This document shows positions 1 to 64,000 of a stretch of 64,000 nt of DNA, one piece after another. The notes beneath the pieces are model-generated. The model worked only from the letters and a program-made list of their open reading frames with translations. It was not told where the DNA came from and did not search any database. The DNA lies in NCBI GenBank assembly GCA_049840735.1, contig JASGJN010000013.1:672001-736000 (forward strand), in the 5' to 3' direction. The number at the start of each line of letters is the position of its first letter. Position 1 is the first letter of the stretch. Source of the stretch: Anaeromyxobacter sp. (lineage in GTDB: Bacteria; Myxococcota; Myxococcia; Myxococcales; Anaeromyxobacteraceae). Both the position numbers and the translations under genes were made by a program.

Positions 1-47
1 GCGCGTCGGGGTTGCGCCGCCGCCCGGTCCCGGGCAAGAGCCAGGGG

Positions 48-713
48 ATGCGACTGGTCGTGGAGCCTGGGGCCGGGCAGCTGGGGATCGACGCCTGCAT
101 GGCCGTCTTCGAGGGGGTGCGCATCTCCAACCGGAGCAACCCGCTGGAGCGCCGGAAGAAGGAGGCGCTCGAGCCGCTGCGGGCGGTGGACGCCGCGACC
201 GACCCGGTCCTGTCGGGCTACCGGGCGCTGCACGCGCGGCTCGGCGTGGGCGGCGTGGTCCCGCCGGCGCAGCGGCTCCTCGAGCAGGTGCAGGCCAGCG
301 GGCGGCTGCCCAACATCAACACCGTGGTGGACGCCTACAACCTCGTCTCGGCGCTGACCCGGCTCTCGGTGGGCGCGCACGACCTGGCGCAGGTCCGGGG
401 AGACGTCCGCCTCGGCCTGATCCGCGGGGACGAGCGGTACTGGCCGCTGGGAGCGCCCGGCCCCGAGCCCATCGCCGCCGGCGAGTACGCGGCGCTCGAC
501 GCGGAGAAGGTCCTCTGCCGGCTCGATGTCCGGCAGTGCCAGGAGACCCGGATCACCAAGGACACGCAGGCCTTCGCCGTCTACGTGCAGGGCAGCCCGG
601 CCACGCCCCGGGCCCTGCTGGAGGAGGGGCTCCGCCGGATCGGTGAGCTGGTGGTGGAGATCGGCGGCGGCCGGTACACGCCGGTGGCCGTGGTGCGAGG
701 GGGCGCGCCCTGA
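48..713 (+). CDS. B3/B4 domain protein (PheRS beta editing-like domain)
   Basis: Motifs LPNINTVVDAYNLVS, GAHDLAQVRGD, GEYAALD..KVLCR, TRIT typical of stand-alone B3/4 proteins; ATG at 48. Confidence 0.8.
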   Translation: MRLVVEPGAGQLGIDACMAVFEGVRISNRSNPLERRKKEALEPLRAVDAATDPVLSGYRALHARLGVGGVVPPAQRLLEQVQASGRLPNINTVVDAYNLVSALTRLSVGAHDLAQVRGDVRLGLIRGDERYWPLGAPGPEPIAAGEYAALDAEKVLCRLDVRQCQETRITKDTQAFAVYVQGSPATPRALLEEGLRRIGELVVEIGGGRYTPVAVVRGGAP

Positions 714-741
714 GGCGCGGGGGCCGGCGGCCCGGCCCCGC

Positions 742-2052
742 TCACTCGTCCCTGTCGCCCTCGTCCCCGCCCGGCGGCACGAGCTGATCCTCGTCCTGCT
801 CGCGCAGGCGGCCCACCAGCTCACCGGCCTGCTTCCCGGTCCGGCGGCGCGCGTAGTAGCGGGTCACCGAGGGGAGGCTGAACCGGTTCATGGTCACGCT
901 GTGCGTGCAGATGGCGTTGAGCCGGTCCACGTCGATGAACCACTCCGGCAGGAAGACCGGCCCCACGCACAGGCCGTCGTCGATCAGGTCGCGCACCAGC
1001 TCGGCGTCGTCCACGCTCATCTTGCCGGCCAGGAAGGCGCGGACCAGGTCCAGGTCGCGCTGCTCCAGCGCCGCGCGCAGGAAGTTGAAGAACCGGCAGT
1101 AGCCGCGCTGGTAGGCGGCGTCCTTGGTGAACGGCGCGCCCCCCTCCAGCAGCCCGCCGCGGAAGACCCGCTCGCTCATGAGCGCCGCCTTCTCGGGCGG
1201 GTAGCGGGCCAGCAGGTAGCGGTAGACCTCGAGGAAGTCGGCGCCGCGCGCGGCCATGTCGATGGCGATGGTCCGCTCGCCCAGCTCGATGTAGCGCTCG
1301 TCGGTGATGTGGCCGGTGAGGAACTCGGTGACGATGCCGCCGCCCTCCTGCGACTCGGTGTGGCGGGGCAGCCCCACGCCCAGCACCGGCAGCACCGGCT
1401 GGCGGTAGCCGTTCATGGAGGTGAGGACGTGCCAGAGCCCCTCGTGGTGGGCCAGCGCGTTCACCTGCCGCTCGCTGAAGCGGGCCCCGGCGCGCAGCGT
1501 GATCCAGGTGGCGCCGGCGGCCGCGTTGGCGGTGAGCCGCTTCCGGACCTGGACCTTCACGTGCCCGCCCAGCAGCGGGTTGCAGATCTCCGCCACCCGG
1601 GCCGCCGCCTCCTCGGCCGTGTAGCTGGCCTCCTCGTCCCGCGCCCGCGGGCGCGAGGCCCACATGCGCGCGATGGCCAGGTTGTCGGCGTTGTGATCGG
1701 GGAAGCGGTCGCGCGGGTCGCCGTAGATGCGCCGCGAGAGCTCGTAGAAGCGCCGCGTGCCGCGGGCCGCCAGCAGCTGCGTGACCAGGACGAACTCGTC
1801 GCACTTGCGGCGGAGCAGCTCCTCCACCGGGTTGCGGCCGCGGATCTGCCGGCGGAGGGTCCGCAGCTCCTTGATCTTGGCCTCCGGCTCGAACCCCAGC
1901 GGCGGGTACTCCGGGCGCGGCAGCTCGCGCGCGCCGGCCTTGAAGAAGCGGGCGTGGACCTGCGGCCCCCAGTTGATGGCGCGCAGCACGCGGATGGGCT
2001 TCTGCGCGTGCAGGATCGCGTCGCTGAGGGTGCGGAGGTAGGCGCGGGGCAC
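742..2052 (-). CDS. DUF1704 (QEGLA-motif / MATCAP-like) metallo-carboxypeptidase
   Basis: HHEGLWHVLT zinc motif, TESQEG, RVFRGG...PFTKDAAY, GKMSVDD. Confidence 0.8.
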   Translation of the reverse strand: MPRAYLRTLSDAILHAQKPIRVLRAINWGPQVHARFFKAGARELPRPEYPPLGFEPEAKIKELRTLRRQIRGRNPVEELLRRKCDEFVLVTQLLAARGTRRFYELSRRIYGDPRDRFPDHNADNLAIARMWASRPRARDEEASYTAEEAAARVAEICNPLLGGHVKVQVRKRLTANAAAGATWITLRAGARFSERQVNALAHHEGLWHVLTSMNGYRQPVLPVLGVGLPRHTESQEGGGIVTEFLTGHITDERYIELGERTIAIDMAARGADFLEVYRYLLARYPPEKAALMSERVFRGGLLEGGAPFTKDAAYQRGYCRFFNFLRAALEQRDLDLVRAFLAGKMSVDDAELVRDLIDDGLCVGPVFLPEWFIDVDRLNAICTHSVTMNRFSLPSVTRYYARRRTGKQAGELVGRLREQDEDQLVPPGGDEGDRDE

Positions 2053-2161
2053 GGGCCAGTTCTAGCACGCGCCCGGGGGCGCGGGCGGGCCTGGCCAGGC
2101 CTCGGGCGCCAGGCGCCGGGCCTCGTCCTCGCGCCGCGGCCTCTCCCGAGCCCCGAGGCCC

Positions 2162-3004
2162 TCAGTACTTCTCGGGCACGTACTTGAACGGATAGCTCGG
2201 CGACCGGTACTTCGAGTGCGCCTTCCGCTTCGGCAGCTCCACCTTCTTCATCTTCCTGGTCACGTCCTTGTACGGGACGCTGGCGAGGAGGTGGCTGATG
2301 CAGTTGAGCCGGGCGCGCCGCTTGTCGTCGGAGCGGATCACGCGCCAGGGCGCGAAGTCGGTGTCGGTGGCGGCGAACATCTCGTCCCGGGCGCGGGTGT
2401 ACTCGTGCCACCTGCCGTAGGAGGCGAGGTCCATGGGGGAGAGCTTCCAGAGCTTCCGCCCGTCCTCGATGCGCCCCTGCAGCCGGCGCGTCTGCTCGTC
2501 CATCGAGACCTCCAGCCAGTACTTGAGCAGGATGATCCCGGAGTTGATCATGGCCTTCTCCACCAGCGGGACGCCCTTCAGGAAGGCCCGCGACTGCTCC
2601 TCGGTGCAGAAGCCCATCACCCGCTCGACGCCGGCGCGGTTGTACCAGCTGCGATTGAAGATCACGATCTCGCCCGCCGCCGGCAGGTGCGCCAGGTAGC
2701 GCTGCGCGTACATCTGCGACTTCTCGCGCTCGCTCGGCGCCGGCAGCGCCACCACGCGGAAGACGCGCGGGCTGACGCGCTCGGTCAGCGCCTTGATCAC
2801 GCCGCCCTTGCCGGCGCCGTCGCGCCCCTCGAACACCACCACCACCTTGAGCCCGGAGTGCTTGGCCCACTCCTGGAGCTTCACCAGCTCGACGTGGAGC
2901 TTCTTGAGCTCCTTCAGGTAGGCCTTGTTCTTGAGCGGCCTGGCGGCGTCCTTGGTCTTCCCGCCGTCCTTGCCCTGCTTCCCGTGCTTGCCGTCCTTGC
3001 TCAT
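2162..3004 (-). CDS. ppk2: Polyphosphate kinase 2
   Basis: FEGRDGAGKGG Walker A, F(N/D)RSWYNRAGVERVMGF, WKLSPMD, SDDKRRARLN; start moved to ATG 3004. Confidence 0.95.
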   Translation of the reverse strand: MSKDGKHGKQGKDGGKTKDAARPLKNKAYLKELKKLHVELVKLQEWAKHSGLKVVVVFEGRDGAGKGGVIKALTERVSPRVFRVVALPAPSEREKSQMYAQRYLAHLPAAGEIVIFNRSWYNRAGVERVMGFCTEEQSRAFLKGVPLVEKAMINSGIILLKYWLEVSMDEQTRRLQGRIEDGRKLWKLSPMDLASYGRWHEYTRARDEMFAATDTDFAPWRVIRSDDKRRARLNCISHLLASVPYKDVTRKMKKVELPKRKAHSKYRSPSYPFKYVPEKY

Positions 3005-3150
3005 GGTCGCGGTCCCCTCTGGTGGAGAACGACTCCGGTGGCGACCCGACCATAGCGCCGGCGGAGAGATGGGGCCCTGGGGCGAAGGTCGTATTACGGC
3101 GCCGTGCTCGAGGGGGCTAGCGTGGCGGTTGACCCGAACGGAGGTCGCCC

Positions 3151-4848
3151 ATGACCACCCCACGCACGGCCCTCGTGCCAGCGCTGGACTGGCTCCGCAG
3201 CTACGAGCGCCCCTGGCTCCGGGCCGACGTGGTGGCGGGGCTGACCGCCGCCGCCATCGTCATCCCCAAGGCGATGGCCTACGCCACCATCGCCGGCCTG
3301 CCGCCGCAGGTGGGCCTCTACACCGCCTTCCTGCCCATGGTGGTCTACGCGCTGCTCGGCACCTCGCGCGTCCTCTCCACCTCCTCCACCACCACCCTGG
3401 CCATCCTCTCCGCCGCGGCGCTGGGCGACGCCGTCGCCGCCCAGCCCGGGCTCCCGCTGGCCACCGCGACGGCCACGCTGGCGGCGCTGGTGGGCGCCAT
3501 CCTGCTCGCGGCCCGGCTGCTCCGGCTGGGCTTCGTGGCCAACTTCATCTCCGACCCGGTGTTGACCGGCTTCAAGGCCGGCATCGGGCTGGTGATCGTG
3601 GTGGACCAGGTGCCCAAGCTGCTCGGGCTCCACCTGCACAAGGCCGGGTTCTTCCGCGACCTGCTCTCGCTGGGCCTGCACCTCCCCGAGACGCACCTGG
3701 CCACGCTGCTGGTCGCCGCCGGCACCTTCGCGGTGATCATCGCGCTGGAGAGGCTGGTGCCCCGGGCGCCGGCGCCGCTGGCGGCGGTGGCGGCCGGGAT
3801 CGTGGCCTCGGCCGCGCTGGGGCTCGCGGCCCGCGGCGTGGGCGTGGTGGGCGAGATCCCCGGCGGCCTCCCGCGCCTCTCCCTGCCCGACCTCCCGCTG
3901 GTGCTGCGCCTCTGGCCCGCCGCGGCCGGCATCGCGCTCATGAGCTTCACCGAGACCATCGCCGCGGCGCGCGCCTTCGCCGCGCGCGAGGACCCGCGCC
4001 CGGACGCCAACCAGGAGCTGGTGGCCATCGGCGCCGCCAACCTGGTGGGCGGGCTGTTCGGCGCCATGCCCGGCGGCGGCGGCACCTCGCAGACCGCCGT
4101 CAACGCCAGCGCCGGCGCGCGCACGCAGGCGGCGCAGCTGGTCACCGCCGCCACCTCGCTGGCCACCCTGCTCTTCCTGGCGCCGGTGATGGGCGCGCTC
4201 CCCAGCGCCACGCTGGCGGCGGTGGTGATCGCCTACTCGGTGGGGCTCGTCCAGCCGGGCGACTTCGCCGCCATCCGGCGCATCCGCACCATGGAGTTCC
4301 GCTGGGCGCTGGCCGCCTGCGCCGGCGTGGTGCTGCTGGGCACGCTGCAGGGCATCCTGGCCGCGGTGGTGCTCTCCATGGGCAGCCTGCTCTACCTGGC
4401 CTCCAACCCGTCGGTGCGGCGGCTGGTGCGCAAGCCCGGCACCGCCGTCTTCCGCCCGGAGAGCACCGAGCACCCCGAGGACGAGCGCTTCCCCGGGCTG
4501 CTCCTGGCCCGGCCCGAGGGGCGGCTCTACTTCGGCAACGCCGCCGCCGTCTCGGAGCGGCTGCGCGAGCTGGTCGGCCCCGCGCTGCCCCGGGTGCTGC
4601 TGCTCGACTGCAGCGCCGTCCCGGGCCTGGAGTACACCGCGCTGCAGATGCTGGTGGCGGCGGAGCAGCGGCTCTCCGAGCAGGGCTGCCAGCTCTGGCT
4701 GGCGGCGCTCAACCCGGAGGCCTTGAAGCTGGTCCGGCGCACGCCGCTGGGCGAGCGGCTGGGCCGGGAGCGGATGTTCTTCACCGTGCAGGACGCCGTG
4801 GTCGCCTACCAGGCGCGCGGCCTCGAACAGGATCGGAGCAACGCATGA
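3151..4848 (+). CDS. SulP family anion permease with C-terminal STAS domain
   Basis: DVVAGLT..IP..MAYATIAGLPP..GLY, NQELVAIG.AN, RLYFGNA, LLLDCSAV. Confidence 0.93.
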   Translation: MTTPRTALVPALDWLRSYERPWLRADVVAGLTAAAIVIPKAMAYATIAGLPPQVGLYTAFLPMVVYALLGTSRVLSTSSTTTLAILSAAALGDAVAAQPGLPLATATATLAALVGAILLAARLLRLGFVANFISDPVLTGFKAGIGLVIVVDQVPKLLGLHLHKAGFFRDLLSLGLHLPETHLATLLVAAGTFAVIIALERLVPRAPAPLAAVAAGIVASAALGLAARGVGVVGEIPGGLPRLSLPDLPLVLRLWPAAAGIALMSFTETIAAARAFAAREDPRPDANQELVAIGAANLVGGLFGAMPGGGGTSQTAVNASAGARTQAAQLVTAATSLATLLFLAPVMGALPSATLAAVVIAYSVGLVQPGDFAAIRRIRTMEFRWALAACAGVVLLGTLQGILAAVVLSMGSLLYLASNPSVRRLVRKPGTAVFRPESTEHPEDERFPGLLLARPEGRLYFGNAAAVSERLRELVGPALPRVLLLDCSAVPGLEYTALQMLVAAEQRLSEQGCQLWLAALNPEALKLVRRTPLGERLGRERMFFTVQDAVVAYQARGLEQDRSNA

Positions 4849-5537
4849 GCCCGCAGCCAGCCCAGGTCCGGCAGCCCATCTCCATGGAGGCGCTCGACGC
4901 CGCCGAGCCGGTGCTCGATCCGGTCGAGCGGGTCTCCGAGACCTGCTTCGGCCTCATCATGGCGCTCACCTTCGTCGGCTCGATCGTGGCCGCGGAGGGC
5001 GAGGACGCCAGCCCGCACACCATCTTCGTGGCCGCGCTGGGGTGCAACCTGGCCTGGGGGCTTGTGGACGGGGTGATGTACCTGGTCCACACCCTGGCCC
5101 GCCGCGGCGCCCGCCACGCGCTGGCCCGCGCCGTCCACGCCGACCCCGGGCCGGCCGCCCTGCCGCTGCTCCGCGCCGCGCTCCCGGCCGGCCTCTCCCC
5201 GGCCGTCGGCGACGACGCGCTGGCCGCCATCGCCGCGCGCATGGCGGCCTCGCCGGACGTGGTGCGCCGGCCGGTGCTGCGCGGGAAGGACTGGCTGGCC
5301 TCGCTCCTCATCCTGGCGGTGGTGACGGTGGCCACCTTCCCGGTGGTGCTCCCCTTCGTGCTCTTCCAGGACCTGCAGCTGGGGCTCCTGGTGTCGCGCG
5401 TGCTCACGCTGGCCATGCTGCTGGCCGGCGGCGCGGTGATCGGCCGGCAGTCCGGCTTCGGCGCCTGGCGCGCCGGGTTCCTGATGGTGGCGGTGGGGGT
5501 GGCGCTGACGGCCATCGTGGTGGCGCTGGGCGGCTGA
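4845..5537 (+). CDS. VIT1/CCC1-like membrane protein
   Basis: ATGA overlap with SulP stop; LDPVERVSE..FGLIMALTF, GCNLAWGLVDG, TFPVVLPF; several TM helices. Confidence 0.7.
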   Translation: MSPQPAQVRQPISMEALDAAEPVLDPVERVSETCFGLIMALTFVGSIVAAEGEDASPHTIFVAALGCNLAWGLVDGVMYLVHTLARRGARHALARAVHADPGPAALPLLRAALPAGLSPAVGDDALAAIAARMAASPDVVRRPVLRGKDWLASLLILAVVTVATFPVVLPFVLFQDLQLGLLVSRVLTLAMLLAGGAVIGRQSGFGAWRAGFLMVAVGVALTAIVVALGG

Positions 5538-5559
5538 GCGGGTCGAGCGGTGGGGGGAA

Positions 5560-5597
5560 GGTCCGCGGCGCGGACCCCACCGGTCGCGGCGCGGACC
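5560..5597. promoter_or_regulatory. Tandem 17-bp palindromes GGTCCGC-N3-GCGGACC (putative enhancer-binding protein sites)
   Basis: Perfect copy 5560-5576 and imperfect copy 5581-5597, 21 bp apart; same pair at 15219-15256. Confidence 0.7.
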
Positions 5598-5649
5598 ATG
5601 GGCGGGGGGACGCGGCGCGCAAGTGCGCGTCCGGACGCGAGCTGCTGCG

Positions 5650-5665
5650 CGGCACGCCGGTTGCT
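5650..5665 (+). promoter_or_regulatory. Sigma54 (-24/-12) promoter
   Basis: CGGCACGCCGGTTGCT: GG 5651-52, N10, GC 5663-64. Confidence 0.8.
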
Positions 5666-5677
5666 CAACCGGCCGCC

Positions 5678-6133
5678 ATGACCACTCCCCTCACCGCCCT
5701 CCCCTCCGTCCATGTCTCCCCCACCAGCGAGCAGCGCGCCCAGCCGGGCCGCTTCGAGGAGGCCCTGCGCGGCGCCGCCTCCGGGTTCGTCTCCGGCGCG
5801 GCGGCCGGCCTGCAGCTGGCGGCCCCCTACGTCCCCGGCGGCACGGTGCTCTCGGCGGCCGTCCGGGGCGCCACCTCGGCGGCCAGCTCGGCCGCAGCGG
5901 CCGCGGCCTCCGGGGCCGCGTCCGGCGCCGCCGCCGGCGCGGCCAGCTCCGGCAGCGAGGGCGACCTGCTCGAGGCCACGCGCGCGCTGCAGCAGCAGTC
6001 GCAGTCCTTCAACCTGCAGTACCTGCAGCTGCAGGAGGGCATGCAGCGGGAGAGCCGGGAGTTCGCGGCGCTCTCCAACGTCATGAAGGTGAAGCACGAC
6101 ACCGCCCGGTCCACCATCCAGAACATCCACTGA
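5678..6133 (+). CDS. T3SS-associated protein, putative needle/filament (SctF-like) subunit
   Basis: ATG 5678; C-terminal helical segment [36 protein letters not shown]; first gene before rod-like gene and sctJ. Confidence 0.5.
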
Positions 6134-6149
6134 GCCGGCCGAGACGGAG

Positions 6150-6497
6150 GTGACCGTGACGCCCATCCTTCCTGCCGGCGCCTCGCCGGCGCTCGCCCCA
6201 ACCCCGGCCCCCACCGCGCGCGGCCGGTTCGCCGCCCTGCTGGAGGGGACGCTCCCCGCCGTCGCCCCGCGCACCGTCCAGCCCCCCGGCAAGGCGCTGC
6301 TGCACGCCGTGGAGCGGGCCCAGGCCCGGCTCGACGGCGTGCTCGCGGCCTCCCGCGCCGGCCGCACCTTCACCGCGCAGGAGCTGCTGGGCCTGCAGTC
6401 CGAGGCCTACCGCGCCGCGCAGACCGTCGACCTGGCCGCGCGGCTGGTGGAGCAGGGCGCCCAGTCGGTGAAGCAGGCGCTCAACACGCAGGTGTGA
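6150..6497 (+). CDS. Putative T3SS inner-rod (SctI-like) protein
   Basis: C-terminus ELLGLQ..AY.....DLAARLVEQGAQSVKQALNTQV resembles SctI/HrpB2 ends; immediately upstream of sctJ. Confidence 0.6.
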   Translation: MTVTPILPAGASPALAPTPAPTARGRFAALLEGTLPAVAPRTVQPPGKALLHAVERAQARLDGVLAASRAGRTFTAQELLGLQSEAYRAAQTVDLAARLVEQGAQSVKQALNTQV

Positions 6498-6505
6498 GGG
6501 TGCGC

Positions 6506-7234
6506 ATGCCCACCGTCTCGCGCGCGGGCGGCCTGGCGCTGGCGCTGGCCGGCCTGGCCGGCTGCGGCCGCTCCGAGCTCTTGCACGGCCTCGACGAGCG
6601 CCAGGCCAACGAGGTGCTGGTGGCGCTGGGCGAGGCGGGAGTCGCCGGCGAGAAGGTCCGCGACGCCGGCGCGGAGGGGACCTGGCAGATTGAGGTCCCG
6701 GCCGGCCAGGCGGCGCCGGCGCAGCGGCTCCTCTCCGAGCGCGCCCTGCCGCGCCCGCGCCCGCCCGGGCTGGGCGAGGTCTTCGGCGCCGGCTCGCTGG
6801 TCCCCACCGCGGTGGAGGAGCAGGCCCGCTACGCCCACGCGCTCTCCGGCGAGCTGGCCCGCTCGCTGGAGGGGCTGGACGGCGTGGTCGGGGCGCGGGT
6901 CCACCTGGCGCTGCCCGGGCCCGACCGGCTGGGGCTCGCGGACCGCCCGCGCGCCCGCGCCGCGGTCCTGCTCCGCTGCCGCCCCGGCGCCTGCGCTGCG
7001 CTGCGCGGGCTCGACCCCGGGCTGCGGGCGCTGGTCGCGGGCGCCGCGCAGGGGCTGGACCCGGCGGACGTGGCGGTGGTGCTGGCGCCGGCCGCCGAGG
7101 CGCCCGCGCCTCCGGTCCAGGGCTCCACCCCGGCGGCGCGCTACCTGGCGCTGGCCGCTGCGGCTGCGCTGGGGGCCGCCGCAGCGCTGGGCGCGGGGTT
7201 CGCGGCGCGGCTGCGGCGCAGGCCGCGCGCGTGA
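6506..7234 (+). CDS. sctJ: T3SS inner-membrane ring lipoprotein SctJ
   Basis: Lipobox LAGC, LLHGLDERQANEVLVAL, LVPTAVEEQARY, ELARSL..LDGVVGARVHLALP, C-terminal TM; alternative GTG start 6494. Confidence 0.9.
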   Translation: MPTVSRAGGLALALAGLAGCGRSELLHGLDERQANEVLVALGEAGVAGEKVRDAGAEGTWQIEVPAGQAAPAQRLLSERALPRPRPPGLGEVFGAGSLVPTAVEEQARYAHALSGELARSLEGLDGVVGARVHLALPGPDRLGLADRPRARAAVLLRCRPGACAALRGLDPGLRALVAGAAQGLDPADVAVVLAPAAEAPAPPVQGSTPAARYLALAAAAALGAAAALGAGFAARLRRRPRA

Positions 7235-7536
7235 GCCCGGAGGACCGGCGCCTGGCCGCGCTGCTGGCGGCGCTGCTCCCCGCGCGCGCCGCGGCCGTGC
7301 TCGCCCGCGGCCCCGGCGCGGCCGCGCAGGAGGCGGCGCGGCTGGCCGGGCTCCCGCGCCAGGACCGGCTCGCGGCGCTGGAGCGCGCGCTGGAGCGGGA
7401 GGGCGCCGCCGATCCCGCCGCGACCGCGGCGCTGGAGCGCCCGCGGATGGCCGCCGCGCTGGCGGAGCTGGCGCGCGGCGGCGGGGCGGAGCTGCCTCCG
7501 GTGCTGGTGCGGCTGCTGCGCGAGCGGCTGGGGTGA
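7231..7536 (+). CDS. Hypothetical protein in SctK position
   Basis: GTGA overlap with sctJ stop; Ala/Leu/Arg-rich helical; assignment by position only. Confidence 0.5.
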   Translation: MSPEDRRLAALLAALLPARAAAVLARGPGAAAQEAARLAGLPRQDRLAALERALEREGAADPAATAALERPRMAAALAELARGGGAELPPVLVRLLRERLG

Positions 7537-7697
7537 CGGGACGCGGGCGGGCCGGGTCCCGGGCCACGCCGTTCAAGGCGCCGCACCCGCCGGCCCTCCC
7601 CGCGCGCGCGGGTCTGCGCGGTTCCGCGCAACCACTTCACTCGCCGCGCGACCTGGCCGGTGAGGTAGTCTGCCCCCGCACCGCCCCGGGGCCCGCC

Positions 7698-9985
7698 ATG
7701 ATCCGCCAGTTTGCTCTCCACTCCGATGCCCTCCCCCCCCAGGCACGCGTTCGCGCCCTGAGAGGCCGGGAGCGGCTCTCCCAACCGTACGCCTTCGACG
7801 TGTTCCTCGAGCTGGACTCGGCCGCCGCCGACCTGGGCGCCGCGGTCGGGCAGCCAGCGACGCTGCGCCTCAACGGTCCGCTCGGGGAGCCCCGGGACGC
7901 CATCCACGGGATTCCTCTCGTCCATCGAGCTGCTGGACACCCGGTCCGACCACGAGCTGTGCCGCGCCGTCCTCGTGCCCCGGCTCTGGTGGCTCGCCCA
8001 GAACCGGCACAGCCGCGTCTTCGTGGGGGACTCCGTCCCGGCGATCATCAATCAGGTGCTGCGCAAGGCTGGCTGGACCCCCGACGACTACCGGCTGGCC
8101 CTGGCCGGTCGACCGGGAAAGGGTTACTGCCCGCTCGAGCACGTGTGCCAGTACCGCGAGAGCGACCTCGACTTCCTCTCGAGGTGGATGGAGCGGGAGG
8201 GCATCTACTACTACTTCGAGCAGGCCGACGCCCACGAGAAGCTGGTGATCGTGGACGCGGCGGAGGACCACCGCGAGCGGACGGCGGGCGCCCACCGCTT
8301 CGTCCCCCGCACCAGCGGCGAGGCCAACCGCGTCGAAGGCTTCCGCACCTTCCGCTTCGCCGCCCAGGCGCAGCCCGCCGGCGTGCGGCTGGCCGACTAC
8401 AACTACCTCAACCCTGACCTGCCCGTGCGCCACGAGGAGCGGCGCGGCGAGGGACCGCTGGTGTCGCTCTTCGGCGAGAACATCCCCTCGCCCGACGAGG
8501 CCCAGTGGCTCACCCAGATCCGGACCCAGGAGCTCCGGGCACGGCAGGTGCTCTATCGCGGGACGGGCTGCGTCCACGGCATCCATCCGGCCAGCAGCTT
8601 CTCGCTGGAGGAGCACCCGCGCTTCGACAAGGAGCTGCTCGCCGTCGAGGTGCTCCACCGCGGCACCGATCTCCGAGGGGGCGGCGTGGGGGCGGGAGGC
8701 CATCGAGGAGGCGGCGGGCGAGCCGCTGCCGGATGGCTACGAGGCGGAGGTGGTGGCCATCCCCGCCACCGTCCAGTACCGGCCTCCCCGGCTGGCCCCG
8801 ACGCCGCGCATCACCGGCCTCGAGACGGCGGTGATCGACGGGGAGGCCGACGAGCGCTACGCGCAGCTCGACGAGCACGGGCGGTACGCCGTCCGGATCC
8901 GCTTCGACGAGAGCGATCTCGGCCCCGGCCAGGCCTCCACCCGCGTCCGCATGCTGCAGCCGCACGGGGGCAGCCAGGAAGGCTTCCACTTCCCGCTGCG
9001 CAAGGGGACCGAGGTGATGCTCGCCTTCGTGGGCGGAGACCCGGACCGCCCGGTCATCGTGGGCGTGGGCCCGAACGCCCACAAGCCCAGCCCGGTCACC
9101 CGCAAGAACGCCACGCAGAACGTGATCGTGACGGGCGGCCTCAACGCCCTGGTGATGGAGGACACCCAGGGCGCAGAGTACGTGCGCAGCGAGTCGCCCG
9201 CCAGCCGGAGCTTCCTGCACCTGGGCGCGCCCGAGAAGGCCCTGGGCAAGAACCTGGTGCTCTCGACCGACGGGACGGGGCTGGTGCACACCGGCAGCGA
9301 CCTCACCGTCGAGACCCTCGGCGCCCGCGCCGACGACGTGACCGGCGACCTGACCGAGACCTACCGCGCCGCGCAGCAGACGACCGTGCACGGCGCGCGC
9401 GAGGACACGGTCAAGGGGAAGGTGACCGAGCGCTTCGAGGCCGGACACGAGCACAAGGTCCTGGGCGGCGGCGTGGTCCGCGAGGTCACCGGGGGCGAGA
9501 CCGAGAAGGTGGTCGGTGCGCGCACCCAGACCATCGAGGGCGCCGTCGACCAGACCATCAAGGGTGCGCAGACGCTCACGCACGATGGCCCGATCACCCA
9601 GACCGTGAAGGGCGGGGTCACCCAGACCGTCAACCCCGGGAACGTGGCCATCAACGTGCCCGCCGGGACCTTCAAGGTCGACGCCAGCGGCGAGGTGCTG
9701 CTCACCTCCAAGACCAGCGCCCAGTTCTCCGCGCCAGAGGCGAAGCACATCTGGCCGAAGCTGGTGAGCCTGACCTGGACCAAGTACGCGGTGACGGCGC
9801 ACGCGGCCACCGTCGCGAGCCTCGTCACGAACCTCCACGGCACCAAGATGGACTTCAACCTCCTCAAGGTCGACCAGTCGGCGGGCGTGGTCCAGAACAC
9901 GCCGGCCAAGTTCGAGAACGTGGGCCAGGCGCTCGGCTTCGGAGCCTTCGCCATCAAGTACTACGCGCTCACCATCCTGGGCTGA
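7698..9985 (+). CDS. vgrG: T6SS spike protein VgrG (about 761 aa; two apparent frameshifts near 7912 and 8674, probably sequencing errors)
   Basis: GRERLSQPYAF, QYRESDLDFLSRWMEREGIYYYF, DEHGRY.VR, GFHFPLRKGTEV..AF..GDPDRP, beta-helix repeats; one-base corrections join three ORFs. Confidence 0.9.
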
Positions 9986-10007
9986 TCTCCCCACCGCCGG
10001 AGCCCCC

Positions 10008-10475
10008 ATGCTGATGCCAGAGCTCATCCGCTTCCTCTGGGCGTTCATCCTCGCCTGCGTTGCGCTCATGATCTTCCCCTTCTCGGACACCGGCATCCTG
10101 GCGGGCTTCCCCCGCCTGCTCCGCGTGGCCCAGTCGCTGCGCTGGGTGTTCCCGATCCTCTCGGTGATCCTCTTCGTGGTGGCGGGGCGCCTGGATGGGC
10201 GGCGCACGGACCGCCTGCTGGCGAGCGGGCGCAGCGCGCCGGCCACCGTGCTCGAGGTTCGCGATCGCGGCATCTCGATCGGCGAGAGCCCGGTGCTGAC
10301 GGTGAAGCTGCGGGTGATGCCGGAGGGCGCGGCGCCGTTCGAGGCGGAGGTCGCCTTCGTCCCCTCCCGCGTCACCATGGGGATTGTCCAGGCCGGCGCC
10401 GCGGCGACGGTGCGCTATGACCCCGCCGACCCCGGCACCATCGCCGTGGAGAGCGTGATGGTGTCGTCCCACTGA
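10008..10475 (+). CDS. Membrane protein, two TM helices plus small beta domain (DUF3592-like)
   Basis: Two hydrophobic N-terminal segments, then G..APATVLEV and VRYDPADP. Confidence 0.6.
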   Translation: MLMPELIRFLWAFILACVALMIFPFSDTGILAGFPRLLRVAQSLRWVFPILSVILFVVAGRLDGRRTDRLLASGRSAPATVLEVRDRGISIGESPVLTVKLRVMPEGAAPFEAEVAFVPSRVTMGIVQAGAAATVRYDPADPGTIAVESVMVSSH

Positions 10476-10485
10476 CCGCCCGGCC

Positions 10486-13081
10486 ATGAAGATCGTCAAG
10501 CCGCAGCGGCTCTCGCTCCTCTCCCGCACCTTCGAGCATCGGAGGACCATCCGCCTCTCGGTGGCGGCGCTGGTGCTCTTCGATCTGGAGGACCCGCGCC
10601 GCATCCTCACCGAGGCCAGCCTCTGGAAGACGCTCCCGCCCGAGCTGGGCCGCGACGCGGCCCTGGACGCGGCCATGCCCAAGGCGCGGGCCGAGTTCCT
10701 GGTCACCGGGTTCGCCTTCCCGCCAGGCGGCGCGCCCGCCATCGCATGCGCGCCGTGCGCGGCGATCGGACCGCTGGAGAAGACGCTCCGCGCCATCGGC
10801 GACCGCACCTGGGTGGACGGCGTCGCCTCCTCGCCCGTCCCCTTCACGCGCCTCCGGCTCGGCTGGGAGCATGGGTTCGGCGGGCCGAAGTTCCCCCAGA
10901 ACCCGCTCGGCAAGGGGGCCGCGCCCATGCCCGGCCCAGACGGCCAGGGGAAGGTCCACCCGCTCCCCAACCTCGAGGATCCCCGCCAGCCCATCCGCTC
11001 CCTGCGCGACCGGCCGGCGCCGGCCGGCTTCGGGCCCATCGACCTCACCTGGCCGCAGCGCGCGCGCAAGGCCGGCACCTACGATTGCCGCTGGCAGGAG
11101 ACCACCTACCCTGGCCTGCCGGACGACCTGGACTGGACGTTCTTCAACGTCGCCGCCGAGGACCAGCAGCGGGACGCCCCGTTCCAGCCGGGCGAGCCGT
11201 TCCGCCTGGAGCACCTGCACCCGGAGCGCCGCTGCATCGAGGGTCGGCTGCCTGGCGCGGTGGCGCGCTGCTTCGCCACCATCCGCACGCCGCAGGGAGA
11301 GGCGTTCCGCGAGATCCCGACCCGGCTCGACACGGTCTGGTTCTTCCCGCACCTGCTGCGCGGCGTGCTCGTCTTCCACGGCTCGACCGCGGTCGCCGAG
11401 GACGACGCCGACGACGTGCTGCACCTGGTCGCGGCGCTGGAGGAGGCTGGACGGCCCCGCCCCGCGGACCACTACCGGGAGGTGCTGGCGCTGCGGCTCG
11501 ACCGCCAGCGTGGCGCGCTGGCCATGCTGGACGAGGCGGCGCTGGTGCCGCCCTGGCCCGGCCTCGCCGAGCCGTTCGACCCCGGCGACGCGCCGGAGCC
11601 GGAGGTGGACCTGCTGGCCGAGAACCAGCGCCGCGCCGCCGATCGGGCCCTGGCGGAGCTCCGCGAGACCCTGGCCGCAGAGGGCTACGCCATCCCCGAG
11701 CCCCCGGGCCCGCCGCCGGCGGGAGGCGGCGCCGGCGCCGGCGCCGAGCGCTCGATGGCGGAGATGGTGGCGCAGGCGCAGGCGGTGCAGGCCTGGGCCG
11801 AGCAGGGGCAGGCAGAGGCCAGGGAGGAGCTGCGCGCAGCGCTGGCCGCGCAGGGGCTCGATCCCGACGCGCCGCCGCCGGGCGGCCCCCCGACCTTCAG
11901 CGCAGACGAGGAGCTGGCCGGGCTCCGGGCCGCGGCCGCGGAGGCGCCGGACGGCGCGTTCGCGCGGATGGCCTCGGGATCCGTCCACCGAGCCACGGCT
12001 GCGCGAGGCCGAGAACGCCATGCGTGAAGGGTACCGGCTCACCGCGCACCACGGCGCGCCCGCCGCCCCCCGCGACGCGGCCGCCGCCCGGGCACTCCGG
12101 GAGGCCCTGCTGGCCGGCCTCGCGGCCGGCGAGAGCATGGACGGCCGCGACCTGACCGGCGCGGACCTGGCCGGCGCTGCGCTCGCAGGCGCGAACCTGG
12201 CCGGCGCGTTCCTGGAGGGGGCGAAGCTGGCCGGGGCCGACCTCCGCGGCGCCGATCTCTCGCGGGCCGTGCTGGCCCGGGCCGACCTCTCGGGCGCGGA
12301 CCTGGGCGGCGCGCGGCTGGCCGGCGCGAACCTGGGCGGCGCCGCGCTGCGCGACGCTCGGCTGGCCGAGGCGGACCTCACGGCGGCCATCCTGAACCGG
12401 GCCGAACTCCGCGGGGCCTCGCTGGCCGGGGCCCGCGCCGAGAAGGCAGAGCTGGGCGAGGCGCGGCTGGCCGGCGCCGACCTCTCCGGCCTGCGCGCTC
12501 CCGGGATCGTCCTGCAGAAGGTCGATCTCACCGGGCTCCGGCTGTCCGGAGCCGACCTGTCGCAGGCGACGCTCATCGAGTGCCGCCTCGACCGGGCCGA
12601 CCTGTCCGGCGCGATCATGGAAGGCGCGACGCTGCTCTCCTCCCAGGCGTGCGGCGCCGACCTGCGGAAGGCCCGGCTCGCGCGCATCCGGGTGGTGGGT
12701 GAGAGCAGCCTGGCGGAGGCGGACCTGCGCGAGGCCGACCTCGACGGCGCCAACCTGCGCGGCGCGAAGCTGTCGGGGGCGCGCCTGGAGGGGGCGCGCC
12801 TGGGCGCCGCCGACCTGTCCGGCGCCGACCTGCGCGGCGCCCGGCTCGCCGGCGCCACCGCCCGCGACTCACGGTGGGTCCGGGCCGATCTGACGGGCGC
12901 CGTCGCCGACGGGGCCGATTTGATGGGGGCCATCCTCCAGAAGGCCACGCTCTCCGGCGCACGGTTCCACGGCGCGAGCCTGTACGGCGCGGACCTCTCG
13001 CGCGTGGTCGTCCAGACGCCGCTCGCGCTGGAGTCCGCGAACGTGAAGAAGGTGCGCTTTCGCCCGGTGAGGGTGCGGTGA
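10486..13081 (+). CDS. DUF2169 T6SS adaptor fused to pentapeptide repeats (TagAB-like; about 864 aa, apparent frameshift near 11977)
   Basis: MKIVKP.RLSLL, LDAAMPK...EFLV.G, FGG....NPLGKG, PAGFGP, GTYD..W, FFNVA..DQQ, LDTVWFFP; C-terminal A(D/N)L.G repeats in the next frame. Confidence 0.85.
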
Positions 13082-14137
13082 CCGCCGACGAGCTCCGCGC
13101 GCTGGCCCGCTCTGGCCAGCCCATCACCGCGCTCGATCTCGCCGGCAGCGACCTGCAGGGCGCCGACCTGTCCGGCGCGGTGTTCGAGCGCGTCTCGTTC
13201 CGCGGCGCCCGGCTGGAGGGGGCCACGCTGCGCGGGTCGCTCCTGGGCGAGTGCGAGCTGGGCCAGGCCGCGCTCGACGGCGCCGACCTGCGGCAGGTGG
13301 TGCTCGACCGCTGCCGGGCCGAGGGCGCCCGCCTCGGCGAGGCCCGGCTCGGCTCCGCCCGCCTGCTCCGGTGCAATCTCTCCGGCTGCGATCTCGTCCG
13401 GGGCGGAGCTCCTCCGGACCGCCTTCTCCTCCTGCCGCCTCGCCGGCGCGCGCCTCACCCGTGCTCGGGCTACCGAGAGCTCGCTCCTCGACTGTGACAC
13501 CGCGGGGATCGACCTCTCCGGCGCCCGCCTGGAGCGGGCCGTGCTGGGCGGGGCCGACCTGACCACCGCCAAGCTCGACGGGGCGACGTTCGAGCTGACC
13601 GTGCTCGCCGCGACCCGGCTCGCCGGCGCGTCGCTCGGCGGCGCCGCCTTCCCGCGCTGTCAGCTGGTGGAGGCGGACCTGACCGCCTGCGACCTCCGGG
13701 GCGCGGACCTCACCGGCGCGAACTTCAAGGGGGCCACCCTCGAGCGCGCCCGCCTCGACGAGGTGCGCGCGGAGAACGCCCTCTTCCCGGGAGCGCGGCT
13801 GGCCGGCGCCTCCCTGGTGGGCGCCAGGCTCCGCCAGGCCATCCTGGCCGACGCGGATCTCACCGGCGCCGATGCGTCGGGCGCCGACCTGCAGCAGGCC
13901 ATCCTGCAGCGCGCGCGCTGCAGCGCCGCCCGGCTTGCGGGCGCCGACCTCACCTACGCCGACCTGTCGCACGCCAATCTCACCGGGGCCGATCTGACCG
14001 GCGCGAAGGTCTTCCGCGCCCGGCTGCACCTGGCGCGGACCGCCCGCGCCCTGATCCCCGGACGCAGCCTGGCCCTGGGCGACGACGCCGAGCTGGCCGA
14101 GGCCGAGCGGTACCGGCCCTCTCTCCCCCCGAGGTGA
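13078..14137 (+). CDS. Pentapeptide repeat protein (TagB-like; about 352 aa, apparent frameshift near 13396)
   Basis: GTGA overlap with upstream stop; continuous ADLxG/ARLxG repeats across two frames. Confidence 0.85.
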
Positions 14138-14140
14138 ACG

Positions 14141-14791
14141 ATGATCCACGCACTCAAGCCCTCGCTGCCCGCCGCCCCCTGCCTCGAGATCGGGACGGTG
14201 GTGAGCTGCCTGGACGGCCGCATCACCGTCGTGAACGCCCAGGGCGAGTGGCGGGCACGCCGCGCCGTGAGCTGCCTGGTGGCGCCCGAGCCCGGCGACC
14301 TGGTGCTCCTCCTCGATGGTCTGGCGGGCGAGGCCTTCGTCACGGCGGTGCTGGCCCGCGAGGCCGGGGTGCCGCTCCGGCTCGAGGCGGCCGGCGACGT
14401 GGCGTGGCACCTGCCCGAGGGGCGGTTCTCGGTCGCGGCCGGCGGCGGGCTCGACCTCGCCACCACGGCGCGCGCCAGCGTCGAGGCCGCGGAGCTGCGC
14501 CTCACCGCGGGCGAGGCGGGGTTGCAGGTGCAGCGGCTCTCCTTCCTGGGACGGATCGTCCAGGCGCAGGTCGAGTCGCTGAAGCTGGTGGCCGGTGCGC
14601 TCGACCAGACCCTGGAGCGGCTCTGGCAGCGCGTGCGCCGCTCCTACCGCTTCGTCCAGGAGGACGACCACGTGCGCGCCGGGAACCTGGACTACGCCGC
14701 CCAGGAGAGCGCCCATGTCCGCGGCAGGAACGCCCTGGTCACCGCCGACCAGCTCGTGAAGGTCGACGGCGGCCAGGTCCACATCGGCTGA
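14141..14791 (+). CDS. DUF3540 protein (TagC-like)
   Basis: ARRAVSCLVAPEPGDLVL, VTAVLAR, SYRFV..DDHVRAG.LDY, LVKVDGGQVHIG. Confidence 0.85.
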   Translation: MIHALKPSLPAAPCLEIGTVVSCLDGRITVVNAQGEWRARRAVSCLVAPEPGDLVLLLDGLAGEAFVTAVLAREAGVPLRLEAAGDVAWHLPEGRFSVAAGGGLDLATTARASVEAAELRLTAGEAGLQVQRLSFLGRIVQAQVESLKLVAGALDQTLERLWQRVRRSYRFVQEDDHVRAGNLDYAAQESAHVRGRNALVTADQLVKVDGGQVHIG

Positions 14792-14801
14792 GGGAGCCCC
14801 C

Positions 14802-15197
14802 ATGTTCGCCAACACCCAGCTTTCCGGCCTCGACGTCGGCTTCCCGGACGTCTGCCTCACGCCCGCGGCCCCCTCCCCCATCCCCATCCCCTACCCCAAC
14901 CTCGCCGCCGGCCCCATGGGCGTGCCGGCGGCCTACCACGTGCTCCTGGGGATGGCGCCCGCCCACAACCTGGGCACGGTGGTGCCCCTGACCAACGGTG
15001 ACAATGCCGGCGTGCTCACCGGCGTCGCGTCCGGCACGGTCATGGGACCGGGCCGCCACCTCACCGGCGCCTTCACGGTGCTGGTGGGCGGGATGCCGGC
15101 CACGCGCCTCACCAGCGTGGCCCTCCAGAACTCGACCAACTGCCCCGGGGTCCGGCTGGTCCCGAGCCAGGTCAAGGTACTGCTGCTCGCCCCCTGA
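14802..15197 (+). CDS. DUF4150 PAAR-like spike tip protein (TagD-like)
   Basis: MFANTQ..G...GFPDVCLTP...PIPYPN, GD..G...GV.SG, PSQ.KV. Confidence 0.9.
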   Translation: MFANTQLSGLDVGFPDVCLTPAAPSPIPIPYPNLAAGPMGVPAAYHVLLGMAPAHNLGTVVPLTNGDNAGVLTGVASGTVMGPGRHLTGAFTVLVGGMPATRLTSVALQNSTNCPGVRLVPSQVKVLLLAP

Positions 15198-15218
15198 AGC
15201 GGCGCGCCCGCGCCGCAC

Positions 15219-15256
15219 GGTCCGCCACGCGGACCCCGTGGTCCGCGCCGCGGACC
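15219..15256. promoter_or_regulatory. Tandem perfect palindromes GGTCCGC-N3-GCGGACC
   Basis: 15219-15235 and 15240-15256, 21 bp apart. Confidence 0.75.
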
Positions 15257-15308
15257 GTCCTCCGCGGGCCCGCCCGTGCAAGCCCGCGGATCCAGGCGTC
15301 CCGCCCCC

Positions 15309-15324
15309 TGGCACGCGCCGTGAA
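15309..15324 (+). promoter_or_regulatory. Sigma54-like promoter (GA instead of GC at -12)
   Basis: TGGCACGCGCCGTGAA; same distance to palindromes and to start codon as the 5650 promoter. Confidence 0.6.
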
Positions 15325-15336
15325 GTGCCGGCCAGC

Positions 15337-16305
15337 GTGCTCTTCCTCGACCTGCCCCGCCTGTCGCGCGGGTTCGCCGCCCTCGCTCCAGAGGCCCGCC
15401 GCCTGGGCGACGAGGCCGCGGCTGGCGCCGGCGCCGCGCTGGGGGCGCTGCTCGGCTGCGAGGTGGGCGTCCGCGGCCGGGCCACGCCGGGGCCGGGCGG
15501 GCCGCTGCTGGGCGCGGCACGCCTCCCGCTGGCGCTGCAGGCGGTCCCGGCCGCCGGCGCCCTGGAGGTGGAGGCGGCGCTGGTGGCAGCGGTGGCGGAC
15601 CGGCTCGCGGGCGGCGACGGGGCGGTCGCCGGCGCCACCGCGCTCACGCCGGTGGAGGGCAGCCTGCTGGAGCTGCTCGCGCTGACCGCGCTGGACGGTG
15701 CCTGCCGCGTTCCCCAGCTGGAGGCGGCGCTGGGGCCGCGCCTGGCACGCACCGGCCCTTCGCCGGCTTCGCCGCTCTGCATCGAGCTGGAGCTGGCCGC
15801 CGGTCCGCTGCGCGGCCGCGGGCGGCTGCTGCTCGAGGCGGGGGCGGTGCGGGCGCTGGCGGGCGCGCCTCCGCTGCCGGGCGGGAGCCTGGCCCTGCCG
15901 GTCTCGTATCGGCAAGGCCGGGCGGAGCTGCTGCCTGAGGAGCTGGAGGCGCTCTTCCCGGGCGACGTGGTGCTGCTCGAGGCGGAGCGCGGCGAGGTGC
16001 TGGTGCTGCCCGGCGGCGCGCGGGCCAGCGGGTTCCTGGACGAGGAGGGCTTCCACGTGGACGAGACGGGGCGCACCAGCCGGACGGCGCAGCTGCCGGT
16101 GGTGCTGGAGGTGGAGCTGGCGCGGGTGGAGCTGACGCTCTCGGAGCTCTCGGCGCTGGCGCCGGGCGGGGTGGTGCCGCTGGCGGTGGACCGCCGCGGC
16201 CGCGTGACCCTGCGGGCCGGGGAGCGGGCCGTGGCGCAGGGCGAGCTGGTCGAGATCGAGGGGGCGCTGGGCGTGCGGATCACCGCGCTGGAGGTGGGGC
16301 CGTGA
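15337..16305 (+). CDS. sctQ: SctQ / FliM-FliN family C-ring protein
   Basis: C-terminal SpoA domain LPVVLEVELARVELTLSEL..L.PG.VV, GELVEIEGALGVRI; GTG 15337. Confidence 0.8.
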   Translation: MLFLDLPRLSRGFAALAPEARRLGDEAAAGAGAALGALLGCEVGVRGRATPGPGGPLLGAARLPLALQAVPAAGALEVEAALVAAVADRLAGGDGAVAGATALTPVEGSLLELLALTALDGACRVPQLEAALGPRLARTGPSPASPLCIELELAAGPLRGRGRLLLEAGAVRALAGAPPLPGGSLALPVSYRQGRAELLPEELEALFPGDVVLLEAERGEVLVLPGGARASGFLDEEGFHVDETGRTSRTAQLPVVLEVELARVELTLSELSALAPGGVVPLAVDRRGRVTLRAGERAVAQGELVEIEGALGVRITALEVGP

Positions 16306-16667
16306 TCGCCGCCCGCCTCCACGCCGCGGGCCCCTGGGCCCGGCGCCTGCTGCCCGTCCTCGGCGGCGCGCTCGCGCTGGGGTTCCTGGCCCTGCTGGCG
16401 GCCGCGCCCGGGGGCTCCGGCGCCGCCGCCGCGCGCATCTCGCTGCTCGCCGGGGCCCTGACGGCGTTGGCGGTGCTGGCCCGGCGCCTGCGCGTCCGCG
16501 CCGGCGCGCCCGCGCCGCTCCGCGTCCTGGCCCGCGCCGCCCTCTCGCGCGAGGCGGGGGTGGCGCTGCTGGAGGTGCACGGGCGCCCGCAGCTCGTCGG
16601 GTACGGCCCGGGCGGCGTGCGGGTCCTGGGGGAGGTGCCGCCCCCGCCCGCGGAGGACGCGCCGTGA
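16302..16667 (+). CDS. FliO-like small membrane protein
   Basis: TM segments then LRVLARAALS...VALLEV.GR..LVGYG..GV..L; between sctQ and sctR. Confidence 0.65.
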   Translation: MIAARLHAAGPWARRLLPVLGGALALGFLALLAAAPGGSGAAAARISLLAGALTALAVLARRLRVRAGAPAPLRVLARAALSREAGVALLEVHGRPQLVGYGPGGVRVLGEVPPPPAEDAP

Positions 16668-17338
16668 TCGCCGCCCTCCTCGTCCCGGACGCGGGGCCGG
16701 TGGCGGCGCGGCCGGCCGAGCTGCTGGTGCTCCTGGCCGCCCTGGCCGTGGTGCCGGCGGCGCTGGTGATGCTCACCTCCTTCCTCAAGATCTCGGTGGT
16801 CCTCTCCATCGCGCGGTCGGCGCTGGGCGCGCCGCAGGTGCCGCCGTCCTCGGTGGTCACCGGGCTCTCGCTGGTCCTGTCGCTCCTGGTGATGACGCCG
16901 GTGGCGGAGCAGTGCCTGGCCGCGGCCGGGCGCGAGGACGGCGCCGGCGCGGAGGCCGCGCTGGCGCGCCTGGAGCGCGCCTCCGGCCCGCTGCGCGGCT
17001 TCCTGCAGCGGTTCGCCAGCCCGGACGACCGGGCCGCCTTCGCCGAGGTGGCCACGCGCCTCAGGCCGGTCGGCGCGGCGCCGCCGGGCGAGTCCGACCT
17101 GGCGGTGCTGGCGCCGGCCTTCGTGGTCTCGGAGCTGCGCCGCGCCTTCACCATCGGCTTCCTGGTCTTCCTCCCCTTCCTGGTGGTGGACCTGGTGGTC
17201 GCGAACGTCCTGCTGGCGCTGGGGCTCACCCAGCTCTCGCCCACCTCGGTCTCGCTGCCCTTCAAGCTGCTCCTCTTCGTCGCCGTGGACGGCTGGCGCG
17301 TGCTGGCCCGGGCGCTGGCGCTCTCCTACCTGGGGTGA
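16664..17338 (+). CDS. sctR: Export gate SctR (FliP family)
   Basis: TSFLKISVVL...RSALG..QVPP, PAF..SEL..AF.IG, LPFLVVDLVVANVLLALG, SLPFKLLLFV.VDGW. Confidence 0.92.
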   Translation: MIAALLVPDAGPVAARPAELLVLLAALAVVPAALVMLTSFLKISVVLSIARSALGAPQVPPSSVVTGLSLVLSLLVMTPVAEQCLAAAGREDGAGAEAALARLERASGPLRGFLQRFASPDDRAAFAEVATRLRPVGAAPPGESDLAVLAPAFVVSELRRAFTIGFLVFLPFLVVDLVVANVLLALGLTQLSPTSVSLPFKLLLFVAVDGWRVLARALALSYLG

Positions 17339-17607
17339 CCGTGGATCCGGCCCTGCTGCAGCTCGCCCGCGAGGCGCTGGTGGCCGCCTCGCTGGCCTCG
17401 GCGCCGCCGCTCGCCGCCGCGCTGGCGGTCGGGCTCCTCACCGGCGTGCTCCAGGCGGCCACCACGGTGCAGGAGCCTTCGCTGGCGGTGGTGCCGCGGC
17501 TGGCGGCGGTGCTCGGGGCGCTGCTGGTGGCCGCCCCCTGGATCGCCGCGCAGGTGGTCCGCTTCGCGGTGGCCTGCCTCGAGGCGGCCGCCTGGAGGTG
17601 GCCGTGA
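17335..17607 (+). CDS. sctS: Export gate SctS (FliQ family)
   Basis: VGLL.G.LQAAT.VQEPSL..VPRL; GTG 17335. Confidence 0.85.
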   Translation: MTVDPALLQLAREALVAASLASAPPLAAALAVGLLTGVLQAATTVQEPSLAVVPRLAAVLGALLVAAPWIAAQVVRFAVACLEAAAWRWP

Positions 17608-18368
17608 CCGCGCCGGGGCTGGAGGGCTTCTGGCCGCTGGCCGGGGCGGCCCTGCTGCACGCGCTGCGGCTGCTCCCGCTGGCGCTCACCTCGCCGCTGC
17701 TGGGCGGCCCGCTCCTGCCGCCGGCCGGCCGGCTGGGGCTGGCCTTCGGGCTGGGCGGGGTCGCGGCCTGGCTCGCCGCGCCGCCGCCCCCGGCCAGCTG
17801 GCCGGCCGCGTGCGCCACCGAGGCGGCGCTGGGGCTGGGGCTGGCGGTGCTGGCGGCCGCGCCGCTGGAGGCGGCCCGCGGCGCGGGGCGGCTGGTGGAC
17901 ACCTTCCGCGGCGCCACGCTGGCCGAGCTGCACGTGGCCCCGCTGCGCCAGCGCGAGAGCGCCGCCGGCGACCTGCTGGCGCAGCTGGTGCTGGTGCTGG
18001 CCGGGTGGGCCGGCGGGGAGCGGCTGCTGGTCGGCGGCCTGCTCGGCTCCTTCGCGACGCTGCCCGCCGGCGCGCCGTTCGCGGGCGCGGGGCTGCGCGA
18101 GGCGGTGCTGGCCTCCAGCGCCGCGCTGCTCTCCAGCGCGGTGGCGCTCTCGCTGCCGGCCGCCGCCGGCGTGCTCTGCGCCGACCTGGCCCTGGCCGGC
18201 GCCTCCCGCGTGGCCCCGCAGCTCGGCGCCGTCAACGCGGCCCAGCCGCTGCGCGCCACGCTGGGGCTCCTGGCCCTGGCCGGCGTGGCGGCCACCGCCG
18301 GAGGCCGGCTGGCGGGGCTCCTGCTGGCGCCGCTGCAGCTGCCGCTCCCGGCGGGAGGGCTGCCGTGA
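17604..18368 (+). CDS. sctT: Export gate SctT (FliR family), divergent
   Basis: EAALG, AGRLVD..RG, ADL....SRVAPQL; position between sctS and sctU. Confidence 0.8.
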   Translation: MTAPGLEGFWPLAGAALLHALRLLPLALTSPLLGGPLLPPAGRLGLAFGLGGVAAWLAAPPPPASWPAACATEAALGLGLAVLAAAPLEAARGAGRLVDTFRGATLAELHVAPLRQRESAAGDLLAQLVLVLAGWAGGERLLVGGLLGSFATLPAGAPFAGAGLREAVLASSAALLSSAVALSLPAAAGVLCADLALAGASRVAPQLGAVNAAQPLRATLGLLALAGVAATAGGRLAGLLLAPLQLPLPAGGLP

Positions 18369-19393
18369 CGTCCCGCACCGAGGAGCCCACCCCGCGCCGG
18401 CTGCGCGAGGCCCGGCGCCGCGGCCAGGTGGCCGCCAGCCGCGAGCTGACCGCGGCGGCGGCGCTGGCCGGCGGCCTGCTGGCCCTGGCCGCGACCGCGC
18501 CGTGGGTGGGCGCTGCGCTGCTGGCGCAGCTGCGCGAGGGGCTGGCCCGCGCGGTGCTGGCGCCGACGGCGCCCGGGCCGGCGCTGACCGGCGCGGCCGC
18601 GGCGGTGATGCGGCTGGTGCTGGCGCCTTGCCTGGGGGCGCTGGTGGCGGGCGCGCTGGCCGGCGCGGCGCAGTCCGGGTTCCTGTTCAGCCCCGGGGCG
18701 CTGCGGCCGCGCCTCTCGCGGCTGTCGCCCGCGGCGGGGCTGCGCCGGCTGGTGACCCCGGCCCAGCTCGCCGGGGTGGCGCTGGGGCTCCTCAAGGCGG
18801 CGCTGCTCCTGGCGGTGGCGTGGCGCTGGGCGCGCGCGGAGGCCCCCGGCGTGCTCGCGCTTGCGCGGCTCGAGCCGGACGCCGCCTGGCGCTGGCTGCC
18901 GGCGCTGGCCGGCCTCCTGGCGCGGCTGGCGGCGGCGCTGGTGGCCCTGGGGCTTTTGGACCTGCTCCTGGCGCGGCGGCGGCACCGGCGCGGGCTGCGC
19001 ATGACCAGGGACGAGGTCCGGCGGGAGCACCGGGAGGACGAGGGTGACCCGGCGCTCCGCGCCGAGCGCCGCCGGCTGGGCCGGGCGCTGGTGGAGGCCG
19101 GCCCGGTGGCGCGCGCCACCGTGCTGGTGGTGAACCCGACGCGGCTCGCGGTGGCGCTCCGGCACCGGCGCGGCGGGGACGAGGCGCCGCGGGTGGTGGC
19201 CAAGGGCGCGGGGCGCGACGCCGCCCGGCTCCGCTCGGCGGCGCGGCGCGCCGGCGTGCCCATCGTGGAGAACGTGCCGCTGGCGCGGGCGCTCCACCGG
19301 CTGGTGGAGCTGGGCGACGAGATCCCCGAGGAGCTCTACGAGGGCGCGGCCGCGGTGCTGGCCCACCTCTACGGGCGGGAGGCCTCCCCGTGA
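18365..19393 (+). CDS. sctU: Export switch SctU (FlhB family)
   Basis: RTEEPTPRRLREARRRGQVA.SREL, MTRDEVRREHREDEGDP, VVNPTR, APRVVAKG, VPIVEN.PLARAL. Confidence 0.92.
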   Translation: MTSRTEEPTPRRLREARRRGQVAASRELTAAAALAGGLLALAATAPWVGAALLAQLREGLARAVLAPTAPGPALTGAAAAVMRLVLAPCLGALVAGALAGAAQSGFLFSPGALRPRLSRLSPAAGLRRLVTPAQLAGVALGLLKAALLLAVAWRWARAEAPGVLALARLEPDAAWRWLPALAGLLARLAAALVALGLLDLLLARRRHRRGLRMTRDEVRREHREDEGDPALRAERRRLGRALVEAGPVARATVLVVNPTRLAVALRHRRGGDEAPRVVAKGAGRDAARLRSAARRAGVPIVENVPLARALHRLVELGDEIPEELYEGAAAVLAHLYGREASP

Positions 19394-21444
19394 CCGCGCC
19401 CCTTCACCGGGCGCTGTCACGCCTGCGCGGCACCGGCGACGCGCTCTTCGCGCTGGCGGTGGTGGGGGTGGTGCTGCTCCTGGTCACCCCGCTGCCGCCG
19501 GCGGCGCTGGACGCGCTGCTGGCGGTCAACCTGGCCCTGGCGACGGCCATCCTGGTGGTCACGCTGCTGGCGCGCGACGCGCTGGGGCTGGCCAGCTTCC
19601 CCTCGCTCCTGCTGCTCACCACGCTCTTCCGGCTGGCGCTCAACGTCTCCTCCACCCGGCTGGTGCTGGCCCACGGCCAGGCGGGCCGCGTCATCGAGGC
19701 CTTCGGGCGGGTGGTGGTGCAGGGCGACCACGTGGTGGGCGCGGTGGTCTACGCGGTCATCACGCTGGTGCAGCTGCTGGTGGTGGCGCGCGGCGCCGAG
19801 CGGGTGGCGGAGGTGGCCGCCCGGTTCACGCTGGACGCGCTGCCGGGGAAGCAGCTCTCCATCGACGCGGACCTGCGGGCCGGGGCCATCGACGCGGCCG
19901 AGGCCCGCCGCCGGCGGCGGGCGCTGGAGCGCGAGGGGCAGCTGCACGGCGCCATGGACGGCGCGCTCAAGTTCGTGAAGGGGGACGCCCTGGCAGGCGT
20001 GGCCATCGTCCTCGTCAACGTGGTGGGCGGGCTGGTGGCCGGGGCGGTGCGCGGGCTGCCCCTGGCCGAGGCGGCGCGCCGCTACACGCTGCTGGCCATC
20101 GGCGACGGGCTGGTCTCGCAGCTCCCGGCGCTGCTCATCTCGGTGGCGGCGGGCGTGGCGGTGACGCGGGTGGCGGGCGAGGAGGAGGGCGCGACCCTGG
20201 GGCGCGAGCTGGCCCGGCAGCTGGCCGCGGCCCCGGTCGCGCTGGCGGTGGTGGCCGGGCTCTTGGCGGCGCTGGCGCTGGCGCCGGGGCTGCCGGCCTT
20301 GCCCTTCCTGCTGCTGGCCGGCGCGCTCGGCGCCGCCGCGCACCGGCTGGCCCGGCGCGCGGGGGCGCCGGCGCGCGCCCGCGAGCTCCCGCCGGCCGCC
20401 GGGGCCGAGGAGCCGCTGGGCCCGCCCGCGCCGGTGGTGATCGCGCTCGCCCCCGACCTGCACGCCCGGGCCGCGGCCGGCCCGTTCACCACCGAGGGGC
20501 TGGCGGCGCTGCGGCGCGAGCTGTGGAGCGCGCTGGGGGTGCGGCTGCCGGCGGTGGCGGTGCGGGCGGTGGAGGCGCCGCCGGGCGCCTTCACGGTGCT
20601 GCTGGACGAGGTGCCGGCGGGTGGCGGCCAGGCGCCGGCCTCGGAGGTGGTGGTGCTGGCCCCGCCGGACGAGCTGGCCCTCCTCGCCATCCCGGCCGCG
20701 CCGGAGGCGGACCCGCTCTCCGGCCGCACCGTCTCGGTGGTCCCGGCCGGCGCGGCCGCGCGCGCCGCGGCGCTGGCGCCGGTGCGCGACCCGCTGGAGC
20801 GCGTGCTGGCCACCACCGCCGGCATCCTGCGCCGCCAGGCGCGCCACCTGGTGGGCGTCCAGGAGGTGCAGGCGCTGCTGGACGGGCTCGAGCCCGCCGC
20901 GCCGGCCCTGGTGCGCGAGATCTCCCGGCAGGTGCCGGCGCCGGTGCTGGCCGAGGTGCTCCGGCGTCTGCTGGAGGAGGGCGTCTCGATCCGCCCGCTG
21001 GCGCTGATCCTCGAGGCGGTGCTGGAGGCGGGGCCGGGCCGCGGTCCGGCCGCGCTGGCCGAGGCCTGCCGACGGGCGCTGCGGCGCCACCTGGCCCACG
21101 CGCACGCCTCCGGCGGCGTGCTCGCGGTGCTGCTGCTCGATCCGGCGGTGGAGCAGGAGCTGCGCGACGCGCTGGCGGGCGACCTCCTCGCGCTCGACCC
21201 GCGCGCGGCGGTCCGGATCCTCGACGCGCTGGCGGCCGAGCTATCGGCCGGCGGCGCACCGGCGGCGCTGCTCACCAGCCCCGACGTGCGGAGGCCGCTG
21301 CGCGGCCTGGTGGCGCCGCGCTTCCCGGCGCTGCCGGTGCTGGCCTACGACGAGCTGCCGCCCGAGCTGCCGGTCCGTCCACTGGGGCGGGTCGCGGCGA
21401 GCGGGCGGCTGGACGGCGCGGTGGAGGGAGGCTTGACGGTGTAG
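19390..21444 (+). CDS. sctV: Export apparatus SctV (FlhA family)
   Basis: FPSLLL.TTLFRLALNVSSTR, GAERVAEVAARFTLDA.PGKQ.SIDADL, GAMDGA.KFVKGDA, IGDGLVSQ.PALL. Confidence 0.95.
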   Translation: MTAPLHRALSRLRGTGDALFALAVVGVVLLLVTPLPPAALDALLAVNLALATAILVVTLLARDALGLASFPSLLLLTTLFRLALNVSSTRLVLAHGQAGRVIEAFGRVVVQGDHVVGAVVYAVITLVQLLVVARGAERVAEVAARFTLDALPGKQLSIDADLRAGAIDAAEARRRRRALEREGQLHGAMDGALKFVKGDALAGVAIVLVNVVGGLVAGAVRGLPLAEAARRYTLLAIGDGLVSQLPALLISVAAGVAVTRVAGEEEGATLGRELARQLAAAPVALAVVAGLLAALALAPGLPALPFLLLAGALGAAAHRLARRAGAPARARELPPAAGAEEPLGPPAPVVIALAPDLHARAAAGPFTTEGLAALRRELWSALGVRLPAVAVRAVEAPPGAFTVLLDEVPAGGGQAPASEVVVLAPPDELALLAIPAAPEADPLSGRTVSVVPAGAAARAAALAPVRDPLERVLATTAGILRRQARHLVGVQEVQALLDGLEPAAPALVREISRQVPAPVLAEVLRRLLEEGVSIRPLALILEAVLEAGPGRGPAALAEACRRALRRHLAHAHASGGVLAVLLLDPAVEQELRDALAGDLLALDPRAAVRILDALAAELSAGGAPAALLTSPDVRRPLRGLVAPRFPALPVLAYDELPPELPVRPLGRVAASGRLDGAVEGGLTV

Positions 21445-21587
21445 CCGCCCGGGACCTGTCGGAACCGAACGGTCGGCGTGAGGCCGTCCGCCCTGAGCGT
21501 AGCGAGCCCGCCCGGGCTCGCGGAGCCGAAGGGCAGGTGCAGTCTGGGCCGAGCGGAAAGCTCGAACGATTCCGGCAGCTCAGCGAC

Positions 21588-21968
21588 TCAGACGCCGGCG
21601 GCCACGGGCGGCGTGCCCTGGCCCTCGCCGTCGTCACCGTCGTCGGTGTCGTCGTGGTCGTCTGGATCGTTGTCCGGAGGCAGCGCGCCCTCGATCCGGT
21701 TCACGCGGTCGCGCAGCTCCTTGCCGGTCCGGAACAGGATGCCGCGCTTGGGCCGGACCGGGATGACCTCACCGGTCTTGGGATTGCGGCCCTGGTAGCC
21801 GTCGTAGTGCTTGACGTGGAACGCGCCAAGCCCGCGAATCTCGATGTTTTCTCCCTTGCACAGGGCGTCCTTCATCGAGTCGAAGATCGTCTCGATGGTG
21901 GCCTCGGCCTGCTTCTGGGTCACACCGCGCTTCACGACGAGGATGTTGATGAGATCCGACTTCAGCAT
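21588..21968 (-). CDS. HU/IHF family DNA-binding protein with acidic tail
   Basis: MLKSDLI, IEIRGLGAF, GRNPKTGE, F..GKELRDRVN. Confidence 0.92.
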   Translation of the reverse strand: MLKSDLINILVVKRGVTQKQAEATIETIFDSMKDALCKGENIEIRGLGAFHVKHYDGYQGRNPKTGEVIPVRPKRGILFRTGKELRDRVNRIEGALPPDNDPDDHDDTDDGDDGEGQGTPPVAAGV

Positions 21969-22106
21969 CGGCGCTCCAGATGTCGCAGGCAGGCCCGACC
22001 CCTGATCGGTGAGCCGCACGGATTGGGCAAGCCTAGCCCAAGCCTCTGAAATCAGCAAGGGTTCCACAGGTATGCGCACCGGGGTGGCGGGCGTCTGGAC
22101 CGGGAG

Positions 22107-23417
22107 TCAGGCTCCGGCCGCCTTCGACGGCGCCGGATTCCCCTCAGAAGCGGGGGAAATTGGCGCCACAGCCCGCTCAGGACTGTCCGGCAGCTCCCGG
22201 TCGATGAGCTCGCGGAAGGTCACCTCATCCAGCCGCTCGGCGGCCTGGTCGTCCACCTGCTTGAGGATCGAGGCCACCAGCACGTTCTCGTGCCCGGCGG
22301 GGGGCTCCTTGCCCAGCGCGGCCCGGCGGACGTCGAGGAGCGTGAGCTTCTCGAGCGGCCGCGCCGGCACCGCGCCGTTGTCGGCCAGCGACGCCACCAG
22401 CCCTGCGCCCCGCAGCCGCGAGAGCGCGTCGATCACCTCGTCGCCGTGCAGGCCGAGCTGGGTGGAGATCGCCAGCGCGTCGGGGGCGGGCTGCCCGGCG
22501 TCGAAGGCGCGGGCCACGGCCAGCAGCACGCGGTTGGCCAGCACCTCGCGCTCGAACTCCGACCGCTCCGCCGGCTTGCCGTTGATGACCACCGCCGCGT
22601 ACTGGATCACGTAGGCCAGCCGCGCGCCGAAGAGCACGATCGACCACGAGACGAACAGCCAGAGGATGAAGACCGGCACCGCCGCCACCGAGCCGTAGAC
22701 CGCGTTGTAGCGGATGGCCGTGCCGATGAGCAGCGCGTAGGCCCACTTGGCCGCCTCCCACACCACCGCGGCGGCGAAGCCGGCCGAGGCGGCGGGGCCG
22801 AGGCGGACCTTGGTGTTGGGGACGAGCAGGTACAGCGTGCCGAAGAAGAGCGTGGTGAGCAGGACCGCCGCGCCGTTGGCCAGCACCTTGAGGCCGGCGC
22901 TGGCCAGGTAGGCCTTGGCGGCGGCGCTGACCGAGACCGAGGCCGCCAGCAGGATGGGACCCAGCGTGAGCCCCACCCAGTAGAGCACCGCGGCCTGCCG
23001 CAGCGTGCGGCGCTTCCTGATGCCCCACACGTCGTTGATGGCCCCCTCGACGTGGCGGAAGAGCGAGACCGACGACCAGACCAGCAGCACCGCGCCGACC
23101 AGCCCGGCGCTGGTGGCCTGGGCGTTCTGGATGAACTTCTCCAGATAGGGCTGGATGGTGGCCTGGGCGCCGACGGCCAGGTTCTCGAACACGAAGTCGT
23201 GGACCCGGACGGCGATGCGGGCCATGCCGGTGAAGGCCTGGACCACCGAGAAGGCCACCACCAGCCCCGGCACCATGGCGAAGAGCGAGATGTAGGTGAG
23301 GGCCATGGCCCTCACCTGCACCGACTCGCCCTCGACCGCGCGCGCGGCAATCTCCAGCAGCCGCGCCCCGCGCGACACCCGCTGCAGCGAAGACCGGACC
23401 TGCGACTGCGTGGTCAT
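22107..23417 (-). CDS. YihY/BrkB family membrane protein with probable C-terminal winged-helix domain
   Basis: ALTY.SLFA.VP, IND.W, YNAVYGS.AA.P.F.LW..VSW.IVLFGA, PAR..E.LTL.DV. Confidence 0.88.
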   Translation of the reverse strand: MTTQSQVRSSLQRVSRGARLLEIAARAVEGESVQVRAMALTYISLFAMVPGLVVAFSVVQAFTGMARIAVRVHDFVFENLAVGAQATIQPYLEKFIQNAQATSAGLVGAVLLVWSSVSLFRHVEGAINDVWGIRKRRTLRQAAVLYWVGLTLGPILLAASVSVSAAAKAYLASAGLKVLANGAAVLLTTLFFGTLYLLVPNTKVRLGPAASAGFAAAVVWEAAKWAYALLIGTAIRYNAVYGSVAAVPVFILWLFVSWSIVLFGARLAYVIQYAAVVINGKPAERSEFEREVLANRVLLAVARAFDAGQPAPDALAISTQLGLHGDEVIDALSRLRGAGLVASLADNGAVPARPLEKLTLLDVRRAALGKEPPAGHENVLVASILKQVDDQAAERLDEVTFRELIDRELPDSPERAVAPISPASEGNPAPSKAAGA

Positions 23418-23479
23418 GGCCTGCCTCGCTCGCCTGTCCTGATCCGCCCGGAGGCCCGGGCGGATCCACGCCTCGCCGT

Positions 23480-26239
23480 TCAGCGCTTCTCCTCCACCGG
23501 GCCGGCGCTGGCCGGAGCCTCGGCCGCCGGCTGCTCGCCACGCCGCTCGTTCCGGTCGTTCCGGTCGCCGCGGTCGTTCCGGTCGCCGCGGTCGTTCCGG
23601 TCACCGCCGCGATCGCCGCGGTCGCTTCGCTCGCCGCGCTCGCCACCGCGCTCGCCACCGCGCTCGTTCCGCTCGCCGCCGCGGTCGCCGCGCTCACCGC
23701 CGCCGCGCTCACCGCCGCCGCGCTCACCGCCGCCGCGCTCACCGCCGCCGCGTTCACCGCCGCCGCGCTCGCCGCGATCGTTCCGGTCGCCGCGCCCGCC
23801 GCGATCGTTGCGGTTGCCGCGGTCGCGGTCGCGCCCGCCGCCGCGGTTCCGGTCGCGATCGCGATCCCGTCCGCCGCCGCCACCACCCTCGCGCCCACCA
23901 CCCTCGCGGCCGCCACCCTCGCGGCCTTCACGCCCGCCGCCCTCGCGCCCGCCGCCCTGGCCGCCGTTGGGCAGGTCGAGCCGCTCCTGGCGGCCGTAGA
24001 TGTCGAACTGCTCCTGGTGGTACCCGGACTGCACCTTCACCTGGATGGTCTTGTTGAACCGATCCATCAGGTAGCGCAGCTCCTCGCGCTCGGCGCCCTG
24101 GAGGATGCGCGCCACCTCGGGGTGGCAGTTCACCACCAGCACCGGCTCGTGGAAGTGCACCGCCTCGCGCCGGATCTCGCGGAAGACCTCGTAGGCGACG
24201 GTGATCTTCGACTTGATGTGCCCCTTGCCGTCGCAGTAGCCGCAGGGCTCGTTCATCACGCGCGTGACCGACTCGCGCACGCGCTTGCGCGTCATCTCCA
24301 CCAGGCCCAGCTCGGAGATCTTGAGGACGTTGGTCTTGGCCTTGTCCCGCCCCAGCGCGTCCTGCAAGGCCTTGAAGACCTTGTCGCGGTTCTGGGGTTT
24401 GTCCATGTCGATGAAGTCGATGATGATGATGCCGCCGATGTTGCGCAGCCGGAGCTGGTAGACGATCTCCTTGGCCGCCTCGACGTTGATCTTGGTGATC
24501 GTCTCCTCGAGGCTCTTCTTGCCGACGTAGCGGCCCGAGTTGACGTCGATGGCGGTGAGCGCCTCCGCCTGGTCGATGATGATGTAGCCGCCGGACTTGA
24601 GCCACACCTTGCGCTGCGAGGCGCGCTTGAGCTCCTGCTCGATGCCGTAGGCGTCGAGGATGGGCTCCTTCTCGGCGTAGCACTCGATCTGGCTCTCGAG
24701 GTGCGGCGCCTGCTCGCGCACGAAGCGCAGGATCCGCTCGTACTCGTCGCGGTCGTCGATGACCAGCTTGTGGACGTCGGCGGTGAAGAGGTCGCGGGTG
24801 GCGCGCAGGATCAGGTCGAGGTCGCCGTGCAGCAGCGCCGGCGCGGAGACCTTGTCCTTGGTCCGGATGATCTCGTTCCAGACCTGGATCAGGAAGCGGA
24901 TGTCGGCCTCGAGCTTGGAGGCCTCGACGCTCTCGGCCACGGTGCGGACGATGAAGCCGGTGCCCTCCGGGCGCATCCGGTCCACGATCTCGCGGAGCCG
25001 GCGACGCTCGCCGTCCTTCTCGATGCGGCGCGAGATGCCGATGTGATCGACGGTCGGCATGAAGACCATGTGCCGGCCGGGCAGGGAGATGTGGCTGGTG
25101 ATGCGGGCGCCCTTGGTGCCGATGGGATCCTTGGCGACCTGGACGATGACCTCCTGGCCCTCCTTGAGGAGGTCCTGGATGTTCTTGCCCTCCTTGCGCT
25201 TCTCGTCACGGTGGCCGTTCCGGCCGCCGTTGCGGTCGCGGTGGCCGTCGCGGCCGCCGTCGCGCCCCTTGCGATCGCCGCGCTCCTCGCGGCGGCGGTC
25301 ACCCCGCCCCTCGCGATCGCCGCGGGCCTCGCGGGCGGCGTCGCCACCCTTGGCCTGGATGCGGGCGCGCTCGGGCACGCCCTCGCCACCCTCGGCCACC
25401 GGCGCGGCCGCGGCGGAGCCGGTCTCGACCACCGGCGGAGCGGCCGGCGCGGCGACCTCGGCGACCTCGGCGACCTCGGCGACCTCGGCGACCTCGGCCG
25501 CCTCGGCGGGCGCGGGCGCGGCCGGCTCGTCGGCCAGCGGCGGCACCGGCAGGCCGGGGAGCGCCGGGACCGGCGCCATGGCCACGCCGCCCTGCGACAG
25601 CGAGATGGGCGAGAGCGGCAGCGGCGGCGGCTCGGCCAGCAGCGGCGCGTCCACCTCGGCCCCGGCCGCCTGGGCCTCCGCGGCGGCGCCGTCGGCGTCG
25701 GGCCCGGGCGCGGGCGCGTGGTCCAGCGGGACGTCCTCGAACGCGACCGGCGCGTCGGCCGGCCCCTCGCGCGGCACCGCCGCGGCGGGCTCGGACGGCG
25801 CCAGCGTCTCGGCGGTGTGGCCCGCCTCGGGCGAGGCCGCGGCCAGCTCGGCGTCCGCCGGGACCGCGGCGGCCACCGTCGCCGGCGCCTCGGCGGCCGC
25901 CTGCGCGCGCGCCTCGGCCTCCTCCGCCTCCTGCTCGGTCGGGACCTCGGGCACCTCGGCCCGGTGCTCGCCCTCGGTGAGCTCGAACTCCTCGGAGAAG
26001 TCCGGGTCGCCGTAGACGTCGCCGACGTACAGGAACGCGGCCTTCTCCAGGCCGATGTCCACGAACGCGGCCTGCATGCCGGGGAGCACCCGGACCACGC
26101 GGCCCTTGTAGATGTTGCCGACGATCCCCTTCTCGCGCTTCCGCTCGAGGTAGTACTCGTGGATCGTACCGCTCTCGACCAGCGCGACGCGCGTCTCCGC
26201 GCCAGCCGCGTTGATCACCAGGATGCTGTTGCCCGCCAT
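23480..26239 (-). CDS. rne: Rne/Rng family ribonuclease with long low-complexity regions
   Basis: GNIYKGRV.RVLPGMQAAFVDIG, QV.KDPIGTKGAR, L.SGG...I...EALT.IDVNSG, LRNIGGII.IDFIDM, C..C.G.G. Confidence 0.92.
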   Translation of the reverse strand: MAGNSILVINAAGAETRVALVESGTIHEYYLERKREKGIVGNIYKGRVVRVLPGMQAAFVDIGLEKAAFLYVGDVYGDPDFSEEFELTEGEHRAEVPEVPTEQEAEEAEARAQAAAEAPATVAAAVPADAELAAASPEAGHTAETLAPSEPAAAVPREGPADAPVAFEDVPLDHAPAPGPDADGAAAEAQAAGAEVDAPLLAEPPPLPLSPISLSQGGVAMAPVPALPGLPVPPLADEPAAPAPAEAAEVAEVAEVAEVAEVAAPAAPPVVETGSAAAAPVAEGGEGVPERARIQAKGGDAAREARGDREGRGDRRREERGDRKGRDGGRDGHRDRNGGRNGHRDEKRKEGKNIQDLLKEGQEVIVQVAKDPIGTKGARITSHISLPGRHMVFMPTVDHIGISRRIEKDGERRRLREIVDRMRPEGTGFIVRTVAESVEASKLEADIRFLIQVWNEIIRTKDKVSAPALLHGDLDLILRATRDLFTADVHKLVIDDRDEYERILRFVREQAPHLESQIECYAEKEPILDAYGIEQELKRASQRKVWLKSGGYIIIDQAEALTAIDVNSGRYVGKKSLEETITKINVEAAKEIVYQLRLRNIGGIIIIDFIDMDKPQNRDKVFKALQDALGRDKAKTNVLKISELGLVEMTRKRVRESVTRVMNEPCGYCDGKGHIKSKITVAYEVFREIRREAVHFHEPVLVVNCHPEVARILQGAEREELRYLMDRFNKTIQVKVQSGYHQEQFDIYGRQERLDLPNGGQGGGREGGGREGREGGGREGGGREGGGGGGRDRDRDRNRGGGRDRDRGNRNDRGGRGDRNDRGERGGGERGGGERGGGERGGGERGGGERGDRGGERNERGGERGGERGERSDRGDRGGDRNDRGDRNDRGDRNDRNERRGEQPAAEAPASAGPVEEKR
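23691..23765 (-). repeat. Coding 15-nt tandem repeat x5 (RGGGE) in RNase C-terminal tail
   Basis: CGCTCACCGCCGCCG units on + strand, one with a mismatch. Confidence 0.9.
25451..25495 (-). repeat. Coding 9-nt tandem repeat x5 (AEV) in RNase insertion
   Basis: GGCGACCTC x5 on + strand. Confidence 0.9.
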
Positions 26240-26425
26240 GGTTTTCCTCCCTCACCCCGGCCTGGCACGGGGAGAGAGAGGCCCCATGAAGCGGGCCACG
26301 ATCGCAGCTCACCCGGTGGTGCCGGGCGTCGCGGATCGGCTGTCGAGCTCGCGCTCAAAGCTTCGTCTCTCCTCGCGCCGGGCGGCCGCGACGGAGCGCG
26401 GCAACGGCGGGGCGCGTGTGTGTCC

Positions 26426-29116
26426 TCAGGCGTCCAGGTACCGAGGTGCGCGGGGCTGGCCGTCTCGCCGGCTCTGCCCGTTTCGCTCGAAGCTGACGCC
26501 CTCCTTCAAGACCTTCACTCCCTGCGGCGGCGAGCCGTCCCCGAAGATGGCCGCCAGCACCTCGGCTGGCTTGGCGCTCCCGGACGGATCCGCCTTCAGA
26601 CTGAACGCGACCACCCCCGGACCCTCGACCGCGAGGTGGGTCACGATGTCCTTCAAGTCTATCTCCCTTTGCTTGCGCGTCGCGACCTTCTGGTTGCGTC
26701 CCCGGCCCCTGTTCTTGGGGGGCGCCACCCGCGTCACCACGGCCTCGCCGGCCTCCTGGAAGGCCTCGACGCACCCCGTCAGATCGCCCTCGGCCCAGCT
26801 ATCCACTGGAAATTCCGCGCGATAATGAACGGCGCGCTGGGCCTCGCTGATGGACGCGGCCTTCGGGTCGAGGCCCTCGGCCTCCAGGACCTCCAGTCCG
26901 GGCGGCAGCTCCTGGGCAAGACGACGCATCACGTCAGCCGGGTCGGACGGCCCGATCAGCTCGAGATCCATGTGCTCGCACAGGCTCTCGATGCCCACGG
27001 GCAGCGCCGGCCCGAAGGAGACCCGGGGCTTGGGGTGGTAGCCCTGCGAGTAGGCGACCGGGAGGCCGGCGCGCCGGATGACCCGCAGCAGCGTGTGCAT
27101 GGTCTCGAGGTGCGAGAGCGCCACCAGCCGGCCGCGCTTGGCGTAGCGGACGCGGACGTGGGTGTGGAACGGCGGATCGGGTGGGCGCGGCGCCGGGGCC
27201 GGCTCCGGGACGTAGTCCTTCGCCTCGTAGGTCCGGTTCTTCACCACGTCGTAGTCGCAGGCGCCGCAGACGGTGCAGGGCTCGAGCACGCAGTCCGGCA
27301 CCTCGGCCAGGTTGCGCGCCGCCGCCAGCTGCTTCTGGAGGTAGGCCTTGGTGACGCCGCAGTCGATCCGGTCCCAGGGCAGGACCTCGTCCAGCCGGCG
27401 CCGGCGGTGGGCGTACCAGTCCAGCCCCACGCCGTGGACCTGCTCGCACTCCTCGAAGGCCAAGAGCCAGTTGCCCTCGTCGAACCACTCGCTCCAGCCG
27501 TCGAGCCGCTGCCCGCGCCGGTAGGCCGCCAGCACCGCGGTGCCGACGCGCCGGTCGCCCAGCGCCAGCGCGCCCTCGATCGACGACTGCCGCGAGTCGT
27601 GCGGCTTGAACTGGATGGCGCCGTTGCGGCCGCCCAGCGCGGCGGTGATGAGCCCCTGCCGGCGGCGGGTCTCGGCCGGCGCGATCATGGGCTCCCACTG
27701 GAAGGGCGTGAACGGCTTGGGCACGAAGGTGGAGGCGCCCAGGTGGATGGCGGCGGAGCCCTGCCCCTTGGGCAGCGTGCGGCGCGCCGTGGAGAGGCAG
27801 CGCTGGGCCAGCTCGGCGATGGCCACCACGTCCTCGTCCCGCTCCTCCGGCAGGCCGATCATGAAGTAGAGCTTGAGCAGCGACCAGCCGTTCTGGAACA
27901 CCGACTCCACCGCGCGGAGCAGGTCCGCCTCGCGGTTGCCCTTGTTGATCACCGCGCGCATGCGCTCGGTGGCCGCCTCCGGCGCCAGCGTGAACCCGGT
28001 CTTGCGGATTCGCGCGATCTTCTGCGCCAGCGCGTCGTTCATGGTCTCGGTGCGGAGCGAGGGCAGGCTCATGCCGATCTTCTCGCCCTCCCACCGCGCC
28101 AGGAAGTCGTCCAGGAGCCCGTTGAGCGGGGCGTAGTCGCCGGAGGAGAGCGAGAGCAGCCCCACCTCCTCGTAGCCGGAGGCCTTGAGCCCCACCTCCG
28201 CCAGCCGCAGGACCTCCTTCGGATCCCGCTGGCGCGTGGGGCGGGTGATCATGCCCACCTGGCAGAAGCGGCAGCCGCGCGTGCAGCCGCGCTGGATCTC
28301 GATGGGCAGCCGGTCGTGGATGGTCTGCATGAACGGCACCAGCGGCCGCGTGTAGGCGGTCGTCGGCAGCGCGTTCAGGTCGGGCATCACCCGCCGCTCC
28401 ACCTTCTCGTAGCCGGGGCGGAGCGGCTCCATGGCCGTCAGCACCCGCGAGACCGGGTCGTAGCGGGGGGCGAAGAAGGACGGGACGTAGACGCCGGGGA
28501 TGCGCGCCAGCCGCGTGAGCAGCTCGCGCCGCGTGGCGCCGCCGCGCCGGAAGCCGCTCTCGGCCACCGCCCGGGCGATCTCCAGCGCCACCTCCTCGCC
28601 CTCCCCCACCGCGAAGGCGTCGAAGAAGTCGGCCGCCGGCTCGGGGTTGAAGGCGCAGGGGCCGCCGCCCAGCACCAGCGGATCCTGGTCGCCGCGATCC
28701 GCCGCCAGGAGCGGGATGCCGGCCAGGTCGAGCATGGCCAGCGCGCTGGTGTAGGCCAGCTCGAACTGCAGCGTCATGCCCAGGACGTCGAAGTCCTTCA
28801 CCGGCACCCGCGACTCGAGCGTGAAGAGCGGCAGGCCGCGGCTCTTGAGCATCCCCTCCATGTCCGGCCAGGGCAGGAACACCCGCTCGCAGGCCACGTC
28901 CGGCTGGTCGTTGAGCAGGTGGTAGAGGAGGCGGAAGCCCAGGTTGGACATCCCCACCTCGTAGGTGTCCGGGAACGCCAGCGCGAAGCGCGTGCGGACG
29001 GCGCCGAGGTCCTTCACCACCGCGCCGAACTCGGCGCCGACGTAACGGGAGGGCTTCTGCGCGGCGAGCACGAGCTCGTCGAGCGCGGAGGAGTTGAGCG
29101 CGAGGGGAGTCGTCAT
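26426..29116 (-). CDS. TIGR03960-type radical SAM protein fused to TIGR03936-type C-terminal domain
   Basis: KPSRY.G.E, FPDTYEVGMSNLG, RGCTRGCRFC, KLYFMIGLP, FVPKPFTPFQW; C-terminal SHLE, YSQGYHPKP..SFG.ALP.G.ES. Confidence 0.9.
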   Translation of the reverse strand: MTTPLALNSSALDELVLAAQKPSRYVGAEFGAVVKDLGAVRTRFALAFPDTYEVGMSNLGFRLLYHLLNDQPDVACERVFLPWPDMEGMLKSRGLPLFTLESRVPVKDFDVLGMTLQFELAYTSALAMLDLAGIPLLAADRGDQDPLVLGGGPCAFNPEPAADFFDAFAVGEGEEVALEIARAVAESGFRRGGATRRELLTRLARIPGVYVPSFFAPRYDPVSRVLTAMEPLRPGYEKVERRVMPDLNALPTTAYTRPLVPFMQTIHDRLPIEIQRGCTRGCRFCQVGMITRPTRQRDPKEVLRLAEVGLKASGYEEVGLLSLSSGDYAPLNGLLDDFLARWEGEKIGMSLPSLRTETMNDALAQKIARIRKTGFTLAPEAATERMRAVINKGNREADLLRAVESVFQNGWSLLKLYFMIGLPEERDEDVVAIAELAQRCLSTARRTLPKGQGSAAIHLGASTFVPKPFTPFQWEPMIAPAETRRRQGLITAALGGRNGAIQFKPHDSRQSSIEGALALGDRRVGTAVLAAYRRGQRLDGWSEWFDEGNWLLAFEECEQVHGVGLDWYAHRRRRLDEVLPWDRIDCGVTKAYLQKQLAAARNLAEVPDCVLEPCTVCGACDYDVVKNRTYEAKDYVPEPAPAPRPPDPPFHTHVRVRYAKRGRLVALSHLETMHTLLRVIRRAGLPVAYSQGYHPKPRVSFGPALPVGIESLCEHMDLELIGPSDPADVMRRLAQELPPGLEVLEAEGLDPKAASISEAQRAVHYRAEFPVDSWAEGDLTGCVEAFQEAGEAVVTRVAPPKNRGRGRNQKVATRKQREIDLKDIVTHLAVEGPGVVAFSLKADPSGSAKPAEVLAAIFGDGSPPQGVKVLKEGVSFERNGQSRRDGQPRAPRYLDA

Positions 29117-29272
29117 CGGGTCGCCGGGCCGCGGGTTCGAGCCGCGTGTTGCCCGCCGTGGGAGGGAGCGGGGCGCGCCTCGGGCGGGCTCCGCGGGTGC
29201 TTCTAGGGAAGCGCGAGATACCACACCGCGCACGTCCGCCACAACCGCGCCCCGGAGCGGGGCGGGCGGCGC

Positions 29273-29554
29273 TCACCGCCGGGTGGTGAAGGGGCCCAGG
29301 GCCCCGGCCGGCGCGCCCCAGCGCACCTCCACGTCGTCCACCCGCGCCCCCGGCGGCCCGCGTTGCAGGAAGCGGAGCAGCGCCTCGACCGCCGGGCGCT
29401 CCCCCTCCGCCTCGGCCTCCACCCGCCCGTCGGGGAGGTTCCGCACCCAGCCGTCGAGCCCCAGCCGCCGGGCCTCGTCCACCGTGCTCCAGCGGAACCC
29501 GACGCCCTGCACGCGGCCGCTGACGATCACCTCGACCCGCACGCGCTCGCCCAT
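29273..29554 (-). CDS. acyP: Acylphosphatase
   Basis: GRVQGVGFR, GWVRNLPDGRVE, GPPGARV. Confidence 0.95.
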   Translation of the reverse strand: MGERVRVEVIVSGRVQGVGFRWSTVDEARRLGLDGWVRNLPDGRVEAEAEGERPAVEALLRFLQRGPPGARVDDVEVRWGAPAGALGPFTTRR

Positions 29555-29558
29555 GCGC

Positions 29559-31676
<2,118 letters not shown>

Positions 31677-31708
31677 TCAGGCGCCGCCTGACGCGGGGGG
31701 CAGCCCCG

Positions 31709-32233
31709 TCAGAACGTGGTCAGGTCCTCCTCGCCGCGGGCGGGGGTCTCCCCGACGAGCGAGAAGGTGTAGCCCACGCCGGCGTACGCCATGTGCTTGC
31801 CCGAGGTGACGTTGTCGCCGTCGAGGTCGCCGACGCTGAACACGTCCAGCGTCAGGTTGGCGCCGTTGCCGCCCGGGTCTTGGGCGATGAAGTTGTACGA
31901 GTAGTACGAGCCGCCCATCACCACCATGGGCAGGCGGTTCCAGCCCGCCAGCGTCCAGTTGAACGCGCGCATCGTGGTGCCGACGGGAGCTGGGGGGTTC
32001 GCCGCCCCGACCAGCATGCCTCCGGGGACGCCCTGGTTCTGCATGATCACGTCGTTCACGCCGCCGGCGATGGCCTGCATGACGGTGAGCCGCTCGGCGG
32101 CGCGGGCGCGCAGCGCAGCCCGCTGGAACTGCGGCATGGCCACCGAGGCCAGCAGGCCGATGATCGCCACGACCACCATCAGCTCGACGAGGGTGAAACC
32201 AGCCGGGGACCGGCGCGAGTTGCGGGTCGTCAT
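31709..32233 (-). CDS. Type IV prepilin-like protein
   Basis: Class III signal G|FTLVELMVVVAIIGLLASVAMP. Confidence 0.85.
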   Translation of the reverse strand: MTTRNSRRSPAGFTLVELMVVVAIIGLLASVAMPQFQRAALRARAAERLTVMQAIAGGVNDVIMQNQGVPGGMLVGAANPPAPVGTTMRAFNWTLAGWNRLPMVVMGGSYYSYNFIAQDPGGNGANLTLDVFSVGDLDGDNVTSGKHMAYAGVGYTFSLVGETPARGEEDLTTF

Positions 32234-34132
32234 CTAGCGTCCTCCTGCCCCGGCGGGCTCGATCACCCACATCCCGGGGGCCACCTCACGAATGGTGTTG
32301 CCCTTGGCCGCCTCGGCGGCCTTCCAGTCCTGGAGCTGCTTGGCGTCCAGCTTCTTGGTGGGGTCGAGCACCACCACCTTGTTGGTGGCGTGCGACGCGC
32401 CCATGGTGCCGGCCGGCGCGCCCTCCACCGCCAGGCCCGCGACCGGCTGCTTGCGGAGCGAGATCCGGTAGGCGTGGTAGGCGCCGGTGGCGATGGCCAC
32501 CAGGGCCAGCAGGCTCCACAGCAGGAGCTGGCGCCGGCGGCGCGGGGCCGCCTCCGGATCCTCGGCCTCCACCGCCAGCACGCGCGCCGCCAGGGCGCGG
32601 GCCGGGCGGGCCGACCCGCTGGCCGGCCCCGCGGGCGCGGCCTCGGGCTGGGTGATCCGCTGCGCGGCCTCGGAGAAGTCGATGGCCTCGCGCACCAGCG
32701 CGTTGCGCAGGAGCCCCAGCCCCGGCTGCACGTCGGACGTGGCGGCGGCGTGGAGGGCGTTCACCTTGGAGAGCAGGCCGTCGATCTCGGCCAGCAGCGC
32801 CTGCACCGCGGCCCCGTCCACCGGGCTGCCCGGCGCCGGCGCGCCCGCCAGCGCGGCGGCCACCCGCAGCCGGACCACGGCCGCGTCGTGCACCGGCGCG
32901 GCGTCGAAGGGGAGCGGCTTGCCCAGCAGCGCCGAGCGCTCGACCTCCGAGAGGCCGGCCGCGACCACGTCGGCCGTGGCCTGGAGCGGCGAGGGCGGGC
33001 CGCGCAGGCCGCGGATGGCGCGGTAGATCGCGTCGTCGGCCTCGGCCGCGTCGGCCACCCCGGCGGGCCAGGCGAGGCGCGGGGCGGCCGGGGGCGGGAC
33101 GTAGACGCCCGGGGCGCGGAAGTCGGGGGCCGGGGCGGCCGCCGGCTCGGCCGCTGCCCCCTCGGCGGGGGCGGGCGGCTCGGCCGTGTCCACGTCCACG
33201 GCGTCGTCGAACAGGTCCAGCGCCGGCGCGGCGGCGGCGGGCGGAGGCGCGGCCTGCCCGGTCGGCTCCGGTCCAGCGGCGGCGGGCTCGGCGGCGGCGG
33301 GCTCGGCGACGGGCGGAGCGGGCACCAGGGGAGGCTTCGGCGCGGGCGCAGCGGCTGCCGGCGCAGGCCGGGGCGCGGCGGGCGGCGCGACGGCTGCCGG
33401 CGCGGGCTTCGGCGCGGCGGACGCAGCGGGCGGCGCCCTGGGTGCGGCGGGCGCGGGCGCAGCGGCGGCCGGCTTCGGGGCCCCGGCAGCAGGGGGCGCG
33501 GACGCCGGCTTCGGCACCGCGGACACCGGCGCGGCCGGCCTGGCCGCGGCAGGCGCGGACGGAGCCGCGGGGCGAGCAGCGGCGGGCGCGGGCCGGGGCG
33601 CTGCCGGAGCAGCGGCCGGCGCCGGGCGCGGCGCGGCGGGCGCGAGCGGAGGAGGCGGCGCCGCGGCAGGCCTGGGCGCGCCGGAGACCGGGGCGGCCGC
33701 AGCGGCCGGCTTCGCAGCAGCGGGCGCGGCGGGGCCAGGCGCGGCGCCGTCCACCGCCGGCGGGGGGGCCGCGGGCGCGCCCAGCAGCTGCTCCACCGCG
33801 GCGATCACGCCGGCGACGTCGCCCTCCCAGCGCGCCGTCTGCACGCCCATGGCGCGCAGCGTGCCCTCGGCCGCGGCGTGTGCGGGCGGGATGCCGACCA
33901 CCACCCGCATGCCGCCGCCGTCGCGGACCAGCGCCTTGATCCCGTTGAGCGATCCCTCGCCCAGGAACTCGACCACGGCCATGGCCGACGGGCCGCGCGC
34001 CAGGGTCACGGCCTGGGCCGGATCGGAGGTGACGCGCGGGCGCGTGCCCACGCGCTGCGTGAGCGGCGCCAGGAGCGCGACGGCGAATACCTTGGTACCC
34101 GCGACGACCAGGTCGATGTTTGGTTGCGACAT
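32234..34132 (-). CDS. Hypothetical protein: N-terminal alpha/beta domain, long Pro/Ala linker, helical domain, C-terminal TM
   Basis: Host-like codon usage; [24 protein letters not shown]; abuts pilin start. Confidence 0.65.
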
Positions 34133-34244
34133 GCCGGGTGCGATTCCTCCGACCGTCCACATGGTACTCCCCTCGGAGGCTGGATCGCAGGGGCCCCGTC
34201 CCCCTCGTTCACAGGACACGGTAAGTGGAGGGTGGGGGGCGGCG

Positions 34245-34273
34245 TTGACACCACCTACCCGACCGCATAGGTT
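34245..34273 (+). promoter_or_regulatory. Sigma70-type promoter upstream of rho
   Basis: TTGACA-N17-TAGGTT. Confidence 0.6.
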
Positions 34274-34356
34274 TTTCGCTCTCCCCAGGCCTCTCCCAGA
34301 GACCCTGCAGTCCGCCTCGCCGCCCGCTTCCGGGCCTCCCCTCCGCCGAGTCCGAC

Positions 34357-35670
34357 ATGCCCGCCGCCGCCCCCACAGCCACGCACGCCGCGTCCGATCT
34401 GAACGAGCTCAAGCACAAGAAGGTGGCCGAGCTGGCCAAGCTGGCGCGCGACCTCAACATCGAGGCCGCCGGCGCGATGAAGAAGCAGGACCTGATCTTC
34501 GCCATCCTCCAGGCGCAGTCGAAGGCGGCCGAGGAGGCCAAGGAGGAGATGGAGGTCGGCGGCGAGGGCACGCTGGAGGTGCTGCCCGACGGCTTCGGCT
34601 TCCTGCGCAGCCCCGACTTCTCCTACCTGCCCGGCCCGGACGACATCTACGTCTCGCCCTCGCAAATCCGGCGCTTCAACCTGCGCACCGGCGACACGGT
34701 CCGCGGGACGGTGCGCCAGCCCAAGGAAGGCGAGCGCTACTTCGCGCTCCTGAAGGTGGACTCGATCAACGGGGAGCCGCCCGAGGAGAACCAGTCCAAG
34801 GTCCTCTTCGACAACCTGACCCCGCTCTACCCGACCAAGCGGCTCACGCTCGAGCACGAGGCCGGCGAGATGACCACCCGCGTGGTGGACCTCTTCTCGC
34901 CCATCGGCAAGGGCCAGCGCTGCCTGATCGTCTCGCCCCCGCGCGCCGGCAAGACCGTGCTGCTGCAGAACATGGCGCACGCCATCACGACCAACCACCC
35001 CGAGGTGACCCTGATCGTGCTGCTCATCGACGAGCGGCCCGAGGAGGTCACCGACATGGAGCGGACCGTCAAGGGCGAGGTGGTGGCCTCCACCTTCGAC
35101 GAGCCGGCCACCCGCCACGTCCAGGTGGCCGAGATGGTGATCGAGAAGGCCCGCCGGCTGGTCGAGCACAAGAAGGACGTGGTGATCCTGCTCGACTCGA
35201 TCACCCGCCTGGCCCGCGCCTACAACTCGACCGTCCCGCCCTCCGGCAAGATCCTCTCCGGCGGCGTGGACTCCAACGCGCTGCACAAGCCCAAGCGGTT
35301 CTTCGGCGCGGCGCGCAACATCGAGGAGGGCGGCTCGCTCACCATCATCGGCACGGCGCTGGTGGACACCGGCAGCCGCATGGACGAGGTGATCTTCGAG
35401 GAGTTCAAGGGCACCGGCAACTGGGAGATCGTCCTCGACCGCAAGCTGATGGAGAAGCGCATCTTCCCCTGCATGGACATCGGGAAGAGCGGCACGCGCA
35501 AGGAGGAGCTGCTCCTGGCGCCGGACTGGCTCTCGAAGATCTACATCCTGCGCCAGACCATCCTGAACGGCCTGGACAACGTCGAGGCCATGAAGTTCAT
35601 CCTCGACAAGTTCCGCCAGGTGAAGAACCACGACGAGTTCTTCAAGATGATGGTGGGCGGCGGGAAGTAG
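34357..35670 (+). CDS. rho: Transcription termination factor Rho
   Basis: [63 protein letters not shown]. Confidence 0.98.
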
Positions 35671-35859
35671 CCTTCCAGCCAGGCCCCGGCCTCCCGCCTC
35701 GCGGGGAGCCGGGGACCCCCGCGGCCAGCCCGTGCTTGACGCAACCGCCCGATCCGACTGAATCCCGCCGTTCCAACAACCAAGGGGCGAGCCTCGCGCG
35801 CGCCCCCGTGGGCCCGGACCATCGCCGACGCGCGGTGCAAGCGGCCCGAGAGGCGAGCA

Positions 35860-36221
35860 ATGAAGGAAGGCATCCACCCCGACTACAAGCCGGCCAAGGT
35901 CCTCTGCGCCTGCGGGAACGAGAATCGTCACCCGCTCCGTCCGCGGCGACTTCCACATCGAGAATCTGCGCCCAGTGCCACCCGTTCTTCACGGGCAAGC
36001 AGAAGATCATGGACACGGCGGGCCGCATCGAGAAGTTCAAGAACCGCTACGGCACCTCGCCGGTCACGTCGCCGCCGCCCAAGAAGGCCGAGGCGCCCAA
36101 GGCCGAGCCGAAGAAGGCGGACTCCAAGGAGAACCGCGCCGCCAAGCGTGCCAAGGCCGGCAAGTCCAAGCCGAAGGCCGAGGGCGCTGCTCCCGAGGCC
36201 ACCGAGGCCAAGGCCGAGTAA
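35860..36221 (+). CDS. rpmE: 50S ribosomal protein L31, zinc-binding type, basic tail (two apparent frameshifts near 35923 and 35963)
   Basis: [13 protein letters not shown]..., [23 protein letters not shown]; removing one A at each GAGAATC gives a 119-aa ORF. Confidence 0.92.
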
Positions 36222-36266
36222 GGCCGGCTGCCGTTCGCGGTCAGCCTGTCGAACCGCGACGTGTGC

Positions 36267-36296
36267 GAGGGCGCCTCCGGGCGCCCTCTTCTTTTT
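36267..36296 (+). terminator. Intrinsic terminator after rpmE
   Basis: GAGGGCGCC-TCCG-GGCGCCCTC then TTCTTTTT. Confidence 0.85.
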
Positions 36297-36344
36297 GCGC
36301 CCGGCACTTGCCCGGCCGCACCCCGCGTGGTGTAGAGGACAGGC

Positions 36345-36533
36345 ATGCCGCCGAGGGCTCGCCGGACGCCGTCGAAGGAGGGGTTGGTGGAAGCCCTGCT
36401 CCTGGCCTGCTTCCTCGCGCTGGCCGCGGCCGGCGCGGTGGCGGTCTTCGGCGGGGAGCTCCGCGAGGCGCTGGGGCTTCGGCCGCCTGCCCCCGCCGTG
36501 CCGCCCCCGACCCCCGCGGCCCCGCAGCGCTGA
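36345..36533 (+). CDS. Small membrane protein, possibly degenerate Flp-pilin-like
   Basis: GAGGA SD; EGLVEALLL..hydrophobic helix..FGGELREAL. Confidence 0.4.
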   Translation: MPPRARRTPSKEGLVEALLLACFLALAAAGAVAVFGGELREALGLRPPAPAVPPPTPAAPQR

Positions 36534-36599
36534 GGCCGCGAAGCCCTGTCCCTCTCGAACCGCGAGCGGCCGGCGCGCGCTTCGGCATACACTGCCCCC

Positions 36600-38027
<1,428 letters not shown>

Positions 38028-38076
38028 GCCCGGCCGACGGCGCATCGCCACGCCCGTCCGGCCCCCTGATCGCCGC

Positions 38077-38130
38077 TGCCAAAATGGCGCCCGCACCGGC
38101 GCCGCAGCGGCCCGCTTTGCCATATTGGCA
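38077..38130. promoter_or_regulatory. Two TGCCA-N3-TGGC(A/G) palindromes (putative EBP sites)
   Basis: TGCCAAAATGGCG 38077-38089 and TGCCATATTGGCA 38118-38130. Confidence 0.55.
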
Positions 38131-38222
38131 GCGAAGCCCCCCGCAGGGCGGGAGGGCGCGGGCGGCGGCCGGGATTTCTCAGCGGCTACGCGAGGTTGAA
38201 CTGGCACCACTGGGCCGCGAGG

Positions 38223-38238
38223 TGGCATGGTGGTTGCT
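38223..38238 (+). promoter_or_regulatory. Sigma54 promoter of gsp operon
   Basis: TGGCATGGTGGTTGCT, GG-N10-GC. Confidence 0.8.
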
Positions 38239-38261
38239 CTCTCGCCCCCGCGGGCGCCCCC

Positions 38262-39241
38262 ATGCTCGACCTCTTCTTCCGCAAATACGCCTGGGCCGCG
38301 AACCTGGTGCTGCTGTTCGCAGCCGCCTGGCTCGCCGCAAGGACCGTCAACACCCTGGTCGCGGCGGTGATCCGCCCGAAGCCCGTGGTGGACCTCGCCC
38401 TGCACACCGGCCCGGTGCGCACTGCGCCGCCGGCGATGCTCGACGATGAGCGGCTCTACAAGCTCATCGGCGTGGACCCGCCCAAATCGTGATCGAGGAC
38501 GCGCCGGCGAAGCCGGTGCGGCCGCAGAACTGCGCCGACCCGGCGGCGCAGCCGGTCAAGACGCAGCTCAACTTGTCGCTGGTGGCCGGCACGCTGGCCG
38601 AGCCGGCCCGCTACTCGGTGGCCACGCTGGCCGACCTCTCCGCCCACCAGACCATCTCGGCCGGCATCGGCGATCCGGTGCAGGGCGCGCGGCTCATCGG
38701 CCTGCAGCGGATGCGCGACGAGCGCGACGTGACCGGCAACGGGTTCCGCATGGTGGCCATCCTCTGCAACGAGGGGACGAAGGAGTACGTGGACGACGGC
38801 GGCGGCGGCGGCGACGTGCTCGCCTCCGGCGGGCCCAACCTCGGCTACTCGCCCGTGCCGCCGCCCGGGCGCCCGCCGGCCGTGGCCAACGTCGAGGGCA
38901 TCCGCAACGTGGGCAAGGACCGGTACGAGATCGACCGGACCGCCCTGGACGCGAAGCTGAACAACCTCTCCGAGTTCGCGACGCAGGCGCGCATCGTCCC
39001 GTCCTTCAAGAACAACGTCGCGAACGGCTTCAAGCTCATCGCGGTGCAGCCGGGGTCGCTCTACTCCGCCATCGGCATCGAGAACGGCGACGTGATCCAG
39101 CGGGTCAACGGCTACGAGCTCAACTCGCCGGAGAAGGCGCTGGAGCTCTACACGAAGCTGCGCGAGGCCGGCCGCGTCACCCTCGAGCTGGAGCGCGGCG
39201 GCCAGGTCGTCCGCAAGGAATTCACCATCACCGGCCCGTGA
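38262..39241 (+). CDS. gspC: T2SS protein GspC with PDZ domain (apparent frameshift near 38485)
   Basis: N-terminal TM; QARIVPSFK....GFKL....PGSLY..IG..NGDVI..VNG; first gene of operon. Confidence 0.85.
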
Positions 39242-39264
39242 CCGGGACCGTCAGGCTCTCACCC

Positions 39265-41952
39265 ATGCGCAAGCTCCTCGTCCCACTCCTGCTCGTCCCC
39301 GCGCTGGCCCTGGCCCAGGTGCCGATGCGCCCGCCCAAGGCGCCGCCCGGCGTCGGGCCCACAGGCAAGCCGGCGCGCCCGATGACCCGGCCCACCCGCG
39401 AGCCCCCGGCGCAGGCCGAGGGGCAGGCGCCCGCGTCGCCGCCGCCCGGGGCGCAGGCGCAGCAGCCGCCCCCGCCTCCTCCCGTCAACGACTCGGCCCC
39501 CACGCCGGCCGGCGAGGGCACCGTCCGCCTCACCGGCGACAAGTGCCAGCCGATGAAGGGGCGCTTCATGCTCTCCTTCAACAAGGCCGACATCGTGGAC
39601 GTGCTGGAGCAGGCCAGCCGCTGGACCTGCCGGAACTTCATCTACACGGAGGAGGTCGCGCGCGGGAAGATCACCCTCCTCTCCAAGACGCCGGTCACCG
39701 CCGACGAGGCCTACGCCGCGTTCCTGGCCGCCCTCAACTCCAACAACCTGACGCTCTACCCCACCGGCAGGTACTGGAAGCTGTCGCGCTCGCCGGACGG
39801 GAAGAAGCTGCCCATCCCCACCTACGTGGACCCGGGCACCGGCACGCCGTCCACCGAGCAGATCATCACCAAGGTGATCCGGCTGCAGAACTCCGACGCC
39901 GACCAGCTGCGCGGCGTGCTCGGCAACTTCATCTCGCCGCAGGGCGCGGACATCCAGTCCATCCCGCCCGACACGCTGATCATCACCGACATCGGCCTCA
40001 ACATCCGGCGCATCGAGAAGATGCTGGAGACCATCGACCGGGCCGGCGCCGGCGACACCATCCGCATCGTGCAGATCCGCTACGCCTCGGCCAAGGACAT
40101 CGCCGACAAGCTCAACCAGATCTTCGCCGGCCAGCAGGTGGCCGGGAAGGCCCGCCGCGGCGTGACCACCACCTCCCCGGCCGGCCCCACCGGCCGTCCG
40201 CCCGGGCCCGTGCCGGCGCCGAGCCCGCCGGGCGCTGCCCCTGCGGCCCCCGGCGGCACCACCGACGGCGCCGGCGGGGGCGCGATCAACCTGACCAAGG
40301 TCCTGGCCGACGACCGGACCAACAAGCTGATCGTCATCGCCGACGAGAAGAGCTTCCAGCGGCTGCAGGAGCTGGTGGAGCAGCTGGACGTGCCCACCAG
40401 CGCCGACGGCGGCATCCACGTCATCTTCCTCAAGAACGCCAACGCCGAGGAGCTGGCCACCACGCTCTCCAACCTGGCGCAGGGCCAGGCCAAGAAGCCG
40501 GGCGGCCCCGGCACCAGCGCCGTCCCGGCCGCCCCCATGCCGGGCCCGCTGGGCAACGCGGTCAACGCCGCCCGCCCGGCCGGCGCCGGCGGCGGCGAGG
40601 CCGCCACCGCCGAGCTGTTCAGCGGCGACGTGAAGATCACCTCCGACAAGACCCAGAACGCGCTGCTGGTGCAGGCCAGCGGCGCCGACTTCAACACCAT
40701 CTCCCGGCTGGTGGAGCGGCTCGACCGCCCGCGGCGCCAGGTGTTCGTGGAGGCGGTGATCCTCGAGGTCAACCTCCAGGACCAGAACCAGGTCGGCGTC
40801 GGCATGCACGCCGCCGTGCCCTACAAGTACAAGGGCGAGACCGGCATCATCCCGTTCTCCTCCAACCCCGGCCGGGTCAACTCGCTCGACGCCACCAGCG
40901 CCATCGGCCTGGGCGGCTTCCTCACCGGCTACGTCGGCCCGACCACCGCCGAGCTGAAGGACTTCGGCCTCTCCATCCCGTCCATCGGCGTGCTGATCCA
41001 GGCGCTGCAGTCCAACTCGGACGTGAACGTGATCTCCACCCCGCAGCTCCTCGCCATGGACAACGAGGACTCGGAGATCACCGTCGGCCAGAACGTGCCC
41101 TTCCAGGCCGGCTACGCCCCCTCCGGCCTCTCCTCCGCGCTGGGCAACAGCGGGACCAGCACCGCGCTGGGCAGCCTGGTCGGCACCGGCGGGCTCAACT
41201 CCCTCTACGCCCCCATCCAGCGCCAGAACGTGGAGCTGCGGCTCAAGATCAAGCCGCAGATCAACGAGGGCGGGAACGTCCGGCTCATCATCGAGGAGCA
41301 GACCGAGGAGATCGTCAGCCAGGACGCCACCCTCGGCCCCACCACCGCCAAGCGCGCCATCAAGACCCAGATCGTGGCGGCCGACCAGAGCACCATCGTC
41401 ATCGGCGGCCTGATCCAGGACCGCAACGTGAAGTCGGTGAAGAAGGTGCCGGTGCTGGGCAGCCTGCCGGTGCTGGGCTGGCTCTTCCGCGACACCACCT
41501 CCTCCAAGCAGAAGACCAACCTGCTCCTCTTCCTCACGCCCTACATCATCCGCAGCGAGGCGGACTACCGGCGCATCTACGAGAAGAAGCGCAAGGAGCA
41601 GCAGGACTTCATCGAGCAGTACTACGGCCGCACGCCCTCCTACCGCGTGGACGTGGACTTCTCGCGCAAGGCCGGCCCCTACGCCCACCTGCGCAGCAAC
41701 GTGGCCGAGGAGACCGGCAAGCTCGAGAACGGCGGCCAGGGGCTGCCGGGCGAGGGGCAGACCACCCCGCCGGGCGGCGGCGACACCTCGCCGGCCCCGG
41801 CCACCCCCGCCACCCCGCCCTCGCGCACCACGCCCGTGAACCCCACCGAGCCGCAGGAGGCCGCCCCGCCGCCCGAGCAGGGCGAGGCCCTCCCGCAGGA
41901 CGGCGCGCCCGCCGAGCCGGACGCGGGCGGCGAGCAGCCGCCGCAGGAATGA
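39265..41952 (+). CDS. gspD: T2SS secretin GspD
   Basis: Signal peptide, N-domains, LDRPRRQVFVEA.I.EV, EI.VGQNVP, KVP.LG.LP.LGWLFR, KTNLL.FLTP.II. Confidence 0.95.
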   Translation: MRKLLVPLLLVPALALAQVPMRPPKAPPGVGPTGKPARPMTRPTREPPAQAEGQAPASPPPGAQAQQPPPPPPVNDSAPTPAGEGTVRLTGDKCQPMKGRFMLSFNKADIVDVLEQASRWTCRNFIYTEEVARGKITLLSKTPVTADEAYAAFLAALNSNNLTLYPTGRYWKLSRSPDGKKLPIPTYVDPGTGTPSTEQIITKVIRLQNSDADQLRGVLGNFISPQGADIQSIPPDTLIITDIGLNIRRIEKMLETIDRAGAGDTIRIVQIRYASAKDIADKLNQIFAGQQVAGKARRGVTTTSPAGPTGRPPGPVPAPSPPGAAPAAPGGTTDGAGGGAINLTKVLADDRTNKLIVIADEKSFQRLQELVEQLDVPTSADGGIHVIFLKNANAEELATTLSNLAQGQAKKPGGPGTSAVPAAPMPGPLGNAVNAARPAGAGGGEAATAELFSGDVKITSDKTQNALLVQASGADFNTISRLVERLDRPRRQVFVEAVILEVNLQDQNQVGVGMHAAVPYKYKGETGIIPFSSNPGRVNSLDATSAIGLGGFLTGYVGPTTAELKDFGLSIPSIGVLIQALQSNSDVNVISTPQLLAMDNEDSEITVGQNVPFQAGYAPSGLSSALGNSGTSTALGSLVGTGGLNSLYAPIQRQNVELRLKIKPQINEGGNVRLIIEEQTEEIVSQDATLGPTTAKRAIKTQIVAADQSTIVIGGLIQDRNVKSVKKVPVLGSLPVLGWLFRDTTSSKQKTNLLLFLTPYIIRSEADYRRIYEKKRKEQQDFIEQYYGRTPSYRVDVDFSRKAGPYAHLRSNVAEETGKLENGGQGLPGEGQTTPPGGGDTSPAPATPATPPSRTTPVNPTEPQEAAPPPEQGEALPQDGAPAEPDAGGEQPPQE

Positions 41953-41985
41953 CCGGGCGCCCGCCGCCCGTTGCACGAGATCCGC

Positions 41986-43767
<1,782 letters not shown>

Positions 43768-43769
43768 CC

Positions 43770-45002
43770 ATGCCGGTCTTCGAGTACAAGGCGCTCAACG
43801 CCACAGGCAAGCCGGTCCAGGGGCTGCGCGAGGCCGACTCGCCCAAGACCCTGCGCAGCGTGCTGCGCCGCGACGGGGTGTTCCTGACCGAGGTGCTGGG
43901 GCAGAAGGACCAGCAGCGGGCCCAGGGCTCGCGCGACGTGGACGTGAAGCGGTTCGTGATGGGCCGCGTCGGCGCGCGCGACCTGGCCGTCACCACCCGC
44001 CAGCTGGCGGTGCTGGTCCGCGCCGGCATCCCGCTGGTGGAGGCCATGTCCGCCCTGGTGGACCAGGTGGACCACGAGCGGCTGAAGCGGATCCTGGGCG
44101 ACGTGAAGCAGAAGGTGAACGAGGGCGCCTCGCTGGCCGACGCCATGGCCGGCCACCCCAAGATCTTCTCCAACCTCTACGTGAACATGATCCGCGCCGG
44201 CGAGCACTCCGGCGCGCTGGAGACGGTGCTCGAGCGGCTGGCCGAGTTCACCGAGAGCCAGGCCCGCCTCCGCTCCAAGATCCTCAGCACCATGGCCTAT
44301 CCGGTCTTCATGATGGTGATCGGCACCGGCATCATGGGGCTGCTCTTCGCGGTGGTGGTGCCGCAGATCACGAAGATCTTCGAGAACACCGGCGCCATCC
44401 TGCCCTGGTACACGCGGGTGACGGTGGGCATCTCGCACGTGGTCTCGGGCTACTGGTGGGCGCTCCTGCTCGGCGCGGTGGCGTCGGTCTGGGGGTTCTT
44501 CCGCTGGAAGGCCACGCCGGCCGGGCGCGCCCGCTGGGACCGCCTGAAGCTGACCGCGCCGGTGATGGGGCCGGTGGTCCGCCAGATCGCCCTCGGGCGC
44601 TTCGCCCGGACGCTCTCCACGCTGCTCCGCAGCGGCGTGCCGCTCCTCACCGCCCTCGACATCGTCAAGAACGTGGTCGGGAACGTCAGGCTCTCCGACG
44701 TCATCGACCAGGCGCGCGACGCGATCCGCGAGGGCGAGTCCATCGCCGCCCCGCTCAAGCGCTCGGGCGAGTTCCCCCCGCTCGTCTACCACATGGTCTC
44801 GGTGGGTGAGCGCTCCGGCGCCCTCGAGGAGATGCTCGGCAACGTGGCCGACGCCTACGAGGACCAGGTCGAGACCACCATCGCCGCGCTCACCTCGCTG
44901 CTCGAGCCGGTGATGATCGTCAGCATGGGCGTGGTGGTCGGGTTCGTCGTCTTCTCCGTCCTCATGCCGATTCTCCAGATCAACAACCTCGCAGGAGGCT
45001 AG
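43770..45002 (+). CDS. gspF: T2SS platform protein GspF
   Basis: MPVFEYKA, TRQLA.LV.AGIPL, AGE.SG.L, GE.SG.LEEML, LLEP. Confidence 0.95.
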   Translation: MPVFEYKALNATGKPVQGLREADSPKTLRSVLRRDGVFLTEVLGQKDQQRAQGSRDVDVKRFVMGRVGARDLAVTTRQLAVLVRAGIPLVEAMSALVDQVDHERLKRILGDVKQKVNEGASLADAMAGHPKIFSNLYVNMIRAGEHSGALETVLERLAEFTESQARLRSKILSTMAYPVFMMVIGTGIMGLLFAVVVPQITKIFENTGAILPWYTRVTVGISHVVSGYWWALLLGAVASVWGFFRWKATPAGRARWDRLKLTAPVMGPVVRQIALGRFARTLSTLLRSGVPLLTALDIVKNVVGNVRLSDVIDQARDAIREGESIAAPLKRSGEFPPLVYHMVSVGERSGALEEMLGNVADAYEDQVETTIAALTSLLEPVMIVSMGVVVGFVVFSVLMPILQINNLAGG

Positions 45003-45004
45003 CC

Positions 45005-45427
45005 ATGAACCAGCGCAAGCTCCGCCGCGCATCCGAACGCGGCATGACCCTCATCGAGATCATGGTCGTGATGGTGATCCTCGGCCTGATCGCCGCCGCG
45101 GTGGCCGTCAACATGGTGGGCGCCGCCGACAAGACCCGCGTCGATCGCGCCAAGCAGGACGTCCAGAGCATCGCGAACCAGGGGGTCGAGGCCTTCCGCG
45201 CGGTGCGCGGCCGCTACCCGACGCGCGAGGAGGGGCTCAAGATCCTCATCCAGGAGCAGTTCCTGAAGGCCAACAACAAGGACGGGAACTTCAAGGACCC
45301 CTGGGACAACGAGTACCTCTACGAGTTCCCGGGCACGGTCCATCCCGACAGCTACGACGTGAAGAGCCTGGGCGCCGACGGCAAGGCCGGCGGCGACGGC
45401 AACAACGCCGACATCGTCAACTACTAG
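45005..45427 (+). CDS. gspG: Major pseudopilin GspG
   Basis: G|MTLIEIMVV, GRYPT..EGL, KDPW.N.Y.Y, SLGADG..GG.G..ADI. Confidence 0.93.
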   Translation: MNQRKLRRASERGMTLIEIMVVMVILGLIAAAVAVNMVGAADKTRVDRAKQDVQSIANQGVEAFRAVRGRYPTREEGLKILIQEQFLKANNKDGNFKDPWDNEYLYEFPGTVHPDSYDVKSLGADGKAGGDGNNADIVNY

Positions 45428-45438
45428 AGGAGGGGCCC

Positions 45439-46050
45439 CTGTCCCGCCGCTCCACCACCGCCCGCGCCTTCACGCTCCTGGAGCTGATGGTCGTGATGGT
45501 CATCCTGGCCGGCCTGGCCATGCTGGTGGTGCCGGCCGTGGGGTCCATCACCGGCGCGAACGCGCGCAAGGCAGCGGGTGAGCTGGCGGGATCGATGCGG
45601 GCCCTCTTCGACACGGCCGCGCTGCGGCACGCCACCTGCCGCCTCGCCCTCGACCTGGAGCACCGGGCCTACTGGGCGGAGTGCGCACCCGGCGGCGCCG
45701 CGGTGATGACCAACCCCGACCGCGACGAGAAGGACCTGGCGGATTGCTTCCCGGCCGAGCCGGACGAGGAGATCCGGAAGCTGCTGGCCAGGTCCAAGTT
45801 CGGGCAGTTCAAGGACCGGCTGGTGGAGAAGCGCGAGCTCCCGGGCAGCGCGAAGTTCGGCGAGGTCCACGTGGAGGGGCGGCGCGACGCCTTCTCCAGC
45901 GGGATCGCCTACGTCTACTTCTTCCCCGGCGGCCAGGCCCAGCGCGCCTGGGTGCCGCTGGAGGACGGCAAGAACCTCTACACCATCGTGCTGGAGCCCT
46001 TCACGGGCCGCGCCCAGGTGGTGAACGGGAAGGTGGAGGTGAGCGAGTGA
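45439..46050 (+). CDS. gspH: Minor pseudopilin GspH (possible CTG start)
   Basis: A|FTLLELMVV lies upstream of the first in-frame ATG (45487); YFFPGG, FTGR. Confidence 0.8.
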   Translation: MSRRSTTARAFTLLELMVVMVILAGLAMLVVPAVGSITGANARKAAGELAGSMRALFDTAALRHATCRLALDLEHRAYWAECAPGGAAVMTNPDRDEKDLADCFPAEPDEEIRKLLARSKFGQFKDRLVEKRELPGSAKFGEVHVEGRRDAFSSGIAYVYFFPGGQAQRAWVPLEDGKNLYTIVLEPFTGRAQVVNGKVEVSE

Positions 46051-46748
46051 TCCGCCGCCGCCGCCCTGCCGGCTTCTCGCTGCTGGAGGTGATGATCGCG
46101 CTCGCCATCCTGGCGGCGGCGCTGCTCACCGCCTCGCAGATCACCGCCGCCTCGCTGCGCAACCACCGGCGCGCCATCCAGCTGGAGGTGGCGACCCTGC
46201 TGGCCCGCGGGAAGCTGGCGGAGCTGCAGGACGGCTACGAGCAGACCGGCTTCAAGGGGTTCGACGAGGAGGAGGAGGGCTCCTTCGAGGACGAGGGCCA
46301 CCCCGAGGTGCACTGGAAGGCGCACGTGGCCAGGCCGCGCATCGACCTCTCGCCGGACAAGCTGCTGGCCACGCTCACCGGCGGCGGCGCCAGCGGCGTC
46401 GGCGACCTGGGCAAGCTGCTGGGGCTGCAGGGCCAGGCGCAGGGCGGCAGCTCGAACCAGCCCGCCGGGATGGAGACGCTCTTCCCCGGCGCCGGCGCCA
46501 TGGCGGCCGGGCTGCAGGCGCAGCTGGCCACCATCGGCGAGGAGCTCAAGAGCGGCGTGCGCGAGCTGCGGCTCACCATCTCCTGGCAGGACGGCAAGCA
46601 GGAGGAGTCCTTCACGGTGGTGACGCACCTGGTGGTGCTGGCGCCGCCCGGCGCGGCCCCCATCGTCAACCTCGGCGCGCAGCAGGCGGGCCAGCAGCAG
46701 GGCGGGGACCAGCCCGCCACCGGCCAGCCGGGGGGGAAGACCCAGTGA
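46047..46748 (+). CDS. gspI: Minor pseudopilin GspI
   Basis: G|FSLLEVMIALAIL; operon position. Confidence 0.8.
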   Translation: MIRRRRPAGFSLLEVMIALAILAAALLTASQITAASLRNHRRAIQLEVATLLARGKLAELQDGYEQTGFKGFDEEEEGSFEDEGHPEVHWKAHVARPRIDLSPDKLLATLTGGGASGVGDLGKLLGLQGQAQGGSSNQPAGMETLFPGAGAMAAGLQAQLATIGEELKSGVRELRLTISWQDGKQEESFTVVTHLVVLAPPGAAPIVNLGAQQAGQQQGGDQPATGQPGGKTQ

Positions 46749-47410
46749 CCGCCCCCCGCCGCGCCGCGCGAGGCTTCTCGCTGCTCGAGGTGATGATCGT
46801 CCTCGGGATCCTGGGGCTCATCAGCGGGATGACCATCGGCGTGTTCCGGCAGATCGACACCGCCCGGGCCACGACCGCCGACCAGGGCGACCGCTACGCC
46901 GGCGCCCGGCTGGCGCTGACGCGGCTGTCGCGCGAGCTGTCGATGGCCTTCATCTCCGACCACTTCGACATGCGGCTGCGCGAGCGCCCCACCGCCTTCA
47001 TCGGGCGCGAGGACGGCGTGCTCTTCACCACCTTCGCGCACGAGCGGCTGATGGCCGACGCCCGCGAGTCGGACCAGGCGGTGGTGCAGTACACGCTGGA
47101 GAGCCTGCCGCAGCAGGAGAGCGGGCAGGGGCAGGGGCTCTTCCGCCGCGAGAAGATCCGCCTCGACGAGGACCTGGAGCGCGGCGGCCGCAAGGACCTG
47201 GTGGCCGAGCACGTGCTCTCGATCCGCTTCCGCTACTGGGACCCGCAGAAGAAGGACTGGGTGCGCGAGTGGTCCACCCGCTCCATCGATCGCACCAACG
47301 CGCTCCCCTCCCGCATCCGCATCGACTTGGAGCTGGCGCTGGCCGGCGGCAAGGTCGAGAAGCTCTCCACCGAGACCCGCGTGGCGCTGACGCGCCCCCT
47401 GGACTTCTGA
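46745..47410 (+). CDS. gspJ: Minor pseudopilin GspJ
   Basis: G|FSLLEVMI, FRYWD....WV.EW, LP..IRI.L. Confidence 0.85.
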   Translation: MTAPRRAARGFSLLEVMIVLGILGLISGMTIGVFRQIDTARATTADQGDRYAGARLALTRLSRELSMAFISDHFDMRLRERPTAFIGREDGVLFTTFAHERLMADARESDQAVVQYTLESLPQQESGQGQGLFRREKIRLDEDLERGGRKDLVAEHVLSIRFRYWDPQKKDWVREWSTRSIDRTNALPSRIRIDLELALAGGKVEKLSTETRVALTRPLDF

Positions 47411-48783
47411 TGCGCGCCTCCTCCCCCACCCCGCGCGGCGCAGCGCTGCTCATCGTCCTGGTGGCGATCGCGGTGGTGACCGCGCTGGCCGCCAACCTGG
47501 CCTACGAGACGCGGGTGCGCCTGCAGATCGCGGCCAACGGGCGCGACGCGCTCAAGGCCAGCGCGCAGGCGCAGAGCGGCGTGGCCATGGCGCGGCTGGT
47601 GCTGACGCTGCAAGCCCAGCTGGACCAGAACTCCGGGGCCATGTGCCAGGCCCTCGGGCAGGTCACCAACCTGCTGCAGGGCGGCGCCTCCGGCACCTCC
47701 GGGACCGCCGGAACGGCCGGCGCCGCGGGGGCCGCCGGGGCCGCGGGCGCGGCCGGCGGCGCGGGCTGTCCGCGGCCCCAGCTCTGGAGCCTGGTGCCGG
47801 TCGGCTCGACGCTCACCGACATGCTCTTCCCGCCCGAGGACGGGAGCGAGGCGCAGGCCCGCGAGCCCGAAGACGGGCCCGCCGTGCGCGCGGCGGAGCC
47901 CGGCGAGGAGGGCAGCTACCAGGCCACCATCGAGGACGAGGGGCAGAAGATCAACCTGCAGTTCGACGGCCTGATCCAGTCGGGTAACACCATCGGGCCG
48001 CAGGTCACCGCGCTGCTGCAGCTCACCTGCGATCCGAAGTGGGACCCGCTCTTCGACCGCGAGGACGAGGCCGGCCAGCGCTGGAACCGGGGCGACCTGC
48101 TCATCCACCTGCGCGACTTCGTGGACGACGACCAGGGGTCCTCGGGGCTCAAGGTCTCCTTCCCCAGCGCAGGCTGCTCGTTCCAGGTCCCGGCGGCCCC
48201 CATCGAGCAGGGGTTCGGTGGCGAGAACGGCCCCTACGATCGCGGCCAGGACCGCTACAAGGTGAAGAACGCGCGCTTCGACTCGCTGGAGGAGCTGCAC
48301 CTGGTGGCCGGCGTGAGCGAGGCCTTCATGGCCGCCTTCGGCGACCAGGTGACCGTCTACATGCCGCGGGACTCCGGCATGAACGTGAACAGCAAGGACC
48401 CGCGGCAGCAGCTGAACATCGCCAAGACCATGGCCGACCCGGCCTCGCTGGCCGCCGTGAACGACCCGGAGTTCGCCGCCCGCCTCACCAAGGCCATCAG
48501 CGACATGACCATGGGCGGCTTCATGACCATCACCCCGGTCCAGTTCGCCGGCATCGTCCAGTCGCTGGGCGTGACGGTCCGCAACGAGTACGTGGCGCAG
48601 ACGCAGAACAACGCCTTCACCGACCGCTCGATGGTGTTCCACATCCGGGCCTCCGGCACCGCCGGCGCCGTCACCAAGCGCATCGACGCGGTGGTCACCT
48701 TCGATCCCAACCAGAACCGGATCACCGACCCCGCGGCCGGGCAGGCCGTGGCCGGGCGGCTCATCCGCTGGCGCGAGGAGTAG
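47410..48783 (+). CDS. gspK: Minor pseudopilin GspK
   Basis: G|AALLIVL, IEDE..KINL, FDSLEEL.LV.G. Confidence 0.88.
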   Translation: MRASSPTPRGAALLIVLVAIAVVTALAANLAYETRVRLQIAANGRDALKASAQAQSGVAMARLVLTLQAQLDQNSGAMCQALGQVTNLLQGGASGTSGTAGTAGAAGAAGAAGAAGGAGCPRPQLWSLVPVGSTLTDMLFPPEDGSEAQAREPEDGPAVRAAEPGEEGSYQATIEDEGQKINLQFDGLIQSGNTIGPQVTALLQLTCDPKWDPLFDREDEAGQRWNRGDLLIHLRDFVDDDQGSSGLKVSFPSAGCSFQVPAAPIEQGFGGENGPYDRGQDRYKVKNARFDSLEELHLVAGVSEAFMAAFGDQVTVYMPRDSGMNVNSKDPRQQLNIAKTMADPASLAAVNDPEFAARLTKAISDMTMGGFMTITPVQFAGIVQSLGVTVRNEYVAQTQNNAFTDRSMVFHIRASGTAGAVTKRIDAVVTFDPNQNRITDPAAGQAVAGRLIRWREE

Positions 48784-48787
48784 ACGC

Positions 48788-50431
48788 ATGTCGCAGATGA
48801 TCCTGGGGCTCGACCTGGGCGCCACGGCGGTGAGGGCGGTGCTGCTGGAGAGCACCTACCGCGGCTTCGCCGTGGCGGGGCGCTCGCAGGTCCGCGTCGC
48901 GGCCGGCGGGCCGGACGCGCCGCCGCTCTTGGCGCGGCAGGCGGCGGCGGTCGAGGCGCTGCTGGCGGCGGAGGGCTGGAGGCCGGACGACGTGCTGGTG
49001 GCGGTCCCGGGCGCCGGCATGGCCGCGAGCCTGGTCTCCCTCCCCTTCACCGATCAGCGCCGCATCGAGCAGACCATCGCCTTCGAGGTGGAGGGGCAGC
49101 TCCCCTTCGAGCTGGACACGGTGGCCTGGGACTGGCAGCCGCTGGCGCCGGCCCGCGCCGAGCGCTCCGACCTGCTGGTGGGCGTGGCGCGCAAGGAGGA
49201 GCTGGCGGCGCTCCTGGCGGCGCTGCAGCCCGCCGGGCTCGACCCGCGCATGGTGATCCCGCCCGCGCCGGCCTACGCCGCGCTGGTGGCGCTGGGCGGG
49301 CTGGACGCCACCCGGCCCGCGGCCGAGGAGGGCGCGCCGCCGGAGGCGGGCACCGCGCTCGTCATCGACATGGGCGCGGAGCGGACCAGCCTCTGCTTCG
49401 CCTCCGCGGCCGGCTGCGAGGCGGCCCGCAGCTTCGCCTTCGGCGCCGGCGCGCTGGCCCGCAGCCTGGTGCGCGCGCTGGGCATCACCGAGGCCGAGGC
49501 GCAGCTGGCGCTCTCCGCCGAGGCCCAGGGCGAGCCGCTCCCGGAGCCCCTGGCCGAGCGGCTGGGCGATCCGCGCGCCGGGGCGGCCCTGCAGGCGGGC
49601 CTGGCCCCGCTGGTGCGCGAGCTGCGCGCCACCCTGCGCGCCTGGCGCGCCCGCAGCGGCGGCAAGCTGGCGCGGGTGCACCTGGCCGGCGCGCTGGCCG
49701 GGCTGCCCGGGCTGCCCGAGCTGCTGGCGCCGGAGGTGGACGCGCCGGTGGCGCCGCTGGCGCTTGGCCCGCTGCCGGGCGTGGCGCTCCCGCCGGAGGA
49801 GACCCCGGCGCTGGCCCTGGCCCTCTCGCTGGCGCTGCGAGGCCACCAGGGCGCCCGCGGCCCGCGCCTCAACCTGCGCCGCGGGGCGCTGGCCTTCACG
49901 CGCGACTTCGAGCACCTCAAGGGCCGGGTGGTCCGCCTGGCGGTCTTCGGCGGGCTGATCCTGGTCCTGGCGGTGGTCAGCGCCGGGGTGAAGCTCTTCG
50001 CCCTCTCGCACCAGGAGGCGCTGCTCGACCGCGCCCTCTGCGACGCCGAGACCAGCATCCTGGGCAAGTGCTACGACGACCCCGCGCAGGCGGAGGCGGA
50101 GCTGCGCGGCAGGGGGACCCTGGGCGCCTCGCTGCCCAAGGCCACCGCGGTGGACCTGCTGGCCGATTCCTCGCAGCGCGTGCCGGTGGACGTGAAGGTC
50201 CGCTTCGACCGGATCGACATCACCCGCGAGAAGCTGCACCTCGAGGGCACCACCGCCGACGCCGCCAGCGTGGATCGGATCGTGAGCGGGCTGCAGGCCT
50301 CGCGCTGCTTCAAGGACGCCCGATCGGGCGCGTCCCACAAGCGGCCGGATGGCCGGTTCGAGTTCTCCGTGGACGCAGGCCTGTCCTGCCTCGAGACGGG
50401 CGTCGACGGCGGCGCCGGCGGGAGGGGCTGA
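48788..50431 (+). CDS. gspL: GspL (PilM-like actin-fold cytoplasmic domain)
   Basis: LGLDLGA..V, LPF, VIDMGA..T, NLR.G, TM, periplasmic domain. Confidence 0.8.
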   Translation: MSQMILGLDLGATAVRAVLLESTYRGFAVAGRSQVRVAAGGPDAPPLLARQAAAVEALLAAEGWRPDDVLVAVPGAGMAASLVSLPFTDQRRIEQTIAFEVEGQLPFELDTVAWDWQPLAPARAERSDLLVGVARKEELAALLAALQPAGLDPRMVIPPAPAYAALVALGGLDATRPAAEEGAPPEAGTALVIDMGAERTSLCFASAAGCEAARSFAFGAGALARSLVRALGITEAEAQLALSAEAQGEPLPEPLAERLGDPRAGAALQAGLAPLVRELRATLRAWRARSGGKLARVHLAGALAGLPGLPELLAPEVDAPVAPLALGPLPGVALPPEETPALALALSLALRGHQGARGPRLNLRRGALAFTRDFEHLKGRVVRLAVFGGLILVLAVVSAGVKLFALSHQEALLDRALCDAETSILGKCYDDPAQAEAELRGRGTLGASLPKATAVDLLADSSQRVPVDVKVRFDRIDITREKLHLEGTTADAASVDRIVSGLQASRCFKDARSGASHKRPDGRFEFSVDAGLSCLETGVDGGAGGRG

Positions 50432-50432
50432 G

Positions 50433-50993
50433 ATGGAACGCCTTCGCAAGCTGCAGGCCGACCTGGCCGCCTGGTTCGCCAAGCTCAACCCGCGCGAGCG
50501 GGTCATGGTCAGCGCCGCCGCCGTGGCGGTGGCCCTCTTCGTGGTCTGGCTGGTCTCGATGCAGATCGGGCGCGGGCTCACCGCCCGCGAGCAGCGCATC
50601 GGCGACAAGACCCAGTTCCTGGCGCAGATCGGCAAGCTGGCCGACGGCTACCACCAGCGCAAGGCCGAGCGCGCCGCGCTGGAGGCCCGGCTGCGCGCGC
50701 CGCCGGTCCAGCTCCTCACCTTCGTCACGACCAAGGGCCAGGCCCTCTCCATCGACGTGGGCGACGTCAGGCCGGTGACCACGCCGGGCGACGTGGAGGG
50801 GCTGGTGGAGGAGTCGGCCGAGATCAACCTGGCCAAGGTGGAGCTGGCGCGGCTGGCGCGCTTCCTCCAGTCGCTGGAGCACGACCAGGGCGTGGTGCGC
50901 GTGCGCCGCATCCGGCTCACCACCCGCGCCGACGACACCAAGCTGGTGGACGCCACCTTCACCGTCTCCACGTACCGGCTCAAGGGGAGCTGA
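50433..50993 (+). CDS. gspM: GspM
   Basis: L.PRER..V + TM, ferredoxin-like C-terminus. Confidence 0.8.
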   Translation: MERLRKLQADLAAWFAKLNPRERVMVSAAAVAVALFVVWLVSMQIGRGLTAREQRIGDKTQFLAQIGKLADGYHQRKAERAALEARLRAPPVQLLTFVTTKGQALSIDVGDVRPVTTPGDVEGLVEESAEINLAKVELARLARFLQSLEHDQGVVRVRRIRLTTRADDTKLVDATFTVSTYRLKGS

Positions 50994-50999
50994 TCCGCC

Positions 51000-51941
51000 A
51001 TGCCCAAGCACCTCGACTGGCGCCTCCTCCACTGGCTGGGCCGCAAGCCGCGCCTGCTCTACGGCGCGTTCGTGGCGATCGCGTTCATCGTCTCCCTGCG
51101 CCTCACCTTCCCCTCCGAGGCGGTGAAGGAGCGGCTGGTCTACGAGGTGGGCCGCCAGGGCTGGCAGCTCAACTGGCAGGCTGGCCAGGGCGGCGAGCTC
51201 GGGCCGGCCGGGATGCTGGGCCTCCACGCCACCAGCTTCGAGCTGGAGGACCGGACCGGGCTCAAGATCCCCATCGACGAGATGACCGTGACGCTGCGCC
51301 CCCTGCCGCTCCTGATCGGCCGGCGCGTGGCCGGGATCGACGCGCGGGCCTACGGCGGGCGGCTGAAGGGGACCGTGGCGCTCTCCGGGGCCGAGCGCCC
51401 CGTGGACCTGGAGCTGACCGACCTCGACCTCGGCCAGGCCGTGCGCCTCCGCCAGGCCACCGGCCTGCAGGTGAAGGGCGTGGCCAGGGGGCAGGTGGAC
51501 GTGGTCCTGGTCGCGGACGGGAAGCACACCGGCCAGGTGAACCTGGACCTCGCCGGCGTGGACGTGGCCGGCGCGCAGGTCCCCATCCCCGGCATGGGCA
51601 GCGGCCTCCCGCTGCCGCGGCTGGCGCTCGGGAACGTGACGCTTGCCGCCAAGATGGAGAACGGCAAGGCCACCGCCGAGAAGCTCCAGACCCGCGGCGG
51701 CGACGCCGAGCTGACCGCCGACGGCGCCTACGCGGTGCTCTCGCCGCGGATCGACGGCGTGCTGCTCAACGGCAACGTGAAGCTCAAGCTGCAGGACAGC
51801 TTCTGGACCAAGCCCGAGACCTCCAGCTTCCGCGGCCTGGTCGAGAACAGCCTGCCCCACGGGCCGGACGGGACCTACGCGTTCCAGCTGTCGGGGACGC
51901 TCACGCACCCGAACCTGCAGCCGGCGAGGAATCCGCAGTAG
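51000..51941 (+). CDS. gspN: GspN (deltaproteobacterial type)
   Basis: N-terminal TM ending LTFP, beta-rich body, LSGTL..P end; last gene of operon. Confidence 0.75.
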   Translation: MPKHLDWRLLHWLGRKPRLLYGAFVAIAFIVSLRLTFPSEAVKERLVYEVGRQGWQLNWQAGQGGELGPAGMLGLHATSFELEDRTGLKIPIDEMTVTLRPLPLLIGRRVAGIDARAYGGRLKGTVALSGAERPVDLELTDLDLGQAVRLRQATGLQVKGVARGQVDVVLVADGKHTGQVNLDLAGVDVAGAQVPIPGMGSGLPLPRLALGNVTLAAKMENGKATAEKLQTRGGDAELTADGAYAVLSPRIDGVLLNGNVKLKLQDSFWTKPETSSFRGLVENSLPHGPDGTYAFQLSGTLTHPNLQPARNPQ

Positions 51942-53811
51942 CGGGCCATCGGGCCAACGAGCCCCGGCGCTGGCGAAGGCCGCGTCCACATGCCGGCGCG
52001 ACTGGCGCGCGTTAGCGGACGGCTTCCCGGGCCTTGGCGCTCCCAAGCGGCCCTTCGCGTGCGCCCAGGGCTGGGGTTTCCCCCGCCGGCGGCGCGGCGT
52101 TTCGACCCACAGCGAAGTTCGCCAGGCATTCTGGAGCACGCCGCATGTAACGTTCGCGCGTGCCGCGCCCGAGCGATCGGAGCGTGTGCCGGGGAGGCAA
52201 GCTTGCTCACCATCGTCCCGAGACGGTCGAACCGGTGTGCGTCGCGCGCGCTGGGCGTCATCCCGCATCTTGCCGCGCTCTTGCTCTCTCTCGGATGCGG
52301 GCAGGAACCGCCGGCCACAGAGCCACCGCGAGCCACGCCCCAGGCTTCAGACGTTGGGGCCCAAGCAGGCGAAGCCGTGGCCTACGAGTACGACGGCGCC
52401 GGTAACATCATCACGGTCACTGCCAGCCCAATCGCGAGCCTCACCCTGACCGATTTCAGCCCGCACGCGGGCGGATTCGGCCAGATCGTCACCGTCCATG
52501 GGTCAGGCTTCGGACCATCGACGATCCTGGGCGACGTGATGCTCGGCGACACCCGCATCACGCCGATCGCGACCACTGCCTCCATGATCACGTTCGCCGT
52601 GCCTGAAGGCGCGGCCAGTGGCAGGATCACCGTCGAGGCGGGAGAAAGAACGGTCACCAGCTCAGCCGATTTCACGGTCATCCCGGACGTCAGGGTGACG
52701 GACTTCTGGCCAAAGGCCGCGCCCGTTGGCGCCCTGGTCACGGTTTCCGGGTTCAATTTCGACCGCACCACCACCAACAACACCCTCCAGATCGGCGCGG
52801 GACAGGTTGCGGTCCAGAGCGCCTCGCTGAACTCGCTGACGACTCGGCCCTCGATTGCGGCCACCACCGGAAGGATCACCGTAAGCAACACTCGCGGCTC
52901 CGGCACCAGCTCCGGATTCTTCTTCCTTCTTCCCAATGGCTACGAATCCTCGGACGTGGAATTCACGGCAGAACTTCCCGGAACCCAGCCTGTCACCGCG
53001 ACGACCTCCACAGCCCAACGGGTCGCTGTGCTCGAGTTCGAGGGGACCAAGGGCGAATACGTCACCTTGTTCGTGGGCAACGTCACCTATCCGGGCTCGA
53101 CGGCGATCAAGGTATACGTTCCAGGCGGTGGCCTGATCTACTCGGGAACAGTCACGGCTGCGGCTTCGACCAAGCACGCGTTGCCACCTCTGCCGATCAC
53201 TGGCGCGTACACCGTGGTGCTCGATCCCGCCTCCAACGCGACGGGTTCGGCGGCCATCCAGCACCTATCGAATGTGGTGGTCGCCCTCACTCCAGGGGAT
53301 GCCGCACCACCGCTCTCATTCGCCCCAGGCCAGAACGGCCACTACACGTTCAGTGGCTCCGCCGGCGACCTCCTGAACCTTGGCTGCAGCTCAGTCTCGC
53401 CTGCGCCCTCCAACAGCACGCTGACCTTCACCCTGTACGGGCCGAGCGATGCGAATCTCTGGAGCCGAACCATCTCTGCGCCCACCGGGGCAGCTCTTCC
53501 GGCGCTCCCGTCCACCGGCACCTACCGGATGGCGGTCACGCCATCTGGAACGGCCGGCGGCTCAGTGACTTGCATGCTCACTGCGCCGGACTTCGGGACG
53601 GTCGTGGTGGATGCTGACGCCACCGCATTCCAGAACGACACGGTCGGCCAGCAAGGGCGGTTCATGTTCACCGCGGACGCCGGCTATGTACTCGGCCTCG
53701 CCCTGACATCCTACTCCGTCTCGCCCGATGCAGGCTCACTGAGCCTGACAGTGTATGCGCCCGGCGGAGCCAAGGTCTGGAGCGCGTCTGCGAGCACGGT
53801 GCGCAGCTGGC

Positions 53812-55505
53812 CAGACCTGATTCCCGCTGACCCGTCGTCTCGCGATTCTCGCGCCTGGGGCGCTTGAGAGTCCAACTCGCGCCGAGACGAGGGTGATTTT
53901 CGTGGCGCGGGGCCGACTCCGCCCGCCGTCGCCTCGGATTCCTGATCGGCAAGATCGACGCCGCGATCCACCTCGGCGATCATCCCGCCCGCGCAAAAGG
54001 AGAAGGGGTGGAGGCTATGCGGGCCCCCACCCCCAAAGACGGCCGAACTCGCGCAAAACGAGAAGAGGCCGAGAGGCAGGAGATCATGCCGATCACCGAA
54101 ACACAAGCCCGACGTGCCCTGCGGCACGCCGACATCCCGTGGGACCACGGAGTCGAGGACCCTCGCGAGGAGGCCTGGGTCGTCCACGACCACCTGGGCC
54201 TGCTGGGAGGCCTGGCCGCCGCGTTCTCCGTGGGCTGTCGGACGCTGCGGCGCGCCGAGGACTTCTTTGCCGACCTCGGCCTGGGCGCTCGCCGCGCGCT
54301 GGGACTCCCGGTCGCGGGGAAGCCGTGCGACACCACCCTCTACCGCCTGCTCGCCCAGCAGGACCCAGCCGGCCTGGAGGAGACCGTCTTCGCGCAGGCG
54401 AAGGATTCTCGTCGCCCGCAAGGTGGCCAGGAACGATCGTTTCCCGGTCGGCGTGATGAGCTTCGACGGCAAGGGGACCTGGTCCCGGATCGACGGCGAG
54501 GAGCTGCCCGGCGCCCTGCAGTCGGCCTACGACGCCGCGGGATCCTCGCTGCAGACCTTCGGCGCCCTCCGCGCCGCGCTGACCTCCTCCTCCGCCTGCC
54601 TCTGCGTCGGACAGCGGATCATCGGCTCCAAGGAGGGCGAGTCCCCCGCCTTCCGGGAACTGCTCCCCAAGATCCACGAGGCGCTGGGCGGGCAGTTCCG
54701 CATCGTCACCGGCGACGCAGGCCTCTGCGCCCGCGAGAACGCGGAGCTCGTGAGCTCGCTCGGCTGCTGGTACCTGTTCGGCCTCAAGGGCAACCAGCCG
54801 TACCTGCACGCCTTCGCCCGCGAGCACGGCGAGTACACGATTGGTGACCCGGTCGCCCGGACCACCGAGCGGTACAGAGGTAACGTCGTGGTGCGGGAGC
54901 TCTACGTCCGCGACGTCGCCGGCAGCCCCTCCGTCGTCATGGAGGGCGCCCAGCAGCTTTGGTACGTCTGCCAGACCACGACCGACCGGCGCGGCGAGAT
55001 CGTGGCGGTCGAGCAGCGGTACTTCGTCACCTCGATCCCCACCGGGACCCTGACCCGGGACCAGGAGCTGGCGCTCGTCCGTCTGCACTGGGGGATCGAG
55101 AACCGCTGCCACTGGACCCTGGACGTGGTGCTGGGCGAGGACGATGGCCACCCCTGCCAGGCGAACCGGGCCGCCATCGAGACCGTCAGCTGGCTGCGGA
55201 TCATCGGCTACAACGCGCTGAGCGCCTGGCGGGCCCTGGCGCCTCGCAAGGACGGCGGCCCCATCGCCTGGGCCCGTGCCGCGGAGACCCTCCGCGACGC
55301 GCTGCTCGCCGCCCGCGTCGCCGATCAGCACGGGCCCGCTGTCGTCACCTGAACCACCGGCCCGCAGGCCGCCCCTTCTTCATTGCGCGCTGACAACCTG
55401 ACCCGTCCCGCGGCCGACGCCGCTGGGCGACCTGCGTCCCGCCGCTGAGAGTGCGGCGCCGAGATACCGGCGAAGCTCATCCCGCGTCAGCGCGGATCGG
55501 GTCTG
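53812..55505 (+). mobile_element. ISAs1-family insertion sequence, 1694 bp
   Basis: Imperfect 20-bp TIRs CAGACCTGATTCCCGCTGAC / CAGACCCGATCCGCGCTGAC; 11-bp TSD GCGCAGCTGGC at 53801-53811 and 55506-55516. Confidence 0.9.
54086..55352 (+). CDS. ISAs1-family DDE transposase (apparent frameshift near 54406)
   Basis: DGK, VTGDA..C, LKGNQP.L, RYFVTS, R.HWGIEN..HW.LDV...ED. Confidence 0.88.
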
Positions 55506-55639
55506 GCGCAGCTGGCAACTGCCTGCACTCACGGCTTCAGGGGTCTACACCTTGGTTGCGCAGCCCAGCGGCGCTGCGCTGGTCTCGGCGCACATTCTCC
55601 TATCCAAGGGGATGTCTGGAGCGCTCGCGGCGGACGGGA

Positions 55640-57200
55640 CAACGCTGCGCTACTCGACCACGCGACCTGGGCAAGCCGGGCGGTACACCTTCACCGGAAC
55701 CGCGGGGCAGCGCTTCGCGCTTCGCGCGACCGTGGCGTCGGGCTTCAGCACCTACGGCGCCACCGTGACCGTCGACCAGCCCAACGGCGTGACCATCGTG
55801 GCCACGCAGTTCTCGACCGGCCTTGATCAGCGGCTCAACCTGGGAGCCCTCACCGCCACAGGCAGCTACACCGTTGCCGTGGTGCCCAGCGCGCTGCAGA
55901 CCGGGGCCATCGACTTGTCGCTGATCGAGGGCGCGACAGGCACCCTTTCGATCGGAGGCGCTGCCCAACCCCTCAGCCTCGCCGCAGCCCAGAGCGGGCG
56001 CTACACGTTCAACGGCAATGCAGGGGACTGGCTGGGCCTGGCAGTGACGTCCGTGGCGATAACCCCTGCCGGCACTGCCAACATTTCGCTCCTGAAGCCG
56101 GACGGATCGTCCCTCTGGAGCAGCACCCTCTCAGCCTCCTCCACAAGCTGGCAGCCGGGACAGCTCCCCTCCAGCGGCACCTACACGCTCGCAGTCACTC
56201 CCTCCGGCACATCGTCCTTCTCTTTCTCGCCATTGCTGTCGAATGCTTTGATCGGCACCATCGCGCCGAGCGGCGCGGTGACGAGGTACGAGACCGCCCG
56301 CCCTGGTCAGGCGGGGCGTTATACATTCACCGGAACCGCGGGGCAGCGGTTCACGCTCCGCGCCACCATCGCCTCCGGTTTCAGCACCAACGGCGCCGTC
56401 GTCACGGTCTACCAGCCCAGCGGCACGGCCATCGTGAACACACAGTTTTCGACCGGCATCGACCAGAAGCTCGATCTCGGAGCCCTGCCCTCCACCGGCA
56501 CCTACACAGTCGGAGTAGTGCCGGCGTCACTCCAGACGGGGTCGATCAACTTGTCCCTCATTGAGGGCGCGACCGCTGCGCTCTCCATCGGAAGCGCAAC
56601 ACAGGGCGTGACGATTTCTGCAGCCCAGAACGGACGCTATACGTTCAGCGGAAACGCCGGCGACTGGCTTGGCATGGCAGTCACCGCCGTGACGATCACG
56701 CCGACGGGTTCCGCCAACATTTCCATCCGGAATCCGGACGGGACCATATTGTGGAGCGGCTTCCTCTCGGCCTCCTCCACCACTTGGCAACCCGGGCTGC
56801 TTCCGTCAAGCGGCATCTATACGCTCGTCGTCACTCCCCCAGGCACGTCCTCCTGCTCGTTCTCCGTGATGCTGTCGAACGCCCTGACTGGCGCGCTCAC
56901 CAGCGGAGGCGTGACGAGGCATGAGACTGCCCGGGAGGGACAGGCGGGTCGCTACACGTTCACCGGAACCGCGGGACAGCGCTTCACGCTTCGCGCCGCC
57001 ATGATTTCGGGCTTCGGCACCTATGGCGCCACCGTGACGGTGTACCAGCCCAGCGGCGCGTCCATCGCGTACACGCAGTTCTCGACCGGAACCGACCAGA
57101 CCTTGAGCCTTGCAGCGCTGCCCGCCACCGGGACCTACACGGTGGCGGTCGTCCCGAACGCACTCAAGACCGGGACCATCGACCTCAGCCTGGTGGTCCA
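55640..57200 (+). repeat. Internal coding repeat, about 212-aa unit, about 2.5 copies
   Basis: TTCACCGGAACCGCGGG at 55690, 56326, 56959 (periods 636 and 633 nt). Confidence 0.85.
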
Positions 57201-57251
57201 ATGAACATCCGCAGCATGGTGCGCACCGATGCGACGGTTTTCGGAGGGGAA

Positions 57252-60200
57252 ATGACAGGCTCGCTCTCGACAGGCACGAAGCGCAGCGCGCGAGCGTCAT
57301 CAGCAGTTGCCCGAGCCCTGGTCCTATGCCTTGCATTTTCCGCCAGCGACGCTGACGCCGTACAGCCTGCCGTCACCGTCTACAGCGGAAATGGCTGCGT
57401 ATCGGGCGACGGCACATCCGTCTGCTGCGAGGCGCAGGGCTTCACCTGCGAGGGCATTCCTCTGGGAGACGTCGGCTGCCGTGCCAACGGCCCCGGCTGC
57501 GGCTACGTCCGTCAGTGTGATTTCGGCGTCGTCAATTCCTCCGCCTGCACCCCTGGTCCTCAGGTTTGCGCTCCCCCAAAAGACAATGACAACGTCGACG
57601 CGACGCTCGGGATGGGGTGTGCATCTCCAGCTTTCCCGTTCGCCGGGCAGCGCGATCCGCACGCGGGCGTCTGCGGTCGAGCCCGATTCAACGAGTTGGG
57701 CGCCGACCCCATCCTCGTCTCCGGCCGCGCGGCCGCCACCGCTCCGTTCACGGACCTCTCCGTGGACAGGGTGTCGAAGCTGTCGCTCACCCGGGCGTAC
57801 AACAGCGCCGATCGCGATCTGGCCCAGATGGGAGCGGGCGGCTCCTTTGGAAACGCTTGGCACCACGACTGGGAGGCCACCCTCTCCTGCGTGAACGGCA
57901 TCTGCACGGTGGCGCGGGGTACGCTCGGCTACCTTCGATTCCGCCAGTCGAGCACCGCGCTGTCGCTGGACGGCTCAGAGACCCTCGCCATCTACACCGG
58001 CTACTCTTCCGCTGAGCGCGTCGCTCATCACGACGTATTGGTGAGGCACGCGTCAGGGGATTGGGACCTCCACAGCCCGGACGGCCGCACCTTTACGTTC
58101 CGGTCCACCTGCACGACCTGCGATTCGTCCAGCTCTCAGTTCTGCCAGCCAGCAGAGACGGGCGGCGTCGCACGACTCGTCAAGGTCACCAACCCCGCCG
58201 GCGACGTCATCACCGTCAGCTACTGGCCCGAGCAGCGGGTGCCGCTGGCCCTGGCGGACGACCTGGGACACGCGCTGAAGCTGACGTCCCCGACGGCCTG
58301 CGGCTCGTATGCCACCGAACTTCGGTACGACGACGTGCTCGTCGCGACCTACTCGAACGCGGGCAATCAGCTCACGAAGGTCAGTGATGCCGATGGTCGA
58401 GTGATGCGCTCGTACGCCTATGTGAACGCGGGGGCGTACTGGCCCCGGATTCAGGGCGTCATGAACGAGAGCGGCGCCTTGATTGCCGAGTTCTCCTACG
58501 ACGAGAACGCGCAGGCGGTCGGCCTTGTAGATGACCAGACCACGCTGGATGCACGTTATAGCTCTGGGTGCGTTGCTCAAGGCGGGAACGCCGTCAACCC
58601 AAACTGGATGAAATGCAGCGCCTCCGTCACGGCCACCGAGACGTTCAGGGGCCCCGCCGGAGATGAAGAGGCCACCTCGTCACGCTCAGTGAATGCCGTC
58701 GTCTGGTTTCATTCCTCCCAGCTCGCACCTTTTGGGATTGAGCGCGAAGGCGCGACCTATGCGCCGGTGACAGTTGAGAGTTGGCTACCCAACGGCGATC
58801 CGATGGTCTCCTACCATGAGAGCTACCAACGTGACGGGCGGTCATATGGCACGTACACGTACAATGGGGTCGATGCTCTTGGCCGGACAACGCATCTGGC
58901 CGAGTTCAGTGGGGTGGCACCAACTTTCGACGAACACGGAGGTGTTCCAAGATATCCGGGGATCCCCATTCTGCTCGGGCAGGACTCCTACGAGGAGTGG
59001 CGCGCCTACGGCCTGAGCCGGACCGTCGCTCAAGGCGTGACAGTTCCGCTGGACACCGTGACCCGCATCTGGCGCCTGAGCACGCTGATGCCAGGGGAGT
59101 ACACCGAGGAGCGCTTCGACTACGACCAGACAGGCAAGGCGGCGGATCCGATCGGATACGTTTGCGCGCCCGACCAGTTGCCCGCCGGAAGTGTGCTTTG
59201 CCGTACGGTCAGCAGTGGATATGTCACCACCCAGGGCGGCGTCACGCTGCGCCGCTACGGCACCTTCTACTCATACGATTCGCGTGGGCGGCTCACCCGC
59301 ACCGTCGGCCCCTTTGATATCGACTCGCCCTATGGAGCTGATGACGCTCCCGTTGAGGAGAGGTTCTACTGGTCCGAAGGGGACACAGCGGCGCGCCAGG
59401 GCCGCCTGGCCGAGATCCGCCGATACGCCAACCCAGCTTCCCCGCCCCTCGCGACGCGATACGATTACGATCTCTTTGGGCCCTCGGAGATCACCGCCCC
59501 TAACGGCACCAAGGCAACGATCGCGCGAGATGGCCGCGGGCGCCCCACGTTCATCACCTACGCTGATGCCGCCGGCACAGCGAGAGCCCGCACCGAAACC
59601 CGCTACTACGACGGGATGCTGCCACGCCTGATCATCCTTCCCGACGGTTCCGCACAACGCTTCGGCTACGACGAGCGCGGGCGCGAAGCCTCCGTGGAGT
59701 ACCTGTCTGGCGATCCGGAAGCGTCGGGCGGGACGGTCACCACCGGCTGGAGTCAGTGGTCCGTGTACGACGGCGCAGGGAACGTCATTCACTCCGAAAT
59801 GCGCAACGCCAGCGGGCAGGTCACCTGGCAGCAGGACCGGGCCTACGACGCCCACCACCACGCGATTTGGGAGTCAAACCCCAGCGCTCCGGAGTTGGTG
59901 CGGACCTGGACCTTCACGCGGTCCGGATTCCTCACCGGAACCGTGGATGAGGAAGGTCGCGCGGTTTCCTTCGAGCCGGACGGCTTGTTACGGGTCGCGG
60001 CCGTGACCCAGAGCGGGCTGGACGGCAAGGGAGCGCCTGTAACCACCCAGGTCGCAGGATATGAGCGCGTCCTGCACCAGGATCAGATTGGAAGGGTCAC
60101 CGACGGTGCCGGGCACTCGACGACCTACCAGTACGACGACTTCGGGCGGACGGAATCCGTCACCTCCCAGACCTCCGGAACCGTGCGGTACGAGTACGAC

Positions 60201-62130
60201 GCACGCGGGAATGTCGTCGGCCGCAGCAACGGCAGCACGACCTGGGTCCTCTTGTACGACGGGCTGGACCGGCTGACTTCGCTGCAAGTGGCCCGGGATG
60301 GCGACGCAACGACGATTCACTACCAATACGGCTATGATCGCGCGCCGTTCCAGGGCAGGCTGACTTCCGTTTCCGAACCAGACAGGACCACCTACCTGCA
60401 GTACGACTGGGCAGGGCGCGTCGCGTCGGAAGTGCGGTACGAGGCAGTAGCTCCAGTCCCTTTCACCACCCAGTACGACTACGATCTCGCGGGACGCCTT
60501 CGGCTCCTCTCCTACCCAAGCGGCCTCTCGATTCAGTACGACCGTGATCCGGCGTCTGGATACGTGACCGCAGTAAAGGACGCGCGCTCTGGAGCGTCCC
60601 TCGCTTACGGGATCATGCACTATCCGGGCGGCCCCTTGGCGCAGCTCACGTTTGCAAGCGGCCTCACGTTGGTGAATCAGCTGAACCTTAGGTACGAGTT
60701 CCTTTCGGTCAAGAGTGGCCCTCTCTCCCTGACGCTCGCCCCCACTCCCGCCGGGGACGTCGGCCAGGTCACGGAGCGGCTGGCGCTTCCCTCCTGTGAG
60801 CAGCGCTTCGTTCGCGGGTTTGGCTACGACTATCGCGAGCGACTGACCTCGTGGCAGGACCTCGTGGACGGAACGGCCGGCACCTGTCCCCGGACGACCG
60901 GCGGCGCGTCTTCCGCCGGATACGCTTACGTCGCGAATACCGATCGTGTCGCGAGCGGGGTGGCGGAGGACGGCGACGCGCTCAGCTTTGACTATGATGC
61001 CGATGGCAATGTTTCCGGGATCTCCCAACAGGATCCCGGCGGCTCGAATCACTGGGGTGTGCCTCATCCACGACCCCATGGGCCGCCTTGCCACGGTGGG
61101 GTTCGGGAGGACCGTATCCACTCCTGGAGAGGAAGGCTGCCGAAGCGAGGCGGACGTGACTGCCGCTCTCGGTCGATTCCAATACGACTCCAGCAATCGC
61201 AGAGTGGCGCGGCAAAAGGACAACGCCTGGACCTACTTCGTCTTCGACTCTGCGGGGCATCCGCTGAGCGAGTTCGCGCGCACCAGCGATGAGACGAGAC
61301 CCTGGGTGAAGCTCCGAGACTATATCTGGCTCGATTACCAGCCACTGGCTCAGATAGAGTACGCACAGACCGGCACCGGTCCCGAGTACACCTACTTCAC
61401 TCACGTCGATCACCTGGGAACGCCGCGGGCGCTCACAGCAGACGACGGAACTGTCGTCTGGGCGACTCGTCAGCGGCCAAGCGGAGAGTTGGTGGAAGCG
61501 ATACTCCCGGACGCGCGCTCCGGCCAGCCGGTCGTGACGAACCTGCGGCTTCCCGGCCAGTACGACGAGCGGCTGCTCGGGAGCGTGGGGCTCCAGGGGC
61601 CGTACTACAACTGGAACAGGTGGTATCTGCCGGGGCTGGGGAGGTATCTCGAGCCGGACCCCATCGCGCTGGGGGGTGGGTTCAATGGGGAGTTCGGGGT
61701 GGACTGGTACGGGTACGCGAACCAGAACCCCATGCGCTACACCGACCCATGGGGATTAGACACCTATGTCTGCACCGCGCCGCTCCATGCTTTCGGTGGC
61801 ACAGGGAAAAGGTCCGGCCCCGACGCGTGGGGAAATCCGTTCTATCACAAATACCTGTGCATAAACAAGACAAAGTGCGGCGGGCAGGACCGGAGCGGCA
61901 ATAGCAAATGGTATGAAGTAGGCAGCCCCGGCAAGAAGAGCCAGGACAGCTTCAACAAGGATACCTGCGAGAAGGTGGCGCCAGACAATCAATGCTTGGA
62001 GCTTTGTATCGCAAGAGAAATCGATAACCCTAAGCGGCCCTGGTACAGCGTCGGCCCTTTTGGGGAGGACTGTCAGGAGTGGGCGGACGAGAAGCTCGAC
62101 ATGTGCCGGGCCGAGTGCAAGGGCAAGTAA
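57252..62130 (+). CDS. RHS/YD repeat polymorphic toxin with putative Sec signal peptide (apparent frameshift near 61047; alternative start 57201)
   Basis: DUF6531-like ADPI...LTRAYNS...FG..W, many YD..GR repeats, core DHLGTPR, PGQY.D, YN..R.Y.P..GRY..PDPI, Y.Y...NP....DPWGL. Confidence 0.9.
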
Positions 62131-62131
62131 C

Positions 62132-62689
62132 ATGACCGTGCGAACGCAAGTCGTTGTGGGGCTCTGGTACGCCCTGGCTGTCGTGCTGCTCGGCTGCCTT
62201 GTGGGGGGGTGGGCAAGCGGAGAGATTCGGGGTTGGCTTGCTTTTGGATTCCTGGTTTCGGCTCTGCCATGCAATGCAGCCATCGTCGTGGCGGCGGCGG
62301 GAAGCCGCGAGTGGCTGAATAGAGCTAGGCAGGTGTGGCTGTTCCTAGCGGTTGTGGAGTTGGTGTTGTTCGCGATTGCCTTTGACCCTTCTCACCCGGA
62401 TGCGCTGCGAGACCTAGACATAGTCCTGAAGTTCACGCTGGGTCCCCTAGCGTTTCCGGCCAGTATCCTCGCCCCGCTCGTGCTTGCAGGCGCGGGCGCA
62501 CTTGCGTCCATGTTGGCAGGGGCGGTTGGAGTTCGTGCACCCAGTGGGACGACCGAGTTCTACCTTGCACTTGTGGGAACCTGGGCTGCTTTCGTGGCGA
62601 TGGGGGCATTGCAGTGGTACGTCGTGCTCCCGGCCTGGCTTCGTAGGCGCGACCGACGCAGATTCGAGGCGAGCACCCGCATGTCATGA
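62132..62689 (+). CDS. Multi-TM membrane protein, candidate immunity protein
   Basis: Starts 1 nt after the toxin stop; about 5 hydrophobic segments; shares the lower GC of the toxin tip. Confidence 0.6.
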   Translation: MTVRTQVVVGLWYALAVVLLGCLVGGWASGEIRGWLAFGFLVSALPCNAAIVVAAAGSREWLNRARQVWLFLAVVELVLFAIAFDPSHPDALRDLDIVLKFTLGPLAFPASILAPLVLAGAGALASMLAGAVGVRAPSGTTEFYLALVGTWAAFVAMGALQWYVVLPAWLRRRDRRRFEASTRMS

Positions 62690-62918
62690 GTCGCGTTCAG
62701 CGCAGGGCGCCTCTCCCCGCCCTGGTCCTGCTGGCCTGCATCTCCCCCGCCGCCCACGGGCCCGAACACCACCATCACCGGGACCGTGGTCGAGCGGGTC
62801 GATGGGGCGCCGTACTCGTTCCTCCGTTCCTCCGGCTGGAGACGGAGAACGGGATGACGTAGGTCGCCGTGCCAAGGGTCGAGGTGCCGAAGCAGTCGAA
62901 GGTCACCGTGAAGAGTAA
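62686..62918 (+). pseudogene. Degraded remnant of a secreted OB-fold-like protein
   Basis: Fragments TITGTVVERVDGAPYSFL and RLETENGMT*VAVP in shifting frames; in-frame TAG and a CGTTCCTC duplication. Confidence 0.4.
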
Positions 62919-63927
62919 GCGCCCGGTGAACCGCACCTGTCGGTATTGCCGCTCACGCAGGATGACGGCGTAGCGCCCGATCTCGCGCAGGCTGCTTGAG
63001 GGAGAGTGGCGCGTCGCGGCGGCGATGGTCATCGCGCAGCCCGGAAACTGGCGGTCACGATGGGTGATGGTATCGACGGCGCCGAGGAGGGGGCACCGGC
63101 GCGTCATCGGCCCCGGAAACGGGTGGCGGGGAACGTGTGTCAGCACGCCCCCCGCCGTGCCCCGGGCCTGTGTCAGCAGGCGACCGGAGCGACATTCGAT
63201 TCGTACAGGTAGCGCTCGACGTCAAGCTCTGGACCGCCCGGCCGCCGACGGTAGATGCGGTGCGACCAGGGAGGTGCCCGGTTTGTGCCGCCCCGAGTCG
63301 CCCCGCTGGCGGCGCCCTGGGCCTGCACGGCCACGGGCTGCGCGAGCGGCATCAGTGGGGCCCGGCCGAGGTCGGCGGGGGCCCCGCGCTCGTCGGGATC
63401 CTGCTCCGGCGGTACCTGTGCCGATGGCCTGCGGCGTGGTCATCGTGGTGGGGCCCCGCGGCCTCGTCCGTCGCCGGCCTTACTCGGCAGGTGCGATCGC
63501 GCTGGCGCTCGCGCTGGCACGGCGTGGCCGGCCTCGCGCCGGCCGAGGTCCGTCGGCGGGTGAGCCCGCTGCGGGTCGTCGGACCGACCGCGGTCGCGGG
63601 CTGGGCGAGCCTGCGCCCGGTGGTGCCGCGCGATCCGCGCGAGGCGGCTGTTCCCGGCCGTGCGCGCGCTGCCGCCGGAGGCGACGCTCCGCCAGGTCGC
63701 GGCCCGCGCGGCGACGACGCTCGCGGCCTTCGCTCCGAGCTCGGGCGGGCTCGCCGTCGAGTCGGCCGCGTTCATCGGGGCGAGCATGTAGCCCGAGGTC
63801 CATCGGAGCGGCGGCACGACCGGAGGCGATCCCACCATCGAGGATCCTCTCGCGTCGCCCCGGCCGCCGGGCACTGCTCGTCGTTCGCCCCTCGCCACTC
63901 CCGGCGAGGCGATCACGAGGAGCAGAA

Positions 63928-64000
63928 ATGGACGAGTCCACCTCGGCGGCGCCGCCGCCGATCCCCAAGACCTCCCCGCTCGCGCCGAAGGATCACGGCG
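63928..64000 (+). CDS. Start of unknown gene running off the window
   Basis: GAGGAG SD, ATG, open to the window end (MDESTSAAPPPIPK...). Confidence 0.4.
   Translation, partial: MDESTSAAPPPIPKTSPLAPKDHG

Follow-up and report, generated by a model that had tools for sequence, protein, structure and literature searches.

The stretch of Anaeromyxobacter sp. DNA analyzed in this study (64,000 nt, in the following the window) harbors a T6SS spike cassette inside a T3SS-like export locus (5678 to 21444), which raises the question of whether both form one secretion machine or are neighbors by chance. The gene order given in a preliminary description was recovered with Pfam and TIGRFAM profile matches: the vgrG cassette is located between the sctJ side and the sctQ side of the locus, and all genes are encoded on the + strand.

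The flanking T3SS-like locus

The first operon starts with a gene (5678 to 6133) for a conserved 151 aa protein with a long C-terminal helix, followed by genes for a putative inner-rod (SctI)-like protein (6156 to 6497), the inner-ring lipoprotein SctJ (6506 to 7234; PF01514, TIGR02544, E 1e-40) and, as final gene, a conserved ORF of 101 aa (orf4, 7231 to 7536), which has orthologues in relatives and no Pfam match. The second operon comprises sctQ (15337 to 16305; TIGR02551, E 2e-23, PF01052), a fliO-like gene (16302 to 16667; PF04347) and the export apparatus genes sctR, sctS, sctT, sctU and sctV (16664 to 21444; PF00813, PF01313, PF01311, PF01312, PF00771), all of which are unbroken. As described before, no secretin was found by profile search among the genes of 5678 to 21444. 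A gene for a SctN-like ATPase with a FliH/SctL-like neighbor is located outside the window and outside both flagellar clusters (contig C17, position 171978) and presumably belongs to the same locus.

The arrangement of sctJ and sctRSTUV is the conserved one of the short Myxo NF-T3SS. According to the 2012 survey (PMC3459982), the latter shares with the window sctJ, a putative rod-like gene, sctQ and sctRSTUV in conserved order and a locus without secretin; the difference here is an insert of 7.7 kb between its two operons. The survey gives no known function, secretin or tip for the short locus and lists the Myxo systems as lacking SctF. The flanks of the cassette are a conserved, vertically inherited "short" myxobacterial T3SS-like locus of two operons. 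Judged from its gene content, it would correspond to T3SS(2) of M. xanthus (MXAN_5643-5654; name from PMC10196010). The long T3SS* (MXAN_2434-2464), which is needed for prey lysis (PMC12075869), is a different locus.

The first two genes had been labelled needle-like and rod-like. The rod-like protein matches PF17001 weakly (E 0.013, relatives to 1e-4); of nine sequences compared with this profile, seven gave a match, with E between 0.09 and 1e-4 and none reaching the cut-off. The 5678 protein itself gave no match. Its homologues weakly match HrpA, HrpF and needle families; the locus has been described as needle-less. A structure prediction for this protein (mean pLDDT 66) shows one confident long helix (residues 93–150) and no hairpin. 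Structure searches with it were uninformative, Foldseek returning no match and a wide search nothing beyond generic coiled coils (best Z 6.2), and a comparison with PDB sequences gave nothing under E 0.26. The first gene of the short locus may encode a divergent needle or pilin subunit.

The spike cassette and its counterparts

The insert (7698 to 15197) consists of six genes. The first is vgrG (7698 to 9985, approximately 762 codons; PF05954, PF04717, TIGR03361), which carries two frameshifts, near 7910 and 8677, and shares 50–64% identity with a VgrG of 760 codons that is unbroken in another genome of the genus (G015). It is followed by a gene (10008 to 10475) for a 155 aa membrane protein that carries a DUF3592-like domain and for which two membrane segments are predicted. 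In G015, five tandem paralogues of this protein occupy the same position; position and tandem paralogues make it a candidate immunity protein. The next genes are tvpAB/tagAB (10486 to 13081; DUF2169 and pentapeptide repeats, PF09937, PF00805) with one frameshift (11949–11978), both pieces of which match a single unbroken 884-codon frame in L133, and tvpB/tagB (13078 to 14137; PF00805) for a stand-alone pentapeptide-repeat protein with one frameshift near 13400, contiguous in G015. The cassette ends with tvpC/tagC (14141 to 14791; DUF3540, PF12059, E 5e-59) and the gene for a DUF4150 PAAR-like (PIPY) tip protein of 131 aa (14802 to 15197; PF13665, E 3e-38) with the PIPY motif in its translation and no toxin extension. 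The preliminary description had reported neither mobility genes nor edge repeats. In line with this, the profile search found no integrase or transposase among the cassette ORFs, and no repeats pairing the two edges were seen among the 20 direct-repeat families and 25 inverted pairs listed (the largest only), so that no autonomous mobile element was recognized among these ORFs and repeats.

TvpAB, TvpB, the DUF3540 protein TvpC and the DUF4150/PIPY protein are the features of a Class III Tvp module. Such a module (vgrG1-vai1-tvpAB-tvpB-tvpC-paar1) was shown to build the VgrG-PAAR tip for an ordinary T6SS in Serratia marcescens Db10 (PMC13373197); it contains the same genes in the same order as the window, as does synteny type C of PMC11883445. 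The layout is also the same, with a vgrG of 700–800 aa and a membrane protein gene directly after it (PMC13373197). The membrane proteins differ: Vai1 of Serratia is a DUF3192 protein with one membrane segment, whereas that of the window is DUF3592-like with two. Further differences from Serratia are the orphan site away from the T6SS core and the four assembly frameshifts. The likeness to Burkholderia T6SS-5 claimed previously stands for the order of the accessory genes downstream of vgrG (vgrG5-tagAB-tagB-tagC-tagD) but is not peculiar to T6SS-5, as this order belongs to a widespread class (PMC13373197). Unlike VgrG5 with its C-terminal effector domain, the VgrG of the window had no extra domain in its C-terminal piece by profile search, and the Burkholderia module is found inside the T6SS core cluster, whereas that of the window is on a different contig from the core. 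Related cassettes may be listed in the supplements of PMC13373197, which survey Tvp loci including Myxococcota. No report of such an arrangement was found in literature listings on T3SS-vgrG hybrids and on the short locus (subscription papers being mostly outside reach).

The insertion site in relatives and the T6SS of the same genome

An sctJ orthologue was found in 24 of 36 other genomes of the genus. The cassette is absent at this site from all 24 (the relatives not being independent samples): 21 loci have no insert, and in three the gap is occupied by unrelated genes, namely for glycoside hydrolase 12 or of the Sel1-repeat type. In three genomes from other genera of the same taxonomic order, the locus is contiguous as well. 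The native gap between the two operons is about 130 nt long.

DUF3540 was found in only one of the 36 genomes, G015, where the cassette adjoins a ComM-like ATPase gene. This genome (87% complete) encodes tssB and tssC, and the short-locus sctJ or sctQ was not found in it with the queries used. A contig scan for DUF3540 with a single-protein query found nothing, while an alignment-based scan gave 160 related loci, none of which has any of 11 T3SS-like genes in the sequence examined; 98 of them have at least 2.5 kb of downstream sequence, and sctQ is 0.55 kb from the DUF3540 gene in the window. Twelve further DUF3540 loci of the phylum also lack a T3SS-like gene. A T6SS sheath gene was present in all 12 other DUF3540 genomes tested.

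Searches of the genome gave no match for hcp, sheath, tssE or tssG in the window, as stated previously, and all 13 T6SS core components on contigs other than the window contig. TssJ, K, L, M, A, B and C are encoded on C15, the end of tssC, hcp, tssE, F and G and clpV on C19, and two more vgrG genes on C21. The core is split over two contigs, tssM contains a frameshift in the assembly, and with the larger gap between the two tssC matches on C15 and C19 taken as unassembled, about 38 codons of this profile are still unaccounted for.

Since this genome carries the genes for the rest of the T6SS at other sites, chance neighborhood is the most likely explanation. Taken together with the site comparison, the sequences make it highly probable that an orphan T6SS spike cassette separates the two operons of a secretion locus to which it is unrelated and is not part of a hybrid machine, a confidence that covers location and partner system and does not extend to the intactness of the cassette. 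Of the two possibilities raised in the preliminary description, this supports the orphan spike module that landed between two operons and leaves its headline, the hybrid, unsupported; two of the checks that it proposed, the survey of this site in relatives and the genome search for a T6SS core, speak against the hybrid. The comparison shows that a Class III Tvp spike cassette entered the gap of about 130 nt in this lineage. By analogy to Serratia (PMC13373197; PMC11883445), TvpAB, TvpB, TvpC and the PIPY protein might form a pre-complex, in which VgrG would replace TvpC, and the T6SS encoded on C15 and C19 would then receive the VgrG-PIPY spike on its Hcp tube and baseplate. The spike or the variable C-terminal end of VgrG may act on rival bacteria, with the membrane protein encoded after vgrG giving immunity.

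Promoter-like elements and alternative readings

Upstream of operon 1, a GC-rich palindrome (5561 to 5575), a candidate activator site, precedes a sigma-54-type −24/−12 box (CGGCAC-N5-TTGC, 5650 to 5665, + strand), which conforms to the sigma-54 consensus and also precedes the orthologous gene in 14 of 23 loci of relatives. The genome encodes rpoN. The palindrome has two matches in the whole window, the other, near-identical one (15241–15255) being part of an inverted repeat (15201 to 15274), a native upstream element of operon 2 with GC-rich counterparts after the orf4 stop codon in relatives (by eye). A sigma-54-like box before sctQ (TGGCAC-N5-GTGA, 15309 to 15324, + strand) was kept after the insertion and is conserved with or without insert: it was present at the expected distance in 23 of 23 loci, a descriptive count as the pattern was written after the sequences had been viewed by eye, and in two further relatives (background 4 in 5700 windows of 70 nt). 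The sigma-54 pattern is not enriched genome-wide over a reversed control (69 versus 156), and the weight of the sctQ box therefore lies on its conserved position. Two operons appear to make up the short locus, and a sigma-54-type box with a putative promoter stands before each of them. As the sctQ box is kept in every case, the gap appears to separate two transcription units.

The first vgrG codon is located 161 nt 3' of operon 1 on the same strand, and co-transcription is possible, since neither a terminator nor a clear promoter of its own was found. The cassette might then serve the T6SS and still be read through from the upstream sigma-54-type promoter, co-expressed with the T3SS-like operon without any physical hybrid, a reading compatible with an orphan spike. 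The G015 cassette is likewise directly downstream of a same-strand gene. The missing U-tract terminator noted earlier before vgrG is confirmed but uninformative, as the scan found none in all of 5400 to 21800, a GC-rich region, against a chance expectation of 1.1. Furthermore, TAGTCT at 7666–7671 in the left junction (7537 to 7697) is a weak candidate −10 element, and similar TAnnnT elements precede related vgrG genes (by eye); a sigma-70 promoter scan found nothing, and the junction has no fold stronger than in shuffled sequence. Read-through of this kind is judged somewhat unlikely.

The four frameshifts, absent from the preliminary description (two in vgrG, one each in tvpAB and tvpB), might alternatively be real, in which case the orphan cassette would be decaying and no spike made. 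Four in 7,435 nt of cassette compare with 1.4 expected at the genome rate (P for four or more approx. 0.056) and with none in 7,921 nt of the flanking T3SS-like genes (P for all four in the cassette 0.055). Against decay, 26 frame switches were counted in 135,939 aligned nt of the same assembly, affecting 21 of 112 conserved genes, two of them of 1,350 aa each with 89–95% identity, which we take to be RNA polymerase subunits. The aligned pieces of the cassette genes contain no in-frame stop, spans match those of intact homologues (762 versus 760 codons), and GC3 (0.87–0.97 throughout) matches the host. Because the assembly is frameshift-rich genome-wide, the frameshifts are probably sequencing errors rather than decay, which is rather unlikely.

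That the nesting is an artefact of this metagenome-assembled genome is very improbable. Frameshift errors are common in the assembly, and the start of C19 looks like a misjoin (about 25 kb at 61–66% GC joining the 74%-GC T6SS region mid-tssC), but both junctions of the insert are intergenic and interrupt neither orf4 nor the conserved elements upstream of sctQ, the same gap holds the unrelated inserts of three relatives, the GC3 of the cassette is that of the host, and the contig is 826 kb long.

Least credible of all is a machine in which the secretin-less apparatus of this lineage recently recruited the VgrG-PIPY spike, exported by it or capping a filament of the 5678 protein in place of the missing tip: the cassette lies inside the locus in the same orientation, the short locus lacks known function, secretin and tip (PMC3459982), and members of the 5678 family weakly match needle/pilin families, but the pairing occurs in one genome only (0/24 relatives, 0/160 and 0/12 cassette loci), and VgrG has retained the gp27-like hub for docking on Hcp, with Hcp and baseplate present. 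T3SS gates pass proteins as unfolded chains and are not known to admit a folded VgrG trimer.

Inserts are tolerated between the two operons of the short locus, and the cassette, a further orphan of the Class III Tvp type, indicates that the module moves among Myxococcota. A hybrid, if true, would represent a novel type of secretion machine and assign a function to the short locus; the short locus as two operons with sigma-54-type boxes and a possible needle or pilin gene in first position offers more testable leads than the hybrid.

Gene order and integrity of the cassette

Family scans of the window, which lies in a genome of 6.67 Mb (26 contigs, 74% GC), bore out the gene order given in the preliminary description. 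Between operon 1 (ending at 7536) and operon 2 (sctQ at 15337 to sctV, 21444) of a T3SS-like locus, an insert on the + strand (7698-15197) carries vgrG, a membrane gene, tvpAB (DUF2169-pentapeptide), tvpB (pentapeptide), tvpC (DUF3540) and a DUF4150/PIPY gene. Four frameshifts, all within this insert (two in vgrG, one each in tvpAB and tvpB), had been overlooked. For the genome-wide rate, a complete relative served as reference: 171 ORFs, taken from 400 kb of its sequence, were compared with this genome, and 112 were retained, each with a best identity of 55% or more and no less than 100 aa covered. Frame switches were present in 21 of these conserved ORFs (26 per 135,939 nt). At this rate, 1.4 frameshifts are expected in the cassette compared to four observed (P 0.056), and the flanks have none (P 0.22). 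Sequencing error is the likelier source; decay of the cassette, with real frameshifts, is less likely.

The nesting must also be considered as an assembly artefact, since an apparent misjoin is found in mid-tssC on contig C19 of the same assembly, but the cassette is cleanly joined to intergenic DNA on both sides. The C19 segment concerned (G000:C19:1-25330, approximately 25 kb at 61-66% GC) is joined to the T6SS region in mid-tssC, the first part of tssC ending contig C15, and is probably a misjoin or foreign DNA. Within the window, GC drops to 0.62-0.71 at 52000-63000 vs approximately 0.74, possibly marking acquired DNA. The arrangement of cassette and T3SS-like locus is real and, among the sequences examined, was seen in this genome only.

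A probable orphan spike module for the T6SS

The simplest account, and one in which we have high confidence, is that an orphan spike cassette of the Class III Tvp kind was inserted at a tolerant gap and serves the ordinary T6SS of the cell; the preliminary description had offered such an orphan module as its alternative. The own-genome search recovered the full T6SS core, with tssJ, K, L, M, A, B and the start of tssC at the end of C15, and the end of tssC, hcp, tssE, tssF, tssG and clpV on C19. Two further vgrG genes are located on C21, while no vgrG match was found in the core region, so its spikes would be supplied by orphan loci such as the window cassette. Beside the core, a second, Class II-like Tvp set (G000:C19:29600-33000; L002:14602-18623) comprises a stand-alone DUF2169 gene, a DUF4150-like gene and DUF6484, with no vgrG match nearby.

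According to a Serratia study, TvpAB, TvpB, TvpC and a PAAR-like protein form a pre-complex in which TvpC gives way to VgrG, each gene of the module is required for Hcp secretion via that spike, the membrane protein encoded after vgrG is an immunity protein, and the Burkholderia module belongs to Class III Tvp (PMC13373197). DUF2169 is described as the chaperone of PIPY tips (PMC11883445), and the translated tip protein of the window cassette contains the PIPY motif. The tail of the window VgrG recalls the cryptic toxic tail proposed for Serratia VgrG1 (PMC13373197); this C-terminal end (9700-9985) varies among related cassettes, and its last 26 residues are mildly hydrophobic (mean hydropathy 0.72).

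Among 36 further genomes from the genus, an sctJ orthologue was detected in 24, and none of these 24 carries the cassette between sctJ and sctQ. Twenty have sctQ within the same 3.7-kb locus without insert, and one has a contig break in the region, yet its orf4 ends directly next to the sequence upstream of sctQ. In the remaining three, this gap holds genes unrelated to the cassette, namely a glycoside hydrolase 12 gene in G008 and Sel1-repeat genes in G009 and G044 (possibly one event). The locus is likewise contiguous outside the genus, in three genomes from the same order. A separate 4.6-kb insert lies between fliO-like and sctR in G011 (C12; L042:9087-13733). Four complete genomes with the T3SS-like locus (G014, G006, G031, G032) gave no tssB match.

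DUF3540 was found in only one of the 36 genomes, G015, in whose cassette the vgrG and tvpB frames are unbroken and the membrane gene is present as five tandem copies; its neighbour is ComM-like. These divergent copies after vgrG (L051:4310-6843, G015:C127) resemble an immunity array, and tvpAB is relocated behind the PAAR-like gene. Among 400 other genomes drawn from the phylum, 12 matched DUF3540, 11 above the cut-off; these 11 and G015 all encode a sheath gene, and none of the 12 loci fetched (out of 14 from the draw) contained a T3SS-like gene. From an alignment-based scan, the 80 best of 191 metagenome loci and the 80 best of 188 genome loci were kept, with at least 2.5 kb of downstream sequence in 98 and at least 9 kb upstream in 77. 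None of these 160 contained any of 11 T3SS-like genes and 12 contained T6SS core genes, in non-independent samples, many loci being from related strains and some repeating the phylum set. As judged from sequence, synteny argues against the physical hybrid of T3SS-like apparatus and VgrG spike headlined earlier as a possibility, which, with a full T6SS core elsewhere in the genome, is highly improbable.

The flanking T3SS-like locus

A TGGCAC-N5-(G/T/C)TG box is located 28-47 nt upstream of the sctQ match in all 23 of the loci compared, the one in the window among them, and likewise in the two further insert-bearing relatives (background 4 in 5,700 windows of 70 nt); it was not found before sctQ in the three loci of other genera. 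Its -12 element is non-canonical (GTG/TTG-G/A) and kept across the genus. A canonical box precedes the first gene of operon 1 (5650; 14 of 23 relatives). Both boxes, which we take to be of sigma-54 type by their consensus, are preceded by one palindrome sequence (at 5561 in 5561-5665 and at 15241 in 15241-15324), which suggests a single activator for both operons; rpoN is present. The insertion gap is thus a putative boundary between two transcription units, and the cassette sits upstream of the operon 2 elements, which stay whole. A weak -10-like element precedes vgrG, and the cassette may be read through from operon 1, the terminator scan being powerless in this region. Just past sctV, a REP-like element of approximately 54 nt (21484-21537) has many genomic copies with 85-93% identity.

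The flanks fit the 'short' Myxo non-flagellar T3SS, reported to be vertically inherited, conserved in order and without secretin or needle (PMC3459982). For M. xanthus T3SS(2) (MXAN_5643-5654), presumably the same locus, a lack of involvement in prey killing is reported (PMC10196010); predation is linked instead to the long cluster (PMC12075869). A SctN-like ATPase with a FliH/SctL-like neighbour and an adjoining sigma-70-family gene (G000:C17:171978-173228; L295:7976-10065) is encoded outside two flagellar-type clusters and probably represents the ATPase module that the short locus lacks. One of these clusters (C17:313000-335500; L292, L293) encodes FliF, FliH, FliI, FlgI, FlgF/G, a sigma factor and a TPR protein and adjoins an Rhs/LysM gene, while the other lies near C17:486000-518000.

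The 151-aa product of the first gene of operon 1 (5678-6133) had no family match itself. Its family is conserved (510 matches among 8000 candidates scored), its named homologues come from Anaeromyxobacter-like assemblies, and 54 of 123 members matched the SrfA family. Weak matches among the 123 were to HrpA pilin (43), HrpF (30) and needle-F (4), with best E values of 0.003-0.005 and none at the cut-off; one related Atlas cluster has needle-F on 11% of its members. The predicted structure is one confident long helix, with which fold searches returned nothing informative. These weak needle and pilin matches contrast with the description of the short locus as lacking SctF; the family is a lead that concerns the conserved locus and does not depend on the insert.
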